Virus record (IMG/VR): IMGVR_UViG_3300026538_000054
Location: 128,285-192,284 of that record
Direction: 5' to 3' (one strand)
Source: a virus
Length of the DNA stretch: 64,000 nt
Made by a program: the position numbers and the translations under genes. Below the pieces are notes generated by a model. That model saw nothing but the letters and a program-made list of their open reading frames with translations. It made no database searches and was not told the DNA's origin. Shown here piece after piece: positions 1 to 64,000 of the stretch; within the stretch, counting starts at the first letter, position 1, and every line of letters starts with the position of its first letter.

Positions 1-1
1 T

Positions 2-1246
2 TACGCCCCGGACAACCCTCTCTGCTACGCCGCGGCCAAGTGCCTTCTCAACGCCAACAACACGCCGGTACGGTTCCTCGCCGTCGGCGACCCGAGCATC
101 AAGGCCAACTGGGACGAGGCCCTGACGATCCTGGACCGGCTCCGAGGCGCTTACGGGATTGTTCCTCTCACCAGGGACCCGGCCGTCCTCACCGCCTTCC
201 GGTCCCACGTGATCGCCCAGTCGGAGGAAGATGTCCAGTGCTGGCGAACCTGCTGGTGGTCGCCGGCGCAGCAGGTGACCGCCCTTGTCGTGGACGCGAC
301 GGTCACCAGCGATAACCAGCCGGCCCTGGCCACCCTGGCCGATAACCCGGGCGCCGCCGGCACGCAGTACACGCTCCTCACCTGCACCACGGGAAACGCT
401 AAGTTCGTGACCAATGGCGTGCGTGCGGGCGATACGGTTCGCTACCTGTTCAGTGTGGACGGCTTCGGCAACAGCTCCTGGAAAGAGTTTCTGGTGGCGA
501 GCGTGGTCAACGAGGACCAGCTCATCCTGGACGCGGGCCACACGTCCGCCGTGACCACGGCCCAGAGAGTGGAGATCTGGCGAGACCGAACCAGGACCGA
601 GATCGCCCAGGCCATCGCCACGCAGATCAGGGCCCAGGCGCATGCCCGCTGGCTGCCCGTCTGGCCGGACGCTCTTCTCGACGGCAACACGAGGGTGGAC
701 GGCTTCTTCCTCGCCGCGGCCCTGGCCGGCCTTGTAGGGGGCGTGCCGCCGCATCAGTCGCTGCTCAACCTCACGGTGGCCGGCTTCACCAAGGAGGCCG
801 GGGGCTTCAACAACGGCCAGCTCAACGCTCTGGAGGCCGCCGGCTGCTTTACCCTGGTCCCGGATGAGTTCGGCGTTCTGTATCTTCGCAAGGCCCGGAC
901 CAGCGATCAGACGAGCGTGGATACCGGCGAAGAGTCGAACGTGCGCTCTCTGGACGCCATCAAGCTGTTCTTCCAGAACCGGCTCTCGGCGCTCTACGGC
1001 AAGACCAACATCGTCGGCACGGACGTCAGCATCGGGGCCTCGGCCATGGTCAAGACCGAGCTGGCCAGGGCCGTCAGCCACTGCCGCAACGTGGCCAGAG
1101 TGGACCGTCTGGGGCCGTTGGTGATTGACGGAGACGTCACCTTCGTCACGCCCGACCCGGTCTTCAAGAACAAACTGAACGTGACCATGACCCTTACCAG
1201 GCCGTTCGCGCTGGGCAAGGTCACGATCACCCTCACCGCGGGTTGA
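2..1246 (+). CDS. Tail sheath protein, C-terminal part (5' truncated by window)
   Basis: Frame of ORF 209..1246 is open back to base 2 (YAPDNPLCYAAAK...). C-terminus (FFLAAALAGLVGG..PHQSL, NGQLNALEAAG, ESNVRSLDAIK..., LNVTMTL) fits the sheath C-terminal domain; precedes tube-like and baseplate genes. Confidence 0.75.
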   Translation, partial: YAPDNPLCYAAAKCLLNANNTPVRFLAVGDPSIKANWDEALTILDRLRGAYGIVPLTRDPAVLTAFRSHVIAQSEEDVQCWRTCWWSPAQQVTALVVDATVTSDNQPALATLADNPGAAGTQYTLLTCTTGNAKFVTNGVRAGDTVRYLFSVDGFGNSSWKEFLVASVVNEDQLILDAGHTSAVTTAQRVEIWRDRTRTEIAQAIATQIRAQAHARWLPVWPDALLDGNTRVDGFFLAAALAGLVGGVPPHQSLLNLTVAGFTKEAGGFNNGQLNALEAAGCFTLVPDEFGVLYLRKARTSDQTSVDTGEESNVRSLDAIKLFFQNRLSALYGKTNIVGTDVSIGASAMVKTELARAVSHCRNVARVDRLGPLVIDGDVTFVTPDPVFKNKLNVTMTLTRPFALGKVTITLTAG

Positions 1247-1262
1247 TAGGGAGGCCTGAAAC

Positions 1263-1883
1263 ATGGCGGCCATCGACGCTTTCGGGCGCTCTCCTATGGC
1301 GGTCGGCTCGGCCATGGCCGCCGACAGCGCCGTGGTCCTTTTGGGCGGCGCCGGGCTCCCGGCCGGGCCGGGCCTGCTGGTCCAGCAACTGCAGACGCAG
1401 TACCAGCAGCCGATCAACCGCATCTACGAGCTGGGCTCCAACCTCGTCTACTACGTGGCGGGCCGGCAGCAAGGCAACGGCTCAATCTCCCGGGTGATAG
1501 GCCCCGTGCCCGTCACCGTGGCCTTCTACGCGATCTACGGCAACGTCTGCAACGCCGGCGAGAACAACCTTTTCGTCCTGGCCGCCGGGGCATGCTTCAC
1601 CAACCCCGCGGGTCGCTTCTCGGCCGCCGCGGAGGCCTTGCGCCAGGGCTCGGCGGTGGGCATGTTGTTTACCGGCGTGGTGCTCAACACGATCGGCATG
1701 AGCATCCGCTCCGAGGACATGCTGATCGGCGAGCAGTTGGGCCTCATGTTCGTGGCCGAGCAACTGGTCACGGGCGACCTCGGCGAGCTCGGCGCCGCCG
1801 TGTCCGCCCTGGCCAACTTTGATGATTTCGCGGAGGGCGGCGGCGACTTCGGCAATGATGATGGCGGTGGAGGCAGCTTCTAA
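1263..1883 (+). CDS. Putative tail tube protein
   Basis: Directly after sheath, SD GGGAGG upstream; LVQQLQTQYQQPINRIYELGS..YYVAGRQQGNGSISRVIGP resembles large-myophage tube proteins. Confidence 0.6.
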   Translation: MAAIDAFGRSPMAVGSAMAADSAVVLLGGAGLPAGPGLLVQQLQTQYQQPINRIYELGSNLVYYVAGRQQGNGSISRVIGPVPVTVAFYAIYGNVCNAGENNLFVLAAGACFTNPAGRFSAAAEALRQGSAVGMLFTGVVLNTIGMSIRSEDMLIGEQLGLMFVAEQLVTGDLGELGAAVSALANFDDFAEGGGDFGNDDGGGGSF

Positions 1884-1889
1884 TGGTTG

Positions 1890-1911
1890 CAGCCGGTCCC
1901 TGGGCCGGCTG
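1890..1911 (+). terminator. Intergenic hairpin, possible weak terminator or processing site
   Basis: CAGCCGG-tccctggg-CCGGCTG 7-bp stem followed by an imperfect T-tract, between tube and spike genes. Confidence 0.3.
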
Positions 1912-1928
1912 TTGGTTGAAACAAACTA

Positions 1929-4580
1929 ATGCTCCGCGCCGACGAACTCAGGGCCTATCTCCTTGAGCAACGCCTGGATGAGACGTCGCCCTCTGGTGGC
2001 GACCCTCTGCCCGTGTCCGACCATCAGCTCTCCCGCACAGGGGCCATCCTTCGTCAGGGCAAGGGCCTTCGCGTCCTGATCGGCTACGTGGTGGACACGA
2101 TCGCCTACGCCCAGGTCTACAAGGTGATCCTCGAAGGCCTGGCAGGCGTCGTGCCCGCCACGCCCCTGGCGATGACAGGCCTTCAACTCTTTGGCGCGAG
2201 ACAGACCAACACCTACGCCCCTGGGCAAGGGGTGATCTGCGCCTGGAGGCCCGGCGCCGACGAGTGCTTCATCCTGGGTGCCTACCCCGAGGCGGGCGCT
2301 GACGCCCGGCTTTCTCTCTCTGACGTGATCGTCGCCGGGGCCAATGCCGGCTGGAAGGTGGACCCCTACGCGCAAGGGGCGTTTCTCAACCCCATAGAGA
2401 TCGACGAAGGGCTGACGAAAGCGGCCCCTGACTGGTCCTCTCACCGGCCGCTTGACGGCCTCACCGGTGGAGAGCAAGGGGCGATCACGGAGACGGGGAC
2501 GGCCTTTCACCTGGACAGCTTCATAGCCTACATGCGGGCCAGCGAGGAGACAGGTGTTTTTGCCTTCTTCCAGGACGAGCTCTTGCGCCTCACAGGCAGG
2601 AACCTGCAACTGGTGTCGGCCTGCGCAGAGCGCGAGGACGCCGATGACCAGGGGATGGTCTTCTCCGAGGAGGGCTTCGCGGACTTCGCCCGAGAGGCCA
2701 TGGGCGTCGCCGACAACGAAGAAGAGGCCTTGCGAGAGCTCACCGCGGAAGAGGCGCAGCTTCTCACGCCCTGGTACTACGCCCGAGAGCCGGCCTTTGA
2801 CGATCAGCACGCGCTTTACCGCTGGCGCAAGTGGCGAGGCTGGCTGGCGGGCGGTGAGAAGGCCTTGCTTCAGGCGATCAGGAACAGGCTCGAAGGCCCC
2901 CAACGGTTGTCGGAAGACGCCGTGCTCCCAGGCCTCTTTGACAGCCATGTTCTCCAGTCTGGCCGGTTCATTCAGCGCTCCGCCAAGGGCTGGATCATCG
3001 CGAAAACGCCCAGGGTCGTCTCTCCCAAGAGAAGGAGGCCCGTCCACTGTGACCAGAAGAGGGACGAATCGCCGCCCGCCCTGGCGGCGCAGCTGGAGGC
3101 CCCTGTATCCACCGAGGCGATCGGTGTTCACGCAGCAGCCTCCGTCCTGGATCAACTGGTCTACTCGGCCAACTACGAAGGCCTCAAGGGCTTTCTAGAG
3201 CTGCCCTCGTCCTGGTACGTCCCCGAGGAGTCGGAGCTGGACTACGCCGAGCCCGCGCTCGCGCCTCTCTTCGCTGGTCTGGCCGAAAACCAGTATCTGC
3301 CGGTCCCCGATCCTTTCACCATTGACCTGGATGAGAGATACGGCGACGCCGGCACCGCGAAGTACTGGCCCAACAACGCCTTCATCTCTGCTCTCGACGA
3401 TGGTGGGATTGTCATCCAGGACGCCTGGGGCTCGGAGATCCGTATGACGCAGGGCCACATCTTCTTCCAGGCGGCGGGAGATATTTGGGCCCAGGCGGCC
3501 CGAAACGTCAACCTCTGGGCCGGGCATGATCTCATCGCCAAGGCCAACAAGTCCATGGACCTCACCGCCTCCCATCGAGACGTCAGGGTCAAGGCCCAGA
3601 GGAACATCATGATCCTGGGCGGCAACGAGACTTGCGGCGGCGTCCTCATCGAGTCCAGGGGCCCTGCTCCCGCCTGGCGATTTGAAGAAAGAGTGGGAGA
3701 AGACGCCGTTGTTGGCGGGATTGTTCTCCTCGCCAGGGCCTCGCAGATCGTTCAGACCGCCCAGGACGTGGTCTTCTCGGCCGACTGCTACACCTTCACG
3801 CCGGCCGTGCGGTCCCCTGACGACGCGGAGGCCCTGTCCGACCTGGTAATTGACCTGGGAGAAGGCAAGACCATCTGGCGAGGCCGGGGCTTTGATCGGC
3901 GATTTATCGGCCCGGCGGCCTGCGCCGTGGACGCCTTTGCCCTGAATGCCGCAGGCGATACCTTCCGAGCGAACGAGTATGCTCTGGACAGGACTAATTT
4001 CCACTCAAACGTGTATATCGACCAGGGCCTGTTGGTGCAAGATTGTGTTGCCGCCGGCGGCTCTATCTTCTCCCTGGACGGCACGGTCGGCCCGCCGGGA
4101 GAAGAGGCCAGGGTCGAGCTGGAGGCCGCCCTAGACGGGCAGTCCGCCAGACTTGAAGAGGTAGCGGAGTTCCTGGCCTCGTCCCTTGAAGAGGGCTGGT
4201 CGGGCTATGTTGATCGCGCCTCGGGTGACGTGTCTCAGGCGGAGTTCAGCCTGCGCACGGTGGAACAGTACGCCACGACGGACTTCCTGATCTACGAAGC
4301 GCGATGGCAGCAGCAAGCCCGCCTTGCCGGGCAGGAGATGCCCACCTGGAGCGAGCCGATCGTTGACACGGCCATCGCCGGGCCGACGAGGCCCTATCCA
4401 GGCCAGGGCGTGTGGGACACGGCCTTATCCGGGCGTACGGTGGACAATCAGCTCTACGATGAGGAAGCGGGCATGGCTGCGGACAGGGAAGACGCAGCCT
4501 ACCTTGAAAGCGAGACCGCCGAGCCCGAGACCTACGAGTTGGAGGGGGGCTACACGGTGGTCATTGACGTAACAGCGTGA
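1929..4580 (+). CDS. Baseplate central spike/hub (gp5/VgrG-like)
   Basis: 883 aa; OB-fold-like N-terminus; beta-helix-like periodic segment IVIQDAWGSEIRMTQGHIFFQAAGDIWAQAARNVNLWAGHDLIAKANKSMDLTA; position in tail module. Confidence 0.6.
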   Translation: MLRADELRAYLLEQRLDETSPSGGDPLPVSDHQLSRTGAILRQGKGLRVLIGYVVDTIAYAQVYKVILEGLAGVVPATPLAMTGLQLFGARQTNTYAPGQGVICAWRPGADECFILGAYPEAGADARLSLSDVIVAGANAGWKVDPYAQGAFLNPIEIDEGLTKAAPDWSSHRPLDGLTGGEQGAITETGTAFHLDSFIAYMRASEETGVFAFFQDELLRLTGRNLQLVSACAEREDADDQGMVFSEEGFADFAREAMGVADNEEEALRELTAEEAQLLTPWYYAREPAFDDQHALYRWRKWRGWLAGGEKALLQAIRNRLEGPQRLSEDAVLPGLFDSHVLQSGRFIQRSAKGWIIAKTPRVVSPKRRRPVHCDQKRDESPPALAAQLEAPVSTEAIGVHAAASVLDQLVYSANYEGLKGFLELPSSWYVPEESELDYAEPALAPLFAGLAENQYLPVPDPFTIDLDERYGDAGTAKYWPNNAFISALDDGGIVIQDAWGSEIRMTQGHIFFQAAGDIWAQAARNVNLWAGHDLIAKANKSMDLTASHRDVRVKAQRNIMILGGNETCGGVLIESRGPAPAWRFEERVGEDAVVGGIVLLARASQIVQTAQDVVFSADCYTFTPAVRSPDDAEALSDLVIDLGEGKTIWRGRGFDRRFIGPAACAVDAFALNAAGDTFRANEYALDRTNFHSNVYIDQGLLVQDCVAAGGSIFSLDGTVGPPGEEARVELEAALDGQSARLEEVAEFLASSLEEGWSGYVDRASGDVSQAEFSLRTVEQYATTDFLIYEARWQQQARLAGQEMPTWSEPIVDTAIAGPTRPYPGQGVWDTALSGRTVDNQLYDEEAGMAADREDAAYLESETAEPETYELEGGYTVVIDVTA

Positions 4581-4589
4581 GGTAGAAGC

Positions 4590-4793
4590 ATGGCTAACCT
4601 TGAATCAGGCCGGTTGCGCGACGAAGAACCGCGGTTGAAGAGAATCGTGCCGCCCAAACTGGACGACGACCCGGCCGCGTACACCATCCCTGGCGTGGAG
4701 CTTGTGCCGGACAGACACATCTTCGGCCCGAGAAAGCGCCTGGAGACCGACAAGGACGGACAACTGGTGTTCGTCCCCTGCCCGGAGGAATGA
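4590..4793 (+). CDS. Hypothetical small protein
   Basis: SD-like GAGGT upstream, tight packing with neighbours. Confidence 0.5.
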   Translation: MANLESGRLRDEEPRLKRIVPPKLDDDPAAYTIPGVELVPDRHIFGPRKRLETDKDGQLVFVPCPEE

Positions 4794-5026
4794 GCATGGC
4801 AAGCCCTGAGAGTGATTACTGCTCACCGCCGGCGGAGAAGAAGATGCCGACGCTCGTCGATCAACGCGTTCTTACCACCGAGGAGCTTATATACCTTTTC
4901 GCCGACGGCAAAGGTCGTGCTTATCCCTTCAGCACTAGCTCGTCAGCCGAACAACCGCGGGCGGACGGTATCCAGGACGAGCGAAGCGTCGTGGATGACC
5001 CACCCCCCGGCGAACTTCTCCAATAA
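4790..5026 (+). CDS. Hypothetical small protein
   Basis: ATGA overlap with previous ORF; fills the gap before the chaperone. Confidence 0.4.
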   Translation: MSMASPESDYCSPPAEKKMPTLVDQRVLTTEELIYLFADGKGRAYPFSTSSSAEQPRADGIQDERSVVDDPPPGELLQ

Positions 5027-5055
5027 CTCAGAGAACCATTGGCAAAGGAATAAAC

Positions 5056-5937
5056 GTGCCCGAAGACACCAAGGGCCAGGGCGGGGCCTTCCCTTTCCCC
5101 GAGAGCGCTTCCCTTCTCTCCGAGGACGAACTACGTCTTCTGCGTCAGCGCGCCGGGCAGGCCGCCACCCCCAAGAAAGGCCCGGCGGGCAAGTCCGTCG
5201 AGCCGCCGGCACCCGTGGATGTTTCTTCTCTCTCGCCCGAAAAGCAGCAGGAGCTGGCCTCCATCAGCGAGGCGCTCAAGGCCGTTCAAGGCCCCGGATT
5301 GTCGGCCTTTCTCAAGGGGCAAGCGCCCGCCGAAGACAAGTCGGCCGACGCTGCCAAGGACGCACCGCCCGAGCAAGCGTCGCAGACGGGCGCCCTGAAC
5401 GAGCGGTGTCGTCGCTGCGGCTGGCATGGCCCTTACGCCATCGAGGCGACGGAGCAGGACAAGCTGGCGTTCGTGGCGGCCGTCTGCGGCGAGGGGCGAT
5501 TCATCAAGGCCTTCGAGGCCTACGGCGGCAAGCTCGTCATCTCGTTTCGCACCCTGGAGACGGACGAGGCCGACTGGTGCTCGCGCAGGGCCTACAAAGA
5601 CGTCAAGGATGGCCTGGCCGTAACCTATGAAGACTTCGGCATGCGCTTCGTGGACTACAAGATGGCCCTGTCCCTCGAGCGCGTCGTCCCCTCGGGCGGG
5701 CCGCCCTTGCTCCTGGGCAAGGAGACGGACGACTTTCTGGAGAAGAACGCGACGGGCATAGGCGAGCCGGAGATCGCCGTCTTCAACCGGCTGGCGCAGA
5801 TCAAGAAGAAGGCCCCTCTCAACAAGGAGAACGTCTGGCGAGTCGCGCGCAAGCTCTTCGATCGGTTTCTGGGCCTCACAGGACTTCTCGAGGAGAGGAG
5901 CGAAGACCCTGATTTTTTCTCACCGGCAGCCGACTGA
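5056..5937 (+). CDS. Putative tail assembly chaperone (gpG-like)
   Basis: Immediately upstream of tape measure; ends DPDFFSPAAD with a slippery heptamer; CxxC (CRRCG) in the middle. Confidence 0.6.
   Translation: MPEDTKGQGGAFPFPESASLLSEDELRLLRQRAGQAATPKKGPAGKSVEPPAPVDVSSLSPEKQQELASISEALKAVQGPGLSAFLKGQAPAEDKSADAAKDAPPEQASQTGALNERCRRCGWHGPYAIEATEQDKLAFVAAVCGEGRFIKAFEAYGGKLVISFRTLETDEADWCSRRAYKDVKDGLAVTYEDFGMRFVDYKMALSLERVVPSGGPPLLLGKETDDFLEKNATGIGEPEIAVFNRLAQIKKKAPLNKENVWRVARKLFDRFLGLTGLLEERSEDPDFFSPAAD
5913..5919 (+). other. -1 programmed ribosomal frameshift site T TTT TTC
   Basis: Codons gat ttt ttc give an X XXY YYZ heptamer; the -1 frame is open from here to TAG at 6324-6326 (FFLTGSRLSALVRLAWRQ...). 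Confidence 0.65.
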
Positions 5938-6326
5938 GCGCCCTGGTGCGGCTGGCCTGGCGACAGGGCGGGCTTGGCAAGGAGCGTGGCCGCTGGCGCT
6001 ACAAGAGGCTGCGCTGGCTGGTCGAGTGCGAGGAGAGGGACGTCATGGCCTCGTCCGTGAAAATGCGCCATGAGCTTTTGTGCGCGCTCTTCGCCGGCGC
6101 AGATGGTCAGCAACGAAAGAAGCTCCTGGAGGAGGCGCAGAGGACCAAGAACCACTGGCTTGATCTGGCCCTGCCCGCCCTGGCGAAGGAGGCGCGAGAG
6201 GCGCAGGCGAAGGAGCAGAAGGGCATGCGCGATCAGTGGGCCGCCGTCTTCGGCGACCCGAAGGACCCGAAGGTCCAGGCCGGCATCAAGGCCCTTTACA
6301 AGGCCGCTATCGGCGGAAAGGCGTAG
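5913..6326 (+). CDS. Chaperone frameshift extension (gpT-like; C-terminal part of G-T fusion)
   Basis: ORF 5946..6326 is in the -1 frame of the chaperone and open from the slippery site; ends 2 nt before the tape measure ATG. Confidence 0.6.
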   Translation, partial: FFLTGSRLSALVRLAWRQGGLGKERGRWRYKRLRWLVECEERDVMASSVKMRHELLCALFAGADGQQRKKLLEEAQRTKNHWLDLALPALAKEAREAQAKEQKGMRDQWAAVFGDPKDPKVQAGIKALYKAAIGGKA

Positions 6327-6328
6327 TT

Positions 6329-8959
6329 ATGGCGGAGCCGGGCCTTTTCCAGTACGCCCGAGAGCAGGCCGCTCAGGGGCCGGGGCAAGGCTACGTACCG
6401 GCCCTTCATGGCCAGTTGGACCTCTCCCACTTCCTGGGGAGAGGCCAGATGGGCCAGACGGCCAACCTGGTCGCCCTCCCCTTCATCAACAACTGGCTGG
6501 CCTCTCAGGGCTATCAACCGGGGCCTTTCCTTCCCTCTCAGAACCTCCTGGACCAGGAAATGGCCAGGAGGTACATGCTGACCCAGAGCGCCGCGCAGCA
6601 GGTTGCCGGGCAAGCGGACAGAGAGCGCCTTGAGACGGTCATGCGCGGGGCCTTCTCCCTTGTTCAGCAAGGGCCCCTGACGACCGACCAGCTGGGCATG
6701 GTGAGACAGCTCTCCGGCGCCGCCATGCAGGCCTTGCCGACCCTGTCCATGATGGCCCCGCGGACCGTGGACGAGCTGTTCGGCCTTCGAGGCTCAGCGC
6801 ACCTCTTCGGGCTGGGCGCTGGGCAGGCGTCCAGGTTCATGGTTGGGCAAGGGGGCGTGACGGGACTATCAGCCGAAGCCGCCGCGGCCATGGCCGAGGG
6901 CGTGCAAGGCCGTCTTTTCGGGCCGGGGCAAGACCTATCGAGGATGCGCGGTTTCGGCGGGGCCTCCGCCGGGCAGATGTTCAGCGAGATGGCCGCCCGC
7001 GGGCTGCTCAGTGATCCCTTCGCCTCGCAGGGGGGAGGCGACCTGGCCGATCTTGCCAGGGCCTTTCCGGGCGGCCAGGGCGCGACGCGTAAGCTGCAAG
7101 CTAACCGGATCGGCGATCAGATCAAGGACATGGCCGGCGCTCTCTCGGCGGTCAGAGACCTCTTTGGCGACATGGGCCGCGCCGACGCTCCCATCCCGGA
7201 GCTCTTCGCCGCCCTTGACGCGCTGACCCAGGGCGGCACGGCCCGGTGGTCCAAGCCTCAACTTGAGATGCTGGTGAGGCGAACGCAGCAGACCGCCAAG
7301 CTCACCGGTACGAGCATGGACCAGGTCATGGCCATGCAGGCCCAGATGGCGAGCGAGTTGTCAGCGGCCGGCCTCTCCAGAGGATTTGCCCCCGGCATTG
7401 TCAACGCCGGTATGCAGTTCGGGGCTGCCTTCTCGCAGCTCTCCTCGCCTTTTGCCGGGCAAGGCGCTCTCTCCTCCCGTGAGGCGCAGGCCATGGACAT
7501 GAGGCTCAGGGCCCAGGCCGCCGAGAGCCAACTGGGGAACCAGCTAGGCGCGGTCATGCGGCTAGGCGATCAGGGCCTTCTTTCAGGAAGGGCCCTGACG
7601 CTCTACAACCAGTTGAAAGTGAAGGACTACTCAGGCGTCAGCATCATGTCGCCGGCCGAGTTCACGGACATGGTGGGAGGAGCGCTCGGCTCCAGGGCCG
7701 CGGCCAGCCTGGCGCTTGGTCACACCGAAGGCAATCGGCAGGCGATCGAGAGGTACAACCTCCAGGACGCGGTGAGAAACCAGCAGGGTGTCGAGCTTCA
7801 GGGGAGGATGAGGGCCTTCGCCGAGGGAGGTCTTTCTTCTCTCGAGATGTTCGCAGGCAAGAGAGGCCTGGCCGCCGAGGCGGCGCAGATCATGGCCCGA
7901 GAGTCGTTTAACCTCTCGGCCGCTGAAAGAATCGACCCTGTGAAGCGCAAGGCGTTCTTCCGGAGAAAGCTCCAGGACGCGCTGGGTGGCAGGGCGGCGG
8001 GGCTGAACCTGGACTTGCTGGCCGAAACGGCCTGGAACCAGATGGAGGCCGGGGCCGTCGGCTTCGGCCCCTATCAAAGCCTGGTCGGCGCCTTGAGCCT
8101 GCATGATCGCGAGGTGCTCGGCAGACAGAGGCAGGTCCAGGCCCAGGCGGACACCAGGGCCGATATCGCCAGCGCCCTTTCTCCCTTCAGCCAGGGCGGC
8201 CCTCTGCGCCGGATCATTGACGACCTGACCCGCGGCGACGCGGATTTTTCCAGCCTGGGGGCCGCGCTCCTGGGCGGGCAAAGGCTGGCCGCCGCGCCAG
8301 GGGCGCGTGATGCCTTGACAGGGATGGCGGCCAACGTCGCCAGGGCCACGCAGGACCTGGAGCAGGTAAGCCGGGAGATGGAGGTCTTGTCGGCCGATAC
8401 GTCTCTTCCGCCTGATGTCATGGCCTCGCGACTGGCCGGCTTGAGAAGCCGCTTCAACGTGCTCAAAGCCAGGCTTCACGAAGGGACGTTTGGCGGCGGG
8501 CAAAGCTCTATACAGCTCAAGGAGTTGGCCAGGCACTACAGGACGACCGTACCGGAGTTGCTGCGCGGCAGAAGAGACTCAGGCGGCAACTTTGAGGCAG
8601 GGGCCGTCAACATGGCCCAGGCGCTTGCCAGTATCAACGACTTGCAACAGGCCTACGGCGGTCGGCCACTGCCGCAAAGGGGCGATCCTGAAGAAGGCAG
8701 CTCGCCCTTCGCCGCGATGATCGGCGAGGCGGGCGCCGCCGCCTACCAAGCGGCGCAAGAGCTCGGGTCGACGCAGGCCAGCACGCGTCGGCGCTGGGGG
8801 CCCTTCTCGATGGACTTGCCCGATGAGCTCTTTGACCAGACGACGGCTCGTGCCCCTCGATCAACGGGCCAGGGTGAATTGCGCATCCGCGGCGAGGTGC
8901 TGGTGAGGCAGGACGGACGAGGTACGCTTACCGGCACGGGCGCCTTCAGCCCCGCTTGA
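6329..8959 (+). CDS. Tape measure protein-like
   Basis: Long Ala/Gly/Gln-rich helical protein after the chaperone pair; likely start is ATG 6329 (MAEPGLFQY) inside ORF 6236..8959. Confidence 0.65.
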   Translation: MAEPGLFQYAREQAAQGPGQGYVPALHGQLDLSHFLGRGQMGQTANLVALPFINNWLASQGYQPGPFLPSQNLLDQEMARRYMLTQSAAQQVAGQADRERLETVMRGAFSLVQQGPLTTDQLGMVRQLSGAAMQALPTLSMMAPRTVDELFGLRGSAHLFGLGAGQASRFMVGQGGVTGLSAEAAAAMAEGVQGRLFGPGQDLSRMRGFGGASAGQMFSEMAARGLLSDPFASQGGGDLADLARAFPGGQGATRKLQANRIGDQIKDMAGALSAVRDLFGDMGRADAPIPELFAALDALTQGGTARWSKPQLEMLVRRTQQTAKLTGTSMDQVMAMQAQMASELSAAGLSRGFAPGIVNAGMQFGAAFSQLSSPFAGQGALSSREAQAMDMRLRAQAAESQLGNQLGAVMRLGDQGLLSGRALTLYNQLKVKDYSGVSIMSPAEFTDMVGGALGSRAAASLALGHTEGNRQAIERYNLQDAVRNQQGVELQGRMRAFAEGGLSSLEMFAGKRGLAAEAAQIMARESFNLSAAERIDPVKRKAFFRRKLQDALGGRAAGLNLDLLAETAWNQMEAGAVGFGPYQSLVGALSLHDREVLGRQRQVQAQADTRADIASALSPFSQGGPLRRIIDDLTRGDADFSSLGAALLGGQRLAAAPGARDALTGMAANVARATQDLEQVSREMEVLSADTSLPPDVMASRLAGLRSRFNVLKARLHEGTFGGGQSSIQLKELARHYRTTVPELLRGRRDSGGNFEAGAVNMAQALASINDLQQAYGGRPLPQRGDPEEGSSPFAAMIGEAGAAAYQAAQELGSTQASTRRRWGPFSMDLPDELFDQTTARAPRSTGQGELRIRGEVLVRQDGRGTLTGTGAFSPA

Positions 8960-9486
8960 TGGGAGGGTGCTTCTTGGCCGCCACCGATTTCTTCAGCACT
9001 CCCGGCGGCGTGGCGGTCATCACAGGCTCCGCGCTGCCGGTCTTGAGCCTGAGCTTCCAGGACTGGGGCGGCTACGGCAACTATCGAGCCGTGATCACTT
9101 CTCTGTCCGTGCAGTTCGAGGGCGGCCGTCAGTTTCTTCACACCCTGGAAGACATGATCTTCCTCTACGTCTTCGGCGAGCGCATGGGGGAGATGACCAT
9201 CTCAGGGGTGTGCTTTTCCGATGTCTGCGCCGGGGCGACGCCGGGGGAGCTGGGCCGCGTCGGCCACGGAGCGGAGCGCGTCCTGGGCCACTATGTCGGC
9301 CACCGCGTCACGTTCCGGGCCGAGCCCGTCCTGGTGGCCTTCGGCGTCGACACGGCCTTTGAGTGCTTTCTCACGGGCGTCGGCGTCGCGATCAACGATC
9401 CGGAGAAGGGGCTGGGCCAGTTCACCTATCGGTTATCGGTCGTGCCGCCGGCGACGTTCGACGTCGAGGCCGTTATCTTGACTTGA
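8959..9486 (+). CDS. Putative baseplate/tail tube initiator protein
   Basis: TGATG overlap with tape measure; beta-rich; FLHTLEDMIFLYVFGERMGEMTISG pattern; position typical. Confidence 0.5.
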   Translation: MGGCFLAATDFFSTPGGVAVITGSALPVLSLSFQDWGGYGNYRAVITSLSVQFEGGRQFLHTLEDMIFLYVFGERMGEMTISGVCFSDVCAGATPGELGRVGHGAERVLGHYVGHRVTFRAEPVLVAFGVDTAFECFLTGVGVAINDPEKGLGQFTYRLSVVPPATFDVEAVILT

Positions 9487-9488
9487 CC

Positions 9489-10259
9489 ATGTTGAACCAC
9501 GTTCGCACTCTGATTCTGAACACCGACTCGACGCAGGCCTATCCTCCCGACTACCCCGGAGAGGAACACTGCCCGCCGGGCTACGCGAAAAAGTCGCTTC
9601 GCGGCCCTCTTGGCCGCTTCCGTGTTCTTCTTTTCGGCTCGATACCAGATAGGGCCCTTCTTAACCTGCGACTGCTTCAGTTCATGACCCTGCTTCACGG
9701 GAGCGAGCTAGCCGGCACTCTGGTCCTGGACGACGCGCGCATCACCTATTTGCCCCTGGACGATGATTCATTCGTCAACCTCTGGCTGGCCGGGCCGAGG
9801 GTCACGCGCCTCACCGGGACGGCGGAAGGGATAGCTTCACGACAGGGAGACTTTCGTAGAGACGACAAGCTCTCCTGGTCCTGGCGGTTGACGGCCGATT
9901 CCGGTACGCAGGCGACCATCAAGTGGGCGGACGAGACCGGCGCGGAAACGACGAAGGTACTGACCTACTCGGCGTCCTCTCTGACAGGCCCCGTGCTCCT
10001 GCCCGGCTCGACGACGGCCTTCACCTTCGTCTCCACGACGGGCGCCTCCTGGCTGATAGAAGACCTCGCCCGCCCTGCTTCCGGGCTGGCTGATATTGCG
10101 CGAAGGACCGATGACATCTCGGCGGAGATGGAAGAAGAGCTTTTCGCGGGCGGCCTCGACGACGCGAACCTGCGAAGCAGACACAAAGACCACCCCGAGC
10201 TCCTGGAGAGGCTGGCCGCCAGGCTCATGGCGCTGGCCCGAAGAACGGCGGAGGCTTGA
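9489..10259 (+). CDS. Hypothetical virion structural protein
   Basis: ATG 9489 (MLNHVRTLILN) within ORF 9363..10259, 2 nt after the previous stop. Confidence 0.55.
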   Translation: MLNHVRTLILNTDSTQAYPPDYPGEEHCPPGYAKKSLRGPLGRFRVLLFGSIPDRALLNLRLLQFMTLLHGSELAGTLVLDDARITYLPLDDDSFVNLWLAGPRVTRLTGTAEGIASRQGDFRRDDKLSWSWRLTADSGTQATIKWADETGAETTKVLTYSASSLTGPVLLPGSTTAFTFVSTTGASWLIEDLARPASGLADIARRTDDISAEMEEELFAGGLDDANLRSRHKDHPELLERLAARLMALARRTAEA

Positions 10260-11965
10260 TGAGCACGGTTGGTTGGCGCTCGACGCAGTTCAAGGCCTGG
10301 GCGAACGTGGACGTCACGAGGCCGGGAGGCCCTGTCACGGTCTACCGGGCCCCTGTTGTTTCCTTCCAGGCCAACTTCGACCTGAATGCTATACCGACGG
10401 CCGTATTGCAGCTCGGCGTCGGCAGAAACGTCCGAAGCACAAAGACCATCTCCGCCGCCCACCCGCTGCTTGACTCCTTGAAGTTGCTATCGCCCATCAG
10501 GGTCTGGCTCCAGGCCTTTGACCGGGCCTTTTCACCGGACGGTGAGGCGCCTCTAGGCCAAGAATGGCCAGACGTACCCTTCGTGCTCTTTGACGGCTAC
10601 GTGGCCGGCGTCGGCAGTGACACCGGGGCGGGCAGAGCGGGCATAACGCTGCACTGCATCCACTGGCTTGCCGACATGAGCTTCTCGAGCGCCATCAGCC
10701 GGTCTTCCATGCCAAGCAATACTACGGCCCTGTCCTACGGCGCCGGCTTCAGGGGCAGGACCGACGACGGCCAGACGCCTTTCCCGACCGGCAACCCGCA
10801 GAAGTTTATGAACCAGGCCAACGTTCTGACTGACCTCTGGGGCCAAAGCATTGCGCCCTGGTTCGACTCGTTGTGCTCTCAGGACCGCTTCGACATCGCC
10901 GACCTGCCCGTGGAGAAGACCGGGCCGCTGTCCAAGAACTACGAGGCCTTGCGTGCCCTCCTTCGCTTCGAGGGCTATCCGGGCGGGCTGCTTAACCGAT
11001 ACGCGCCGACCATGCCCCTGGACAACGGCCTCCTGGGCGCTGAGAGACTTCCTGACGCGCTCAGTGGTCTATGCACCCACCAGGGCCACGAGTCCATGGC
11101 GACGACCACGCTCTGGGACAAGCTCGTCGGCGACCTGGGAGCGCAGCTTCTTTTCTCCGTGGTCCCCATGATCGATCGGGCCCTGGTCGTCCCTTTCATC
11201 CCCGGCCTGCGAAGGGCCAGGACGCAAATCACCGCCTCGGAATATGAGGCCATAGGCAGCCAGAGCGCCCTGAGCCGGCCTCTTCGCGCCGTCTGCCTGG
11301 CCGGAGGCGCCGGCTCCGCTACCGGCGGGCAACGGCCCGCTTTGCCCAACGAGTCGTACGTCCCTCAAGGCATCGGCGGCGTATGGCCGCGACCGAGCGA
11401 CCCGGTCCACGACGCCGAGCCGGACCTGAGGGCCGGCCTGGTCCTGGTCCGCCAGTTGCCTTTGTGGCTGGGACAGATCATGACCGTCCCGTTATTCGGC
11501 CGATCGTCCGCCCCTCCGGACGACGTCTCGGGAGGAGCCGCCTTTCCTCGTGCAGGCGCGGCGCCAGTCGCCGCTCTTCCCGGCGCGATCCGGCCGGCGG
11601 TCATCTCTTTCTGGGACCGCTTCGCTCGCGCGCTCTACCTGGTCGAAAGGCTCAAGGGAAGGCAGCTCAGCCTCAGGACCAACTTCCGGCTGGACCTGTC
11701 GCCCGGCTCCACGGTGACGGTGGTCTCTTCCAGGGACCGCTTCATCGAGGCGGTGGTTGGCAAACAAGCCGACGTTCTCTGGGCGCATGTCTCGAGGGTC
11801 ACCTTGGTGCTCGACGCCGAGGGCCGCCAGGCGCATACGCTTTTGCAGCTCAGTCATCTCCGAACGGCCAGGGAGAACGCGCTTGCCACCACGGGGACCG
11901 ATAATCACCCTCTATGGAAGACCGTCTTTCTCGGAGCGCCCCTGACCAGCGCGATGGGAGACTAG
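10259..11965 (+). CDS. Putative baseplate hub protein
   Basis: ~568 aa; C-terminal FRLDLSPGSTVTV...HVSRVTLVLD beta-barrel pattern typical of hub proteins; context. Confidence 0.5.
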   Translation: MSTVGWRSTQFKAWANVDVTRPGGPVTVYRAPVVSFQANFDLNAIPTAVLQLGVGRNVRSTKTISAAHPLLDSLKLLSPIRVWLQAFDRAFSPDGEAPLGQEWPDVPFVLFDGYVAGVGSDTGAGRAGITLHCIHWLADMSFSSAISRSSMPSNTTALSYGAGFRGRTDDGQTPFPTGNPQKFMNQANVLTDLWGQSIAPWFDSLCSQDRFDIADLPVEKTGPLSKNYEALRALLRFEGYPGGLLNRYAPTMPLDNGLLGAERLPDALSGLCTHQGHESMATTTLWDKLVGDLGAQLLFSVVPMIDRALVVPFIPGLRRARTQITASEYEAIGSQSALSRPLRAVCLAGGAGSATGGQRPALPNESYVPQGIGGVWPRPSDPVHDAEPDLRAGLVLVRQLPLWLGQIMTVPLFGRSSAPPDDVSGGAAFPRAGAAPVAALPGAIRPAVISFWDRFARALYLVERLKGRQLSLRTNFRLDLSPGSTVTVVSSRDRFIEAVVGKQADVLWAHVSRVTLVLDAEGRQAHTLLQLSHLRTARENALATTGTDNHPLWKTVFLGAPLTSAMGD

Positions 11966-11969
11966 CACC

Positions 11970-12698
11970 ATGCCCTCGGCGATTGAAGCGGAGTACGAGC
12001 CCTACTACAGGCGCTGGAAAGAAGAAGGGACGCCCGAGGCCAAAGGCGAGTTGCTTCGCCGTCTGGCCCCGGTCCTCAACGCCGCCATTCGCACCTACGC
12101 CGGCGACGCTTCTCCCGCCATCCAGGGACGGGCCAAGCTCCTGGCGCTCGAGGCCGTCGGGCGCTACGACCCGAAAAGGGGACCTTTGCGCTCGCACCTC
12201 ATGAGTCACCTGCGCGGCCTGTATCGCCACGCCGCCAGGCAGTCGCAGGTGATCAAGCTGCCTGAAAGGGCGGCCCTCGCCATCGGCAAGCTCAAAGCGG
12301 CCGAGAACGAGCTGGAAGACACTCTGGGCCGACCGCCCAGCACGGCGGAGCTGGCCGATCACACAGGCCTGTCCCCCGAGCGCATCGCCAGGGTGAGGCT
12401 GGCCCGGCCGGGCCTCACCGAGGGCCAGACGACGATCGAGACCGATGAAGGAGAGTCGGCCATCTCACCCGCGGTGAGATCACGAGCGGGCATCGAGGCC
12501 TGGCAAAACTTCGTGTATCACGACCTGCATCCCCATGACCAGCTCATCATGGAGCACGCGCTTGGCCTTCACGGAGCTCCTGTTCTGCCCAAGAACCAGA
12601 TCGCCGGGAAGCTGGGGATCAGCCCGGCGGCGGTCACTCAAAGGGCCAAGAAGATCCAGGATCGCCTGGACTCTCCCGGCGGCGAAGAACTGTTCTGA
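11970..12698 (+). CDS. Sigma-70 family RNA polymerase sigma factor (FliA/WhiG-like)
   Basis: Region 2 (LALEAVGRYDPKRG..RSHL), region 3 (LEDTLGRPPSTAELADHTGLSPERI) and region 4 HTH (QIAGKLGISPAAVTQR). Confidence 0.85.
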   Translation: MPSAIEAEYEPYYRRWKEEGTPEAKGELLRRLAPVLNAAIRTYAGDASPAIQGRAKLLALEAVGRYDPKRGPLRSHLMSHLRGLYRHAARQSQVIKLPERAALAIGKLKAAENELEDTLGRPPSTAELADHTGLSPERIARVRLARPGLTEGQTTIETDEGESAISPAVRSRAGIEAWQNFVYHDLHPHDQLIMEHALGLHGAPVLPKNQIAGKLGISPAAVTQRAKKIQDRLDSPGGEELF

Positions 12699-12706
12699 GG
12701 CTCAAG

Positions 12707-13252
12707 ATGGCCGTACTGCACTACGACGATATTTTTCACCTGCGCCTGTTGCACCTGGCGAACCACTCCGGCAACCAGGCGGAGATGCACGCGCCCGGCG
12801 GGGCCTCGGAGTGGTATGCACCGCTTGCTCCTGAACAGCTCGAGGCGCCCCTCCCCACCGAGGTGGACCAGTGGCAGGAGGCCTTCGCAAGAGACCAGAT
12901 CAACGAAGCCTACAGGGAGGCGGTGACCACGGAGGAGGGCACGCTCGGCGACTGCTCGGCCCTCACCGTGCAGGGGGACTACCTGGCGATGGCGGAGAGG
13001 GCCTTCAGGCTGCGCTGCGCCTCGCGAGTGAGAAGGTCGGCCCACGCCTCCGCGAGGAGAAACGGCCTCGCTTCTCCAGGAGGGGCCTTTGAGCGAGTGG
13101 CCGGCCTGGTACAGGACCGCCTGGCTGCGGGGGCGACCGACCAGTTACCGCCGGCGGACGGGCCCCTGCTCACGGAGGACGGCCCGGCCACCGTGCAGGA
13201 GCTGGCCCTCGAAGAGCTCTTGCTGCGAGACGAGCGTCTGTCCAACGAGTGA
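12707..13252 (+). CDS. Hypothetical protein
   Basis: Operonic spacing, typical codon usage. Confidence 0.55.
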   Translation: MAVLHYDDIFHLRLLHLANHSGNQAEMHAPGGASEWYAPLAPEQLEAPLPTEVDQWQEAFARDQINEAYREAVTTEEGTLGDCSALTVQGDYLAMAERAFRLRCASRVRRSAHASARRNGLASPGGAFERVAGLVQDRLAAGATDQLPPADGPLLTEDGPATVQELALEELLLRDERLSNE

Positions 13253-13659
13253 GGGCTGAAACGGCAATGGCTGGCACACGAAGCGATGTCATGGTCCTGG
13301 GCGACGGCAGGCTCCAGGCGGGGACGGCCAAGCTGGCCCAGCGCGCCGTGATCGAGCTCCTGACCGAGCCTGGCTCGGTCAGGGGAGACCCGACGCGAGG
13401 TACGGTCTTCGCCTCCTTGACCAGGCCAGGACGGGTGGCGACGGAGGCCGATATCTTCGCGGCCTTTTCTCTCTCTTTGCCCGGCCTGGCCAGGGCCCTC
13501 GCTCGCGGCGAGACCACCGCGACGCCGCTGGAAGAGAGGTACAAAAGCGCCAGGCTCGACAAAGTGGTGTTAACGCCGGGTCAGTTGGTGCTCACCGTCA
13601 GCGTGGTGTCACAAGCAGGCGGGCCGGCCCTGGTTTCTTTCTCCATCACCTACGGTTAG
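13249..13659 (+). CDS. Baseplate wedge protein, gp25-like
   Basis: KLAQRAVIELLTEPGSVRGDPTRGT matches the gp25/GPW motif; precedes baseplate J-like gene. Confidence 0.7.
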   Translation: MRAETAMAGTRSDVMVLGDGRLQAGTAKLAQRAVIELLTEPGSVRGDPTRGTVFASLTRPGRVATEADIFAAFSLSLPGLARALARGETTATPLEERYKSARLDKVVLTPGQLVLTVSVVSQAGGPALVSFSITYG

Positions 13660-13668
13660 GGGCGACTC

Positions 13669-15285
13669 ATGGACTTCGTCTACGACCTGGCCGCCCTGGA
13701 CCAGACCGAGCTGGATGCCACCAGACAGGCGATCCTCTCCGCCCTGGAGGACTACGCTCCTACGGCGGACGTGAGACAGGGCGCGATTCACGACCTGGTG
13801 CTCGAGCTCAACGCCGTCCTTGCGCAACTGATCCAGGAGCAAGTCAACAAGGCCGAGAGCGCCCTGGGCGTGCTGGCCCTTGATGATGCGTCAACGGCCG
13901 ACCCTGCTGCCGTTGACGCCGTTCTTGCCGACTACGGCGTGAAAAGACGAGTCGCCACGCCCGCCGCCGGGAGCGCGCAGGTGGTCTTGAGCGCCTTCAT
14001 GCCCGTCACCATCCAGGCAGGGGCCGTCTTCACGGCCGGCGGGCAAAGCTACCAGTCGGTATCAACCTTTCAGGCCAGGACCTCCCCTTCGTTGGTCAGC
14101 CTGCCGACGGACCGGCTGATCACCCAGCTCTCCTCGACGCGCTGGGTGTTTACCATCGACCTCGTCTGCGCCGTAACGGGCTCGGCAGGCGCTCTACCCG
14201 CCGGCGCGCAGCTAACACCAGCCTCCCCGCCTGCCAATTTCGTCGAGTGCTACTCCAGGGAGAGCTTCTCGGGCGGCCAGGACCAGGAGACCAATGCTTC
14301 TCTTGTCGCCAGGCTGCAAGCGGGCGCGGCCGTCAAGTCGCCCGGAAATAGAACGTCCCTTGAAGGGATGGTGAGGACCTTCATCCCCGAAGCGCTTCAC
14401 GTCTCCGCCACGGGGGCCGGCGACGCCGCCATGCTCAGGGACAAGCACGGTCTCTTCCCTGGTGCTACAGGCGGCAAGTGCGACCTCTACCTGCGCTACC
14501 AGGGCGCCTATGAAGAGTCGACCCTGACCGTCACGGCCACGCTCAACTCCAAGGTCGGGGCGGTGGGGACCTGGCAGGTCGGCCTGACGCGAGACCAGGC
14601 CGCCGGTCTCTACGAAGTCAAGAAGGCCCTTCTTCCCACTCAGGCCTTTTCGGCGACGGGCTTTGCCATCAGCTACGACGCAAGGGGCGTGGACGTCTCC
14701 GGGGAGAGCTGGCCGCCTGACCTGGCGAGCCCGCTCGAAGCGACGTACTCGAGCTACCAGACGGTCGTGGTGCGCTTCGCCGACACGATCACGGACGTGA
14801 CGAGCGTCTCAACCGGAGCGACGGCGAGTTATGTCCTTGTGCTGCGAAGAATGCCCAAAATCAAGGAGCTTCAGGCCTGGTTCTCGGCCGCCGAGAGGCG
14901 ACCCCTGGCCTCCGACCTCCTGATCAAGTCGCCCGTGCCCGTTTTCTCGGCGGTCTCCTTTGATCTGGTGCTGCCCGTCTCTGCACCTACGCCCGACGCG
15001 AGCGCCGTCAAGGCGGCGGTGGCGAGCGCCGTTGCTGGACAGGGCTTTTCCGCTCGGTTGTCTGCAAGCCTTGTCGCCTCGGGCGCGCGAGCCGTTAGCC
15101 CACTGGCCGCCGTGGATAACGTCGCCCTCTCCGGCAGGCTCCGGAAGCCGGACGGCACGAACGTCTCTCTGTCAGGCTCGCAGTCCCTGGCCATCACCCC
15201 TGACGCCGCCAATATGACCACCGCCGACACCGTGATTTTCTTTCTTGTCTCTGCGGACGTGACCTACACCCTCGTCCGCGTATAG
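13669..15285 (+). CDS. Baseplate J/gp6-like wedge protein
   Basis: DVRQGAIHDLVL, RRVATPAAG, SGGQDQETNASLVARL motifs of the baseplate J family. Confidence 0.8.
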   Translation: MDFVYDLAALDQTELDATRQAILSALEDYAPTADVRQGAIHDLVLELNAVLAQLIQEQVNKAESALGVLALDDASTADPAAVDAVLADYGVKRRVATPAAGSAQVVLSAFMPVTIQAGAVFTAGGQSYQSVSTFQARTSPSLVSLPTDRLITQLSSTRWVFTIDLVCAVTGSAGALPAGAQLTPASPPANFVECYSRESFSGGQDQETNASLVARLQAGAAVKSPGNRTSLEGMVRTFIPEALHVSATGAGDAAMLRDKHGLFPGATGGKCDLYLRYQGAYEESTLTVTATLNSKVGAVGTWQVGLTRDQAAGLYEVKKALLPTQAFSATGFAISYDARGVDVSGESWPPDLASPLEATYSSYQTVVVRFADTITDVTSVSTGATASYVLVLRRMPKIKELQAWFSAAERRPLASDLLIKSPVPVFSAVSFDLVLPVSAPTPDASAVKAAVASAVAGQGFSARLSASLVASGARAVSPLAAVDNVALSGRLRKPDGTNVSLSGSQSLAITPDAANMTTADTVIFFLVSADVTYTLVRV

Positions 15286-15289
15286 GCCG

Positions 15290-15298
15290 TGGTATCCT
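15290..15298 (+). promoter_or_regulatory. Extended -10-like element TGG-TATCCT
   Basis: Just after the baseplate J stop, upstream of an operator-like palindrome and ORF 15392. Confidence 0.3.
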
Positions 15299-15311
15299 GC
15301 AAAAGCTATCC

Positions 15312-15331
15312 ATTCTTTTCCGGAAAAGAAT
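15312..15331. promoter_or_regulatory. Perfect 20-bp palindrome ATTCTTTTCCGGAAAAGAAT (operator-like, recurrent)
   Basis: Perfect inverted symmetry; related copies at 30313, 43974, 52844, 55121 and a half-site at 62612. Confidence 0.6.
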
Positions 15332-15337
15332 TGCGAT

Positions 15338-15367
15338 AAGCCCTGGCGCGGAGGGCTTTTACCGCGC
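15338..15367. repeat. Interleaved two-stem (pseudoknot-like) element
   Basis: AAGCCC-tg-GCGCGG-a-GGGCTT-tta-CCGCGC. Confidence 0.55.
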
Positions 15368-15391
15368 GGAAACACCAGAAAGGGCCAGCTC

Positions 15392-15883
15392 ATGTGGGAG
15401 TTGCTTGGCGATGCCGTATCCCTCGACGCCGCGTGGGAGCTCTGCGAGAGCGTACCGGGCTGGGCCTGGGCCGCCTCCGTCGTCGTTGCGCCCTTGGCGG
15501 GCAGGTCGATCTGGCGAACGAGCAGGGCCGCCTGGCGGTTGACCAGGGGACTGCTTGTCACCACGCCGGGAGAGCTGTGCGAAGAGATCAACAAGCAGCT
15601 CAAGAGCGCCTCACTGCTGGAGGGCGACATCGGGCTCAAGACCGCCCGGTGCTGTGTGCAGGGCAACCTGGAGCACAAGTCCTTCAAGGTCGAGCTTCTG
15701 GACACGGCCGGCAAGTGCTTCAAGGACGTCACGGAGCTCTTGACGCCGGGGGAGCAGCGGCTCCTGGAGAGGGCCCTCCAGGCCGGGATCGAGGACCGCA
15801 AGAGGAAGCGTACCGAGAAGAAGAGGGCCCTGGCGAGCCACTTCCTGACCGGGGAAGGGAACGAGAAAGTAACGGAGATCTGA
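15392..15883 (+). CDS. Hypothetical protein with N-terminal hydrophobic segment
   Basis: 163 aa ORF inserted in the baseplate module; basic C-terminus. Confidence 0.55.
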   Translation: MWELLGDAVSLDAAWELCESVPGWAWAASVVVAPLAGRSIWRTSRAAWRLTRGLLVTTPGELCEEINKQLKSASLLEGDIGLKTARCCVQGNLEHKSFKVELLDTAGKCFKDVTELLTPGEQRLLERALQAGIEDRKRKRTEKKRALASHFLTGEGNEKVTEI

Positions 15884-16338
15884 TGTTCCACGAGATGAAC
15901 AAGATGATGGGCGGTGCTGTACCGCAGACCAGCCCCGGCCCAATCGGCCGGGGTTACCAGCACGGCAAAGCGCAGGGCGATGCACTGGCCGAAAAACTGC
16001 TCGAGGCCTTCAAAGAGGCGCTGGAGCGACAATCGGGCGTCACGGAGACAAAGGACTGCGAGGACAACTGTGAGGGCGGTTATCCCTCGTGCGAACCTCG
16101 CTCAAGCTGTTCGGCCGGCACGGGCATGCCGGCCGAAAGCGGCCGGCCGATCATGCTGGGCGACGTGGTTCGCCTCAAGTCGGGCGGCCCTTCGATGACC
16201 GTGATGTCCATCGTCAGGGGCCCGGCCAACCGTAGCGGGCTGGACGTGGCCATTACGACCTGGTTCGCCGACGCAGCGCGCCAGAGCGTCGGCGACTTCC
16301 CTAGCTGTTGTCTGGAGCTTGTCCCGCGCAGCATTTAG
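15883..16338 (+). CDS. DUF2158/YodC-domain protein
   Basis: C-terminal LGDVVRLKSGGPSMTV...TTWF is the YodC/DUF2158 signature; ATG 15883 overlaps the previous TGA. Confidence 0.7.
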   Translation: MFHEMNKMMGGAVPQTSPGPIGRGYQHGKAQGDALAEKLLEAFKEALERQSGVTETKDCEDNCEGGYPSCEPRSSCSAGTGMPAESGRPIMLGDVVRLKSGGPSMTVMSIVRGPANRSGLDVAITTWFADAARQSVGDFPSCCLELVPRSI

Positions 16339-16386
16339 CCCGCTACCTAGTGTGACAAAGCCCTCCGCAGCGGGCTAAGTGCTGCG
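16327..16386. repeat. 18-bp inverted repeat made of two head-to-head copies of the pseudoknot-like element
   Basis: CGCAGCATTTAGCCCGCT (16327-44) vs AGCGGGCTAAGTGCTGCG (16369-86), one G-T; full element AGCCC-tc-CGCAGC-GGGCT-aagt-GCTGCG at 16359-86. Confidence 0.7.
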
Positions 16387-16404
16387 ACAGAGTAGACAAG
16401 CCAG

Positions 16405-17679
16405 ATGCCGTACGAGTTCCCAAACGGCGTGATCGACTCTCCGGCCGGCATGGCCGCGCTGCTAGGCACGTTCTGGGCGGCCCGGTTCCCCCACCGGGCC
16501 GATCTCTACGCCCTGATGGCTGCAAGAAGAGCGCCGGCGGCCAAGGCGGCGCTTCTTATTGACCAGCTCATGGCCGGGCTGTCGGCCGCGAGCGCTCCTC
16601 TGGAGAAGCGAGATCCGCTCTTTCTCTTCGACGCCGTCTACTCCGCCTCAGCGCCCGCACCAACGGGCGGGCAGGCCTCCAGCCCCCGGTCCAACAGGTC
16701 CTACCCGCCACCTTCTTCTCAATTCCAGGGCGCTTCCCTTCTGTTCGACAGCCCGATCTCTCCTGCACGAGCCTTGTGTCGCGGCGCGGACTTCACGGTC
16801 GGCCCTGACGGGGAGATCATCTTCCTCGACGACCCGACAGACGGGCTGGAGGAGAAGAGCTGGCTTGTTGACGCTCAACTGAGCAACAACTGGTCGAAGA
16901 CCGTCGCCGTCCGAGCCAGCGTCACGGGCCAAGTGTCTCAAGGACTGCAGCGGCTGGCCCTGGCCATCCTCAAGGCCGACTACGGCGGGCCGTCGATTTT
17001 TTGCCTTCACGAGGCCCTGGCTGCCATCGCCGACGCGCCCGTGTGTCAGGAAGACGGCGAGGTCTTTCAGTACCAGGCCACGGATAGAAAGGGCCTTCTG
17101 CTCGTCACGGACAAGCGCGTGTATCGCGCTAACTCACTGGCGACCCTCACCGTCAGCGAGGGGCAGGTCCTCAAGCAGGGAGAGTTTCTCACCGACACCG
17201 TACGCGTTCTCGCTCCGAGGTCCTCTCCACCAGCCTGGCTTACCTCTCTGCAACTTCCGGCCGAGTGGTTGTGGCCCTCTCTGGGCGGCGTGCTCACCTT
17301 CGAGAACGCGCAAAAGGCCCTGACGGTCACCTTGAGCGTTTCAGGGCTCACCAAGGTGATCTGGCCGATGCCGGATGATTCTGGAAGGGTGACCGCCTTC
17401 TTCAACCTGCTTCATGCTCAGGGAGTGGCCCAGGGCAAGTCCCTGGCCAACTACCTGGACCTGCGCCCGCAGCCGCAGGCGACTCAGCCGACGTCCGCGT
17501 CGTTGCCTGCGAGCATCAACCCCATGAGCTTGTTACTCGGCACGGTGTTTTCGTCCAACGTCCGAGTGGCGGTCTTGAAGCAAAGCGCCTTTGGCCCGCT
17601 GGCCCTTGGCACGAGTTATCTTGCATTTCTCAGGCGCTTGCTCCCGCCGGGGGCCGGCGTACTTCCCGTTCTTGTCTGA
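16405..17679 (+). CDS. Putative baseplate wedge/tail-fibre attachment protein
   Basis: 424 aa; LHEALAAIADAPVCQEDGEV...VTDKRVY pattern of large-myophage wedge proteins; precedes the fibre-like gene. Confidence 0.55.
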   Translation: MPYEFPNGVIDSPAGMAALLGTFWAARFPHRADLYALMAARRAPAAKAALLIDQLMAGLSAASAPLEKRDPLFLFDAVYSASAPAPTGGQASSPRSNRSYPPPSSQFQGASLLFDSPISPARALCRGADFTVGPDGEIIFLDDPTDGLEEKSWLVDAQLSNNWSKTVAVRASVTGQVSQGLQRLALAILKADYGGPSIFCLHEALAAIADAPVCQEDGEVFQYQATDRKGLLLVTDKRVYRANSLATLTVSEGQVLKQGEFLTDTVRVLAPRSSPPAWLTSLQLPAEWLWPSLGGVLTFENAQKALTVTLSVSGLTKVIWPMPDDSGRVTAFFNLLHAQGVAQGKSLANYLDLRPQPQATQPTSASLPASINPMSLLLGTVFSSNVRVAVLKQSAFGPLALGTSYLAFLRRLLPPGAGVLPVLV

Positions 17680-17696
17680 CCGCTGAGCGCTCTCGC

Positions 17697-18878
17697 ATGG
17701 CACTGCCGCCGGACGAAGAAGACTGCCCGGAGATGACGGCGACGCCGCCTCTGAGCTTCCTCCCTGCGGGGGCCGGCTGGTTCTGCCCCGAGAGCGGCAT
17801 GGGCTCAGGGTCGGGGCCCGATACGGACTCGTTCTACCTCTACCGCGAAGACTGCGTAGAAGGCGTCAAACGTGAGCACCGGGCCAAGATGACCATCATC
17901 GCAGGCGCGGTGAGCCAGGGCCCGTGGGAGTACGTACGAAATAACGGCTGCTGCGACTGTCCGGGCGGAGGCAGCGGTCCGGGCGGAGGTGGGGGAGGCG
18001 TGCTCACCCAGTGCTGCAAGGAGGTGGTCGGTACGCCTTTGCCGCTAACGATCACCCCTAACCCGTCGGCCTGTCCAGGTGATGGGCCGGTCACGCTTAT
18101 GGTGCCTTTTGAAGGTGCCGGCAACGGCTTTCGGATCAACTATGAGTCAAGCGACGGGCAAGTACGGGTCTCGGGGAACATCGTATGCAGTAACAAGGGG
18201 TTCGGCGTAACACGCCCGGAGACGGACCCGCCTTGCACGCCACCGCCTGGCCCGCCAGGATCGCCTGAGCCTGGCGGTTGGTTTGGCTTCAACGGGAACT
18301 GGAAGTGCGGTGCGCTTTCCGGAGGGCTCTTGCCCTGTGAAACCTTTATCCAGCACATCGAAGAATCGACGTGCCAGCCAACGTGCGTACGAATCGTGAT
18401 TGCTCCAGGGGAGGGAGGCGGGCTGATCACGCTGGAGCTTGGCTGTGGAGGCGGCGGTGGAGGCGGCGGTGGAGGCGGCGGTGGAGGCGGCGGTGGCGGT
18501 GGAGGCACCGTATGCGGCGGCAGCTTGCCAGGCCATGTCACGTTCACGATCGCGGGGGTGAGCAACGGCGCGGCCAACGGGACGTTCAACCTTCCACTGA
18601 GTACATCCGGCTGTCCGGGTTGCTCGGCCTGCAACTGCTATCGGTCCGGTGACCTGGGAGGCTACGAGTGGGTAGTACAAGCCAACCCCAATGGGGCCGG
18701 GCCGCCGCTCTTGTACGCGTTTTTCTATCAGCTGTCCGGTGGCTCAATTCAGGCGCTTTACGCCGTTAGTGGGTCCATCGGTACGCCATGGGACTGTACT
18801 TTCCCCAAGACCTTAGACCTGGCGGAGCTATCGGTTGGCACTGGCTGGCCCGCCTCTTTCGACGTGTCGGGGGCCTGA
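17697..18878 (+). CDS. Cys/Gly/Pro-rich tail fibre or receptor-binding-like protein
   Basis: Many Cys pairs (GCCDC, QCC, CPGCSACNC), poly-Gly linkers, distal beta-rich domain; last structural gene of the module. Confidence 0.45.
   Translation: MALPPDEEDCPEMTATPPLSFLPAGAGWFCPESGMGSGSGPDTDSFYLYREDCVEGVKREHRAKMTIIAGAVSQGPWEYVRNNGCCDCPGGGSGPGGGGGGVLTQCCKEVVGTPLPLTITPNPSACPGDGPVTLMVPFEGAGNGFRINYESSDGQVRVSGNIVCSNKGFGVTRPETDPPCTPPPGPPGSPEPGGWFGFNGNWKCGALSGGLLPCETFIQHIEESTCQPTCVRIVIAPGEGGGLITLELGCGGGGGGGGGGGGGGGGGGGGTVCGGSLPGHVTFTIAGVSNGAANGTFNLPLSTSGCPGCSACNCYRSGDLGGYEWVVQANPNGAGPPLLYAFFYQLSGGSIQALYAVSGSIGTPWDCTFPKTLDLAELSVGTGWPASFDVSGA
18447..18506 (+). repeat. (GGAGGCGGCGGT)x4 plus extension, encoding 20 Gly
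   Basis: 12-bp tandem unit read directly. Confidence 0.9.
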
Positions 18879-18879
18879 A

Positions 18880-19917
18880 ATGAACGTCGACGAATTGCAC
18901 GCGCGGATCGCAACCCTGGCGTCGACTCGCCCTCCCTGCCGCCATCTGGGCTCGCCGACCGGCGAGTCGAGGCCTTGCCCGAGTTGCACCGGTACGCTGC
19001 AGGTCCACCTGCGCACCTGTGTCATCCACGGGCAATGCACGGAGAGCAAGCTACTCTCGGGCGTCGAGTGCTGCAGTATTTGTAATGATCGCTCCCCGAT
19101 AGACACGCCCGTACCGATCTCAGCGAGGGAAGTGGTCGAGCCAGCCTCTCTGGTCGCCCGTTTCGACGAGAAGAATATAGCCCCCGACGTGCCGGGAAAA
19201 CGGTTCAACGGCAGCATCCTGGCCTACCAGGATGACTACCTGTTCGCCTTCAGAAACGGCTGGGCAGGCTCGGAGATCTATCTGATCCGGCTGGACAAGG
19301 ACTTCAAGCCGTACGGATCGGCCTGGAAGCTGGAGCTGCACCACAGGGAGGCCAACTACGGGCGAGAGGACCCGAGGCTCTTCATGCACCAGGGCAAGGT
19401 GCATGTCTCCTTCATCGGCGTGGTAGGCGGTCGACGCATCAGGCATACCAGTCAGCTCTACGCCAGGCTTGGCGACGACCTGCGCGTGGAGAGGGTGTTC
19501 TACCCGCACTACGAGAAGCGTAACGGGTGGGAGAAGAACTTCGGGTTCTTCTCCTTTGAAGATCAGCTTTATGCGTCTTACTCCACCACCCCGCACCAGG
19601 TCTTGAAGATTGATGGTGACAGGGCGGAGATGGTCTACAACACCCCGTTTCCTGCGCCGTGGAGCGGGGGAGAGATGAGAGGTGGTGCAGCTCCCGTCCG
19701 CGTCGGCGACGAATTCTGGTGTTTCGGTCACGACCGTATACAGAAAAACGGCGTGTGGACCTACCGTGCGCTCCTGTGGACGTTCCAGGCACGACCACCC
19801 TTTAGGATCTCCCGCTACGTCCCCTACGCGCTCTTGACGGCCGACGTGAGTACGAAACCGGCGTCGCAGTACGCGAGTGTGATCTTCCCGTGTGGCGCCG
19901 TGCTACTAAAGGGCTAG
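18880..19917 (+). CDS. Cys-rich domain plus GH130/glycosidase-like beta-propeller, N-terminal part of a split gene
   Basis: CRHLG..CPSC..CVIHGQCT..CCSIC N-terminus; REDPRLF, EKNFGFF, EMRGG, VIFPCGAV propeller motifs; stops just before the expected last strands. Confidence 0.7.
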   Translation: MNVDELHARIATLASTRPPCRHLGSPTGESRPCPSCTGTLQVHLRTCVIHGQCTESKLLSGVECCSICNDRSPIDTPVPISAREVVEPASLVARFDEKNIAPDVPGKRFNGSILAYQDDYLFAFRNGWAGSEIYLIRLDKDFKPYGSAWKLELHHREANYGREDPRLFMHQGKVHVSFIGVVGGRRIRHTSQLYARLGDDLRVERVFYPHYEKRNGWEKNFGFFSFEDQLYASYSTTPHQVLKIDGDRAEMVYNTPFPAPWSGGEMRGGAAPVRVGDEFWCFGHDRIQKNGVWTYRALLWTFQARPPFRISRYVPYALLTADVSTKPASQYASVIFPCGAVLLKG

Positions 19918-21005
19918 AGCAGATGCTTCCAGCGACTACCACGAACGACGTGCCCAACCGCGCCTTTCCGGACGCCAAGTCGGCGGCATATTTCCGTCTG
20001 CCGAACTCCAGTCGCAGCAAGGGCCCTGATCTCTCGTACCTGCGTCTCGGTGAGCGTGGCCGTCCCGTTACGCTCGCCCTTGGCGGCACCGACGACGGTT
20101 CGTGGCCCTCCGACGTGCTTCCAGGACCGCCCGTTCGCAATCAACTGCACGAGCGAGTCGCTGACGCCGAAGGCCTCGGCAACGTCGTCATGCGTCTCGC
20201 CTGCCGCCACGCGCTCCCTGATCTCGACCACTTGCGACTCGACGAGTTTGGCGTTCCCACCTCGCTCCCCTCGCGCGGTTCTCCCGTGTGTCGCCCGATC
20301 GGCGGCGTTCTCCGCTGCCGTGCCGTAGTAGAGGTTTTCCAGACGGTTGTTCGTCTTGTTTCCGTCGCGGTGGCAGCATTGCTTGTCGGGCGGGCGAGGT
20401 CCGACAAATACGCGCAGGATGATCGCGTGGACGCTGTCGGTTACTTGTCTGCTGTGGCGACACAGGCCTATCCGCTTGTAGCCCTTGCTGTTCGCTTCCC
20501 GCAGTCGTCGCCATCCGTCCTGCCCGTGAGAAGACCAGATAGTCCCGTTGTCCCCGGCAAGATATCCCGGAAAGTCGGGTACGGGCCGATAGGTTACGCT
20601 CGGGTCGAGTCGTTCCTGCTGCCGCTGCTTTCGCTTTTTGCGGCGGGGCTGTCGTCTGGTAGCAACCTGTTTGTCGCATGCGTTCTGTTTCGGCGTGCCG
20701 TAGGAGAGGTTGGACAGGTCGTTATTGCTTCTGTCTGCGTCGGCGTGTCGAACCTCCTGCCCGGCCGGACAAGGCCCCACAAAGGTACGCATGACAAGAC
20801 GGTGTACGAGGTAACCGCGACCGGACAGCTTGACCTGTCGGTAGTTGTGGCTGTCTTTCGGCGGGTGCAGTTGTCGCCAATGACCTCGCATGCGGCTCGA
20901 CCATACGCTGCCGTCGCTACCAGCCATGTACCCAGGCTCGTCCGGTACGTCTCTGTATTCAACCGTCGCGTCAAACTCAGGCATGGCTGTAGCGCCTCCA
21001 GTCAT
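19914..21005 (-). mobile_element. Free-standing homing endonuclease with two NUMOD4-HNH units and two HTH domains
   Basis: YRDVPDEPGY..VHRLV..HADADRSNNDLSNL and YRPVPDFPGY..VHAII..HRDGNKTNNRLENL, then two NAKL/TATL-x-ESQV-type HTH repeats; antisense to the host gene. Confidence 0.85.
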
Positions 21006-21048
21006 TGAGCAGAGTAGTTACCTTATTAGAACTGTAGGAGGCTTGTCT

Positions 21049-22437
21049 ATGCCGGTTGAACAGGGTTCCTGGGTCGTCTCGGCCGGTATCCACGACCGTA
21101 CGCAGTCCCTCTATCGCCTGAGTCACCAGGAACTGGAGAAAAAGCTCGTCTGGGTCTCGCCACCCCCCTGGTTTCTTCTCCGCTGGAACACCGACGACCC
21201 GCCTGTCTTCTCCTACGTAGTCGGCCAGAACGAGTACCAACTACCCGAGAGCATGAAGGGCCAGGCCGTCCTGGACGTGGGCAGCTCTTTCGGCGCTTTC
21301 CTCTTCGCGTGTCATGAAAGAGGCGCGGCGCTGGTTCACTCCTATGAGCCCTGGAAAAAGTCTCTGGCCATCTTGCGACGCAACGTCGAGCAGTTGCGCG
21401 AGAGAGGGACGACGAGAATAGTCGTCTTCGACGAGGCCGTGGGGCCCAGTGACGGCGCCGCGACCTATCACGAGGCGGCGAAGAGGTCCACGGCCTCTGG
21501 TGTAGCACTACCCGCCACGAGCGGTGGGACGCGCATGGTCTCTCTGGACAGGGCCATCGAAAGGCTCTTGACGGGCTCCGGCAAGGACCGTGTCGAGCTG
21601 GTCAAGATCGACTGCGAGGGGGCCGAATACGCGGTCCTGAGGGCCTGCAAGAGCTGGGACAAGGTAGAGCGCGTCGTCATGGAGTACCACCGGGGCCCGC
21701 AGGACCTGCCGGCCTTGTTTCAGGCCAGCGGCTTTGTTGTTTCTACCAAGGTCGATCAGGGGGACAGAGGCCATCTGTACGCCTGGAGAGGGCCGTCGCG
21801 CGCGCCCGCGGTGACTCACGCCAAGCCCATGCCACGAACGCCGCCTGCCTTTTGCATCACTTGCAGCCAGCACCCCGAACGAGGAGAGGCCGCTCTTTCG
21901 CATTTTCGAGAGCAGGGCCTTGACGTCCGGTTCTTCGAGGGGCTCTACGGCCCTGAGCTTGGCGTACGACCGACCAGAGAAGCGACGCCCGGCTACATCA
22001 TGGCGCCCGGCCACACAGGCTGTTTTCTCTCACACACGGCGCTCTGGCGAGCGCTGGCCATGATGAGCTTTGAAGAAGTCTTGATCTTCGAGGACGATGT
22101 TTCCCTTGTCCCTGACTTCAAGACGCGCCTCGCCGAGGCCATGTCCGAGCTCCCTTCCGACTGGCAATTCGTCTACGTCGGCGGGCTGTTCACCGACGCG
22201 GAAGTCAGTGAGAAGCTCTCTCAACGCGTCGGCGTGGTGCGCTACCCGAACGGTACGCACGCTTACCTGGCGAAGAGAGAAGCGATCTTGCACCTGATCA
22301 AGACCAACCAGGAAGCTCGAACGCACGTGGACATTCAGATCTCGCAGAACAGTCTGCCGGCCCTCAAGACCTACGTGCTCGTACCGACCCTTGCCCGCCA
22401 GCACACGGTGGATGGCAACTGGCCCAGCACGACGTGA
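21049..22437 (+). CDS. Propeller C-terminal strands + FkbM methyltransferase + GT25 glycosyltransferase
   Basis: AGGAGG at 21036-41, ATG 21049; GSWVVSAGIHD; LDVGSSFG..KIDCEGAE (FkbM); GCFLSH, IFEDDV, GTHAY (GT25). Confidence 0.8.
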   Translation: MPVEQGSWVVSAGIHDRTQSLYRLSHQELEKKLVWVSPPPWFLLRWNTDDPPVFSYVVGQNEYQLPESMKGQAVLDVGSSFGAFLFACHERGAALVHSYEPWKKSLAILRRNVEQLRERGTTRIVVFDEAVGPSDGAATYHEAAKRSTASGVALPATSGGTRMVSLDRAIERLLTGSGKDRVELVKIDCEGAEYAVLRACKSWDKVERVVMEYHRGPQDLPALFQASGFVVSTKVDQGDRGHLYAWRGPSRAPAVTHAKPMPRTPPAFCITCSQHPERGEAALSHFREQGLDVRFFEGLYGPELGVRPTREATPGYIMAPGHTGCFLSHTALWRALAMMSFEEVLIFEDDVSLVPDFKTRLAEAMSELPSDWQFVYVGGLFTDAEVSEKLSQRVGVVRYPNGTHAYLAKREAILHLIKTNQEARTHVDIQISQNSLPALKTYVLVPTLARQHTVDGNWPSTT

Positions 22438-22560
22438 CAGCCGGGTGAGAGGCCCAACTACCCCTTTTTCCCGGCCCCACTTCGTTCGTGGCGTAGGTTA
22501 TTGTTTATTTCTGTCCGGCGCTTGCCGCGGATGAGGTTACTAGCAAGAGGGGGCGGTTTA

Positions 22561-23103
22561 ATGTCGGAAGGCCTCGTAGCGGCCCTGATTGCAGGGGTAG
22601 CGACACTGGTAACGAGCGTAATTACAGCGGTAATCTTACTGTTAAACGCGAGGCATAAGATAAACCAGGAGAAGGAGGCCGCCGCAGTAGGGCAATATAT
22701 GGAGATCGTGAATAGACAGGAGGAGCAGATCAGGCGACTAAGCCTGCACACTGCGGAGCAGCAGTGCGCCATTACCAGTCTGTACGAGGACCATGCCGAG
22801 TGCCAGGGCCGCCTGGAGGGGATCTACACCTGGATGACTTTGTTCCACACCATGGCTGAGAGAATGGCCAAGGTCTGCAAGGCAGCCGGCCATGACCTGG
22901 GCGAAGTGCCTCCCATGCCTCCCAGGCCGCCATACAGAGAGGCCAAGGCTCGCGCAGAGGCCGTGGCCAGGGAGACGGCCCATAACACGGGCTTGTTGCA
23001 ACAGACCGGTCAGGCGACGCGCGACGCTGTCGCCGTGGCACAGGCCGCGCAACCGCCCGTGGCACAGGCCGCGCAACCGCCCGTGGCCAAGCCCGCGCCC
23101 TGA
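22561..23103 (+). CDS. Holin-like or membrane-anchored coiled-coil protein
   Basis: N-terminal TM (LVAALIAGVATLVTSVITAVILLL), coiled coil, C-terminal 24-bp tandem repeat 23035-23082 (VAQAAQPP x2). Confidence 0.45.
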   Translation: MSEGLVAALIAGVATLVTSVITAVILLLNARHKINQEKEAAAVGQYMEIVNRQEEQIRRLSLHTAEQQCAITSLYEDHAECQGRLEGIYTWMTLFHTMAERMAKVCKAAGHDLGEVPPMPPRPPYREAKARAEAVARETAHNTGLLQQTGQATRDAVAVAQAAQPPVAQAAQPPVAKPAP

Positions 23104-23116
23104 GGAGGGCCTGACA

Positions 23117-23491
23117 GTGCTCATCCTGATAGTCGAGGACCACCCCGTGACTGCTACCTGTCTGGCCGAGTTGCTAGGCCAAACAGGACACAAGACGTTG
23201 ATCGCCCCGGACGTTCGAGAGGCCGAGAAGGTGGTTGATGACTCTCACCCCGACGCCGCCATCATTGACTACTTGTTACCGGGCGGCGACGGCCTCGAGT
23301 GTTTGAAGGCCCTGCGTAAGCGGCCCTTTTTTACCGACGCGCCCGTGGTGTTCCAGACGGCCGTGGGCGACAAAGACCTGACTGACCTGGGCCGGGCCGT
23401 GGATGGCCTCGGTCCTGTCGGTTTTGTCCGAAAGCCGTGCTCGGTCGAAGATATCCTCAAGGCCCTTCGCCAGGTGGGCGCGACGCTGTGA
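23117..23491 (+). CDS. Single-domain response regulator receiver (CheY-like)
   Basis: ILIVED, AIIDYLLPGGDG, VFQTA, FVRKP: acidic pocket, phospho-Asp, Thr and Lys all present; GAGGAGGG upstream of GTG. Confidence 0.85.
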   Translation: MLILIVEDHPVTATCLAELLGQTGHKTLIAPDVREAEKVVDDSHPDAAIIDYLLPGGDGLECLKALRKRPFFTDAPVVFQTAVGDKDLTDLGRAVDGLGPVGFVRKPCSVEDILKALRQVGATL

Positions 23492-23504
23492 AAGGAAGGG
23501 CCTC

Positions 23505-23924
23505 GTGGCCAGGTCCGTTACGCTCACCAGGCAGGCGCAGCAACGAGGCACGGTCTCCGGCCTGACCGCCTACCGCACGGTCGTCACGGCCTCGGGGGCG
23601 ACGGGCGGCTCAGGCGCCGAGAACGAACTGTTCGTCCACGAGAGACTGCCAAGGGACCCTTCAGCGCCGCTGGGCCAGACGGAAGATCGCTTTCTAAGCA
23701 TTGCCACGCCTCTGGACCTGGCTGAGCTGCCCGTCAACGAGCCGAATGCTAACGCCTCGCCCACTTACTTTCGCAAGGCGACCGTCGAGCTCTGGACCAT
23801 CTCTCAAGACGAGGCCGACAAGATCTGGTCCAGCATTCAGAAAGACGTCAAGGCCCTTTTTCTGGCTTTGAAGATCGCCGACTCGTTGACTGACGAGGAA
23901 GAGGCGGAGATCACCGACGATTAG
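23505..23924 (+). CDS. Hypothetical protein
   Basis: GTG 23505 with GGAAGG upstream, within ORF 23403..23924. Confidence 0.55.
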   Translation: MARSVTLTRQAQQRGTVSGLTAYRTVVTASGATGGSGAENELFVHERLPRDPSAPLGQTEDRFLSIATPLDLAELPVNEPNANASPTYFRKATVELWTISQDEADKIWSSIQKDVKALFLALKIADSLTDEEEAEITDD

Positions 23925-23926
23925 AC

Positions 23927-24193
23927 ATGAAGGCCCTGGACGACGACACGCTGTTGGCGCTATCACGAAGGGCGGCCGCTCTGGTGGTCTTCCCTGAGCT
24001 GCGTGCCCTTCATGCCGCGAAGAGCGGGCACTGCTGCCAGGGCGGCGGGGGCCGCAAGCCCTTTGACGAACTCAAGCGGCACTTCGCCTCGTTGAGCACG
24101 GCGAAGCAGCAGGCGCTCAGGGCCCTGCTGGGCGGAGGTCCCGTCCGGGTCTACTACCAGTCGGCCACGGGCGTGAAGTTCGTTGATTATTAG
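23927..24193 (+). CDS. Hypothetical protein
   Basis: 88 aa, 2 nt after the previous stop; followed by an AT-rich intergenic region. Confidence 0.55.
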   Translation: MKALDDDTLLALSRRAAALVVFPELRALHAAKSGHCCQGGGGRKPFDELKRHFASLSTAKQQALRALLGGGPVRVYYQSATGVKFVDY

Positions 24194-24204
24194 TTCGTAC
24201 AGGC

Positions 24205-24232
24205 AACTTAAAACTGCGCCCAAACGTGTCAA
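24205..24232 (-). promoter_or_regulatory. Sigma70-like promoter TTGACA-N16-TAAGTT on the minus strand
   Basis: Reverse complement of AACTTA...TGTCAA; points into the end of the structural operon. Confidence 0.35.
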
Positions 24233-24438
24233 TATAGAGTGCGACCGCCTTAACCAGCGTCTTGCCGTCATGTGCGACTTTTGTCCCGTGGCCCTTGTTC
24301 TTCCTCTCCTTCCGTCCGAGCGATCGTTTCGCTCCAGGACAGAGAGAAAGACAAAGGGCCTCTGGACCAAGGTCGTGCGTGACGGCGGGCCTGGCTAGCA
24401 GTCGCCGACTCTGTGTTCTTTTAGGTATTGTGTATCAG

Positions 24439-24511
24439 AGCCCTCTGCAGCGGGCTAAAAGCTGCAAAAGGTATGGCGACAAAGCCCTCCGCAACGGGCT
24501 GGTTGCTGCGG
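24439..24511. repeat. Two tandem pseudoknot-like elements
   Basis: AGCCC-tc-TGCAGC-GGGCT-aaaa-GCTGCA (24439-66) and AGCCC-t-CCGCAAC-GGGCT-ggtt-GCTGCGG (24483-511). Confidence 0.7.
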
Positions 24512-24532
24512 CAGGTGTCGAAGGAGAACGCC

Positions 24533-24823
24533 ATGGCGATTCGCTACGTCGAAGACAGCTACAAGTCCGAGGGTCCGGTGTGCCATCTCAGCCTGGAGGC
24601 GGACAAGCGGTCCGAGCTGGTGGAGGGAGGCGCGGCCAGGATGATGGCCATGGAGGTGGCACGCAAACACAACTTTCCGGTCGCGGGCCACAGCAGCCTG
24701 CCGACCCCCTACCCAGTGAACGCGCAGGGCGAGATGTCCCAAGGCATCGTAAACGGCACGGAGAAGGTGGCCGCGTACCGCATCAACTACACGCTGCACG
24801 CCGGCCTGTTTGGCGGTCGGTGA
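24533..24823 (+). CDS. Hypothetical protein
   Basis: AAGGAG SD then ATG 24533 (MAIRYVEDSYK). Confidence 0.6.
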   Translation: MAIRYVEDSYKSEGPVCHLSLEADKRSELVEGGAARMMAMEVARKHNFPVAGHSSLPTPYPVNAQGEMSQGIVNGTEKVAAYRINYTLHAGLFGGR

Positions 24824-24831
24824 GCGGCCTC

Positions 24832-24858
24832 AAGCCCTTTGCGGCGGGCTAAAGCCGC
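24832..24858. repeat. Pseudoknot-like element
   Basis: AAGCCC-ttt-GCGGC-GGGCT-aaa-GCCGC. Confidence 0.65.
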
Positions 24859-25459
24859 GAAGCCAATTACGAGCGGCGGCATCAAGGCCTTCCCGTCGGT
24901 CTGGTGGACGGGGCGGAGGAATCAGAAACTCGTGACGCCAACCCTGGAAGAGCTGTCGCCCTTCATCAAGCGACTGGGGCCGTTGCGCGTCAGGTCACTT
25001 TTGCGCCTCGCCCGAAAGGGCCACGTCCCGGACAAAGAGGTGACCGGTGGTCCAGGTCGGCCGCTTGCTCCGGGCGAGGCATTGCTCTTGACAGCAGCGG
25101 CGTTTCTTTCAGCCAAGAAGGCCGTCACCGACGAGCAGCAGCAGTATCTCCTGGAGGAGATCGCGACCTCTCTCGTCGCTCACGGCAACCTACTAGCTGA
25201 GCGCCGGCGGGCAGGGTCGAAGGTCCTTCCCGTTCTGTCTTTGTGTCTGGGAGACAGGCGCCTGGCCTGGCTCCCTGGCAAAGAGGGCGTGCTGGACCTT
25301 CAGACGGGCGAGCACTTGCCGCGGCTCGATGGCCCACCCGTCGAGATCATCCAGTACGACATGGTCGCCCTCTACTTCCTGGTCGAGAAGAAGCTGGAGG
25401 AAGAACGTGCCAAGACCGCCACAGGGGCCACGTCGTCCTGTTCATCTCCTGGCCGATGA
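24839..25459 (+). CDS. Hypothetical protein (start uncertain)
   Basis: 206 aa ORF with plausible composition. Confidence 0.5.
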   Translation: MRRAKAAKPITSGGIKAFPSVWWTGRRNQKLVTPTLEELSPFIKRLGPLRVRSLLRLARKGHVPDKEVTGGPGRPLAPGEALLLTAAAFLSAKKAVTDEQQQYLLEEIATSLVAHGNLLAERRRAGSKVLPVLSLCLGDRRLAWLPGKEGVLDLQTGEHLPRLDGPPVEIIQYDMVALYFLVEKKLEEERAKTATGATSSCSSPGR

Positions 25460-26111
25460 CAACGCTTGCGCCTTGCCTCTTCTCTGCCTGTTTATTGATC
25501 GCTTCGGGACGGAAGGTCTGTCCTGGTCTCCCATCACCATCCACATGGAGCTGAGAGACGAGCTTCAAGAAGAGATCACGAGAAGCAACTTCGACAAGCT
25601 CATGGCCGGCGTGAGAGTAGTCACCGGCAACGATTTCTACAAGTCCCTGCCGGAGTTCCTCCGGCTGTGCCTGGCCCTCTCAGGCGGCCCTCCGGACGGG
25701 CTGATCGCCGACTGCGTCACCTGCGCCGTGGGCATGACGGAGGCCATGCTCATCAACCCGCCGGACGAGCATGATCACTCCACCGAGTTTTCTCCCGAGA
25801 TCAGGGCCTACCTGGGCCACGCCCTGGATCAGGAAGGCATCATGACGCCGCCCGACGTCTTGAAGCTGGCCACGAGAGACAAGGGCGACATGGCGCAGAG
25901 AGCGCGCCACGACTTCGCCGACGACCCGGAGATGTACGCCGCGGTCTTCGGCGTGGAGAAAGAGAAGACCAAAGCCATTGATCAAACGGTCCGGGACCAC
26001 GTGCGACGGCTCCTGAGTCAGCTCAAGGAGCTGCCCCTGGAGAACGGCAATGCCGAAAAAGTGGCGACCAAGTTGCTCGCCAACCTGGATAACATGCACG
26101 ACGAGGACTAG
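25407..26111 (+). CDS. Hypothetical phage protein
   Basis: GTG 25407 after GGAGG within ORF 25329..26111; globular acidic protein. Confidence 0.55.
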   Translation: MPRPPQGPRRPVHLLADDNACALPLLCLFIDRFGTEGLSWSPITIHMELRDELQEEITRSNFDKLMAGVRVVTGNDFYKSLPEFLRLCLALSGGPPDGLIADCVTCAVGMTEAMLINPPDEHDHSTEFSPEIRAYLGHALDQEGIMTPPDVLKLATRDKGDMAQRARHDFADDPEMYAAVFGVEKEKTKAIDQTVRDHVRRLLSQLKELPLENGNAEKVATKLLANLDNMHDED

Positions 26112-26113
26112 AC

Positions 26114-26524
26114 ATGCCCATCGAGATCTACACTTTCGAGGACAACCATGGCAACGCGGCCGGGTGCTTCTCGCCCCAGGGCCCGGCAGAGGCCAGCGAC
26201 TACGCCAGGGAGCACGGGCTACGTGTTATTCGCAACACCTTTGCGTGGGCGGGCTGCGAGGTCCTGGCGGACTTCACGCGGGCCGTCGAGGAAGACATCA
26301 ACCATGACCTGAACGAGCTGAGAAAAGAGGTCGCCGACGAGTTGTTTATGTTCTTCGACCTCGGCGAGGACGACGTCAAGGACACCTCCGGCTGGGAGGA
26401 CGACGGGAACGAGTGGTCGATGAAGGTCTTCCTGGAGAGGGGCGACCAGCCCAGCGAGAAGAAGACCTTCGTCGTGCAGTTCGTGCCGGGCACGACTGAC
26501 GTACTGACCCAGGAGTTGCGTTGA
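26114..26524 (+). CDS. Hypothetical acidic protein
   Basis: Operonic, high-GC3 codon usage. Confidence 0.55.
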   Translation: MPIEIYTFEDNHGNAAGCFSPQGPAEASDYAREHGLRVIRNTFAWAGCEVLADFTRAVEEDINHDLNELRKEVADELFMFFDLGEDDVKDTSGWEDDGNEWSMKVFLERGDQPSEKKTFVVQFVPGTTDVLTQELR

Positions 26525-26540
26525 GCAGTGAGGAAGAAAA

Positions 26541-26999
26541 ATGTCGCAGAAAGACAAAAGCGCCCTGGCCCTGGTCAGGGCGCTCTTCGTTGAGGAAGAT
26601 CAATCAGCGAGGCAGCTCCTGGCGGACCTCTTCGAGGAAGAAGGCGACGAGGTGGCAGCCACCTCGTCGCTGCGGGCGGAGCCCTATATCTGGCGGCTGC
26701 GTTGGGGGCCCAACCCTGACTACGACGACCAGGACAACACCCAAATCGAGTACCACGCGTCCAAGGCCCTGGCTCTGCGCGAGGGGGCCAGGGCGGCCCA
26801 TGAAATGGCACTGGACCACTTCGAGCTCGACCTGGATGACCTGGACGAGCTCGACCCGGATGTAGCGGTGTTCAAAAATCTGGCGGCCCTCCTGGAAGAG
26901 GGTCGCCATCAAGAGGCAATTGATTTATTCGACAACGACCCCGACCTGGGCGACCGCTACGTCTTGTCCGTCGGCATGCGGCTCGTCAACTGCGAATGA
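26541..26999 (+). CDS. Hypothetical protein with LADxxEExG helix (paralog of 52127..52570)
   Basis: LALVRALFVEEDQSARQLLADLFEEEGDE aligns with LATVRSLLLTNDDVARQALADMFEELKDE. Confidence 0.6.
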   Translation: MSQKDKSALALVRALFVEEDQSARQLLADLFEEEGDEVAATSSLRAEPYIWRLRWGPNPDYDDQDNTQIEYHASKALALREGARAAHEMALDHFELDLDDLDELDPDVAVFKNLAALLEEGRHQEAIDLFDNDPDLGDRYVLSVGMRLVNCE

Positions 27000-27005
27000 G
27001 CCTGG

Positions 27006-27986
27006 TTACTCCTCCGTCTCGACGTCGGCGATGGTCTGTCGAGTGCCGGCCGGGAAGACGTCGTAGTCGCCGGCCGGGACGTCCACCGGCGACGCGAACG
27101 TGATTCGTCGGCCCTTGGGGATGGGCCTGGCGAAGCTCAGCCCGAAGACACGACGAGGGCTGGGCGGTGGCGGAGGAGGGGGAGGCGGCGGGACAGGCGT
27201 CACGCTCGGGATGGCATTGATCACCCAGAAGTCCGAGGCCAGGTCGGGGTTAGTGGCGAAGGCGTAGGGGAAGTAGCCGTAGCCCGAGTTGTTCTCGCCC
27301 CAGCCGTTCCAACTGTTCTTGAATTTGAACCTTTGCGTGTGGTCGTCGTAGCCACAAATCACGACGTCGTGGCCTCCGTACACTTGTTCACTACGGCCGG
27401 GCATCGGCACGATCCCGGTCCTCGCCACCTGGTCCGACTCAAAACTGGCGTAAACCGTGAAACCATAGAGGAACGGGAAGCCCGAGGCGATCGTGCCCTT
27501 CATGGTCGCCAGGTCCTGCCTCACTGAGGCGTAGTTCTGGACCAGGCTCCCCGATGCGGCCTGGATGGCCGCGTCGGGTGGCCGCTGGGTGAACTTCGAG
27601 ATGTCGTACGGCCAGAGCGACTCGTCGCAGAAGCCGTACTTGTTTAGTGCCTGGAGCAGCGTACGGTTGTCTACGCCGGAATCTTCGTTCACCGTGCCCA
27701 TGATTACGCGGGTGAAGTAGTAGATGAGCAGCCGCGAGCTAGACGTTACCGGCATGCCCTGTTTCTGCTGGTCGAACATGATCAGCGAATCAACGGCGTG
27801 AGCTCCGCAGCTGCCTAGTGAACTTTGGTCCAGTACTTGCCCCATACCGCTCGTGAGATCGACCGCCGGCGGCAAGGCCGCCATGACGTGGTTGGGCGGT
27901 GCGTATCGGAAGTCGCGTTGATCAGGGCTTTGTTTCCTCCACCCCCCGTAACGGCCGCTGTCTGACAACCTGTTTTTCTGAGGCAT
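27006..27986 (-). CDS. Papain-like (C1A) cysteine peptidase
   Basis: DQSSLGSCGAHA (Gln, Cys), GGHDV (His), KNSW (Asn); likely start ATG 27986 (MPQKNRL); poly-Pro linker and short C-terminal extension. Confidence 0.9.
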   Translation of the reverse strand: MPQKNRLSDSGRYGGWRKQSPDQRDFRYAPPNHVMAALPPAVDLTSGMGQVLDQSSLGSCGAHAVDSLIMFDQQKQGMPVTSSSRLLIYYFTRVIMGTVNEDSGVDNRTLLQALNKYGFCDESLWPYDISKFTQRPPDAAIQAASGSLVQNYASVRQDLATMKGTIASGFPFLYGFTVYASFESDQVARTGIVPMPGRSEQVYGGHDVVICGYDDHTQRFKFKNSWNGWGENNSGYGYFPYAFATNPDLASDFWVINAIPSVTPVPPPPPPPPPPSPRRVFGLSFARPIPKGRRITFASPVDVPAGDYDVFPAGTRQTIADVETEE

Positions 27987-28046
27987 GACGAGCTCCGTTT
28001 GTCCCTGGCGAGCTCGCCATGATAGCGCTTTACGCTCAACCCGGAG

Positions 28047-28742
28047 GTGACTGCCGTGGCCGTCCCTTACCAGCCAGTGATAACGCGCGAGCAGTGGCGC
28101 GCGACGCCAGACCCGACTTACTTGCTGGCCGCCATGTACGACAAGCGAACCCTGTTCGACCTGTCGCGCCCCGTTGACAAAAGACACATTGGTCGGCTGG
28201 CCCTTCCGAGCGACAGGAAATTGCGTCTGTTCGCCTGCGCCGGAGAGCGGTTGATCAAAGCTGTCCGATCGACTGCCCTACGGCTTGAAGCGGTCGCCGA
28301 GCTGGGTGAGAGCCTTGCTGACGGTCTGATTACTCACGACAGTCTTGGAGAGTACGCCTGCTACATGTGCAACGCCACCTGCGCGAAGAACGCGGCTGAG
28401 CTGGTGGCCAGAAACGTCGCGCACAAGAGCGGTCTCCTGGTCGCCTTTCACGACATCATGGGCGACCCCTTCAGCGCCGAGCAGTTCGTTGCTCGTGTAG
28501 GCCTGCAGGCCAACTCGGACGTAAGGCCCCTGGTGAGTTTCGTCAACTGGGAGAACGGGCTGATCGTCAAGACGGCCCAGCACATCTACGAGGCCAAGTC
28601 CTTTGGCGAGCTGCCGGTCCTGGCCGACATGCTGGTAGACGCAGGACAAAGCGAGGGGCCCGAGTTGCTGCAGCACCTTCGCGCCCCTGGGGACCACTAC
28701 AAGGGGTGTTGGGCGCTTGACTGCCTGCTGGGGAAAGGTTGA
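28047..28742 (+). CDS. Gemmata-type 'LADALEDAGC..GCW' family protein
   Basis: RKLRLFACA and ELPVLADMLVDAG..HLRAPGDHYKGCWALDCLLGKG, a family I recognise as expanded in Gemmataceae. Confidence 0.7.
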   Translation: MTAVAVPYQPVITREQWRATPDPTYLLAAMYDKRTLFDLSRPVDKRHIGRLALPSDRKLRLFACAGERLIKAVRSTALRLEAVAELGESLADGLITHDSLGEYACYMCNATCAKNAAELVARNVAHKSGLLVAFHDIMGDPFSAEQFVARVGLQANSDVRPLVSFVNWENGLIVKTAQHIYEAKSFGELPVLADMLVDAGQSEGPELLQHLRAPGDHYKGCWALDCLLGKG

Positions 28743-29140
28743 AGAAAATGGAGAGCTGGAGAACGGTGTTTCGCGACGGCTTCGCGCCGATCGCTCCGAA
28801 GAAAGGCCTCGAGGCCGTGCGCATGGCCTTGTTAACGGGAGACCACGCTCTGGTCCGCAACGCGACGACCGTGCCGCCGTCATTGTGGGGCGATAAGAAC
28901 TGTCCTGTCGAGGCCGCCTGCCTGGTGGGGCTGTGCTACTGGCGTGGCGAAGACCTGCACACGGTCGGCGAGACTGACGAGGCGTTCAGTCATGCGTGCT
29001 ACCAGATCGACCAAAAGCTGCAAGAACCAGCCGCCTGCCGATGGCTACTCGATTGGTTTGACAAAGCCCCATGGGACGAGGTCGTTGACGGGTTACTGGA
29101 AGAGATCGACAGGGAGTTGAAGCGCAGGGCCGCCGGATGA
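28739..29140 (+). CDS. Conserved hypothetical protein
   Basis: WRTVFRDGFAP..GLEA..PVEAAC..EPAACRWLLDWFD; resembles a planctomycete/phage family. Confidence 0.6.
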   Translation: MKKMESWRTVFRDGFAPIAPKKGLEAVRMALLTGDHALVRNATTVPPSLWGDKNCPVEAACLVGLCYWRGEDLHTVGETDEAFSHACYQIDQKLQEPAACRWLLDWFDKAPWDEVVDGLLEEIDRELKRRAAG

Positions 29141-29472
29141 ACGACCTCCAGACCATCCTGGCTCTGCTCGCAGGCGCGATGCGCGAGGACCCCGTAGCGG
29201 CCAAGGCCCTTGCCGATTTCTGTCTCGAGCAGGGGATGGAAGACCTGGCCGTCAAGGTGCAGGATCGCTTCGTCGCTGTTGGGCTGGGCTTCTACTGCGC
29301 CGACTGCGATGTCCCAGGGGAACCGGCCGAGCGCTACGCCGTCACGGTCTGTCTGAGGTCCCTGGTCCACGTCGCCGCCGTCAAGGCCAGCAGGAACAAG
29401 GACCACACCTGCGAGCTGGCGATGGGCTCGGTCTTCGCCAAGAGGATCACGACCAACACAGAGAAGAAATAG
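29137..29472 (+). CDS. Hypothetical protein (ALAD helix, CxxC)
   Basis: ATGA overlap; AAKALADFCLEQG and CADC motifs. Confidence 0.5.
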   Translation: MNDLQTILALLAGAMREDPVAAKALADFCLEQGMEDLAVKVQDRFVAVGLGFYCADCDVPGEPAERYAVTVCLRSLVHVAAVKASRNKDHTCELAMGSVFAKRITTNTEKK

Positions 29473-29483
29473 GAAAGGCAGCA

Positions 29484-29747
29484 GTGGTGAATATGAAGAA
29501 ATGGGTCGTCGAGTTGTTGGATAGCAACCAGGACGTCGGCGAGTGCTTCGTACGCGTGCCCGATCGAGCTGGGCCGTTGGTGATCGAGGTGGTCGTGGAC
29601 GATGACGTGGAGAATGCCGACGGACGCGTCATCGCCGTCTACGAGACGGGTTTGTATGCCGGCAGCCCCAGCGAGGCGCGTCTGGCTGTCGCCTCGCCAC
29701 TGGCTGAGGCAATCTGTCTGCAGGGCGTGATCTGCGAGGTGCGCTGA
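29484..29747 (+). CDS. Hypothetical protein
   Basis: Operonic small ORF. Confidence 0.5.
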   Translation: MVNMKKWVVELLDSNQDVGECFVRVPDRAGPLVIEVVVDDDVENADGRVIAVYETGLYAGSPSEARLAVASPLAEAICLQGVICEVR

Positions 29748-30229
29748 TGGCCGAAGCGAACAGTTTGCCCAACTATGTACAGGTTCAGGCGCTTGTCGCG
29801 CGCACTCAGCAAGCGCTGACGCGGCGGGCCCATGAGTGCATAAAAGAGAACGAGGCCGCCAAGGTGGCCCTGGAAGCGAAAGAGAGACTCAGGCAGTCCT
29901 TGCGGGCCGACCTCGGTCCTGCCGTCGATCTCTTGCTCGAGGCACTTGGTCCGCTGGACGGCCTCCAGTCAAGTCAGGGGAAGCTCGCGTTTCAGCACGA
30001 GATATACGACTTGGGGCACGACGACACGGACCGAGGCCTGTACGCGATCAGGCGCGTGAGGATCGTCGCCCTTGTCCTGGATAAATACCGGGCCACGTTG
30101 GCGGATATTCACGTCACCGCCACCGAGCGCTGCGGGCTGTACTACGTCGTAAATAGCAAACGACTGAGCCTGGACGAGGCCTGCGCGACGGTGCTCGCCT
30201 CTGTCGTTCCTCAGATCAGTTTCGACTAG
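29747..30229 (+). CDS. Hypothetical protein
   Basis: TGATG overlap; 160 aa. Confidence 0.55.
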   Translation: MAEANSLPNYVQVQALVARTQQALTRRAHECIKENEAAKVALEAKERLRQSLRADLGPAVDLLLEALGPLDGLQSSQGKLAFQHEIYDLGHDDTDRGLYAIRRVRIVALVLDKYRATLADIHVTATERCGLYYVVNSKRLSLDEACATVLASVVPQISFD

Positions 30230-30307
30230 CCATCTCTTTCCAGCCGCCCGAATCAACACCACCAGCGCGTTACCATTCTGAGACGGTCTGGCTAGCCAGG
30301 CCGTCGT

Positions 30308-30330
30308 TACAATTCTTTTCCGGAAAAGAA
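30308..30330 (+). promoter_or_regulatory. -10 hexamer TACAAT overlapped by operator-like palindrome TTCTTTTCCGGAAAAGAA
   Basis: 18-bp perfect palindrome 30313-30 ending 4 nt before the AAA ATPase ATG. Confidence 0.6.
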
Positions 30331-30334
30331 CAAA

Positions 30335-32596
30335 ATGAGCAAGAAGCAGTTCAGAGAGCAGTTATCCGACCTGATCAAGTCGGGCACCCAGTTGATCCAG
30401 GTCCGGACCGTGGAGGAGCAGCGCGCCCTTTTGGACATTCAGCAGGTCGTCCAGGGCCTGAGGCGAAAGGACGGCCCGCCCTGGCGCTTGACGGCGTGGA
30501 ACTACGTCACGGGCTACTCCGATGCCCGCAACCCTGCTGAGGCCTTCGCCCAGAACCCGTCCGGGGCCGTCCTGGCCGTGCCGACGACGCGATTCGGCGA
30601 GTGTCAGGGGCAGCCGGTTATTAGCTCCTATTCCGGCATGGTCAGGAGCGTCCGGAGGGACTCGGAGGGCGTGGTGATCAACGTGGACGAGGAGATCATC
30701 ACCCTCGCCCAGGACATCGGCCCTCTGGTCGGCCCTGGCGACAAGGTGAAAGTGGGCCAGCAGGTCGGGCTGCCCTACGGGAAGGACGCCGTGATCGTCT
30801 TCCTGGACTCGGCAATGTTCTTCGGCTCGAGCGAAGGTTTTCAGTGCCGCCGGGCCCTGCGGAACCTGGTGGAGGCGCAGGCCCTGAGCAACGCCGCTCA
30901 CATGCGGCCGATCATCTTCCTGGGGGCCGCGGCGGTAAAGAGCCCGGAGATCGACTACGCCATCGTCAACCTGCGCTACGAGCTCCCGGATGAGGAAGAG
31001 CTCAAGAAGGACGTCACCTACATCGAGGCCGGCTTGCCACCTTACCGTCGCGTGGCCGAGCCGCACTTCCGTACGGAGCTGGCCCGCGCCGTCCTGGGCT
31101 CCTCCCAACATGAGGCCAGGCAGATCCTCGCCACCGCCGCCTACGCCTCGGGCGGTCTTCACCAGAAAGGTGACGACAAGCGCAAGGTGCTTGACGCCTT
31201 GTTCGAGCTGCAAAGAGGCAACTGGGCCGACGACGAGGTCCTGGAGCTGGTCGACCTCGCAGGGGCCCCGACGTTCGACGACATCGGCGGCTACCAGAAC
31301 CTGAAGGACTGGCTGGCCTCTCAGGCCTGCGCCTTCACGGACCTGGCAAGCTCTCTCAAGGATGAGCCGCCGGTGGAGGCCCCCAAAGGCATCGTCCTGG
31401 GCGGCGTGCCCGGCTGCCTGCACGCCGACACCCCCATCCACGACCCGACGGATAACACCACGCGCAGCGTGAAGGAGCGCTGGGAAACGGCCAAGCCGTT
31501 TCATGTCACGGCCCTGGACCAAAGGTCGCAAAAGCTCGTGACCGCCTGGGCCATGGCGCCTCATATCTATCCGGCCTGCCGGCTTCTGCGTTTCGTCTGC
31601 GACGACGGTTCGCAGATCACGGTCACTCCTGGCCATCTCTTCTGGGACGGCTCCGACTACGTGCCGGCCGCCAACGTGGCCGGTCGCATCGAGGCGAAAG
31701 GTACTTACGGCCTGCCACGGTACGCGCCTGGCAAGGAGGGCGCCCTGAGGGACGTTGTCCTTTACAAGGTCGAGACCTTGCCTCCCGAGCCCTACTACGA
31801 CTTCCACGTCCCGGTCCACGAGAACTACCTGGCGTGCGGCCTGATCAACCACAACACCGGCAAGTCCTACTCCGTCCTGGCCATCGCTCGCGCGTTGGCC
31901 TTGCCTCTCATCCGCTTCAAGTTCGCCAGGGCCTTCGGCTCTCTGGTGGGCGCCACCGAGGAGAGGGTGGACCGGGCCCTGTCCCGCGTGAGCGGCAAGG
32001 GGCGTTGTGTGCTTCAACTCGACGAGATCGACAAGGCCCTGGCCGGTACGCAGGGCGGTGGAGAGTCCGACGGCGGCGTGGGCAAGCGCGCCCTGGGGCA
32101 GCTCCTCACCTGGATGGTGGAGAACAACAAGGGCTGCTTCGTGGTCGCCACCCTGAACGATCCGGATCACCTGCCGCCCGAGCTACTTCGCAAGGGTAGG
32201 TTCTCCGAGAACTTCTTCGTGAACTTGCCCGAGGACGAGGAGAGGCAGGCCATCCTGGAGATCCATACGCGCAAGCGCGGTATCGATGTTTCGACCTGGC
32301 GCTCGGGAGAGATGGCCACGTTCATCGAGAACACGCGCGAGTTCTCCGGCTCGGACATCGAGGAGTGCGTGAAGGCAGCCAGGCTCCGTCGGCTGGCCGC
32401 CACCGGCTCGACGGCCAGGGCCACGTACGACGACATCATGGCGGTGGTTCGCGGCACCAAGCCCTCCGGCAGGGTGAACCAGGCCAAGACCCTGGCCATG
32501 CAGGAACGATTCGCCGCCTTCGCCACGCCTGTCTCCCGCCCTGTCGTGAAGGCCGGGAGACACCAGCAAGCGAGGCGGCTGGAGCTGGGAGACTGA
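30335..32596 (+). CDS. Ycf46-like AAA+ ATPase containing an intein
   Basis: Walker A GVPG|TGKS after splicing, Walker B LQLDEIDK, ATLN, LLRKGRFSENFF; N-terminal IQVRTVEEQRAL and LPDEEEL of the Ycf46-type family. Confidence 0.9.
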   Translation: MSKKQFREQLSDLIKSGTQLIQVRTVEEQRALLDIQQVVQGLRRKDGPPWRLTAWNYVTGYSDARNPAEAFAQNPSGAVLAVPTTRFGECQGQPVISSYSGMVRSVRRDSEGVVINVDEEIITLAQDIGPLVGPGDKVKVGQQVGLPYGKDAVIVFLDSAMFFGSSEGFQCRRALRNLVEAQALSNAAHMRPIIFLGAAAVKSPEIDYAIVNLRYELPDEEELKKDVTYIEAGLPPYRRVAEPHFRTELARAVLGSSQHEARQILATAAYASGGLHQKGDDKRKVLDALFELQRGNWADDEVLELVDLAGAPTFDDIGGYQNLKDWLASQACAFTDLASSLKDEPPVEAPKGIVLGGVPGCLHADTPIHDPTDNTTRSVKERWETAKPFHVTALDQRSQKLVTAWAMAPHIYPACRLLRFVCDDGSQITVTPGHLFWDGSDYVPAANVAGRIEAKGTYGLPRYAPGKEGALRDVVLYKVETLPPEPYYDFHVPVHENYLACGLINHNTGKSYSVLAIARALALPLIRFKFARAFGSLVGATEERVDRALSRVSGKGRCVLQLDEIDKALAGTQGGGESDGGVGKRALGQLLTWMVENNKGCFVVATLNDPDHLPPELLRKGRFSENFFVNLPEDEERQAILEIHTRKRGIDVSTWRSGEMATFIENTREFSGSDIEECVKAARLRRLAATGSTARATYDDIMAVVRGTKPSGRVNQAKTLAMQERFAAFATPVSRPVVKAGRHQQARRLELGD
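31415..31855 (+). mobile_element. Mini-intein (147 aa, no endonuclease) in Walker A
   Basis: Starts CLHADT, block B VTPGH, ends YYDFHV..NYLACGLINHN followed by Thr. Confidence 0.92.
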
Positions 32597-32856
32597 TGGC
32601 TGTTGAAAAGACGCTGGTTGACCTCATGGAGTCGCAGGTCGGCCTCCACTGCCCTACCTGTTTAGGGCGCCTGAATGCGGAATTGTATGAATACGGCCGT
32701 TGTAGCCGCTGTCATACGTCGGTCGCGAGTATGACCGTCGCCGAGCTACCGGTGTTCACGGTCGAGACGGACAAGGGCTCGGTCAGTTTTCACGCCGATA
32801 ACGCCCAGCTAGCCCGCGAGCTGTGTCGAAAGAACGGCCTTTGTCCGCTTGATTAA
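32596..32856 (+). CDS. Small zinc-ribbon protein
   Basis: CPTC..CSRC; TGATG overlap with the AAA gene. Confidence 0.5.
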   Translation: MAVEKTLVDLMESQVGLHCPTCLGRLNAELYEYGRCSRCHTSVASMTVAELPVFTVETDKGSVSFHADNAQLARELCRKNGLCPLD

Positions 32857-32867
32857 GAGGGATACTT

Positions 32868-33335
32868 ATGTACATATACGTGGCCTCCAGTTGGCGAAAC
32901 GGCTACCACGAGGGCGTGGTCCAGGCCCTGAGGGACCAGGGCCTGTCGGTCTATGACTTCCGCCATCCCGACGAGAACGACCCCGGCTTCTCCTGGAGAG
33001 ACATCGCCGCGGAATGGAAGGACTGGTGCCCCGCCGAATGGCGTGAGGGCCTCAAGCACCCGATCGCGCAGGCCGGCTTCACCAGCGACAAGAACGCCCT
33101 GGACAAGGCCGACTGCGTGGTACTGGTCCTGCCTTGCGGTCGAAGCGCCCATCTCGAGGCCGGCTACGCGGCCGGCCTGAACAAGCCCGTCTTTACGCTG
33201 GCCCTGGACCAGTGTGAGCCTGAGCTAATGGTTTTGCTTTTGGGCCCGGCCGACAACCTCTGCACGAGCCTCGATGAGCTCATCGCCAGGCTCCGCTCGA
33301 TCACGCCTGCGACCCTCGCGCAGGGTGGTTCCTGA
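32868..33335 (+). CDS. Nucleoside 2-deoxyribosyltransferase-like protein
   Basis: IYVASSWRN, DKNALDKADCVVLVLPCGRSAHLEAGYAAG. Confidence 0.8.
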   Translation: MYIYVASSWRNGYHEGVVQALRDQGLSVYDFRHPDENDPGFSWRDIAAEWKDWCPAEWREGLKHPIAQAGFTSDKNALDKADCVVLVLPCGRSAHLEAGYAAGLNKPVFTLALDQCEPELMVLLLGPADNLCTSLDELIARLRSITPATLAQGGS

Positions 33336-33580
33336 TGCCTCCCTACTGCGTGACCGAGACCACGGACGCCTGTGGACCTCGCCGCGACGTGATCTTCGAG
33401 GGCGGCCTACCCGCCTATGAGTTTCCCGCCATGGTTCTCTCGTTTCGCGGGGCCGGCTGGTGCCTGACCAACTGTACAGGGCCTTTGGCGCACCTGGTAA
33501 ATGACCGACTCGTCTACGGCGTGTCGGTCACCTTCCGAAGAATAGCCGAGGAGAAGCACAATGAGCCACAGCGCTCCTGA
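33335..33580 (+). CDS. Hypothetical protein
   Basis: TGATG overlap. Confidence 0.4.
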   Translation: MPPYCVTETTDACGPRRDVIFEGGLPAYEFPAMVLSFRGAGWCLTNCTGPLAHLVNDRLVYGVSVTFRRIAEEKHNEPQRS

Positions 33581-34607
33581 GAACAACAAGGGCGTCGAGA
33601 CCGTGGAGGGTTATCGCCGCCTGGTGGACCAACTGGGGAAAGAGATCTGCCTGTGCCGCGTGCGCGTCCGACGCTGGAGGGGCAGGGTCAGCCTGAATGG
33701 CGCCGAGGTCAAAGCGGGCGAGCTGAGCTTCACGGCCGGCGAGGACGATGTCAGCACGCCCAGCTTCTACATCTTGCCTCAGAGCTGGGGCAAGCAGTTC
33801 GACAGCGTCGAAGGGGCCTTGCGCAGGGCCCTGGACCGAAAGACCGTCAGGGCCCAGGTCACGGCGAAGATGACCCTGGCCGACGGCTCGATCTCCACCC
33901 TTGCTGATGTCCTCTCCGATGACGCGATCGTCCCGCGTGCTTCCGTGGAGAGCGTCAGGCAAGAGATCAACGCCATCATCCAGGAGCGCTGGGCCCCCTT
34001 GGTCAACTCGCTGGTCGGCGCCTGGGGCGGGATCATCGAGGAGCTCAAGGAGAAGAAGCCCGCCATCTATGAGAAGTTCTCTGGCAGGTTGCCGGCGAAT
34101 GCCGACGCCCTCCGGCCGGCGTTCAAGGTCGTCTTCCTGGAGTTGCCACTGGGCCTGTCGGCCGACTCCCTGACCGTGGAGGCGCTGCGAAAGGGCGCCG
34201 GGGAGTACCTGGACGCTATCTGGGGCTCGATCATCGGCCAGAACGTGGAAAGGGTGCGAGAGGTCGCCAAGACCATGCTCGCGCGCATCCAGGCCGGCGG
34301 CGGCCTGCGAACGGACACCCTGACCAGCTTCGTCGAGGCGGTGAGCGCCTTCAAGAGCTTCGCCGGGGCCATGAGCGCCGGTGATGCGCTCCCTGTGCTT
34401 GAGCAAGCCGAGGCCCTGCTCAAGGAGACCGGCGTCAAGGAGATCAACGCCGACGCCAAGCAGGGCGCTTCGGGAGTGGCCCAGCAGATCGCCCAGGTCA
34501 TGGACGGCGTGCTCAAGGTCATGGACCAGAAGGTGGCCCAGGCCATCCAGAACAAGCACCAGAGGCGCATCCTGTTCGACGAGGAGGAAGACGGTGCCGC
34601 CGCTTGA
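33561..34607 (+). CDS. DUF3150-like helical protein
   Basis: 348 aa, W.G...L N-terminus, PSFYILP, helical C-terminus; this type of gene accompanies AAA-DUF1257 modules. Confidence 0.5.
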   Translation: MSHSAPENNKGVETVEGYRRLVDQLGKEICLCRVRVRRWRGRVSLNGAEVKAGELSFTAGEDDVSTPSFYILPQSWGKQFDSVEGALRRALDRKTVRAQVTAKMTLADGSISTLADVLSDDAIVPRASVESVRQEINAIIQERWAPLVNSLVGAWGGIIEELKEKKPAIYEKFSGRLPANADALRPAFKVVFLELPLGLSADSLTVEALRKGAGEYLDAIWGSIIGQNVERVREVAKTMLARIQAGGGLRTDTLTSFVEAVSAFKSFAGAMSAGDALPVLEQAEALLKETGVKEINADAKQGASGVAQQIAQVMDGVLKVMDQKVAQAIQNKHQRRILFDEEEDGAAA

Positions 34608-35169
34608 CAAGGACGGTCGCGATGCGTTGTACGAGCGGGTGATGGTCGCCATGCGCGAGGAGCTGGGCGAAGCGAACCTGCCTCTTGGCCACTGCCTGGA
34701 CATCGCCTGGTGCGGGCTGGAGGAAATCAGGGCCCTACCTCAAGCGCCGCGAGTGCTCATCCAGGCGGGAAGCGCCTTCTGGCTGCGCGTGCCGGCGGAG
34801 ATCGCCATGGACGACCCCGCCGCGCATTTCGGCTACGAATGGGACGAGCGCTCCGAGGTCGCCCAGCTCTGGCGACGCGGCATGGCCCCTGTGATCACAC
34901 GGGCCGGCAACCGACTGGTCCTGAGCCTGCCGGAGGTCCATGTTTGGCTGGCCCTCCCTGACGACAAGGTGATCATCGACCTCTCCACCGGCCGCTTGCC
35001 AGCCGCCTGCAAGACGATCCTCGGCATGGAGTGGCTGGCCCCGCCGCCTCCCGCTTACCTGTGGGGCACGGCCGAAGATATGCCGTTTGGCGCCATGTAT
35101 CAGGCGTCCAGGAGCGCCATCGACTGCGTCGTCGCGATCTTGAGGATGCAAGAACGACGCTACCCCTGA
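34594..35169 (+). CDS. Hypothetical protein
   Basis: GTG 34594 after GAGGAGG; IQAGSAFW..PEVHVWLAL..IIDLSTG. Confidence 0.55.
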   Translation: MPPLDKDGRDALYERVMVAMREELGEANLPLGHCLDIAWCGLEEIRALPQAPRVLIQAGSAFWLRVPAEIAMDDPAAHFGYEWDERSEVAQLWRRGMAPVITRAGNRLVLSLPEVHVWLALPDDKVIIDLSTGRLPAACKTILGMEWLAPPPPAYLWGTAEDMPFGAMYQASRSAIDCVVAILRMQERRYP

Positions 35170-35235
35170 GGCGCGACGGCAGCAAGAGGCCGTCCATGAT
35201 CGGCCTCTTTTTTTCCTTTCGGCTACTTCAAGAAA

Positions 35236-35742
35236 ATGAGGTGTACAATTTCACACGTTTGTACGGTGGAAATGAAGCTGCAAGACTCCGACCTGCCGGC
35301 CATCCGGGCCGCCTGCGAGGAGCTGGGGCTGGAGCTCCGAGAGAACCAGAAGACCTGGAAGTGGTGGGGCTCCTGGGCGAACGACTACCACGCCGACAAC
35401 GCCGCCTACCGTCAGGGCATCAAGCCCGAAGACTACGGCAAGTGCGAGCACGCCATCGGCGTCCCTGGAAACCAGCACGCCTACGAGGTGGGCCTCTGCA
35501 GGGACCAGGACGGCAACCTACGCCTGGCCTTTGACTTCTACGCCGGCGGCCGTGGGCTGTGCGATTTCGTTGGCGACAAGGGCGAGAAGCTCTTCCAGGC
35601 GGTGGGCAAGCACAAGGCCATCGCCGACTGCAAGGCGGCGGGCTGGCAGGTGCAAGGCGTGGAGACCACCGCCGACGGCAAGGTCAAGATCACGGCGTCG
35701 CCGGCGTTTGTCACGGCTGGCGTGGTCGGCAGGAAATTCTAA
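35236..35742 (+). CDS. DUF1257 domain protein
   Basis: SHVCTVEMKLQD..AIRAACEELG..WWG..GKCEHAI..YEVGL..LAFDFY pattern. Confidence 0.75.
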   Translation: MRCTISHVCTVEMKLQDSDLPAIRAACEELGLELRENQKTWKWWGSWANDYHADNAAYRQGIKPEDYGKCEHAIGVPGNQHAYEVGLCRDQDGNLRLAFDFYAGGRGLCDFVGDKGEKLFQAVGKHKAIADCKAAGWQVQGVETTADGKVKITASPAFVTAGVVGRKF

Positions 35743-35753
35743 GGGGGATCACC

Positions 35754-35951
35754 ATGCAAGGACCGACGGTCGAGATCCTGGTGGACCAAGAAGGGAAGAT
35801 CACCTTCGAGGTCCAGGGCGTCAAGGGCGGCTCCTGTACGGAGCTCACCCGCGAGCTGCAAGCGCGAATGGGCGTGGTCACCGAGCAGAAGCTCAAGCCC
35901 GAGCACTTTGAGAGGCCGCCCGACGCCCGACTGACGACGTCTCAGCTATAA
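35754..35951 (+). CDS. DUF2997 domain protein
   Basis: VEILVDQEGKITFEVQGVKGGSCTELTRELQARMG..KPEHF; its stop is supplied by the 74-nt repeat. Confidence 0.8.
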   Translation: MQGPTVEILVDQEGKITFEVQGVKGGSCTELTRELQARMGVVTEQKLKPEHFERPPDARLTTSQL

Positions 35952-36013
35952 GGCCGCTGAGAAGGCCTTCATCTCTGATGGTAGACAACAGGTCAAGAGA
36001 GCGCAATAGCATG
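35940..36013 (+). repeat. 74-nt direct repeat, copy 1 (stop, two-stem element, -10-like, SD-like, ATG)
   Basis: 3 mismatches to 36962..37035; CTCAGC-tat-AAGGCC-GCTGAG-aa-GGCCTT. Confidence 0.9.
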
Positions 36014-36066
36014 TTCGACTGGCGTGACGATCTATCCTGCCAGAGGTCGACCAGAGGAGGCTGAGG

Positions 36067-36417
36067 GTGGAGAAGACCGTGCTCATCATCGACGAGCAGG
36101 GCCGCGCGCTTTACTTGGAGGGCCCCGGCGCGGGCCCTCCCCCTCCCGTTAAGAGCGTGTTCAAGCTCTCAAGACGGGCGGGCCGAGTGGAGCCGGTCAA
36201 GCTCTGGAAGCGACTGGCCTTCAGGGCCTTGCGTCTCCTCCTTGGAGACAAGGGCCGCATAGCCAGCTGGACCAGGTCCTGGAAAGGCCCCTGGCGCGCT
36301 GACTTGCGCCTCTCGGGCGGCCCGGTGCTTCACGAAGCAGCCACCAGGGAAGAGGCCGTGCGCATGGAGGTGCGCTGGCTGATCGATCACGACTTTGGAG
36401 ACGATGTAGCAACATGA
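36067..36417 (+). CDS. Small conserved partner of the DUF1257/DUF2997 module
   Basis: RRAGRVEP...WRADLRLSGGPVL..REEAVRMEVRWL resembles the planctomycete RASHVEP..WWADL..GGP protein. Confidence 0.6.
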   Translation: MEKTVLIIDEQGRALYLEGPGAGPPPPVKSVFKLSRRAGRVEPVKLWKRLAFRALRLLLGDKGRIASWTRSWKGPWRADLRLSGGPVLHEAATREEAVRMEVRWLIDHDFGDDVAT

Positions 36418-36713
36418 ACGCCGAAGAAGCGGCCAAGCTAATCGATAACGGCTGGAAGATCCTAATCTTCAAAGACGGACTGGGAACCTTCTCTGCCCTG
36501 GCCGTGGAAGAGCATCGAAGCGTTGACAAGGCCATGAGGGCCTGGCGCAACTACGAAGCACCGGAAGGTGCTACGCCTGACGAGATGGTCTTTGGCGGCC
36601 CTCACCGTCTGTGCGGCTGCGGCTTCACGGTGGCCGAGGCCCTGCACAGCCTGGTGGAGAAGGTGCTGTTTCGACGGCTGCCAGCGAAAGAAGAGAAGGA
36701 GGGAGGGGGATGA
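36414..36713 (+). CDS. Hypothetical protein
   Basis: ATGA overlap. Confidence 0.55.
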   Translation: MNAEEAAKLIDNGWKILIFKDGLGTFSALAVEEHRSVDKAMRAWRNYEAPEGATPDEMVFGGPHRLCGCGFTVAEALHSLVEKVLFRRLPAKEEKEGGG

Positions 36714-36973
36714 TCCTTGGTTTTACGGGAACTAGGCGGGGCATGACTCCCGCCCAGCGAGAGTCCGTGTCCTGGCTCCTGGCTGGTCGTGACCTTGCTC
36801 ATGTGCATCACGGCGGGGCGATCGGCGCGGACGCCGACTTCCATCGGCTGATCCTGGCGAATCGCCCTGACCTGGTCGGGACCATTCATCCCTGCGACAT
36901 CGAGTCGCAGCGCGAGGACTTCACCGTTGACGAGCTTCGCGGCCAGAACGGTCCAGCCGCTTCTCAGCTATAA
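36710..36973 (+). pseudogene. Probably truncated SLOG/DUF2493-like protein
   Basis: MILGFTGTRRGMTPAQ..HHGGAIGADADFH..IHP lacks the usual C-terminal RN..SGTW part; ends in repeat-derived SQL*. Confidence 0.5.
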
Positions 36974-37035
36974 GGCCGCTGAGGAGGCCTTCATCTCTGA
37001 TGGTAGACAACAAGTCAAGGGAGCGCAATAGCATG
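36962..37035 (+). repeat. 74-nt direct repeat, copy 2
   Basis: See copy 1; offset 1022 nt. Confidence 0.9.
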
Positions 37036-37129
37036 GTCGTCTGCGACCGTTGCGGCAGGGAGCCACGGGCCAGCCATTCCACGGCCACATGAGGGGTCGC
37101 ACATATCATCTACAAGGAAGACCGGTCTA

Positions 37130-38775
37130 GTAACCTATAAAGTGGGAGGCCCGTCAGGTAAGCCGGCAAGGCAATCGAGAGAGGAGCTCCGGCGTTGACT
37201 GCTGCCTGGGGGGTCTTGAAATCGCAATCGCGTTATTCACCTTGGCGGCGTTTCGCCAATATCTTGGCGGTCGAGACATGGGGGTGCTTGGGATCGTATT
37301 GGCGTGGCGTCTTTGGCTTCTTCGGCTTCGTGGGGGCTTTGCGATATTTTGACAAATCGACCTGGCGTGCCAATTCGAGCAATACCTTCGCCAATTCCGC
37401 GGCATTCATGTCCCCCAACGGCAGCCATTGCATCGGAGGAATGGCAATCATCATGCCGGTGTGCGTCCGCCGAATCTCACTGGTGATGTGATGCAGCGAG
37501 ACTTCCTTCTCCACCTTGTCCGTCCCATGGACCACACGCAACGCCGCCTTGATTACCGACAAGAGGTTATAGGCCAGCACCGTGACGCAAAACGCGAACA
37601 ACGCCGCCTTGGGATACCCCAGACGCGGATGCTCGCCTTGCAGCACATCGGTCAACACTTGGAACACGGTCTCGATTTTCCACCGCTTGAGATAGAGACG
37701 CGCCAAGGTCAAGGCACAGGCCTGCTCGACCGTCAGGTCGCACAGCAAGGCCACCTCCGTCTCTCCGTCCCGAGTCGGCTGGTCCAACTTGATGAGCACT
37801 CGCCGCAGTTCGAGCAGCCTGCCATCGTCGGCGGTGATCGTCACCTTCTGCTCCCAGACAGAGCCCGTCTCCACTCGGCCGACCAGACGCAGGTCGTCCC
37901 CCTTGGTCCAGGGCAAGTTCTTGTGCTCGCGCACCAACACGTGGGCCTTGCGGCGGAGGACCACGCCGCACAACCAGCCCACCGTGCAGAAGTTGCGATC
38001 TTCGATCCACAGTTCGCCCTCGAGCACGCTGTCCAACACCGGGCCCAACAGGGCGCGTTCCTGGGCGTGGCCGTCCTCACACGGGAAGACGTCGATAACC
38101 AATCCCAACTGCGGGTCGAACACGTTCAAGGTCTTGCCAGGCAAAGGAGCGGCGGCGATCTCGCGCAGCTCTTTGATGCGGTGTTGCGTGCCCGCCAGGC
38201 AGTTGCCGTCGAGGATCTTGACTCGGAAGCCGGGCAGCAGCGCCGGCAGGGAGCCGCCCAGCGCCTCGACGACTTCGGTCAGGCGCGCCGCGTTGTCGCG
38301 GACCAGTTGTTGCATCACCGGCAGTTCGACACCCTTGAGCTTTTCGTAAACATTGGTCAGCTCAACGGGAAAGAGGTCCCGGTGGTTCACGTAAACGGCG
38401 TGCGGGGATTTGTGGATACCACAGACGACCAACCCCATCATATCAACCAGCGTGGAGAACAGCAGCTTCTCCGTGTATTGAGTCGTGGCCGTCCGCTCGA
38501 ACAGTTCATCAATCGGCCCTGGCTGCAAGGCATGCTCCATCAGCCCCCGAGCCATTACCGTGATCGGGCTCTCATTCACGAATCGATCGAATACCGCTTC
38601 CAGAAGCATGGCAAATGGCTCCAGGTTCCCCAGGATCTTCCCCTGTTCAGCTTATACACGCCAACCGCTACTGAACAGGGCTGCAATAGCTCCCAATCGC
38701 ACATGTGTTCTTTTGTCCCCTGCTCCACCACCGTGAAATGGCTGGAGCCACGGGCCTCTATCGTTTCAAAGTTCA
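37130..38775 (-). mobile_element. IS4-family insertion sequence (ends approximate)
   Basis: Transposase plus imperfect terminal inverted repeats sharing GAGGCCCGT (37146-54 / 38750-58); no clear target duplication seen. Confidence 0.7.
37233..38609 (-). CDS. IS4-family DDE transposase
   Basis: KILDGNCL, WIEDRNFC, YLKRWKIETVF (YREK motif); intact 458-aa ORF. Confidence 0.92.
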   Translation of the reverse strand: MLLEAVFDRFVNESPITVMARGLMEHALQPGPIDELFERTATTQYTEKLLFSTLVDMMGLVVCGIHKSPHAVYVNHRDLFPVELTNVYEKLKGVELPVMQQLVRDNAARLTEVVEALGGSLPALLPGFRVKILDGNCLAGTQHRIKELREIAAAPLPGKTLNVFDPQLGLVIDVFPCEDGHAQERALLGPVLDSVLEGELWIEDRNFCTVGWLCGVVLRRKAHVLVREHKNLPWTKGDDLRLVGRVETGSVWEQKVTITADDGRLLELRRVLIKLDQPTRDGETEVALLCDLTVEQACALTLARLYLKRWKIETVFQVLTDVLQGEHPRLGYPKAALFAFCVTVLAYNLLSVIKAALRVVHGTDKVEKEVSLHHITSEIRRTHTGMMIAIPPMQWLPLGDMNAAELAKVLLELARQVDLSKYRKAPTKPKKPKTPRQYDPKHPHVSTAKILAKRRQGE

Positions 38776-38786
38776 GTCAAGGATGA

Positions 38787-39092
38787 GTGATGCGACAGAC
38801 GCCAAGAAAACGGGCGGTTGAGTCCCTGAGGAAGTTGCTTGCCGACTGCGGCCTGACCGAGGGGGACAACTACTACGCCGTGTCCTTGCAGATGACCCTG
38901 GAGGAATTGGAGGCCGACACCAAAAGGCTGGGCTGTGAACAGGCCTGGCTGGTGCGACGGTTGGTGGAGCAGGTAGTCCACCGCCTGGTCGGTCACGACG
39001 GGCTGACACCAAACCACGAAGCGTGCGCGAAGGCCCGGCGACTTTGCGCCGGGCCGCCCGAGGGTAACAAAGAGGGACCGCCATGTCTGTGA
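38787..39092 (+). CDS. Hypothetical protein
   Basis: 101 aa ORF after the IS. Confidence 0.4.
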   Translation: MMRQTPRKRAVESLRKLLADCGLTEGDNYYAVSLQMTLEELEADTKRLGCEQAWLVRRLVEQVVHRLVGHDGLTPNHEACAKARRLCAGPPEGNKEGPPCL

Positions 39093-39126
39093 GCTACTTC
39101 GCCCATGTCGTAGGCGGCGTGGGCGT

Positions 39127-39173
39127 TGCGGCATTTAGCCAGCCGCAGAGGGCTTTGATGCAGTTGTCATACT
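39127..39173 (+). repeat. Pseudoknot-like element plus TGT-CATACT
   Basis: TGCGGC-attt-AGCCA-GCCGCA-ga-GGGCT; homologous to 45778-45824; upstream of ATG 39191. Confidence 0.7.
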
Positions 39174-39190
39174 AGCAAAGGCAAGCCGTC

Positions 39191-39937
39191 ATGACCGAGG
39201 CGGAATGGGAGGTCTCAGACGACCCGGTGCGAATGCTCCTCTTCTTGACAGGTGGTTACGAACGGGAGGTGCCCGCCGGGGGCTGTGAGCGCTTTCCCGG
39301 AACGCGCAAGCTGCGATTGTTTACCTACGCCTGCGTCTTGCAGGTTAAGGGCCTGATCAAGTACACAAGGACTCTTGAGGCCTTGGAGGCGGCCCCGCTA
39401 ATCGCCGACGGCGTGCTACGCCAGAAAAAGACCCAAGACCTGCGTCGGGGCACGTCGGAGCTCCTTGTCGAGCTGACCCAGGTTGGCATGGCCGGGACCG
39501 ACGAAATGAGAGCCGTAGAAGAGGCGGACGATCTGGTCATGTCCGACTCCGTACGGGCGGCCCTTCACTTACTCGAAGGATCGACTCTGCGGCCGAGTCG
39601 CTGGGAGGCTGACTGCCTGCGGGAGATTGTTGGCGACCCTTACAGGCAGTATGTTTGGACCGCCAATCCGTCACCTCGAAAGGCGAGCTACCGCGAGATC
39701 AACAACCCCGATATGAGGGACCTGGTCCTTCTGCGCCGAAGCTGGCTGACGGAGGACGCCCTTCGTATCGCGAAGACGGCCTACGACAAGCGGGACTTTT
39801 CTCTCTTGCCCGTTCTGGGCGACGCCCTGGAAGAGGCAGGGTGCGATTTCGCGCCATTGCTCTACCATCTGCGCAAAGACTGTTCATGCCACGCCCTTGG
39901 GTGTTGGGCGCTGGACCTGGTTCTGGATAAACGCTGA
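39191..39937 (+). CDS. Gemmata-type 'LADALEEAGC..GCW' family protein
   Basis: MTEAEWEVSDDPVRML..RKLRLFTYAC..LPVLGDALEEAGC..GCWALDLVLDK. Confidence 0.8.
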   Translation: MTEAEWEVSDDPVRMLLFLTGGYEREVPAGGCERFPGTRKLRLFTYACVLQVKGLIKYTRTLEALEAAPLIADGVLRQKKTQDLRRGTSELLVELTQVGMAGTDEMRAVEEADDLVMSDSVRAALHLLEGSTLRPSRWEADCLREIVGDPYRQYVWTANPSPRKASYREINNPDMRDLVLLRRSWLTEDALRIAKTAYDKRDFSLLPVLGDALEEAGCDFAPLLYHLRKDCSCHALGCWALDLVLDKR

Positions 39938-39950
39938 CTGGAGCACGTAG

Positions 39951-40181
39951 GTGCCTAAATACCGAATGTTGTGCAAGGCGTTCGCCTTTTTTGACGTGGT
40001 GACCGAGGACGACGAAGAGGCCATACGAAAGGCCGAGAAGCTCAAGGTCGAGATCGCCAACGGCCTGGACCTGCCAAAGGGCGCGATGGTCGAAGGACTG
40101 CCGTTCGACCCCGAGGGCGACCTGAACATCATGGTCTACCTCGGGGCCATCAGTCCGCCCAAGATCGTCACGAAGGACTGA
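39951..40181 (+). CDS. Hypothetical protein
   Basis: GGAG upstream of GTG; acidic small protein. Confidence 0.55.
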   Translation: MPKYRMLCKAFAFFDVVTEDDEEAIRKAEKLKVEIANGLDLPKGAMVEGLPFDPEGDLNIMVYLGAISPPKIVTKD

Positions 40182-40192
40182 CAGGGGAAACG

Positions 40193-40576
40193 ATGAACGC
40201 GGAAACGACAGTGCTGCACCAGTTCTTGAAAGAGCTAGCCCAGTCGCCAGAGAACTGGGGCCTGCGCGGCATAGTGGCCGATTGGTACGAAGACAACCAA
40301 GAGGTGCACCGCGCCGAGTGTCTGCGCTGGATGATCCAGCAGAGGAAGCGGCCGTACACGAGGGCCGACAAGCAGGCGACGTGGTTCAACGCGGATCGGA
40401 TCTCGCCGGGGCTTGGCGACCCGGAGTCAGACATTCCCGAGGCTATCTTCAAGCAGTTGGAAGGAGGCAAGCCAGCGGCGAATCACATAACGTTCGGCAA
40501 CTTCCCCGAGGCGGAAGAGGCGATCCAGAAGGCCTGGGCGAAGGCCAGGGCCGGAGGTTGGTCCCCGCATGGCTAA
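40193..40576 (+). CDS. TIGR02996-like N-terminal domain protein
   Basis: FLKELAQSPENWGLRGIVADWYEDNQEVHRAECLRW. Confidence 0.6.
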   Translation: MNAETTVLHQFLKELAQSPENWGLRGIVADWYEDNQEVHRAECLRWMIQQRKRPYTRADKQATWFNADRISPGLGDPESDIPEAIFKQLEGGKPAANHITFGNFPEAEEAIQKAWAKARAGGWSPHG

Positions 40577-41758
40577 CTAGGCCTTGCCGGCCATCGCCCG
40601 TCGGAAGAGCGCCACGTGCTCGTCCACGACCTCCCTGGCGGCGCGCAGGGATGGCTGTACGCCGTTCTCCTGACAGAGGACGTCAAAGAGCGCGGCGTCT
40701 TCTTCCGGCATCCCGGGAAGGACGCTCGCCGCCTTCTCGGCGTCCACCATGACGCCGTCCCTGGTGAGCTCGCTGGCGTACTTTTCTCCGAGGCCCTCTC
40801 TGATCTCTCGCACGCGCAGCCTGGTCAGTTCATGGGCCTTGTAGAGGTTGCCGGTCCTGGTCTCGATGTGGCCCTCCACCAGCCTAGCAACGGCCTGCTT
40901 GGTGACGCCGAAAAGGACGTCCTCGGGCAGGCCCAGGCCCGTTTGGTAGTGCCCCTTCAGCCGATAGGACTCGTCGAAGCCGTCCACGACTTCGGCCAGT
41001 TGCAACATGGCCTCCCTGTTCCGGGCCTTCTCGGGCCGTTCGAGTACTTCCTTCGCCAGTTTCAGCATGGCCTCCTGGAGAGGGGAGTAGGCCCCCGGTC
41101 CGCCGCGCGAGAGGACCACGCGGTCAAAGAGGAGCCTCGCCGCGTCTTCAGCGGAACACGCGCCTCTTCCCGCGGCCCTTGAGAGCTCGTCCTCGCCAGG
41201 GAGATACGCGCCGACCGCGGCCGCCTTCTCCAGCACCTTCTCGGCGAAAAGCCTTCTCAGGGGGAATGGCGCGCTCGCCCTGAACTTCAGGTAGTGTTCG
41301 CCGGCGGCCTTGATCTCCGGGGAGGACCGCAGCGGGTAGCGCCTGACTTTTCTCCCGCCTTCGTCCTCGTAGACCAGGGCGAAGTCGTCATCGGGCAGCT
41401 CTCTCTCGTCCGGCAACTGCCTGAAGCTCTCGATCTTGCTTCTGGCCTCTTTCACCCCGAGCGAGATACCATGAAAGGCCGCCATCTTCTCCAGCCGGTC
41501 GCTGATGAAGGCGTAGACGTCTTTGGAGAGGGCTGGTCTCTGCTCATGGAAGTAGGCGCTCGAGAGCCAGCAGGCGGCCTTCGTGTGGCAAGGAAGAAGC
41601 CCCCTGGCCGGGTCGGCGAAGATATCCGGCCCGGCGCCCCTGGGCGGTACGAGGTCTTCCTCGCTCGCCTTCTTGACGAAGTCGGGCAGGCCGGCCACAA
41701 GGCCCAACCGGTGCAAAAGCCGCCCATCAATGTCGGTAGCGTAATCCAGGTACTCCAT
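40577..41758 (-). CDS. Conserved large-phage hypothetical protein
   Basis: 393 aa; FADP..LPCHTKAACWLS and RRYPLRS..KAA..Y..R..FA motifs. Confidence 0.65.
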   Translation of the reverse strand: MEYLDYATDIDGRLLHRLGLVAGLPDFVKKASEEDLVPPRGAGPDIFADPARGLLPCHTKAACWLSSAYFHEQRPALSKDVYAFISDRLEKMAAFHGISLGVKEARSKIESFRQLPDERELPDDDFALVYEDEGGRKVRRYPLRSSPEIKAAGEHYLKFRASAPFPLRRLFAEKVLEKAAAVGAYLPGEDELSRAAGRGACSAEDAARLLFDRVVLSRGGPGAYSPLQEAMLKLAKEVLERPEKARNREAMLQLAEVVDGFDESYRLKGHYQTGLGLPEDVLFGVTKQAVARLVEGHIETRTGNLYKAHELTRLRVREIREGLGEKYASELTRDGVMVDAEKAASVLPGMPEEDAALFDVLCQENGVQPSLRAAREVVDEHVALFRRAMAGKA

Positions 41759-44300
41759 GCCGGGCCCCTCTTCCCCTTACCTCAAACTGGACGAGCTTCT
41801 CTCCGCCAGGGCCTTCCTGGAGCGGTCGGGCCACGGGCTCGTCTGCCCGACCTGTCTCGGCCCTCTTGCGGTCTCTGACGATACCACTCTGGGGGGCGAT
41901 GCGGCGCATTGCTCCTTGTGCGACCGCGCCATGAAGGCCTGCGAGCTGGCCTCCCTGGTCTGGTCCATGAGCCTGGAAAAGGCCCTGGTGAAACTATGTG
42001 CTCTGCTTGAGATCAGGCCAGGGCCGCGAGAGCTTGCGCGCTACTTGCAAGTAGTGCGCTTCCGACAGGCGTGCGAACACCTCTGGGCGACCAGGCGGCC
42101 GGCAGGGCGCTCACAAGCCATGAGGTCCCTGCGCGTCTCCCTGGGTGACGAGAGACCGCCAGGCTGGCCGAGCGCCGGCGGCCCCTTCCTGGGAGAGCAC
42201 CCCGCAGAGAACATCAAGCCTGTTCTGGGCGCCGTCTTCGCGGGCGACTGGGAAGACGCCCTTCTCGTCAGGATCAGTGACATGCCGGGAAGGACCTCGG
42301 GCCTCTGGCTCCTTACCGGCAACAGAGAGGAGAACAAGGCCAGGGCCTTCTCCGCGTTGCAAAGAGGGGGACCGATCACCGGAGTGGTGCTTCCATCAGG
42401 GCTGAGACAACCGCCTGACCGTCGACGCGGTGATCAGGCCCTGGTCCTTCTGGACGTCCGCGCCTCGTTGAGGCTGCATGCGCTGGCAGGCGGCCTCTTG
42501 CCGATCGCAGGCGCTCAGGAAGAATGGTCGCCGCCGGCGCTTCTTCTCCCTGGCGGCAGGCCGCTGACCATCTGGGCGAAGAGGCCGTCTCCCGGCGCTT
42601 TTCGTTGGGCCTGTTCCACAGGTGCCGGTCTCTGCGTGTCGCCGGCCAGAGACGAGCTGATCTGGCAACTGAAGGACTATCTGCCTGAAGAGTGGCTGGA
42701 GAAGTGCCTGAGGGAGGCGCTTCCGCCGGAGCTCCAGTTGGAAAGGGCCTTGCTCGCCATGCCTGCCCAGGAGGTAGGCCCCTTCCTTGACCAGGCCGGC
42801 GTCACGGGCACGGCCCTGTCCGTCTTCCTCCTGGGCAGCAGGGACAAGACCAGGGAGAGAGTAAGCACGCTGGCCGCTTCTCTCGCAAAACGCGTGGAGC
42901 TGGGCGGAGACCACGTGCTTGAGAAGAACGGCCGCTGGCTTCGGGACGACAAGAAGCAAGGTCTGATCACGGACGCCGTGCTGCGCCTAGACGAGATCGT
43001 CCGACTGCGAACGGGAGGTGAGACGTTCTACCAGGGCGCTGTTCTTTCGCAGGGCGCGGTCCTGCCCTTCTGCGCTCCTTGCTCGGAGCTGGATAAATCG
43101 GCCCTCCCGCTCATGGAGGAGCTTTTGCAAACGGCCGGGATGACGCTCTTGGCCGATGCCGCCTGGTCGAAAAAGATCACCGCCCTGGCCAGGCGGTTCT
43201 CTCCTCCCAGGCTCCGAGAGGTGGACGACGTCTTCGGCTGGAGACAGGCCCGACGAGCGTTTGCTTTTCCGTTTATGAGCATTGACCCCGAGGAGAAGTG
43301 CGTCAAGGGCCCCCTGGAGAGCTTCCCCTCACAGGCCTACTGCCCTTTTTCGCCCACGGAGACCAGACCGCCCGACCAGCCGCCTTCGCCACGGACAGCG
43401 GCCCTGGCGGCGCTGCTCGTTATCAACTTCCTGGCCGATTGCTACGGGCAAGAGAAGGTGCCCGCGGTGCTTGTCACGCGGCGGCCGCTTAACGACATGG
43501 AAGAGCTGAAGAGAGCTGGGTTCAGACCGGCGCAGCCGTCTGAAGAAGGAGATAGCAACGCGTGGCAGGCCCGGCTGGAGCGGTTCAATCTGCCTGTTAT
43601 CCACTTCGCTCCTCTTGACGAGCTGCCCTGTGTACTCGGCCCCCTGGCACTACCAGTCCTGCCTGTCCATGAGGCGGCAGGGCTTTGTTTCAGCGGAGGG
43701 CCAAGGCTCATTCTCGATCTGGATGGCGAGCTGGACGGTGCCGCGCTCTCCGGCCTTGTTGCCGGCTACCTGGCCACGGAGGCCGGCCGCCTGGCTGACT
43801 GGCAGGTGAACGGCGCGGACATCAGGAGCGTCTTCAAGGACATGGCCCGGTGGCTGCGCGGGCTTTACGGCAGACCACCGGCGGCCCTGGCCGTCCTGGA
43901 CCTGGAAGAGAGACTGTCTCGCGTGGCCTGTCTGGCCAGGGCCTTTCTCCTGGGTGCTGCCAGACTGGCACGCTTTTCCGGAAAACAAATTGTCCGGATC
44001 GAACACAAGCGCATTGATGTGGTACTACGAAGACTAGCGAAGCGGCCGGGCTGCGATGCAGAAGAAGTCGTACAGGCCCTGGTGAAGACAGGGGCGGCCG
44101 TAGCGGACGAAAACACGCTGGTGCTGAATCAAGACGGGACGGAGCGCCTGCTGCGCGGTACAGCAGGCCTGACGAACCAAGAGACACAGGTGAGAAAAAG
44201 CCATGAGCCAGAAGACCAACAACGGCGCCAAGAAGCCGGAGCCGGAGGTCAAGAAGTTGTCCAAGCGAGGCAGCCTGGTGATCAACTTCCGGGCGGATGA
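41757..44300 (+). CDS. Large protein with N-terminal zinc finger, possibly primase-related
   Basis: CPTC..CSLC followed by a helix reminiscent of CHC2-type primase zinc fingers; remainder unrecognised. Confidence 0.45.
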   Translation: MPGPSSPYLKLDELLSARAFLERSGHGLVCPTCLGPLAVSDDTTLGGDAAHCSLCDRAMKACELASLVWSMSLEKALVKLCALLEIRPGPRELARYLQVVRFRQACEHLWATRRPAGRSQAMRSLRVSLGDERPPGWPSAGGPFLGEHPAENIKPVLGAVFAGDWEDALLVRISDMPGRTSGLWLLTGNREENKARAFSALQRGGPITGVVLPSGLRQPPDRRRGDQALVLLDVRASLRLHALAGGLLPIAGAQEEWSPPALLLPGGRPLTIWAKRPSPGAFRWACSTGAGLCVSPARDELIWQLKDYLPEEWLEKCLREALPPELQLERALLAMPAQEVGPFLDQAGVTGTALSVFLLGSRDKTRERVSTLAASLAKRVELGGDHVLEKNGRWLRDDKKQGLITDAVLRLDEIVRLRTGGETFYQGAVLSQGAVLPFCAPCSELDKSALPLMEELLQTAGMTLLADAAWSKKITALARRFSPPRLREVDDVFGWRQARRAFAFPFMSIDPEEKCVKGPLESFPSQAYCPFSPTETRPPDQPPSPRTAALAALLVINFLADCYGQEKVPAVLVTRRPLNDMEELKRAGFRPAQPSEEGDSNAWQARLERFNLPVIHFAPLDELPCVLGPLALPVLPVHEAAGLCFSGGPRLILDLDGELDGAALSGLVAGYLATEAGRLADWQVNGADIRSVFKDMARWLRGLYGRPPAALAVLDLEERLSRVACLARAFLLGAARLARFSGKQIVRIEHKRIDVVLRRLAKRPGCDAEEVVQALVKTGAAVADENTLVLNQDGTERLLRGTAGLTNQETQVRKSHEPEDQQRRQEAGAGGQEVVQARQPGDQLPGG

Positions 44301-44463
44301 GGACGTCAAGACCTCCGACATCACGGCCCTGGCCGACTACCTGCTGGGCCGCAAGGCGCTCAACGACAAGCAGAAGGCCAGGTTGGACAAGATCAAGTTC
44401 ATGAAGTCCGACCTGATAAAGAACTTAACGGAGCCGGCCGCGCCCGTTACGACCGAGGTCTGA
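44203..44463 (+). CDS. Small basic hypothetical protein
   Basis: Lys-rich, high GC3; overlaps the 3' end of the preceding ORF. Confidence 0.6.
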   Translation: MSQKTNNGAKKPEPEVKKLSKRGSLVINFRADEDVKTSDITALADYLLGRKALNDKQKARLDKIKFMKSDLIKNLTEPAAPVTTEV

Positions 44464-44622
44464 CCGACTACCTACTGGGTTGGCTGCAGCGACGGCGGCA
44501 TTTCACGACTTTGAGGCCGCCGTGTAGGCCTTTCTGTGAACCTTACCATTACGCTGGTGCCACCAGCGTAATGGTAAACAGGAAATCTGTCAACTACTCG
44601 TTTCACCAGGAGAAGTACGTTC

Positions 44623-45702
44623 ATGTTCAATTGCAAGGTCCTGAAGCACAGCCGTCCGCCGGAAGGGCTGGATTTGATCAGCATCGAGTGGGACACGCCG
44701 CGCGTGGTCCTGGCGGAGGCCGTGACGCACAGACGGTCCTCGGACGTCTTCGGCGATTTCGAGCTCGTCTACGCCGAGCGGACCACCACCCAGGGGATGT
44801 CCAAGAACAGCGCCAGCTCCAGGGCCATCCCGCTCTGGAAGATCATCAAGAAGGCCATGGACGATACGTACGTCCCTCAGCGATTCTCCTCGGCCGGCAA
44901 GGGCATGCAGGGTGCCGGCTGGCTGGAGGGCAAGGACCACGAGATCGCCGTCAAGAACTGGCTGCGCCTCAGGGACCAGGCCGTGGTGGCGGCGCTCTCC
45001 CTGCTCAACGGGAAGGACTGCGCGGAGACCATCCAGAAGGCCGGCCTACACCTGAGGTTCATTCGAGAGCTCGAAGGCCTGCCGGCGCCCGATGTGTCCG
45101 TTCACAAGCAGGACGTGAACCGGTGTCTGGAGCCCTGGCTTTGGGTCACGCAAGCGGTGACGGCGACCATGGACCACTGGTCGAACTTCTTCCATCTGCG
45201 ATGCCACAGGGCCGCGCACCCCGCCCTGCGAAAGCTGGCCCGGATGGCCTTCCTGGCGATCAGGGGTAGCAAGCCGCAACAACTGGCCCGCTACCAGTGG
45301 CACCTGCCCTACGACGATGGTGAGGCCCCGTTCTGGGCCCCGAACCTGGCGACCATCTGGCCGGGCGTCGCCCTGGATGACATTCATCCGCGCGTCAGGG
45401 CCAGCGCTGCGCGATGTGCCTGGGTAAGTTACGAAAATCCCGACAAGGAGGCGACCCAGGAGGCCTGCGACAACACGTTCACCAAGCTGGTCGGTTCTTC
45501 ACCACTGCACGCCAGTCCACAAGAACATCAGGCCTGCCCGCCACCGCCGAGCCTCTTCCAGGCCATGCCGCAATACCAAAGCAATCTCACCGGCTGGCTG
45601 CAGGCCAGGAAGCTGTTGCCGCGGGAGGCCGTCAAGGAGTACAGCCCCTCCGACGAACTGGTCGCCTCCTGGGGGCCGGACCTGATGGAAGACGGCCTGT
45701 GA
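44623..45702 (+). CDS. thyX: Phage-type FAD-dependent thymidylate synthase
   Basis: THR..SKNSASSRAIP, HKQDVNRCLEPW, WSNFFHLRCH, SAARCAWVSY, HASPQEHQA; 20-aa insertion in the motif. Confidence 0.8.
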   Translation: MFNCKVLKHSRPPEGLDLISIEWDTPRVVLAEAVTHRRSSDVFGDFELVYAERTTTQGMSKNSASSRAIPLWKIIKKAMDDTYVPQRFSSAGKGMQGAGWLEGKDHEIAVKNWLRLRDQAVVAALSLLNGKDCAETIQKAGLHLRFIRELEGLPAPDVSVHKQDVNRCLEPWLWVTQAVTATMDHWSNFFHLRCHRAAHPALRKLARMAFLAIRGSKPQQLARYQWHLPYDDGEAPFWAPNLATIWPGVALDDIHPRVRASAARCAWVSYENPDKEATQEACDNTFTKLVGSSPLHASPQEHQACPPPPSLFQAMPQYQSNLTGWLQARKLLPREAVKEYSPSDELVASWGPDLMEDGL

Positions 45703-45990
45703 CCGAATCAGAATGGATAGCGTGCAGCGACCCGCCGGAGATGCTGAGACACCTCGGCAAACAGCACAGCCTGCGTTTGCGGCAATAAGCCCGCCGCAGA
45801 GGGCTTTGATACGAGTGCCATACTAACATGCGCAGCGGCAAGGCGTTTCAACTCACTACGCGCTGGCGACGAGGAGAGACACCCTGAGACAGGCGAGCTG
45901 GACTTCGCCAGGCTCGCCATCCTCGCCGACGCCGTTGAAGAAGCGGGCTGCAACTGGATGCTCTGTAGATCACCAGCGAGGACGACGAAT
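45699..45990 (+). pseudogene. Disrupted Gemmata-type family gene
   Basis: MTESEWIACSDPPEMLRHLG..LRLRQ* then ERHPETGELDFARLAILADAVEEAGC; interrupted at the pseudoknot-like element. Confidence 0.65.
45778..45824 (+). repeat. Pseudoknot-like element plus TGC-CATACT
   Basis: TGCGGC-aat-AAGCCC-GCCGCA-ga-GGGCTT. Confidence 0.75.
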
Positions 45991-46333
45991 GAAAGAGAGC
46001 ACCGTGAGCGAAAAGAAACAAAGGCCGTGGTCGAGGTTGATTGCTGTCGCCCGCAAGGCGCAGGCGGTCATCCAGGCCGCTAATACCAACCCAATGCACG
46101 ACGAGTGGGACGACGTTGAGGCGAAGCAGGCGTTCGAGGACATCGAGTGCGCTCTCGCGGACATCGAGAAAACAGGGCTGAAGACTGACGAGCTGCCCGC
46201 CCTGGTGGAGGCGTGCCAAGCGGGCATCAAGGACTACGAGACGTACATGGACGGCAAGGAGACGTACCCCGAGTACCACCACGCCGCGATCAACCGGATC
46301 AGTCGCGCGCTCGACAAGGTCACTCAACCATAG
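45989..46333 (+). CDS. Hypothetical protein
   Basis: ATG 45989 within ORF 45935..46333; converges on the terminase stop. Confidence 0.5.
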   Translation: MKESTVSEKKQRPWSRLIAVARKAQAVIQAANTNPMHDEWDDVEAKQAFEDIECALADIEKTGLKTDELPALVEACQAGIKDYETYMDGKETYPEYHHAAINRISRALDKVTQP

Positions 46334-49300
46334 ATCGCGGCGTCGCCGTCGCGCCAGTCAGCCCCTGGTTCATCAGCGCCGCTATGCTGCTCGTTGGCCA
46401 TGTAGCGACGAGCCGAGGCCAGGTCAGGCCAGCGGCCCGTGCTCTGCCAGAGAGCGCAGCAACCGATGTTCACCGCCTGGGCGAAATCATCCGGGAACAT
46501 CGGGCTTCGGATGATCGTGTAGATGTCCGAGCCGGCGGCGGTAGGCGTCTTGTTCTCGGTGAGCGACAGGAAGTCATGGAGCAGGCCGGGGTCGTCCTTG
46601 CTCTTGAAGTCGTACTTGAAGAACCGCAGGATGCCCAGCTTGATGCAGGCGCAGGTAAGGCCCAGAGACTTCGTCTTGTCCACCTGCCAGTAGGCCCTGG
46701 GCCTTTCCGGCGTGGCCGGCTTGTAGGTCATCGTGTGCTGCCGGGCGGCGCCGATGTAGGCCACGGGGATTACGACGTCGGCGTCCAGCCCCGCCTGGAT
46801 CAGGAAGGTCTCCCTGAGGGCCCCTGCGCCCGTGTAGTCGTGGACGAGCAACCTGCAGCCGAACTGCCGCCAGACATCCAGGACGGCCTCGGCCTCTCGC
46901 AGGTGGTCATGAGGCGTTAACAGCCTCTTGCCGTAGATCACGTCGATCTGACCCGACGGCTTGATGCCCATGACGGCCAGCGTGGTGAAGCTGACCCTGT
47001 CTTCGCCGCCTCCGCCCCAGTCCACGGTCAGGATGAGCAGGTCGTAGTTTCTGGCGTGGCGCAGGACCACGGGCGACGGCTCACTGGAGTTTTCCCACTC
47101 CAGGCACCCGGCGCGGACCAGGTCCGTGATGTTCACGAGCTTGGTGCCCTGGTCGTAGCTCTCGCCCAAACACTCGTTGTAGAACTTGGCCGTGGTGGTG
47201 TTGCCGTAGCCGTTCATCTTGGCCACGAGGCTAGCCCAGTGGGCCTCGCGGGCGTAGTGAATAGGCAGGATGATTTGCGGTACGTGGTAGCCGGGAAATC
47301 GCTTGGCCAGTCTCTCCACCTTGTGGACCCATCGCCCCAGCCTGGGGTTGACCGGGCGCCCGCACTTCGAGTTGGCGCAGATGATGCCTGGGCTTTCTTC
47401 CGAGATGTCATCTCTGACCGGTCCAATCATGCGCTCCAGGTCGTAGCCCGCCGCCGGGACGTTGATCTTGTGGCAGACCAGGCACGGGATGCACCACTCC
47501 GCCTGGGAACTGCTGGTCCAGGCCCAGTGCAGGGTGGTGTCCAGGGTCTTGGGCGTCCCGGAGTAGATCTTCGCTCGCCAGGTGCTAGCGGAAATGGTCT
47601 CGTTAACGACGGCGAGAAGACCTGGATCAAAGTTCTGGCAGTTAGACACCCCGATGCCATTCGCCACGAAGGTGTGCGTGCCTTCAACCTCGATGTCGAA
47701 GACGTCGTGGACCCCTACGTCTTCGATCCGGACGAGGTCGGCCACAGCGAGGCCGTCAGCCGGGTGAACTCGTCCGAGAAGGTCGCTCTCTTCTCCTCGG
47801 AAAGGTTGTCTCTCTTGAGCATCATCCGCAGATAGCTCAGCCGCACCAGCATGACCGCCCGCTTCGGCTTGCAGTCCTGGCAGGACCACTCGGTCGCGCG
47901 CGGCAAGCCTGTCTTCTTGGCCCGGTAGGTGGCCTGGTAAGCCTTGAGCTTCTCTGGGTTCTTCTTGTTCCACGCCGCCTGTTTCGCCCTGACTGCTTCG
48001 CGATCGACGGGCCTCGCCTTTTTCTTCGCTCGCGCGGCCTCCTGCCGTTCCTTGGCTAGAGGATGGGCCTTTTCGTTCGCGTACCAGAGGCGACGTCTGG
48101 CGATCAGACAGGAGTCGCTGCCGCAGCACCAGTAACGGATCTTTTTCTTCCACACCGCCTGGTGGCCCTTTGACGGGAAGTTCTTGCCGCAGAAGTGGCA
48201 GTCGGCCGTCTCCACTCTGCCAGACGTGTCCAGCTTGTAGTACATCGACGGAGGCGTGAAGTCCTCCAGGATGCGCATCAGTCGAACGGCGGAGGACGTT
48301 TTGAACATCACCTGGGGGTAGGTCTTTTCCTTGACCTTGGCCGCGTACGTCGAACACGTGAAACCGTTCGTGAAGATCCGGAGGCCCGGCGTGCAGCCGA
48401 GCTTCGTGTGGGAGCCGTCGTCGGCCACCCACCACGCCAGGGCCTGGAGCAGGTTGGTCTCGTCGATGGCCTTCAGCCACGCCTCCGTGACCGTCTTCAC
48501 GCCCCCTGGGTAGCACAGCTCGCGCCAGTATTTGAGCTCCGAGGTGACGACAGTCCAGAACCTGACCGACCTGTGCCCGAGTTTGTTCTTCTTCGAGAGC
48601 GATGGTACGCCAACTACGAGCTCGGACAAGCAGATGTACTTGGTCCAGAGGTACTCGGCCTGCTTGGGGCTGTGGTTGATGGCGAAGTAGCCTTCCGGGC
48701 TGATGTACCCGTCGCCCAGCAGCGTCCCCAGAAGCAGGGCCTTCTGCTCCATGTCCAACGGCCTCTTCTTGGCGATCTCGATCTCGGCCAGTCTCGTCTT
48801 GCGCTCGTCGGGAGGCAGCTTCGACGATCTGGGAAACACGAAGCCATCCGGCACTCGTGGCCACGAAAGAGTCTGAAGTAAGGTCAACGTAGGTCCCCTG
48901 GGAGGTGTGAAGTCGGTAGCATCGTCGACGACCGTGCCATGATGATTCCACCACTCGTCGGTAGACGATACGGCCGTCCGGATCGAAAGATTCCACCTGG
49001 TCGCCGACAACGACGTCCCGAATCAAGAGGCGGCCCCTGGAAGTCATGACCCAGGTCGTGTCGCCTCTGGCGCTTTCGTCTATCCCAATTAGCTCAGATG
49101 GGATACCGCGGATTCGCTCAGCGTCGGTGAACGCGTAGGAGCAGAAGATCCTTGAGAAATTGCAGAAGCTGCGCTGGAGGACCGAGTTCTCGGTGTCAGG
49201 GCCCACCCAGGCCGAGCGCAAGGGGCTCGTCTCGATGAAGGGCCTGAGATACTGCGTCGAAAAGCGCCTGATCTGCTCGAAGAGGGGCGTGATGTACAGG

Positions 49301-49590
49301 ACCGAGAAGTGAGGCACCGTGGCGCAGATCAGAAGGCCCTTGGCGGCCAGGGCGTTTGACTTGCCGCATTGCCTGCCGGTCTTCAACACCGTTTCGGGAG
49401 GTACGTCCAGGTCGAAGAACGGCTCGAAAGGAAAATGGTCGTCCAGGCCGTAGGGCTTTCCCTTCAGTCTGAGAAACAGCGGTAGAAAGGGAGCGAAGTT
49501 TCCTTCGCCTCCCTGTGACATGAGGCCTTGGATCTTCTCCATCAGGGCGCTCGCGTCGCCCTGTTCGTTGCTCTGGACCGGATAACTCAT
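46324..49590 (-). CDS. terL: Terminase large subunit (GpA-like) with intein
   Basis: KTGRQCGKS Walker A, RIRGI..IGIDE|CQNFD Walker B after splicing, SGTPKT, CLVC..C..C zinc site, GYHVPQI, LTVDWGGG nuclease. Confidence 0.9.
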   Translation of the reverse strand: MSYPVQSNEQGDASALMEKIQGLMSQGGEGNFAPFLPLFLRLKGKPYGLDDHFPFEPFFDLDVPPETVLKTGRQCGKSNALAAKGLLICATVPHFSVLYITPLFEQIRRFSTQYLRPFIETSPLRSAWVGPDTENSVLQRSFCNFSRIFCSYAFTDAERIRGIPSELIGIDESARGDTTWVMTSRGRLLIRDVVVGDQVESFDPDGRIVYRRVVESSWHGRRRCYRLHTSQGTYVDLTSDSFVATSAGWLRVSQIVEAASRRAQDETGRDRDRQEEAVGHGAEGPASGDAAGRRVHQPGRLLRHQPQPQAGRVPLDQVHLLVRARSWRTIALEEEQTRAQVGQVLDCRHLGAQILARAVLPRGREDGHGGVAEGHRRDQPAPGPGVVGGRRRLPHEARLHAGPPDLHERFHVFDVRGQGQGKDLPPGDVQNVLRRSTDAHPGGLHASVDVLQAGHVWQSGDGRLPLLRQELPVKGPPGGVEEKDPLLVLRQRLLSDRQTSPLVRERKGPSSSQGTAGGRASEEKGEARRSRSSQGETGGVEQEEPREAQGLPGHLPGQEDRLAARDRVVLPGLQAEAGGHAGAAELSADDAQERQPFRGEESDLLGRVHPADGLAVADLVRIEDVGVHDVFDIEVEGTHTFVANGIGVSNCQNFDPGLLAVVNETISASTWRAKIYSGTPKTLDTTLHWAWTSSSQAEWCIPCLVCHKINVPAAGYDLERMIGPVRDDISEESPGIICANSKCGRPVNPRLGRWVHKVERLAKRFPGYHVPQIILPIHYAREAHWASLVAKMNGYGNTTTAKFYNECLGESYDQGTKLVNITDLVRAGCLEWENSSEPSPVVLRHARNYDLLILTVDWGGGGEDRVSFTTLAVMGIKPSGQIDVIYGKRLLTPHDHLREAEAVLDVWRQFGCRLLVHDYTGAGALRETFLIQAGLDADVVIPVAYIGAARQHTMTYKPATPERPRAYWQVDKTKSLGLTCACIKLGILRFFKYDFKSKDDPGLLHDFLSLTENKTPTAAGSDIYTIIRSPMFPDDFAQAVNIGCCALWQSTGRWPDLASARRYMANEQHSGADEPGADWRDGDAAIYG
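47641..49074 (-). mobile_element. Intein (478 codons) in terminase Walker B
   Basis: Starts SARGDT after IDE, Hint N-domain, ends VFDIEVEGTHTFVANGIGVSN followed by Cys. Confidence 0.88.
47715..48752 (-). CDS. LAGLIDADG homing endonuclease nested in the intein in the +1 frame
   Basis: LLGTLLGDG and ALAWWVADDG motifs, C-terminal Cys cluster and basic tail; ATG 48752 with AAGAGG 9 nt upstream (frame open from 49010). Confidence 0.85.
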   Translation of the reverse strand: MEQKALLLGTLLGDGYISPEGYFAINHSPKQAEYLWTKYICLSELVVGVPSLSKKNKLGHRSVRFWTVVTSELKYWRELCYPGGVKTVTEAWLKAIDETNLLQALAWWVADDGSHTKLGCTPGLRIFTNGFTCSTYAAKVKEKTYPQVMFKTSSAVRLMRILEDFTPPSMYYKLDTSGRVETADCHFCGKNFPSKGHQAVWKKKIRYWCCGSDSCLIARRRLWYANEKAHPLAKERQEAARAKKKARPVDREAVRAKQAAWNKKNPEKLKAYQATYRAKKTGLPRATEWSCQDCKPKRAVMLVRLSYLRMMLKRDNLSEEKRATFSDEFTRLTASLWPTSSGSKT

Positions 49591-49738
49591 GGCTCATCCC
49601 AATAGCGACTTCAGCCTCGGCTTCGTAGCCGAGCTGCTCGAAGCGCTTTTCTGCGTGCTTGCGCTCTTCTGCGCGTGTTCCATTCGCGTCGTCTGCGGCC
49701 TGCTGGGGCTTCTCCTTCAGGCCGTCTTCGGCGACTGA
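49589..49738 (+). CDS. Possible 49-aa hydrophobic membrane peptide
   Basis: MAHPNSDFSLGFVAELLEALFCVLALFCACSIRVVCGLLGLLLQAVFGD; below the ORF-track cutoff. Confidence 0.3.
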   Translation: MAHPNSDFSLGFVAELLEALFCVLALFCACSIRVVCGLLGLLLQAVFGD

Positions 49739-49810
49739 TCCCTGCTAATCTCAGGTTCGCCCTTCCCCGGCCCTGCGCGGCGGGCGTAATGCCGCGAAGA
49801 GAAAAACACC

Positions 49811-50026
49811 ATGTCAGGCAACTGCCGAGTGTACCTGGAGCGCGTCGGTATCCGTCCGACGATACACCAGTTCCGAAGGCCCGTTCTTTCACCGGGCCGC
49901 AATATTGTGATGCGCTCGCCGGCGATCCTGACGCCCGAGCAACAACTGATCAACCAGGACCTCAACGGGCCGGATAGGGCCGGCGGGACCGAGCCCTGGC
50001 CGGACGAGAAAGTGGTGAGCTCTTGA
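49811..50026 (+). CDS. Hypothetical protein
   Basis: 71 aa ORF. Confidence 0.4.
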   Translation: MSGNCRVYLERVGIRPTIHQFRRPVLSPGRNIVMRSPAILTPEQQLINQDLNGPDRAGGTEPWPDEKVVSS

Positions 50027-50190
50027 AGGAGTTGGACTCGTGGGCCGGTCTTTTCGCCATGTTCGTCGCGATCCTTGTGGGCTGGGGCCTGTACACGGGT
50101 GACCTGCCCTGCTGCGCGCTTCTGCCCATCGCCCTGGTCGTCCTTGTCGTGTTCAAGCTCCTGGGCGCGGTATACGGGCCAAAAAAGTAA
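50023..50190 (+). CDS. Possible 55-aa two-TM membrane protein
   Basis: TTG start overlapping the previous stop; two hydrophobic segments and a basic C-terminus (GPKK). Confidence 0.45.
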   Translation: MKELDSWAGLFAMFVAILVGWGLYTGDLPCCALLPIALVVLVVFKLLGAVYGPKK

Positions 50191-50200
50191 GAGGAAGAAC

Positions 50201-50746
50201 ATGGTCGCAAAGGCCGGCAGGACGGAGAATCAGCTACTGCCAATGCGCGTTCACATCCGCTGGATGCTCCGGCGCGACATGAACGAAATCTTGCGCATCG
50301 AGCAGGACAGTTTCGAGCTCCCTTGGACAGAGGAGGACTTTTTGAACTGTCTGCGCTCGAGAAATTGCATTGGCATGTCGGCCGAGCAGGGCGAGCGTGT
50401 CGTCGCCTTCATGATCTACGAGCTGCACAAGAGGAAGCTGGACATCCTGAACTTTGCCGTCCAGCCGGACTTCCGACGAGCAAGAGTGGGCGCGCAGATG
50501 GTGTCCAAGCTTATCAGCAAGTTGTCGGGCCACCGAAGGACGCACATCACCGCTGTCGTGCGAGAGACGAACCTGCAGGCCCAGTTGTTCTTCAGGGCCG
50601 TGAATTTCACGGCCCTCCGTGTTCTACGAGACCATTTCGACGACACGGGCGAGAGCGCCTACCTGATGCGCTACCGCTTACCAATGTCGGAGTGGGCGCG
50701 CGAGAACCTCGAAGAGGAAGAAGCTGGTGAACCAGCCGACGAATGA
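50201..50746 (+). CDS. rimI: Ribosomal-protein-alanine N-acetyltransferase (GNAT)
   Basis: RVHIRWMLRRDM..WTEEDFLNCLRSRNCIGM..NFAVQPDFRRARVG..VRETNLQAQLFF, very like planctomycete RimI. Confidence 0.88.
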   Translation: MVAKAGRTENQLLPMRVHIRWMLRRDMNEILRIEQDSFELPWTEEDFLNCLRSRNCIGMSAEQGERVVAFMIYELHKRKLDILNFAVQPDFRRARVGAQMVSKLISKLSGHRRTHITAVVRETNLQAQLFFRAVNFTALRVLRDHFDDTGESAYLMRYRLPMSEWARENLEEEEAGEPADE

Positions 50747-50761
50747 AGGCGGTGGCAGGAC

Positions 50762-51478
50762 ATGACCGACGGTGACGTGATCCTCCGCGCGGTCCTCGCC
50801 AGTCCGGGGGACGACCTGACACGCCTGGCTTACGCGGACTGGCTGGAAGAGAGCGGCGAGCTGCCGCGGGCGGAGCTCATTCGCGTGCAGTTGGAAGAGG
50901 CGAGATTGCACGTTTGTGACTGCGCACCGTCGCTGTTTGTCCAGCCTGGTTGTGCAACCTGTGCCGTGGTGAAACCGCTGCGACGTAAAGCGCACAAACT
51001 GTTGCTGGGCCTGACCCACCACTTCAGGCCGCTGACGGGCTACTCCTGGTCCGTGCTCGGTCGCATGCCTGACGGTGACACGCCTGGCAGCCACGTTCGT
51101 CGCGGCTGCGTCGAATCCGTCCGCCTGTCCTGCGACGAGTTTCTCAGCCACGCCGAGGCCATATTCGGGCAGCACCCGGTTACGAAGGTGTTGCTGTCAG
51201 ATTTGAGTCCCCTCTATAACGTCTGCGGCCTTTGGCCGGCCGGCTACATAGACCCTTCGGATGCGGATCGGGCTGGATGGCTGTTGCGCAAGGGGACGAG
51301 GGATGAGTTCTCCTTGCCAGCCGTCCTGTTTGACTTGCTGCCGCCCGCGCCGCTTGTTTCCTCCCCGGGGTGCTGGGCGTGCAGCGAAGAGGCTGACGCT
51401 CTTACCGCCCTCTCCATCGCCTGCATCCGCTACGGCCGAGGAATTGTCGGCCTGCCGCCCTTGGAGCTTGAAGCATGA
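50762..51478 (+). CDS. TIGR02996 domain protein
   Basis: ILRAVLASPGDDLTRLAYADWLEESGELPRAELIRVQLE; RRGCVESVRL. Confidence 0.85.
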   Translation: MTDGDVILRAVLASPGDDLTRLAYADWLEESGELPRAELIRVQLEEARLHVCDCAPSLFVQPGCATCAVVKPLRRKAHKLLLGLTHHFRPLTGYSWSVLGRMPDGDTPGSHVRRGCVESVRLSCDEFLSHAEAIFGQHPVTKVLLSDLSPLYNVCGLWPAGYIDPSDADRAGWLLRKGTRDEFSLPAVLFDLLPPAPLVSSPGCWACSEEADALTALSIACIRYGRGIVGLPPLELEA

Positions 51479-51876
51479 CCACGACCCCTGACGACATGGA
51501 CCGTTCTCCCGAGGCCGGCCAGTCGCCCGAGAAAGACGGCAAGAACAAGTACTCGGCATGGCCCTTCCTGATCAGCCTGGCCCGCGACGGCGACAGGGTG
51601 CATTTCGAGATCACGGACTACTACGGCAACCCTGTGGCGAGCTACGACAGCGACGACCACTCATTCACGGTGAGCCCGGAAGAGGCGATGGCCAACGCCA
51701 GGTTGCTCCTCCTGGCCCCGCGGACGGCCGAACGGCTCAGACAACTGACCGCCGTCGCCGACAAACTCATGACCCTGGCTGTTGACCTCGACGTCACGGA
51801 AGAGGAGATGGTGGCGATTACCTCGACCATCGCCCAGGCGAGGGACCACCTGAAAGAACTGCCAGAGGCAGTATAG
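51475..51876 (+). CDS. Hypothetical phage protein
   Basis: EAMANARLLLLAP motif common in phage accessory proteins. Confidence 0.6.
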   Translation: MTTTPDDMDRSPEAGQSPEKDGKNKYSAWPFLISLARDGDRVHFEITDYYGNPVASYDSDDHSFTVSPEEAMANARLLLLAPRTAERLRQLTAVADKLMTLAVDLDVTEEEMVAITSTIAQARDHLKELPEAV

Positions 51877-51884
51877 GACTAATC

Positions 51885-52130
51885 GTGGCTGACATCACCG
51901 TACGTAAACTGGAGCTTCTGGTTAGAGGGCTCAAGCACGCTATCAAGAAAAAGCGCCAGGTGGGCGAGCGTTTTCGCAACCACTCGCTCGACTGGTCGCG
52001 CGCCCGAAAGTCCCACTTGGACGCAGACACAGAGATCGAGAAGGCCGAGGAAAATCTCCTGGCTGTCTGCCGCGGCCTGGTAAGTGGCGGTCTGAGCGTC
52101 AGCCACGTCACCGAGGACGAAAAAACATGA
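51885..52130 (+). CDS. Hypothetical protein
   Basis: AGGA upstream, operonic. Confidence 0.5.
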   Translation: MADITVRKLELLVRGLKHAIKKKRQVGERFRNHSLDWSRARKSHLDADTEIEKAEENLLAVCRGLVSGGLSVSHVTEDEKT

Positions 52131-52570
52131 ATGCCGCCGACGTTCTTGCGACGGTGAGGTCGTTGCTCCTCACGAACGACGATGTCGCTCGCCAGGCCCT
52201 GGCCGATATGTTCGAGGAGCTGAAGGACGAGGAGATGGTCAACCTGCTCCGAAAGGGCCTGGAGGTCTGTGTCGTCTGGGGCGAGGACGACTCGATCCTT
52301 GACTACGCGCCGACCCTTGACCAGGGCCTGGAACGCATCGAGACCTATCTGTTTCACAGTCTTGAGGCAAAGCGCGCGTTCGAGACGGCCCTCATGGAGC
52401 ACGACGGTTGGACCGACTGCTCCACCGGCACCGAGGAAGAGGTCGAGGAGTACGTCCGCTCCCTGTACGACGAGGACGAGTCGTTGCACGACGAGGACGA
52501 GTCGTTGCTCGCCGAGGCAGATGATGAACTGTCCGACAACGACGTCGCTCGCGGGGGCCAGCTCACTTGA
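52127..52570 (+). CDS. Acidic protein, paralog of 26541..26999
   Basis: Shared N-terminal helix; 21-bp tandem repeat 52467-52508. Confidence 0.6.
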   Translation: MNAADVLATVRSLLLTNDDVARQALADMFEELKDEEMVNLLRKGLEVCVVWGEDDSILDYAPTLDQGLERIETYLFHSLEAKRAFETALMEHDGWTDCSTGTEEEVEEYVRSLYDEDESLHDEDESLLAEADDELSDNDVARGGQLT

Positions 52571-52911
52571 CTCTCGAGCACGTCCTGATCGTCGGTCTGG
52601 CCGCCCATGCCATCTCTCGTGTCTGGTTCGACGGCTCTCTCTTTCAGGACAAGAGGGCCAGGCTTCAGGCCGCGCCCGACTCCTTTCTGCGAACCTTGCT
52701 CCTCTGTCGGCTGTGCTTCTCCATGCAGGCTGCGTGCCTTCTGGCGCTTCTCTGGGCCCTCTTTTCCCTGGCTGGTGAGAACACGGCCTTCTGGCTGCAA
52801 CTGCCTGTCTGCGTCCTGGCCGCCGCCGCGGTGGCAAGCCTGATTTGTTTTCAGGAAAACAAACTCGCCCCTGTCGAGGTGACTTACAAGGAGGAAACGA
52901 AGGGGCCGTAG
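52567..52911 (+). CDS. DUF1360-like membrane protein
   Basis: GLAAHAISRVWF..LLLCRLCFSM pattern with TM segments. Confidence 0.55.
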   Translation: MTLEHVLIVGLAAHAISRVWFDGSLFQDKRARLQAAPDSFLRTLLLCRLCFSMQAACLLALLWALFSLAGENTAFWLQLPVCVLAAAAVASLICFQENKLAPVEVTYKEETKGP

Positions 52912-52979
52912 CAGGCCCTTATGGTCCTGAGAGGACCGGCCACCGCACCTGGGCGCTAACTCCGTCATAATGCGTTTCG

Positions 52980-53013
52980 ACCGCCGCGCGACCTGCCTGG
53001 GCGGCGGTAAAAA
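52980..53013 (-). terminator. Hairpin with A-tract (minus-strand terminator-like)
   Basis: ACCGCCGC/GCGGCGGT 8-bp stem followed by AAAAA on the + strand. Confidence 0.35.
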
Positions 53014-53104
53014 GGAGCACTTCAGCCCGCCGAGGCTAACCAAGCGCCTCGACTTGTTCTTGCTTTCCCGATATCCGGGCTCGTTCATTCGTTAGGGCAT
53101 CGCC

Positions 53105-55057
53105 ATGTTCATCTCAGCCGATGGCGGCGCGTCAGGCGCCGCTTCGGGCCTTTGCGTCGATAGCGGCCACGACCCGTTCGTGACGCCGCTTCAGAAGTTC
53201 CAATTCATCGACAAGTACGCCCGTTGGCGGGAAGACCTGGGCCGACGGGAGACCTGGCCCGAGTGCTGTAACAGGGTGATCTCCTGGTTCCGCAAGCACC
53301 ATCACCTGAGGGCCGTGGATGAAGCGACCTGGAGAGAGCTCCACCAGGGGATGTTCGAGCTGGAGGCGTCTCCCGCTATGCGGGTGGTCCAGATGGCCGG
53401 GCCGGCGTTGGATCGGTGCAATATTGGCTCCTATAACTGCAGTGCCGCCAACGTGGACTGCCTGGAGGTGTTTCCCGAGGCCCTGTACATCCTGATGCAG
53501 GGCTCTGGCTTCGGGTTCAGTGTCGAGAAAGAGCTGGTTGACCAGTTGCCCGTGGTCAAGAAGCAGCAGGGCGGCCCCAAGGAGCTCTTCGTCGTCCCGG
53601 ACACCACGGAGGGTTGGTGCAACGCCCTGAAGTACGGGCTGGAGCTTTGGTTCAGCGGACGGGACATCGAGTACGACTTCTCCTTGATCAGACCGGCTGG
53701 CTCCAAGCTCAAAACCAAGGGTGGTACGGCGTCGGGCCCCGGTCCTTTGCGCAAAATGCTGCGCTTCGTCCGACAGATCGTCCTCTCCAGACAGGGAGAG
53801 AAACTCAGGCCGATCGACTGCCACGACATGCTGTGCATGATCGGCAAGATCGTTCAGGTGGGGGGCGTGCGACGCGCTAGTGAGCTCTCCCTGTCAGACC
53901 CTGATGACGCAGAGATGCGCAACGCCAAGACCGGGGCCTGGTGGGAGCACGCCCCCTGGCGCGACATGGCGAATATCAGCGCTGCCTATGAAGGAACGCC
54001 GAGCAGAGAGGAGTTCGACAGGGAGTGGGACGCACTCAGGCGGTCGGGGTCGGGCGAGAGAGGCATCTTCAACCGGAAGGCGGCACGGATGCTTGCGCCG
54101 GCCAGAAGGTTAATAGTTAAGTTTATCCTTAACCCGTGTGCTGAGATTCTGTTAAGAAGTTTAGGTTTGTGCAACTTGAGCATAACCGTTGCGCGACACA
54201 GAGATAACTATACCAGCCTCCGGCGCAAGGTACGACTCGCGGCCATCTTCGGCACCATCCAGGCCACCTTCACGAAGTTCCGCTACGTGAGAGACGGCTG
54301 GCGCATCAACGCGACGGAGGAGGCCCTGATTGGCGTAGACGTGACCGGTCAGATGGACTGCCCTCTTCTCAGGCCGGGTGCGCCAGGACGGACCGAATTG
54401 GTCAAAGACCTCAAGGAAGAGGTCCTCAGGGTCAACGAGACGTGGGCGAGGAAGCTGGGCATCAACCGAGCGGCGGCGGCCACCTGCGTCAAGCCGTCAG
54501 GCAATTCGGCGGCCTTCTTCAACTGCCGCTCAGGCATCCATGTCGGCTTCGCCAAACACCAGCTCAGGCGCGTGCGCGTCGCCAAGGTCAACCCGGTCGG
54601 CAAGCTCCTGGTCGCGCAGGGAGTGCCCTACGCCGAGGACCCGCTCAACGACTCTCTCTGGGTCTTCGACTTCGTGCCGCCGCCCCTCCCCGAAGGCACG
54701 CCGGACCGGAACGCCATGACGGCCGTCGAGCAGTTCCACAACTGGCTGTTCTGGCGTGAGACGTGGGCTGAACACTCGGTGAGTTGTACGATCTATGTCG
54801 GCGAGGAAGAGTGGGGGCCTCTGGGCGAGGAGGTCTACAAGCACTTCGACAAGGTGACGGGGCTGAGCTTCCTTCCCAGGTCCAACGGGTCCTACAAGCT
54901 CGCGCCTAACGAGGAGATCTCCCAGGAGGAGCACGAGCGCCTCACCAGGGAGTTCCCGGTCATCGACTGGTCGCAGTTGTCCCTCTACGAGAAAGAGGAC
55001 AACACCACGAGCGCGCAGGAGCTCGCCTGCACGGCCAACGGATGTGATCTGTTCTGA
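53105..55057 (+). CDS. nrdJ: Class II (B12-dependent, monomeric RTPR-type) ribonucleotide reductase
   Basis: RETWPECCNRV, YNCS, GSGFGFSV, VQVGGVRRASEL, NPCAEI, TCVKPSGNS, EHSVSCTI, C-terminal CTANGC. Confidence 0.92.
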   Translation: MFISADGGASGAASGLCVDSGHDPFVTPLQKFQFIDKYARWREDLGRRETWPECCNRVISWFRKHHHLRAVDEATWRELHQGMFELEASPAMRVVQMAGPALDRCNIGSYNCSAANVDCLEVFPEALYILMQGSGFGFSVEKELVDQLPVVKKQQGGPKELFVVPDTTEGWCNALKYGLELWFSGRDIEYDFSLIRPAGSKLKTKGGTASGPGPLRKMLRFVRQIVLSRQGEKLRPIDCHDMLCMIGKIVQVGGVRRASELSLSDPDDAEMRNAKTGAWWEHAPWRDMANISAAYEGTPSREEFDREWDALRRSGSGERGIFNRKAARMLAPARRLIVKFILNPCAEILLRSLGLCNLSITVARHRDNYTSLRRKVRLAAIFGTIQATFTKFRYVRDGWRINATEEALIGVDVTGQMDCPLLRPGAPGRTELVKDLKEEVLRVNETWARKLGINRAAAATCVKPSGNSAAFFNCRSGIHVGFAKHQLRRVRVAKVNPVGKLLVAQGVPYAEDPLNDSLWVFDFVPPPLPEGTPDRNAMTAVEQFHNWLFWRETWAEHSVSCTIYVGEEEWGPLGEEVYKHFDKVTGLSFLPRSNGSYKLAPNEEISQEEHERLTREFPVIDWSQLSLYEKEDNTTSAQELACTANGCDLF

Positions 55058-55084
55058 CTAACGCGATCTTGTGCGCGTTAGGAT

Positions 55085-55128
55085 TACGGGCACCGGTGGA
55101 ACTTCCACCGGTGCCCGTACTGTTTTCA
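55085..55128 (+). terminator. Perfect 17-bp inverted repeat followed by CTGTTTTC, after nrdJ
   Basis: TACGGGCACCGGTGGAA-c-TTCCACCGGTGCCCGTA. Confidence 0.6.
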
Positions 55129-55843
55129 GGAAAACAAAAATGAGCAACCCTATGAGTCTGGATGACATGCACCCAGGCGTCTACGTCACCGTGAGCAGGT
55201 GGCACGACAACGCCGGCGCGACCCACGCCTCGATGCGGTCCCGGAATGGCTGGAGCCGCCCCTCGACCCAGAGGTTGTACAGCCTCGGGCGGCTGTGGGC
55301 GGGGTGATTGGCGTAGCGGTGCCTTTGCTTCTCCACCCAGTCAGGCGTGAAGACAAGGGGCGGGGGGGGGTGTTCAGACCGGCGGTCGTCATGGAGCGGC
55401 CCTCAAACCTGGGGGATGCGCGGGCGGAGCAGCACCCAACAAAGACGGCTCGGCGGTGTCAGCGGTTCGCGTCGCCTGGCAGCCCTCCCGATGGTCAGCG
55501 TACCAGCGCCTGCCGCGGCGCCAACGGCCACTCCGGACAGCCTCCTGGGGCTTCCCCGGGCGGGCCTGTCGGTCCGCGCGCCCGCTTGCGGATAATGCCC
55601 TTTGGCGGGCCTGCCGGCATCCGCCCGGCCGGCCGGCGAGGGTGTAGGGGACGCTCGCGCCGGCCCCCGTTTTGCGCGCACAGGGGGAGGGGTGGGCCAG
55701 GGGGACGGCGGCAGCGTTCATGATCGAGGCCGGCCGCCAGAGGGCAAGGCGCAAAGGGAAGGCCGGCCAGTCCGTCTATAAGCATTATCCGCAGGACAAC
55801 ATTCCGCCGCTGCGCATGACCACTCGCCCCAGCCGCCTCTCGG

Positions 55844-55872
55844 TTGCCGTGCGGTCGCTCCGCCTTTACAAT
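55844..55872 (+). promoter_or_regulatory. Sigma70-like promoter TTGCCG-N17-TACAAT upstream of purE
   Basis: Exact 17-nt spacing read from the sequence. Confidence 0.55.
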
Positions 55873-55934
55873 CCCGACTGGTAGCGAGCGGGATGTGGCC
55901 CGCTTGGAGCGAGTGGTCGATGTTGGAGGCGACA

Positions 55935-56927
55935 GTGGAAGAGATTGCGGCGGAGACGGACAATCGGGTCGTCGGCCTCGTCATGGGGAGCGACTCCGAC
56001 TTAAAGACCATGCGCCACGCCGCCGACGCCCTGAAGGACCTCGGGGTCAAATGCGATGTGCAAGTCCGCTCCGCGCACCGCAGCCCCGATTACTTGTTCG
56101 AGTATGCCAACGAGGCGGAAGGGAAAGGCCTGGCCTTGATCATCGCCGGTGCCGGCGGGGCGGCTCACCTGCCGGGGATGACGGCGTCGAAGACAATCGT
56201 GCCCGTCATCGGCGTGCCCGTGGTCGCTACCCCGCTGCGCGGCGTGGACGCCCTGCTGTCTATCATGCAGATGCCCGCCGAGGTCGGAGTCGCGACGGTA
56301 GGCATCGGGCCTGCCGGCGCCGACCGCGCCGCGCGCTTTGCCGCCTCGATCCTCGCCCTTGAGAACGACGCCTTGCGCGCCCGTCTGGCCGCCGGCCGGC
56401 CGGACCTCCCGCCTGGGCGGCCGGGAAAGAACCAGTTTCGAGCCAGGAAGGTGGTTGTGCTTGCCGAGAGGGGGCCGCAGCACGAGGTTCTTCGGCACGC
56501 ATCGGGTCACTTTGAAAAGCTCGGGGTGCTTCACGACTTTCGCGTAGTTGGGGAGACGGTCACGGATCTCGAACTGTCGCGCGCCGTGGCGAAGGACGAG
56601 GACGAAGGGGCGGCGGCCTTCATCGCGGGGTCGGATCAAGGGATCGGCCTGGCCTGCAGGGTGGCCCGCGCGACGCTACTGCCCGTCCTCGCCGTTCCCA
56701 TCGTGACCGGGCAAGTCGCCTCGATCGACCGATTCGTGCAGCCGTTCATGGAGATGCCGCCGGGGGTTGCGACTTTCGCGATCGGCCGGCCTGGCGCGAT
56801 CAACGCCGCCCTGTTCGCCGCGACCTTCCTGTCGCCGCCCGTGTCCCCGCTCAGGGACAGCCTCAAGAAAATGCGCGAGGAGCAGGAACGGCGGGTCCGC
56901 GCCATGAATGAACATCTGCCGCGGTAA
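55935..56927 (+). CDS. purE: Tandem PurE protein (intact N5-CAIR mutase domain plus degenerate second domain)
   Basis: MGSDSD, SAHRSP, AGAGGAAHLPG, GVDALLSIMQMP; second domain MEMPPGVATFAIG lacks SDSD/SAHR; GTG start after GGAGG. Confidence 0.88.
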   Translation: MEEIAAETDNRVVGLVMGSDSDLKTMRHAADALKDLGVKCDVQVRSAHRSPDYLFEYANEAEGKGLALIIAGAGGAAHLPGMTASKTIVPVIGVPVVATPLRGVDALLSIMQMPAEVGVATVGIGPAGADRAARFAASILALENDALRARLAAGRPDLPPGRPGKNQFRARKVVVLAERGPQHEVLRHASGHFEKLGVLHDFRVVGETVTDLELSRAVAKDEDEGAAAFIAGSDQGIGLACRVARATLLPVLAVPIVTGQVASIDRFVQPFMEMPPGVATFAIGRPGAINAALFAATFLSPPVSPLRDSLKKMREEQERRVRAMNEHLPR

Positions 56928-57079
56928 TGATGAGGGTCCGCGTGTTTGCCGCGATCATCCTGGAGCGCGAGGCCGACCGCGCGAAGAGAAACGCTCGCGC
57001 TCTTTCTAGCGCGCTGGGGAAGTGGCCTGGTGACGAGACGGACGAGGAGATCAACAAGGCACTCGAAGACATCAGTTAA
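56927..57079 (+). CDS. Possible 50-aa peptide ending GKWPGDETDEEINKALEDIS
   Basis: TAATG overlap with purE; C-terminus resembles small host antitoxin-like proteins. Confidence 0.3.
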   Translation: MMRVRVFAAIILEREADRAKRNARALSSALGKWPGDETDEEINKALEDIS

Positions 57080-57141
57080 CTTGGACGTCCTTGCTAGGAT
57101 GACGGTTTGCGCCCGCACTTGCACGCCAAAGAGCGACAACC

Positions 57142-57564
57142 GTGATCCTCGTTCTCGATATCGACAGAGATGACTCTGACGAGGGCGTCGCCTGCGTCGT
57201 CCTTAGTCTCAAAGGGCCGCACGCCGCCGATGTCCTGGCCAGGCTCAAGAGCTACAGGGCATTCCTTGATTCCCGACAGGACGCCTCCGAGGTCGTCTTC
57301 ACGGAGCCTGTGGACAGATTGAAGTTCCTGAGGCGCGCGCCTCAGGGCCTGAGACCACTACCAGGCGTCAAGCCGGAGTCCGGCGTCAGGCAACTGGCTG
57401 ACCCCGTCAGGCCCTCTGAAGGCGACCGCGTGCTCGTCTACGAGGCCTCAATGGTCATCAGTGAAGAAGGCGCCTTCTGGCGAGGCTACGTGAAGACAGG
57501 AATGGTGGAGAGCGCGCCTTTGCCGATAGCTATCGTCGTCGGTCTGGTCAAGGCCGCCGGCTAA
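57142..57564 (+). CDS. Hypothetical protein
   Basis: 140 aa ORF. Confidence 0.55.
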   Translation: MILVLDIDRDDSDEGVACVVLSLKGPHAADVLARLKSYRAFLDSRQDASEVVFTEPVDRLKFLRRAPQGLRPLPGVKPESGVRQLADPVRPSEGDRVLVYEASMVISEEGAFWRGYVKTGMVESAPLPIAIVVGLVKAAG

Positions 57565-57607
57565 CGTTTTTTTAACAAAAGACAACCCTGAAAAGGGACC
57601 GCGAGAG

Positions 57608-58336
57608 ATGCCGTTCGCTCTCCCGCTTGCGGCCAGGGTACGGCCGCGTGAAGAAGACCATGGCGACATACAACACGGGAACACGAAACTAGGAAAGAAG
57701 GACATCCTCTGGGTGTGGGACCTGCCGGCGGTGACCACTTGTCCAGGCAGGAGCAAGCTCTGCGAAGAGCTGTGCTACGCCAACTCCGGCTTCTTCCGGA
57801 TGCCGAGCGTGACCATGGGCCTGGCCCGAAACCTGCGATACAGCCACGGGGCCGACTTTGAAGACTGGCTTGTGTCCGTCCTCAAGAAGCGCGCGGTGCA
57901 GGTATTGCGCGTACACGGCTCGGGCGATTTCTACTCTCAGGCCTACGCCATCTCCTGCTGGCGCATCTTCAGGCGGCTGCCTCACACGGCCTTCTACTTC
58001 TACACGCGCTCCTGGCGAGACAGGGAGATAATGCCCGTCCTCGCCGGCATGGCCCTTGAGCCCAACGTCGAGGCCTGGTTTTCCACGGACAAGGAAACAG
58101 GGCCACCGGAATGTGCGCTTCCGCGCGTGAAGATCGCCTACATGCTCACGGCGGGCGAGACGGCCCCGGCCTTCCCGGTTGACCTAGTGTTCCGGGATGA
58201 AGGCCACTTACCAGGCGAGAGAGTCAAGCGCGCAGGGGGCGCGCTTGTTTGCCCTTACGAGCAAGGCCCTGGCCTGAACGTCACCTGCGCCAAGTGCAAG
58301 ATCTGTTTTCGAGAAGCGTTGCGAGGACGACCATGA
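57608..58336 (+). CDS. GP88-like phage protein (Cys-motif, radical-SAM-like)
   Basis: WDLPAVTTCPG..CEELCYA, RVHGSGDFYS, YFYTRSW, C-terminal CAKCKIC. Confidence 0.75.
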   Translation: MPFALPLAARVRPREEDHGDIQHGNTKLGKKDILWVWDLPAVTTCPGRSKLCEELCYANSGFFRMPSVTMGLARNLRYSHGADFEDWLVSVLKKRAVQVLRVHGSGDFYSQAYAISCWRIFRRLPHTAFYFYTRSWRDREIMPVLAGMALEPNVEAWFSTDKETGPPECALPRVKIAYMLTAGETAPAFPVDLVFRDEGHLPGERVKRAGGALVCPYEQGPGLNVTCAKCKICFREALRGRP

Positions 58337-60225
58337 CGAACACGAACGGCGAGCTGCGCAAGTTCCGCGCCCACGAAGAGTTACTGGCCAAGGTCATCAG
58401 GGACCAGACCGGCGGCGTGGACCGGGCCATCCTGGAGGCCGTGCAGAACTCCATCGACGCCGGCGCCCCTGAGGTCTACATCACCACGTCCCTCTCGCGG
58501 CTGAGCATCGCCGACCCGGGCAAGGGCTTCGCGAGCAGAGAGGAGATCGTCAACAACTTCGAGACCTTCGGCAGGCCGCATGAGGCCAGGGAGGCCAAGC
58601 AGTTCGGCGCTTTTCGCATGGGCCGCGGGCAGCTCATGCCGCACGGCGCCTGCTCCTGGACGAGCAACCGGTGGAAGATGTCCGTGGACCTGGACAAGGA
58701 CGGCCTGGCCTATCGCCTCGAAGAGCTCGAGGAGGCCCAGCCCGGCTGCACGGTCAAGGTGGACCTCTACAGGCCGCTCTCCAACTACGACCTGACCAGG
58801 CTGCGCGCCGACCTCAAGCGCGACGTCAAGTACGTGGAGACCAAGGTCTTCCTGGACAACGAGAGGATCTCTCAGGGCGCTCGCGAGGGTAAGTGGTCGG
58901 TAGATGGCGATTGGTTCGTGGGGCACTTCAACCTCACGGGCGATCTTCACCTCTACAACGTCGGCGTTCACGTCGCCACCTGGCCCAACTCCAAGTACGG
59001 CGTGGGCGGCACGGTGGTCACGAACCTGGCCATGCGCCTGAACACGGCGAGAAACGACCCCAAGGACGACTGCCCGGTCTGGACCGAGGCGAAGGAGGCC
59101 ATGCTGAAAGAGAGGGCTCGCCTTCTCGAAGAGATACAGGCCGCGGGCAGGCCCAAGAAGAAAAGCTCTTCGGGCAAGAAGACGAGCACACGCAAACACC
59201 TCTACGTGGAGGAGAGAGAACGGCGAATACGGAAGATATTCGCCGGTGACGTCGGGGTGGAGAGTGACGACCTCTCAGAGCCCTATTTCTATGCGCCCAC
59301 GGATAATCGCAAGTGGGTCAGCGCTCTCTGGCTTCACAAGGCCTGCTCGAAGCATTGTGAAGCGCTACGCGTGGTGGTGGCCCCTCGCAGACACGATCTA
59401 GCGGTCAAGGCCAACCAGTTCAAGCTCTTCTATTTGATAGACCATCGGAACTGCTCGCGCACGAACACCGAACCAGAGGCCCTGGTAAACGGCCTCAACC
59501 GATTCTTCGGCTCTTACCACGCGCGGCTGTTCAAGTTCTTGAGCCACGCGGAGGCCCTGGAGACCGTGGCCAGGCACGTAGAGGTCCTGGAGCGCAGGAA
59601 GCTCACCGCTCAGGAAGAGGTCCTTGGCACTGCGCTCACAGAACATCTGCCCTTGAGTTTCTACGAGAAGAGCCATGGCTACCTGGGTACGCGTTACCAC
59701 GTCGGGGTGTTTGACAACTCAGTGGACCAGTCACCCGTACGCGTACTGGACGGTAAGGAGCGTTTCGACCAGAAGGAGATCCAGGTCGTTCTTCACAAAG
59801 ATCGCCTGGTCAGGTTGGCCTCTATCGGCCTTACAGGCTGGCTACAACTGGCCGACACGATCGTTTCACAGGTCGTAGACCGCGCGGCCGAGATATTCAA
59901 GCCTGAGTCACCCCAAGAGTGGCGGGCTGCCAAGTACCACGAGGCGATCCAGAAATTCATCAGACAAGGTCTGCTCGGTCTCCTACACGAGTTGGCCGAC
60001 TCGCAGCGAGAGGGCGTGGAGGAGCTCAAGTTGTCCCACGCCAGGGCCCTGGACGTTCTGGCCATGTTCGACGAGTCGGGCCGCTCGCTCGATCTCTGGA
60101 AGAGCAAGCTCCTGGAGGTCAAAGGGGAGCTGGAAAAGGCCCTGCGTAACAACTCGCTGGAGGGAGACCCCCTCGCGCTGATTGCCAAGGAAAGAGGCGT
60201 CGTCCTCGCCGCGGACGAGAACTAG
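58333..60225 (+). CDS. GHKL (HSP90/MORC-like) ATPase domain protein
   Basis: ILEAVQNSIDAGA, IADPGKG, FGAFRMG; ATGA overlap with the GP88-like gene. Confidence 0.8.
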   Translation: MTNTNGELRKFRAHEELLAKVIRDQTGGVDRAILEAVQNSIDAGAPEVYITTSLSRLSIADPGKGFASREEIVNNFETFGRPHEAREAKQFGAFRMGRGQLMPHGACSWTSNRWKMSVDLDKDGLAYRLEELEEAQPGCTVKVDLYRPLSNYDLTRLRADLKRDVKYVETKVFLDNERISQGAREGKWSVDGDWFVGHFNLTGDLHLYNVGVHVATWPNSKYGVGGTVVTNLAMRLNTARNDPKDDCPVWTEAKEAMLKERARLLEEIQAAGRPKKKSSSGKKTSTRKHLYVEERERRIRKIFAGDVGVESDDLSEPYFYAPTDNRKWVSALWLHKACSKHCEALRVVVAPRRHDLAVKANQFKLFYLIDHRNCSRTNTEPEALVNGLNRFFGSYHARLFKFLSHAEALETVARHVEVLERRKLTAQEEVLGTALTEHLPLSFYEKSHGYLGTRYHVGVFDNSVDQSPVRVLDGKERFDQKEIQVVLHKDRLVRLASIGLTGWLQLADTIVSQVVDRAAEIFKPESPQEWRAAKYHEAIQKFIRQGLLGLLHELADSQREGVEELKLSHARALDVLAMFDESGRSLDLWKSKLLEVKGELEKALRNNSLEGDPLALIAKERGVVLAADEN

Positions 60226-60240
60226 AGGAGAGAAAGCCCT

Positions 60241-60534
60241 ATGTTGCGCAAAGACGCCAAAGCGGGCGCGTGCGTCTATTACCTCGATGACCAAGGGAGG
60301 ATCAAGAAGGGAAAGCTCTGGTACGTGGACAGGTTCGCCTACGCCCATTTCCGCGGGCATGACGGCCTGCCTGTGGCGGCCAGACAGCTCGAGAGCTGTT
60401 TCTACAGCGCGAAGAAGGCGGCCCTGGCCCTCAGGGCCCTTCTCATCCTGAGGATGGAGGAGCACGCCGTGAGGGTGGAAGAGATCGACAAGGCGATCAG
60501 CCTGGGGAAAGTAGCCCTGCTTGTGGAAGGATGA
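60241..60534 (+). CDS. Hypothetical protein
   Basis: GAGGAG upstream. Confidence 0.55.
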   Translation: MLRKDAKAGACVYYLDDQGRIKKGKLWYVDRFAYAHFRGHDGLPVAARQLESCFYSAKKAALALRALLILRMEEHAVRVEEIDKAISLGKVALLVEG

Positions 60535-60535
60535 C

Positions 60536-60745
60536 ATGGCAACCAACGATTACAAGGCTTTGGGCCTCAGGCCCGGCGACCTGTTAGCGATCTACGGCGA
60601 TTGGGACGAGCCCTACGAGGCGAAGGTCCACCACCTCAACGCGATCGGGCAGCCCTACGTCATGCCCGACGGGCCGCGCTCGCCCAGGTATCTGTTCACG
60701 GAGCTGGTGGTCGTCATCAAGAGAGCTGAGGAGATTTCGACTTGA
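60536..60745 (+). CDS. Small SH3-like hypothetical protein
   Basis: LRPGDLLAIY pattern; ATG 60536. Confidence 0.5.
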   Translation: MATNDYKALGLRPGDLLAIYGDWDEPYEAKVHHLNAIGQPYVMPDGPRSPRYLFTELVVVIKRAEEIST

Positions 60746-61401
60746 GCAACCAGGAAAAAGCGACGGGTGAGTGGGTGGCCTGGCAGAGCATGGGCCATAA
60801 AGGCCCTGGCCGCTGGTCCAGAAGGCACTTCACCCGCGACGGCAAGCACGCCGTCTGCGGCAGGCCCATCCCTGAGAAGAGCCAGGTGTTCCGCTTCAAT
60901 ACCGGCGTGGGCGAAGGGATCTGCCCGCGCTGCGAAAGGACCGCGACGCAGGCTGAGAAAAAGGCCGGAAAGGAAGAACCGGCAGCGAAACTGGTGACCA
61001 TGAAGTCCAAAGCCACGTTCCCCCAGACCCACTACGCGGTGGCGCTCCTGTTCGCCAAGGGTGCTGCGGAGTATCTCGCCTCCCCGATCGTCAGTGGCGA
61101 GTGCCCTCTCCTGCCCGACGAGGTGTACGCCAGGGCGCTCAAGTTCGCCTTGGAGCACTGGCCCGACCAGCTCGGGCCGCCTGCGCAGTGGACCATAAAA
61201 CTCAAGACGTACTCCTACCTGATGCAGACGACGTCTTCCTCTACGACGCCGGATCGGTCGCCCGACATGGTGTTCAACCCATCCCTGGGAAGAATGGTCT
61301 CGAAGGCCGACAGCGCCTACCTGGATATTGCTCTGCCACCTCAGCGCGGCCAAAAGAACAAGGCCGCGCCTGACGTTGAGGGCGTGGCTGACCTGGACTA
61401 G
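60742..61401 (+). CDS. Hypothetical protein with H..C..CxxC motif
   Basis: HFTRDGKHAVCG..ICPRC. Confidence 0.55.
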   Translation: MSNQEKATGEWVAWQSMGHKGPGRWSRRHFTRDGKHAVCGRPIPEKSQVFRFNTGVGEGICPRCERTATQAEKKAGKEEPAAKLVTMKSKATFPQTHYAVALLFAKGAAEYLASPIVSGECPLLPDEVYARALKFALEHWPDQLGPPAQWTIKLKTYSYLMQTTSSSTTPDRSPDMVFNPSLGRMVSKADSAYLDIALPPQRGQKNKAAPDVEGVADLD

Positions 61402-62606
61402 CGACCCAGGGCCAAAAGCCAGCGGTGAAGCAGTACGGCCTTGGTCTCGCGGAAGTTCGTCCTTCCATGTACGAAGCCCCACACGGCCCTGCGCGTGACT
61501 TGCAGCCTTTTCGCCAGGGCCGTCTGTTTGATCTTCATCTCCTTGAGACACAAGACAACACGCCGACGAAGCTCTTCCTGGTCCAACTTCTCCTTTGGCT
61601 TGTTACCTGACTCCGCCCGTCTCTCCTTCTCGTCCACTGGTGAGTAGTCCGGTGACAGGATGACCTTGGCCTGCTCCTGGAGCTTGTTCTTTAGGGCCGT
61701 GAAGAAGTCGGCCTTGGCGGTGATAGACACGCGCCACGCGCCGATCGCCGCCGACGGCAGGCCCTCTCTGGCTCGCAGAAAGGCCAGGGCCTTTGACGCC
61801 GAGCACTTCACCTTCTTCGACCGCGAAACAACGACCGACAAGCCGGTCCATTCTTCCAGCCTGACCAGGGACGACAGGTATTTGTCAACGATTGGCCTGA
61901 CCATGTCCTGGTCCAGGTAGCCGCCGGACGAGAACATGGCCTTGGTCAGCAACACGTGCAGGGGTGAGCCGCCCTTGAGAGGGTGCGAGCCGTCGAAACG
62001 GAACACCCTTCTTCGTGTGGTGAGACGAGGCTCACCCGCCAGGCTGAACCGCGACTCGGACAGGATGGCACTCAGAACGCGCACGTCGTCGAACAACATC
62101 CCAGCCGCGCGGCCTAGCAGCAGAAGCGGAGCGTAGAGCGGTCGTTGCCCTGTGCCTTTCAACGGGCCTGCAAGAGGCAAGAGGGGAGCTACGTCCGTGG
62201 GCAACGTCACCGAAAGGTGCAAGTGCCAGGTCTGCGCGCCCTTCAGGCCGCAGTAGGCAGGGCAGCCCTTATGCGGCTCCGGGTAGCACCCCAGTCGCGC
62301 AAGCAACGACTTGATCTTCACCTGCCAGCGTGGCGGGCGAAGATCAGGGCCCCAGACGGCCCTGCCAAGCGACTCGTAGTCAACCACGAAGCCGTTCGCC
62401 GGCAAGTCGGCCTGCGCAGCCACCAGACACAGGTAGGTCAGTACGTCTTCGACGCGTTGCGGCGTCTTTCCCGGCTGGTCCGCGCGAAGTTGAATCAGCA
62501 CCTTCGGAGAAGGCGGTGACAGAACAAAGTCCGGTACGACAACCGGCAGATACACGCTCTCACCCGGCCTGGGGGCTAGCTCGAAGCGATCCATAGGTCC
62601 CTTCAT
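61398..62606 (-). CDS. Protein with C-terminal XRE-type HTH, candidate origin-binding or regulatory protein
   Basis: LKEMKIKQTALAKRLQVTRRAVWGFVHG; divergent from the iteron-like region. Confidence 0.6.
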   Translation of the reverse strand: MKGPMDRFELAPRPGESVYLPVVVPDFVLSPPSPKVLIQLRADQPGKTPQRVEDVLTYLCLVAAQADLPANGFVVDYESLGRAVWGPDLRPPRWQVKIKSLLARLGCYPEPHKGCPAYCGLKGAQTWHLHLSVTLPTDVAPLLPLAGPLKGTGQRPLYAPLLLLGRAAGMLFDDVRVLSAILSESRFSLAGEPRLTTRRRVFRFDGSHPLKGGSPLHVLLTKAMFSSGGYLDQDMVRPIVDKYLSSLVRLEEWTGLSVVVSRSKKVKCSASKALAFLRAREGLPSAAIGAWRVSITAKADFFTALKNKLQEQAKVILSPDYSPVDEKERRAESGNKPKEKLDQEELRRRVVLCLKEMKIKQTALAKRLQVTRRAVWGFVHGRTNFRETKAVLLHRWLLALGR

Positions 62607-62810
62607 GGTGATCCGGAAAACAAGCCAGGACTGACCTGGGCGTGTACACGCGTTTGTGGGTCAGTCAGCAGACACCCCTACATACTACTCGTTTTTGCCG
62701 AACACCGGCGCATTCGCTACTCAAAATCGCCCTTTTTCGTTGCTCAAACACGCCACTGGTAACTCTACCAGACGTCATACACCCCCACACAAACTTCTCA
62801 CCTGGCAAGT

Positions 62811-62889
62811 CACAGTGGCATTCGTTCAACAAACGGCCTGGTCCACGGTGGCATTCGTTCAACGCCAGCGACAACCACTGTGGCATTCG
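62811..62889. repeat. Three iteron-like direct repeats CACNGTGGCATTCG(TTCAAC)
   Basis: Starts at 62811, 62844 and 62876 (33 and 32 nt spacing) within a ~450-nt non-coding, AT-richer region. Confidence 0.7.
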
Positions 62890-63577
62890 CTTCCCATTTC
62901 GGTGTTCCACAACCTGTTGTCCTGTAAGGGTTTACGGCTTCTTAAAAGACAGATAAGGTATTTGCTGACAAATTGGAGCTCATACCTTACCGGGGGAGGA
63001 ATCCCCCTGGACCCCCTCTTTTTTCCGAAGAGACAAAAACACGTGTGTGAGAGCCGACTAAAACGGCTCGGCAATCACACACGTGCGTGAAAAGAAAAAA
63101 GGCAAGCTCGTTCAAACAACAGTTCACAAGCCAACCAATAGCCTTGGCGACAGCTCAGTTCCCAGGCCCGTGGCTGGTCATGTCCTCTGCAACGACCGCT
63201 ATCATCCACTCACCACCCAGACGCCCCATCTCGTGGATCGATCATGAACGACGTGCCACTCATGCCTGGTCTGTGCCCTCTGAGTCCTTCGCTACTCGAC
63301 TTGATCATCGGTCTGGAGCTGTGCGGCTGGACGCCCTACGTGTACGCAGGTCGTCTGTTCCTGGTCCAGGAGCTGGGCCCTTACTCACGCCACTGGAACA
63401 GCTCTATTCCTGGCTGGATACAGCGTGGTCTTGACGTACACGGACCAGCCCTGCGCACAAGGGCCAGGAAACTGATCCGCTGCGCAGGGCTGGTGATCTG
63501 CCATGTTGGGTCATAGGCCCGTTTCAGGTCCCTGGTCGGCCAGGAGACCAGGCAACGAAAAGCAAGAGGAGCAGCCC

Positions 63578-64000
63578 GTGGGCGCGCTTGACAGGATCAA
63601 CAAGTTGATGACCGACTATCACCTGTCCCAGGGTGACGCTCTGGCCTTGATCGCCGGCTACGGCGACACCGTCGCTGACTGGCTCAAAAGCCCTTCTCTC
63701 CCTGGCTCTTTGCCTCCGAGCATGGACGCGTTCCTGGACGAACTGGAGGCCGCTGTGGCCCCTCAGGTCGCTTCCCAGGTCATCGAAGCGACCGAGGCCC
63801 TGCCAAGCATCAACGTGCAGCTAAACGCGACGCCAGGCTCGGTGACACCGTCGCCTGAACAAGGCCCTTGTGACGTTCCCGATGTCGTGATCGCTCTGAC
63901 CGAATCGGACATCCAGCAAGCGAGCGCCGCGGCCCTGGGCGTGTGCAAGTCTGAGGGAGATCTGGGCCTCGCCCTGTTCGAGACGGAAGCGCCGCTGGGC
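63578..64000 (+). CDS. Hypothetical protein (3' truncated by window)
   Basis: AGAGGAG then GTG 63578; frame open to the window end. Confidence 0.55.
   Translation, partial: MGALDRINKLMTDYHLSQGDALALIAGYGDTVADWLKSPSLPGSLPPSMDAFLDELEAAVAPQVASQVIEATEALPSINVQLNATPGSVTPSPEQGPCDVPDVVIALTESDIQQASAAALGVCKSEGDLGLALFETEAPLG

Follow-up and report, generated by a model that had tools for sequence, protein, structure and literature searches.

The closest described parallel to the locus analysed here is nrdA-a/mobE/nrdA-b of Aeh1 (Friedrich et al. 2007, cited in PMC2988022; Crona et al. 2011, PMC3045599), where mobE splits nrdA between two adjacent beta-strands, the active-site residues are divided between the two chains, and the enzyme nevertheless works (PMC3045599; PMC2988022). 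Other phage enzyme genes that are translated in separate pieces at sites of free-standing endonucleases are T4 gene 39/60, with mobA, and 43A/43B of Aeromonas phages 25 and 44RR (PMC2988022); in 44RR the gene 43 split persists without an endonuclease gene (PMC2988022). A related arrangement is that of the 'fractured genes' (Dassa et al. 2009, PMC2677866), in which the two gene halves stay in place and in order on either side of a free-standing endonuclease gene and are equipped with split-intein halves. T4 segD, which lies between genes 23 and 24, is oriented against the surrounding operon (PMC2988022). As for the enzyme, the GH130 phosphorylases and mannosyltransferases (Lin0857, 5b0p; Teth514_1788, 9fj8; Leishmania MPT, 6q4x) are five-bladed propellers, and more than 99% of the classical GH130 phosphorylases are single-module proteins (PMC7660257).

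We have analysed a 64,000-nucleotide stretch, the window, of the IMG/VR virus record IMGVR_UViG_3300026538_000054. The explanation that we favour, with a probability of roughly 0.6 for the whole of it, is that a free-standing homing-endonuclease cassette has settled in a glycan-modifying gene, which would now be expressed as two chains that reassemble non-covalently. The features of the locus are the following.

18880..19917, plus strand: proximal half, 345 aa; a Cys-rich N-terminus, then blades 1 to most of blade 5 of a GH130-like five-bladed beta-propeller
19914..21005, minus strand: endonuclease gene, 363 aa; two tandem NUMOD4-like plus HNH_3 modules, then helix-turn-helix domains
19915..21066, no strand assigned: inferred insert, 1152 nt (384 codons), consisting of TAG, the antisense endonuclease gene, a 43-nt spacer and six codons (MPVEQG)
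21006..21048, no strand assigned: AT-rich spacer, 43 nt; on the opposite strand it is the upstream region of the endonuclease gene
21049..21150, plus strand: propeller tail of the distal protein; the last two beta-strands and a helix, with a near-invariant G-x-H-D-R motif
21274..21699, plus strand: FkbM-type methyltransferase domain, residues 76-217 of the distal protein (PF05050, 34.6 bits against a cut-off of 22.7)
21847..22332, plus strand: GT25 glycosyltransferase domain, residues 267-428 of the distal protein (PF01755, 56.8 bits against a cut-off of 24)

The proximal ORF opens with the ATG at 18880 (an in-frame TTG lies at 18835), and its product ends in FPCGAVLLKG before the TAG at 19915-19917. 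An initial annotation of this DNA had described an antisense HNH gene that splits a propeller gene, and everything that it described is present. This includes the CTAG (19914-19917) common to the stops of the upstream ORF and of the endonuclease gene, the latter stop being the reverse complement of 19914-19916, and a downstream ORF in the same frame opened by AGGAGG and an ATG (18880 and 21049 are each 1 mod 3). The distal ORF runs from 21049 to 22437 and encodes, in this order, the propeller tail, the FkbM methyltransferase and the GT25 glycosyltransferase; its product begins with MPVEQGSWVVSAGIHD. Calls for it differ, with 515 aa from 20890 in NCBI and 462 aa in JGI, Logan and ENA. Independent sources supply 5 to 7 contigs with the same three proteins, up to 199,824 bp in length, which rules out an assembly chimera or artefact. 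One variant was seen, on an ENA contig of this phage, 87.8 kb long: its proximal half is missing ten residues, the near-invariant Pro-His among them, and its distal gene is represented only by a called fragment of 125 aa. This could be decay or poor assembly.

Like nrdA/mobE, the locus has a free-standing HNH-type gene that splits a contiguous enzyme gene between adjacent beta-strands, neither intron nor intein, a separate stop and start for each piece and, as read from the sequence, conserved active-site residues that would fall on different chains. Unlike in Aeh1, the endonuclease gene runs against the split gene, the break lies inside a blade of a beta-propeller, and the host gene encodes an accessory glycan-modifying enzyme rather than an essential replication enzyme; moreover, the insert-derived tails are 0 and 6 residues long here, while those of Aeh1 are essential for activity. 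Compared with T4 39/60 and 43A/43B, both the host genes and the endonuclease families are different, and neither a bypass element nor an untranslated intercistronic module was recognised in the locus. In contrast to the fractured genes, there are no split-intein halves, and tails of 0 and 6 residues exclude protein trans-splicing. The antisense orientation had been called unusual; it is indeed uncommon, but T4 segD provides a precedent (PMC2988022), albeit between two genes and not within one. The comparison with Aeh1 drawn by the initial annotation holds in three respects: the gene is contiguous in relatives, an endonuclease gene lies between the pieces without an intron or intein, and the pieces have start and stop signals of their own. 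Judged by its sequence, the case is a further example of the known genes-in-pieces layout.

Contiguity of the gene in relatives is well documented. The proximal half has 2044 homologues. About 210 of 220 homologous proteins run unbroken through the split point, as do 27 of 28 distinct other loci, the 27 being drawn from viral contigs and from Gemmatales, Nitrospira and other MAGs. The uninterrupted homologues that had been proposed as a check therefore exist and support the splitting of a once-contiguous gene, and the distal ORF is, as had been expected, the continuation of the propeller. In the continuous homologues FPCGAV is followed by five residues and then by W..S.G.HDR; the spacing from GAV to W is exactly five residues with the pattern L-x-x-G-x, which LLKG together with the S before W fits. 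MPVEQG has no counterpart among 81 aligned homologues, and in local BLAST and MAFFT comparisons with both fused and propeller-only homologues the distal protein, from residues 3-8 onward, directly continues the proximal end. Uninterrupted propeller-FkbM forms are common, and a single protein (P0150) has the full propeller-FkbM-GT25 order; many relatives have FkbM and GT25 but no propeller, and the way in which the domains are combined is fluid. A search for close relatives of the proximal protein drew none from IMG/VR and only one 46%-identical locus from JGI metagenomes, a nucleotide search of a phage collection gave no match, and a word-based search with the distal protein returned three remote matches among those listed and no partner halves.

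The propeller itself is a distant relative of GH130. The proximal ORF has no Pfam match at E <= 0.01 and falls short of PF04041 by its own sequence; however, PF04041 matches are precomputed for many of its homologues and the family profile matches GH130 phosphorylases in the PDB (E 7e-8), and we therefore regard it as GH130-like. A Foldseek comparison of a homologue model with beta-1,2-mannoside phosphorylases gave E 4e-13 and a TM score (target) of 0.68-0.70 to 9fj8 and 9gph. The R-E-D-P-R-L-F and G-x-H-D motifs align to E-D-P-R and Y-G-x-A-D of GH130, motifs of the F-x-C-G-A ... Y-G-x-x-D type align as well, and the family thus has the five-bladed propeller, the E-D-P-R acid and, by presumed equivalence, the C-terminal Asp of the GH130 fold. 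It differs from GH130 in its extra Cys-rich N-terminus and its frequent fusion to FkbM, and the window's own sequence reaches no Pfam model. The Asp of the tail aligns with that of YYG-x-A-D in GH130 structures and probably corresponds to the substrate-site Asp D304; the role of the GH130 C-terminal Asp is taken from PMC7660257.

In the AlphaFold2 model of the homologue P0005 (pLDDT 91) the break maps to the turn, a loop at the surface, between strands 359-367 and 370-377 of the last blade, and the tail aligns to residues 370-395, that is, strands 370-377 and 381-388 and helix 389-395. Because the break falls in the turn of the last blade, two strands, a helix and the near-invariant Asp are left on the distal chain. 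When the window's own frame was modelled as a read-through chain, the tail had a pLDDT of 94-97 and the same secondary structure as in P0005; since continuous homologues made up the alignment behind this model, it speaks for compatibility with the fold and not for assembly in trans. Supply of the last propeller strands in trans by the distal polypeptide, as the initial annotation proposed, fits the modelled structure.

The spacer at 21006-21048 has a GC content of 42%, as compared to 63% genome-wide, and AGGAGG (21036-21041) stands 7 nt ahead of the ATG at 21049. Of the 159 AGGAGG sites in the genome only 15 stand ahead of an ORF start, and a Shine-Dalgarno sequence of this strength is mostly absent from the neighbouring native genes. 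Each piece of the gene is thus predicted to have its own translation signals, the TAG at 19915 for the one and AGGAGG-7 nt-ATG for the other, and we infer that the gene is made as two polypeptides. A new Shine-Dalgarno and ATG had been suggested to rescue the distal half: the signals are there, but rather than evolving later they were probably brought in by the cassette, because the spacer DNA is AT-rich and insert-like.

The endonuclease matches PF13392 (HNH_3) with 87.6 bits in two stretches against a cut-off of 24.8, has HTH_23/HTH_31 matches as well, and matches phrog_59 'HNH endonuclease' at 1e-66. Singly, the two HNH_3 modules score 53 and 42 bits in the genome search, both above the cut-off; they are 40% identical to each other (E 9e-28), and an alignment displays the His/Asn motif residues in both. 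No second HNH_3 gene was found in the 193-kb record. Translation could alternatively start at the second ATG (20984; 356 aa), with GGAGG 10 nt upstream. The nearest relatives are only 38-42% identical, and those in IMG/VR do not exceed 47% identity, over part of the protein, and none of them lies beside a propeller gene. Searches for an endonuclease-free allele of the phage, for a sigma-70-like promoter of the endonuclease gene, and for a target-site duplication or terminal repeats around the insert found none.

Taken as a mechanism, the reading that we favour starts from a phage of about 199 kb, linked to Gemmataceae-type Planctomycetes, in which the host gene of the cassette encodes three domains, the GH130-like propeller, the FkbM methyltransferase and the GT25 glycosyltransferase. 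The cassette, made up of the tandem-HNH_3 gene and its short AT-rich upstream region, is oriented against this gene and interrupts it precisely within the codons for the hairpin turn of the last blade. What the endonuclease recognises is probably the conserved DNA that codes for FPCGAV in unbroken alleles, and homing would spread the gene during co-infection. The proximal ORF stops at the first codon of the insert, and the distal ORF starts from insert-derived spacer with a strong ribosome-binding site of its own, which would yield a distal chain that consists of a six-residue foreign tail followed by the last two propeller strands, the helix and the conserved Asp. This hairpin may dock back non-covalently into the 345-aa proximal fragment, so that one chain would both complete the propeller and tether the methyltransferase and glycosyltransferase to it. 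For the reassembly of this phage's two chains, as judged from sequence and models, we see near even odds.

The same hairpin is broken elsewhere in the family. Scans of IMG/VR with the homologues P0021 and P0009 did not recover the contigs that encode these two proteins, but the one with P0009 turned up a phage, L040, in which the gene is in two pieces at this hairpin; its 960-nt insert is unlike that of the window and has no Pfam, PHROG or Rfam identity that we could find, and no HNH_3 gene was found in the L040 record (CheckV 100% complete). The initial annotation had named homologues that are two separate genes without the HNH gene as the observation that would count against it. L040 is one; the roughly 210 of 220 proteins and 27 of 28 other loci are continuous. 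L040 is not the window's sister and its insert is different, so the unsplit gene is the ancestral state. Five more homologous proteins terminate within the same turn (four of the five are known from protein ends alone), with no match when truncated homologues were sought in pairing with endonuclease matches, and P0002 has an in-frame insertion of about 47 aa there. The turn of the last blade appears to tolerate disruption, as P0002, L040 and the five truncated proteins indicate. Split forms are scattered on the family tree, with six changes for seven split rows; at least three of the changes are forced by well-supported branches, and a single origin of all the splits was rejected. L040 and P0004, at 82% identity, have their break in common; differences between them fall on 3 of 75 conserved columns as against 41 of 158 others (Fisher p = 2.4e-5), and at the level of sequence the N-terminal half is clearly under constraint in this split lineage. 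One broader reading, which we hold only tentatively, makes the hairpin a permissive split site that has been hit repeatedly and independently by different mobile inserts, giving two-chain enzymes by fragment complementation, with the FkbM chain (here with GT25) delivering the last two strands and the substrate-site Asp.

The strongest competing account, though in our judgement an unlikely one, is that the insertion killed the propeller and the new start rescued FkbM-GT25 alone, the proximal ORF being a young pseudogene that has yet to decay and the tail a harmless leftover. FkbM and GT25 do without a propeller in many relatives, as described above, the 87.8-kb ENA contig lacks the near-invariant Pro-His of the proximal half, and the chains have no interaction tails of the kind known from Aeh1 NrdA. 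Yet the proximal ORF retains 40 of the 41 positions that are at least 90% conserved in the family (family median 39), and the tail retains every highly conserved residue (G, H, D and R). Nor is the start codon placed nearer to FkbM: it directly precedes the tail. The constraint on the proximal half in the independently split L040/P0004 lineage also counts against a dead propeller.

A somewhat less probable alternative bears solely on how the arrangement arose, and fits a working propeller as well as a dead one: the break came first, complete with stop, spacer, Shine-Dalgarno and ATG, all of which could predate the HNH gene, and the endonuclease settled later in the intercistronic gap. In its favour, L040 is broken in this hairpin although a search of its record found no HNH_3 gene, and the T4 review raises the same doubt about seg43 in phage 25 and gives intergenic regions as the usual insertion sites (PMC2988022). 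However, nothing in the 1152-nt insert is left over once the endonuclease ORF, the 43 nt upstream of it and six codons are counted, the stops overlapping in CTAG are most simply the product of one event, and L040 is no sister of the window and carries an unrelated insert.

Finally, removal of the interruption, whether from the RNA by a group I or II intron whose ORF is antisense or from the protein by a split intein, to give one polypeptide is suggested by the common frame of the two ORFs but is very improbable, since no Rfam intron was found at E <= 1 on either strand of 18000-23000, only 43-64 nt of the insert lie outside the endonuclease ORF (the flank is as short as the initial annotation held when it argued against a group I intron, at 43 nt, or 64 nt from the second endonuclease ATG, instead of about 44), which leaves neither an intron core nor room for one, a stop at the first insert codon and a strong Shine-Dalgarno with ATG stand at the two ends, and, with the endonuclease ORF filling the insert, non-homologous tails of 0 residues (proximal, ending within the native turn) and 6 residues (distal) are too short for intein halves.

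What, then, does the locus mean? Gene callers list three unrelated genes here, and the true architecture of the enzyme is hidden. The known working genes-in-pieces encode essential replication enzymes (ribonucleotide reductase, topoisomerase and DNA polymerase); here the pattern would reach a multi-domain enzyme of accessory function that modifies glycans, and also a split within a blade of a beta-propeller, where the other chain contributes what is probably an active-site residue. If the halves do reassemble, they form a natural fragment-complementation pair for a propeller enzyme. Should the hairpin indeed be a permissive split site, propeller activity would be available only when both chains are made, and the family would combine a beta-propeller enzyme that is split in nature with a hotspot, beyond the usual replication genes, for repeated homing or insertion. 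This hairpin, which is broken in several unrelated lineages and in one of them with no HNH_3 gene found, could serve as an example of structural tolerance and mobile-element targeting jointly setting where a gene is split.

Relatives of the propeller encoded by the proximal ORF were collected by a full HMMER search, which returned 2044 sequences. In these relatives the match to the proximal end directly adjoins the match to the distal protein from residues 3-8 onward (local BLAST, MAFFT), with a common pattern across the break: FPCGAV, five residues (L-x-x-G-x) and W..S.G.HDR. The DNA itself agrees: in 27 distinct loci, taken from viral contigs and from MAGs (Gemmataceae, Gemmatales, Nitrospira and others), the site is uninterrupted. 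Since both the homologues and these loci are continuous through it, the window carries a contiguous gene split by an insert, as the initial annotation had proposed. Genes around the split locus run on the + strand:

13669, + strand: Baseplate_J / wedge gene
16405-17679, + strand: gene without annotation
17697-18878, + strand: gene without annotation
18880-19917, + strand: proximal ORF, C-terminal end FPCGAVLLKG, then TAG
19914-21005, - strand: endonuclease ORF, its TAG stop read from a CTAG common to the proximal ORF's stop
43-nt spacer between the endonuclease ORF and ATG 21049: GC 42% versus 63% for the genome
21036-21041: AGGAGG, 7 nt upstream of ATG 21049
from ATG 21049, + strand: distal ORF, 462 aa, in the frame of the proximal ORF, with FkbM (PF05050) and GT25 (PF01755) domains

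Two further details of the initial annotation, the stops shared within one CTAG and the AGGAGG-ATG restart in the proximal frame, are thus confirmed. The source is a 193-kb IMG/VR record of class provirus with an estimated completeness of 93%, and the same proteins are present on contigs from NCBI, JGI, ENA and Logan, the longest being 199,824 bp. Elsewhere in the window, PHROG matches to the large terminase (46327-49590, - strand; 1088 aa) skip about 480 residues, after the ATPase N-part and before the rest.

LLKG and the Ser preceding Trp match the native turn pattern and nothing corresponding to MPVEQG is present in any of 81 aligned homologues, so by alignment the insert would extend over 19915-21066 (1152 nt); no repeats bounding it were found. 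Nor is this a 'fractured gene' of the split-intein kind (PMC2677866), because the non-homologous tails at the broken ends are just 0 and 6 residues long. The argument that there is too little room for an intron also held: the endonuclease ORF leaves only 43-64 nt beyond it (about 44 nt had been given), and no Rfam match at E <= 1 was found on either strand of 18000-23000.

The window's own propeller sequence has no Pfam match; many homologues carry PF04041, and the family profile matches GH130 beta-1,2-mannoside phosphorylase structures (E 7e-8). An AlphaFold2 model of the homologue P0005 (pLDDT 91, pTM 0.82) retrieves GH130 phosphorylases in Foldseek (E 4e-13). In this model a turn of two residues, joining strand 359-367 to strand 370-377, holds the break. 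The chain then continues with another strand (381-388), a helix (389-395) and, after a linker, the FkbM domain, so that the distal protein is predicted to begin with the last two propeller strands and a helix. The Asp of the G-x-H-D in this tail (21049..21150) aligns with that of the GH130 Y-Y-G-x-A-D motif. In GH130 enzymes the C-terminal Asp (D304 in UhgbMP) lies at the +1 subsite and is conserved in >99% of sequences (PMC7660257), and by its position the tail Asp is probably this D304-type residue.

The domains of this enzyme family vary greatly in their order and in how they are fused: the propeller occurs alone (about 390-410 aa), commonly with FkbM (about 600-670 aa), with GT25 (P0045) or with both (P0150). 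The homologue P0349 has GT25 placed before FkbM.

The endonuclease protein has two HNH_3 matches well over the Pfam cut-off, helix-turn-helix matches and a strong match to PHROG endonuclease families. Its nuclease modules form an internal tandem duplication, each NUMOD4-like plus HNH_3 (40% identical, E 9e-28), with the His/Asn motif intact in both; most relatives, at about 200-250 aa, contain a single module. One molecule of such a two-headed HNH protein might suffice to cut both strands. Its closest relatives among 5.8 billion proteins searched are 38-42% identical, and no other HNH_3 gene was found in the record. The GC3 of the gene, 0.70, is somewhat lower than that of most neighbours (0.77-0.82). 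Most native genes of the block 13669-26111 have no recognisable Shine-Dalgarno sequence, which is present at both genes at the insert (the distal ORF, and the endonuclease if counted from its second ATG). Of 159 AGGAGG sites in the genome, moreover, just 15 lie upstream of an ORF start, so the distal ORF's start signals look as if they belonged to the foreign DNA. In the NCBI annotation the distal gene begins at ATG 20890 (515 aa), in other pipelines at 21049; the longer version overlaps the 5' end of the endonuclease gene on the opposite strand, lacks a ribosome-binding site and shows no homology upstream of residue 54.

Do the halves work together? Of the 41 positions conserved at >=90%, the proximal half retains 40 (family median 39), and all highly conserved tail residues are retained. 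A model of the window's own frame as one read-through chain of 1185 aa (insert included, Gly in place of stops) was built with an alignment of continuous homologues: the proximal half and tail form the expected strands at pLDDT 94-98, and the junk linker is disordered. As the alignment guides it, this model shows fold compatibility only. The hairpin turn itself tolerates disruption, since the homologue P0002 (502 aa) has a roughly 47-aa in-frame insertion, with a zinc-ribbon-like CPSCGRRF motif, in exactly the same turn. Conserved residues, read-through model and tolerant turn all speak in favour of halves that would work together; against this, the tails are far shorter than those essential to RNR activity in Aeh1 (PMC3045599). 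No close relatives of this allele were found in IMG/VR, JGI metagenomes or the phage collection. In an 87.8-kb contig of this phage from ENA, the proximal half has lost exactly 10 aa (30 nt; PHQVLKIDGD, window 19591-19620), among them the near-invariant Pro-His, and the distal gene is called only as a 125-aa C-terminal piece. This variant could be the split gene decaying in a sub-population, or poor assembly.

Of 220 homologues, four end inside the turn, a fifth diverges just past it, and truncation at another place is seen in just one. One further split, in the 98-kb IMG/VR phage L040, was read at the DNA level:

L040 proximal ORF: C-terminal end GAMPLGGDE, then stop
L040:4590-5548, + strand: insert of about 960 nt with unrelated, unannotatable small ORFs
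L040, 4610 and 5362: 37-nt direct repeats that bound the insert
L040 distal ORF: MPPREW start, then VLSCGIHDR..., into FkbM

An 18-codon ORF overlaps the L040 proximal stop through ATGA. Within L040:6350-8824, FkbM and GT25 lie in different genes, separated by three ORFs of which one encodes a DUF433 protein; the GT25 gene also carries a fused Methyltransf_24 domain. Seven rows count as 'split' in a tree built from 215 propeller domains; they require six changes, the only sisters among them being L040 and the homologue P0004, and the hairpin has therefore been broken repeatedly. These two share a break and are 82% identical, with differences at 3 of 75 conserved columns versus 41 of 158 others (p = 2.4e-5), so the proximal half has stayed constrained in this lineage since the split.

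The initial annotation had also considered that homologues without the HNH gene might be two genes as well. The 27 loci are unbroken; L040, however, is split, with no HNH_3 gene found in its whole 98-kb record. The endonuclease may accordingly have moved into a gap already existing in the gene, an origin discussed for phage 25 gene 43 (PMC2988022).

The closest known system to the split gene in the window is Aeh1 nrdA-a/mobE/nrdA-b, from which it differs in that the endonuclease is antisense to its host gene, the host gene is accessory and multi-domain, the break lies inside a propeller blade and the tails are minimal. The antisense orientation stands as first described; it is uncommon, but segD is a precedent for an antisense free-standing endonuclease gene (PMC2988022). 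The most useful new observation is the recurrent break at one hairpin.

What the first reader, a model, noticed from the sequence alone, without database searches (positions are those of the whole stretch)
35940..37035. 74-nt direct repeat that is a complete stop/structure/promoter/SD/ATG cassette
The copies at 35940-36013 and 36962-37035 differ by 3 A/G changes, none in a stem. Each gives a TAA to the upstream gene (both DUF2997 and the SLOG-like ORF end SQL*). Each then carries the two-stem element, TGG-TAGACA, an SD-like AAG(A/G)GAG and a terminal ATG. The SLOG-like gene looks truncated by it, and the ATGs open only very short ORFs (MFDWRDD.., MVVCDRC..). This suggests a recently duplicated portable expression unit that lands in or replaces accessory genes. 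Recombination between the copies could excise the ~1 kb, three-gene block.
Basis: partly seen in the sequence, partly recalled or inferred. Interest (0 to 1): 0.75.

Follow-up and report, generated by a model that had tools for sequence, protein, structure and literature searches.

The report
Duplicated promoter-plus-Cas12m-repeat module in phage
The 82-base direct repeat is real, but it most likely is two recently inserted copies of a small unit read on the opposite strand: a promoter-like stretch followed by a diverged single copy of the CRISPR repeat of this large phage's own Cas12m protein, one of about 45 such units in the genome, and here each sits where accessory genes were split or deleted.

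Summary
Observation confirmed. Window 35940-36021 and 36962-37043 are 82 nt and 94% identical, and both copies recur in independent assemblies.

Interpretation partly supported. Close relatives show that the element supplies SQL-TAA to DUF2997 (native end RGG*) and to a truncated SLOG-like gene (87 aa here, 127-153 aa elsewhere). Copy 1 is a 113-nt insertion. Copy 2 marks a deletion.

The plus-strand "promoter/SD/ATG cassette" reading fails. The ATGs open 17- and 22-aa ORFs, and the downstream gene keeps its ancestral SD.

The first 37 nt, read on the minus strand, are a diverged solitary copy of the CRISPR repeat of the phage's own type V-M Cas12m system (628-aa effector and 18-repeat array, outside the window). 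Stem and pseudoknot are kept by compensatory changes. A model built only from array-type repeats hits both copies full-length on the minus strand.

The other 45 nt lie upstream and carry a -10-like TACCAT, as in half of the ~43 dispersed repeat units.

Likely product: an antisense crRNA-like RNA. Its function is unproven. A kin-targeting test at copy 1 found CTG, not TTN, at the PAM position.

Other agents of this scan had already reported the dispersed network on other windows of this genome.

The parts
35939..35975 (-). Copy 1, 37-nt solitary Cas12m-repeat-like scaffold (AGGCC/GGCCT stem, TCAGC/GCTGA pseudoknot helix, 3' tail GAC)
   Evidence: Covariance model R1, built only from array-type repeats outside the window, hits it full-length on the minus strand at 18.8 bits, E about 0.003. 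Alignment and pair counts.
36961..36997 (-). Copy 2, the same 37-nt scaffold (loop TCC instead of TTC, 3' tail GAA)
   Evidence: R1 hit full-length on the minus strand, 19.4 bits, E about 0.002.
35976..36021 (-). Copy 1, conserved part upstream of the scaffold on the minus strand: -10-like TACCAT (35978-35983) and -35-like TTGCGC (36001-36006), 17-nt spacer
   Evidence: Read. TACCAT is kept in all three copies. A -10-like hexamer lies at the equivalent place in 8 of 9 AGGCC-type units and 21 of 43 units overall, against 1.3 expected. It did not pass the consensus sigma-70 scan. No TSS data.
36998..37043 (-). Copy 2, the same upstream part (TACCAT 37000-37005; TTGCGC 37023-37028)
35939..36051 (.). 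113-nt insertion relative to close relatives (boundaries ambiguous by 4 nt: CGAC occurs at both junctions). It comprises the 82-nt module plus about 30 unique nt
   Evidence: Relatives' DUF2997 ends TT-RGG*, with the next gene 2 nt after the stop. The window keeps that native end downstream of the insert. L016, 95-97% identical in the flanks, diverges at the same point.
36053..36064 (+). Stranded native end of DUF2997 (AGA GGA GGC TGA = RGG*), which also holds the SD of the 116-aa gene (GTG at 36067)
   Evidence: Matches the C-termini of P0016 and P0017 and the stop-NN-start spacing in relatives' contigs.
35754..35951 (+). DUF2997 gene, 65 aa; its last 3 codons and TAA come from the module
   Evidence: Pfam PF11211 E 1.9e-14.
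36067..36713 (+). Two ancestral small genes (116 aa at 36067-36417, 99 aa at 36414-36713) between the copies
   Evidence: Same genes in the same order in relatives that lack the repeat; no family hit.
36710..36973 (+). Truncated SLOG-like gene (87 aa). Homology to full-length relatives ends at G78 (36943). Then 18 nt of unknown origin (36944-36961), then SQL-TAA from the module
   Evidence: Full-length relatives give only sub-threshold YspA/DprA/deoxyribosyltransferase hits.
37072..38743 (-). IS4-type insertion sequence (458-aa DDE transposase, 13-nt terminal inverted repeats), with a 13-bp target duplication GGAGCCACGGGCC at 37059-37071 and 38744-38756. It lies 28 nt after copy 2
   Evidence: Present in the independent assemblies; no transposase gene is called in the relatives' contigs.
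39125..39161 (-). Third minus-strand solitary repeat unit nearby (array type), with TGCTAGTAT upstream. It sits where a 118-aa gene of relatives is cut to 30 aa
   Evidence: R1 hit 46 bits, E 2e-10; sequence; gene lengths.

Best explanation
Each copy is a compact promoter-plus-solitary-CRISPR-repeat module that reads on the minus strand, antisense to the genes around it. Its 3' 37 nt are a diverged copy of the 37-nt repeat of the phage's own type V-M CRISPR-Cas12m system. They keep the stem-plus-pseudoknot fold of a Cas12m crRNA scaffold through compensatory changes. Its 5' 45 nt carry a -10-like TACCAT a few bases before the scaffold. The module entered this phage lineage recently and was duplicated. 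Copy 1 is a clean 113-nt insertion three codons before the end of DUF2997. Copy 2 sits at a deletion that removed the last third of a SLOG-like gene and the next gene. The TAA that ends both broken genes is an accident of the repeat's loop (TATA plus A) read backwards. Inferred, not shown: each module is transcribed into a short RNA made of the scaffold followed by the antisense of the upstream gene's 3' end. That is a crRNA-like RNA that the phage's Cas12m could load. Which role it plays (guide against related phages, control of the phage's own genes, or decoy) is open.
For: Family membership. The record (193 kb, IMG/VR provirus) has a 628-aa ORF matching solved Cas12m (PDB 23vw, E 2.8e-52) next to an 18-repeat array. 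About 43 further solitary or mini-array repeats are nearly all intergenic. In a 47-sequence alignment the finding's copies fit in register. The stem pair C-G becomes G-C in 9 units including these. 5 of 11 pairs have changes on both sides. A pair not used to select the sequences (columns 15/35) is paired in 46 of 47 with three pair types. Model R1, built from array-type repeats outside the window only, hits both copies full-length on the minus strand (19.4 and 18.8 bits, E 0.002-0.003) and does not hit them on the plus strand. The fold maps onto the published MmCas12m2 scaffold: stem, pseudoknot, G(-3) A(-2) C(-1) tail (PMC10442227). Module limits. Homology between the copies stops within 1 nt of the scaffold's 3' end, as expected for leader plus repeat followed by different spacers. 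Promoter. TAnnnT ends 4-18 nt upstream in 21 of 43 units, against 1.3 expected (maximum 6 in 2000 trials) and 4 on the opposite side. TGnTAnnnT occurs in 13, against 0.11 expected. 8 of 9 AGGCC-type units have a -10-like hexamer. The array leader has TGCTACGCT. Copy 3 has the extended form TGCTACCAT. Recent insertion: (see parts).
Against: No transcript data, and the promoter is only promoter-like: 7 of 12 matches to the sigma-70 consensus, the TG is one base out of place in copies 1 and 2, and the consensus scan found nothing. The CM scores are modest and its E-values are rough. The variant differs from the array repeat at positions that MmCas12m2 reads base-specifically. The -1 base is A in copies 2 and 3, and the G:A pair is replaced, so binding by this Cas12m is unproven. 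The selection of family members required pairing, so the percentage paired is partly circular. The guide parts have no second match in the genome. At the empty site of relatives the PAM position of copy 1's guide reads CTG, whereas the only protospacer found for this array has TTG. L016 also has 3 mismatches in the first 9 guide positions. Relatives' DNA was available for one contig only; the rest rests on proteins and gene coordinates.
Confidence: 0.6

Rival explanations
1. One reading: a plus-strand portable expression cassette (stop, stem-loops, promoter TGG-TAGACA, SD, ATG), like the PeSL promoter-terminator cassettes of T4-type phages. It drives downstream genes and mediates modular shuffling.
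For: The copies do sit at insertion and deletion junctions in a variable accessory-gene region and supply stop codons, as PeSLs do (PMC2839356). At copy 3 the terminal ATG opens a 73-aa ORF that looks like a membrane protein.
Against: The ATG ORFs at the two copies are 17 and 22 aa and unrelated. TAGACA lacks the T at position 6 of a -10 hexamer, and no promoter or terminator match was found. The 116-aa gene uses its ancestral SD, not the cassette's. The family's strand is fixed by the array and cas12m, and the CM hits these copies only on the minus strand. The -10-like hexamers of the family lie on the minus-strand side.
Confidence: 0.1
2. Inert recombination scar or selfish repeat. The units are decayed CRISPR-repeat copies with no RNA function of their own. 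They spread and persist only because they are hot spots for recombination or template switching, and the stops and truncations are collateral damage.
For: Three units within 3.3 kb are absent from relatives, and two lie at deletions. The guides have no targets in the genome. The variant departs from base-specific contacts known for MmCas12m2. A second AGGCC-type module pair is 88% identical over 98 nt, which shows that modules get copied.
Against: Both helices are kept by compensatory changes across about 43 units. A -10-like element is kept at a fixed distance, with different hexamers in independent lineages. Both point to selection on an RNA product.
Confidence: 0.15
3. RNA anti-CRISPR-like decoy. 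The AGGCC-type variant mimics the repeat of a different Cas12m (host or rival phage) and soaks it up.
For: Viral solitary repeat units just downstream of a promoter are the hallmark of Racrs (PMC10651486). The variant differs from the phage's own repeat.
Against: No array or other copy with this variant repeat was found in IMG/VR or in 185,579 species genomes by pattern scan. The phage has its own cognate system. Racr-bearing elements usually lack cas genes.
Confidence: 0.08
4. A minus-strand micro-ORF (MLLRSLDLLSTIRDEGLLSGLIAE...) is the conserved feature.
For: A related peptide is encoded at copy 3.
Against: No SD. GC3 is about 50%, against about 78% in the genes called here. The C-termini are unrelated. 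With only three substitutions the pattern is weak, and conservation is already explained by scaffold plus promoter.
Confidence: 0.03

Closest known systems
Viral solitary repeat units (SRUs) and RNA anti-CRISPRs (Racrs); Camara-Wilpert et al. 2023, PMC10651486. The SRU concept is from Faure et al. 2019, as cited there.
   Same: A single CRISPR-repeat-like unit in a virus genome, immediately downstream of a promoter-like element, keeping the repeat's RNA fold.
   Different: Here the phage carries the cognate effector (Cas12m) and an 18-repeat array itself. It has about 43 units rather than one or a few. These two units are antisense to flanking genes and lie at fresh insertion and deletion junctions. 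No inhibition has been shown.
Type V-M CRISPR-Cas12m crRNA scaffold (MmCas12m2, PMC10442227; other Cas12m, PMC11013384); phage MvCas12m (bioRxiv 10.64898/2026.09.14.751636)
   Same: 37-nt unit with a 5-bp stem, a 5-7-bp pseudoknot helix and a G-A-C tail next to the guide. The effector is a Cas12m homologue without cas1, cas2 or a tracrRNA, as described for the one reported phage Cas12m.
   Different: The finding's units are solitary, diverged (about 65% identical to the array repeat) and changed at the -1 and G:A positions. The MvCas12m preprint text searched does not contain the words solitary, dispersed or orphan repeat.
PeSL mobile regulatory cassettes of T4-type phages (Arbiol et al. 2010, PMC2839356; PMC4122927)
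   Same: Short promoter-plus-stem-loop units repeated in accessory-gene regions, found at insertion, deletion and replacement junctions between close relatives. Direct copies could recombine.
   Different: PeSLs are co-directional with the genes and are sigma-70 early promoters plus terminators. These units are antisense, have no terminator, and their stem-loop is a CRISPR repeat.
CRISPR repeat-like regulatory RNAs (crlRNA, CreR and the like; Shmakov et al., bioRxiv 10.1101/2023.03.03.530964 = PMC10120712; 10.1101/2024.12.27.630466)
   Same: A stand-alone repeat plus adjacent sequence acts as a guide that lets the effector repress promoters rather than destroy targets. Cas12m is a binder that blocks transcription.
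   Different: Known cases lie in or near cas loci and have a partially matching target. For these two units no target other than the locus itself was found.
TnpB omega-RNA at IS200/IS605 right ends (from general knowledge, not tested here)
   Same: The guide scaffold sits at the edge of an inserted element and the guide is the flanking DNA. The empty site would be the target.
   Different: No transposase and no TAM/PAM at the empty site (CTG). Cas12m is reported as non-cleaving.

Membership tests
Dispersed Cas12m-repeat units of this phage (type V-M repeat family) | Sequence and structure match to the array repeat, on a defined strand | tested here: met
   CM built without any window sequence or AGGCC-type unit hits both copies full-length on the minus strand, 19.4 and 18.8 bits, E 0.002-0.003. 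The score is modest.
Dispersed Cas12m-repeat units of this phage (type V-M repeat family) | Interleaved stem and pseudoknot helix kept by compensatory changes | tested here: met
   Stem pair C-G becomes G-C. Pseudoknot GCAGC/GCTGC becomes TCAGC/GCTGA. The extra pair 15/35 is C-G. Family-wide, 5 of 11 pairs change on both sides.
Dispersed Cas12m-repeat units of this phage (type V-M repeat family) | Cognate effector and array in the same genome | tested here: met
   628-aa Cas12m homologue (PDB 23vw, E 2.8e-52) beside an 18-repeat array at C1:27016-28311.
Dispersed Cas12m-repeat units of this phage (type V-M repeat family) | Bound and processed by Cas12m | not testable with these tools
   Needs RNA-protein binding or RIP-seq. 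The -1 base is C in copy 1 but A in copies 2 and 3, and the base at -1 is read specifically in MmCas12m2.
Viral SRU / Racr | Solitary repeat directly downstream of a promoter in a virus | tested here: inconclusive
   -10-like TACCAT lies 9 nt before the stem, and such hexamers are strongly enriched family-wide. It fails the consensus scan. No TSS data.
Viral SRU / Racr | Mimics the repeat of a CRISPR system that attacks the virus, and inhibits it | tested here: not met
   The nearest repeat is the phage's own. No array with the variant repeat was found in IMG/VR or in the genome collection. Inhibition itself is not testable here.
PeSL-type promoter-terminator cassette | Sigma-70 promoter plus terminator stem-loop, co-directional with the genes | tested here: not met
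   No promoter or terminator match on the plus strand. No T run after the stems. The family's strand is the minus strand.
PeSL-type promoter-terminator cassette | Located at insertion, deletion or replacement junctions between close relatives | tested here: met
   Copy 1 is a 113-nt insertion. Copy 2 and the unit at 39125 lie at deletions. L016 has an 88-aa gene at the copy 1 site.
Self-homing or kin-targeting guide (repeat planted on the target's PAM) | The empty allele carries a PAM next to the sequence that serves as guide | tested here: not met
   The empty site reads CTG before the copy 1 guide sequence (inferred from the stranded native end, and seen in L016). The one protospacer of this array has TTG. 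The PAM rests on a single case.

The most novel reading that the evidence does not exclude
The promoter-plus-repeat module is a mobile guide-RNA gene. Wherever it lands it turns the neighbouring phage DNA into a Cas12m guide. It spreads within and between related phages at the cost of accessory genes, so the phage builds a second, non-adaptive CRISPR memory out of its own genome, for silencing kin or timing its own genes.
Probability: 0.15. Interest if true: 0.9.

Novelty: new variant of a known kind. Interest (0 to 1): 0.62.

Why it matters
Solitary CRISPR repeats in viruses are known as decoys against host immunity, and stand-alone repeats near cas genes are known as regulators. This case differs in three ways.

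- A large phage with its own non-cutting Cas12m carries dozens of promoter-equipped single repeats.
- This locus shows that they are recent arrivals. Relatives that are 95-97% identical lack all three units in a 3.3-kb stretch.
- The arrivals split or deleted genes.

That gives a dated, polarised case of CRISPR-repeat units behaving like mobile DNA. It also gives concrete RNAs to test as natural Cas12m guides.

If the RNAs are loaded, this would be a way to make guides without spacer acquisition. If not, it is a new kind of repeat-mediated gene loss in phage accessory regions.

Tried and rejected
- **Exact-pattern scans for the element.** IMG/VR and JGI metagenomes gave 0 hits. Degenerate AGGCC-type repeat: 0 in IMG/VR and 0 in the species genomes. 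Array-type repeat: 0 in IMG/VR. In the species genomes it gave two lone weak hits in MAGs, without arrays. The own record and very near ones are left out by these tools.
- **The search for related loci.** The 168-aa neighbour gave only distant phages (36-56% aa) with no repeat units.
- **Relatives' DNA.** The most informative contigs (JGI 3300041967, Logan SRR33118860) could not be fetched, so only gene coordinates and proteins were used.
- **Rfam.** No family matched on the array region.
- **Pfam and PHROGs.** No hit for the 116-, 99- and 87-aa proteins.
- **Flank origin.** The unique flanks of the modules (about 30 nt right of copy 1, 18 nt left of copy 2) have no other copy in the genome, so their origin is unknown.
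- **Terminal inverted repeats or a clear target duplication for the 113-nt insert.** Only a 4-nt CGAC repeat was found.
- **H-type pseudoknot on the plus strand as a frameshift signal.** Dropped, because the structure is the mirror image of the minus-strand scaffold and no extended frame exists.
- **Plus-strand peptide LSYKAAEKAFISDGRQQVKRAQ.** Dropped, because 2 of 3 differences are non-synonymous.
Full report
**1. The observation**

The window holds two copies of an 82-nt sequence at 35940-36021 and 36962-37043. They are 94% identical and 1022 nt apart in direct orientation. A 26-mer from the core occurs twice in the window and never in 100 shuffles.

Both upstream ORFs run into the repeat and end SQL-TAA. 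These are DUF2997 (Pfam E 1.9e-14) and an 87-aa ORF.

The layout is not an assembly artefact. Contigs from four other samples are 99.96-100% identical. The two that span the locus carry both copies with their private differences. One short contig breaks inside copy 1, as repeats often cause.

**2. What the repeat belongs to**

The window is part of a 193-kb IMG/VR record. A search of the whole record found a third partial copy and, unexpectedly, a CRISPR array at C1:27016-28311. The array has 18 repeats of 37 nt. Dozens of single copies of that repeat are scattered through the genome.

The 628-aa ORF just upstream of the array matches a solved Cas12m (PDB 23vw, E 2.8e-52). It has the TnpB/Cas12f-type zinc ribbon.

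I reached the array link before consulting earlier notes of this scan. Those notes had already described the Cas12m system and about 47 dispersed repeats on other windows of this genome. The name Cas12m came from them and was then checked.

**3. Fit of the finding's copies to the repeat family**

The first 37 nt of each copy, read on the minus strand, align in register with the repeat family. The array repeat is built as: 7-nt flank, AGCCC, 3-nt loop, GCAGC, GGGCT, 4-nt loop, GCTGC, GAC. That makes a stem interleaved with a second helix.

The finding's copies read: AGGCC, TTC or TCC, TCAGC, GGCCT, TATA, GCTGA, GAC or GAA. Both helices are kept by changes on both sides.

Over 47 distinct units:
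- 5 of 11 pairs show double changes.
- An extra pair that played no part in selecting the sequences is paired in 46 of 47, with three pair types.

The fold corresponds to the published MmCas12m2 scaffold: a stem, a pseudoknot that stacks on it, and a G-A-C tail next to the guide (PMC10442227).

As an independent test I built a covariance model from 33 array-type repeats. None came from the window and none was of the AGGCC type. Run without filters over the window, it finds the six canonical units. It also finds the two copies, full-length, on the minus strand only, at 19.4 and 18.8 bits (E about 0.002-0.003, rough). Membership is therefore supported, with a modest score.

**4. Strand and limits of the module**

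The family's strand is set by the array and cas12m. On that strand the two copies lie on the minus strand of the window. The 82-nt homology then reads as 45 nt of upstream sequence followed by the scaffold. It stops within 1 nt of the scaffold's 3' end. That is the pattern of leader plus repeat followed by a different spacer.

The upstream part carries TACCAT 9 nt before the stem and TTGCGC 17 nt further up. Copy 3 has the extended form TGCTACCAT. The array leader and many solitary units have TGnTAnnAT 14 nt before the stem.

Counts over the 43 units:

| Feature | Observed | Expected or control |
|---|---|---|
| TAnnnT ending 4-18 nt upstream | 21 of 43 | 1.3 at random positions (maximum 6 in 2000 trials); 4 on the other side |
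| TGnTAnnnT | 13 | 0.11 |
| -10-like hexamer in AGGCC-type units | 8 of 9 | different hexamers in four independent lineages |

The consensus sigma-70 scan found nothing on either strand. The promoter is therefore inferred from family-wide conservation, not shown.

**5. Relatives: polarity of the changes**

*DUF2997.* In three close relatives the protein is identical for 62 residues and ends RGG* or RGS*. The window still holds AGA GGA GGC TGA at 36053-36064, 2 nt before the GTG of the 116-aa gene. That is the same stop-NN-start spacing as in two relatives' contigs.

Copy 1 is therefore a 113-nt insertion (35939-36051). Its limits are ambiguous by the 4-nt CGAC found at both junctions. It lies three codons before the native stop, and its left end coincides with the scaffold's 3' end. 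Contig L016 is 95-97% identical in the flanks. It diverges at the same point and has an 88-aa gene there instead.

*SLOG-like ORF.* It is 87 aa here and 127-153 aa in 13 homologues, the closest 92% identical over the aligned stretch. Identity ends at residue 78, followed by QNGPAA and then SQL* from the module.

*Gene order.*
- Relatives: DUF2997, 116, (43), 99, SLOG 127/138, 141, 100, 118, 249.
- Here: DUF2997, copy 1, 116, 99, SLOG', copy 2, IS, 100, a 30-aa stump of the 118-aa gene, a third minus-strand repeat unit (39125-39161), 248.

Three units within 3.3 kb are thus absent from relatives, and two mark deletions. The three genes between the copies are ancestral, not cargo.

**6. The plus-strand reading**

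- The terminal ATGs open 17 aa at copy 1. At copy 2 the ORF is 22 aa once the IS with its 13-bp target duplication is removed.
- The 116-aa gene keeps its ancestral SD.
- TAGACA lacks the T at position 6 of a -10 hexamer.
- No T run follows the stems.

The stop codon comes from the scaffold's 4-nt loop TATA plus the A of the stem, read backwards.

**7. Function**

The committed reading is that each module makes a minus-strand crRNA-like RNA: the scaffold followed by the antisense of the upstream gene's 3' end. This step is inferred.

The first 30 nt after each scaffold have no second match in the genome.

The empty allele reads CTG before the copy 1 guide sequence. The only protospacer of this array that I could find (spacer 1, a self match) has TTG. 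L016 also has three mismatches in the first nine guide positions. At this locus the idea is not supported, although the PAM rests on one case.

A decoy role against a foreign Cas12m finds no matching array in the collections.

A minus-strand micro-ORF is unlikely, even though all three differences are synonymous in its frame. It has no SD, its GC3 is about 50% against about 78% in called genes, and the tails are unrelated.

**8. Comparison with what is known**

The nearest kinds are:
- viral solitary repeat units / Racrs (PMC10651486);
- repeat-like regulatory RNAs (PMC10120712);
- for the genome-plasticity side, PeSL cassettes (PMC2839356).

A phage Cas12m has been reported once, in a 2026 preprint. 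Its text does not contain the words solitary, dispersed or orphan repeat.

The combination here is a new variant: own effector, dozens of promoter-equipped single repeats, and fresh insertion and deletion junctions.

Noticed in passing
window 38699-38734 (right end of the IS at 37072-38743) and C1:28086-28121: Spacer 15 of the phage's Cas12m array matches the end of the IS4-type element inserted next to copy 2 at 34 of 36 positions. The 5' flank is ATC, not TTN. The phage seems to carry a memory of an IS family that now sits in its own genome.
   Followed up: partly
window 37059-38756: IS4-type element (458-aa DDE transposase) with 13-nt terminal inverted repeats and a 13-bp target duplication GGAGCCACGGGCC. 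It is present in the independent assemblies of this phage, and no transposase gene is called in the relatives' contigs.
   Followed up: yes
13 sites genome-wide, in the window at 15317, 30317 and 43975: The palindrome TTTTCCGGAAAA occurs 13 times against 0.07 expected. Most sites are intergenic, and several lie 25-45 nt upstream of solitary repeat units. It may be an operator or a phage promoter element.
   Followed up: partly
C1:88068-88165 and window about 44480-44580 (C1:172767-172865, minus): A second duplicated module is 88% identical over 98 nt. It has a 15-bp-stem hairpin (TTACCATTACGCTGG and its complement) containing TGGTAAGGT, then an AGGCC-type repeat unit, then about 18 more shared nt.
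   Followed up: partly
C1:61030-61200 (L008): Two AGGCC-type units face outwards from a perfect 173-nt palindrome centred on TTTTCCGGAAAA. They are followed by a two-repeat mini-array with its own TGCTACGAT.
   Followed up: no
C1:27053-27090 versus C1:37632-37669: Spacer 1 of the array matches the phage's own genome perfectly, with TTG at the PAM position.
   Followed up: partly
C1:81385-84417 (L009:5385-8417): A 1010-aa ORF with an RNA polymerase Rpb1 domain 5 and a Hint (intein) module. Its stop codon overlaps the first base of a repeat unit's stem.
   Followed up: no
L016:1121-1516 and 2280-2606: The 95-97% identical relative carries two small genes (126 aa, 88 aa) that this phage lacks. 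The region is hypervariable among kin.
   Followed up: partly
window 49770-49798 (+) and 16328-16346 (-): Two partial matches to the repeat model (23 and 21.7 bits). The first is near the terminase and intein region.
   Followed up: no
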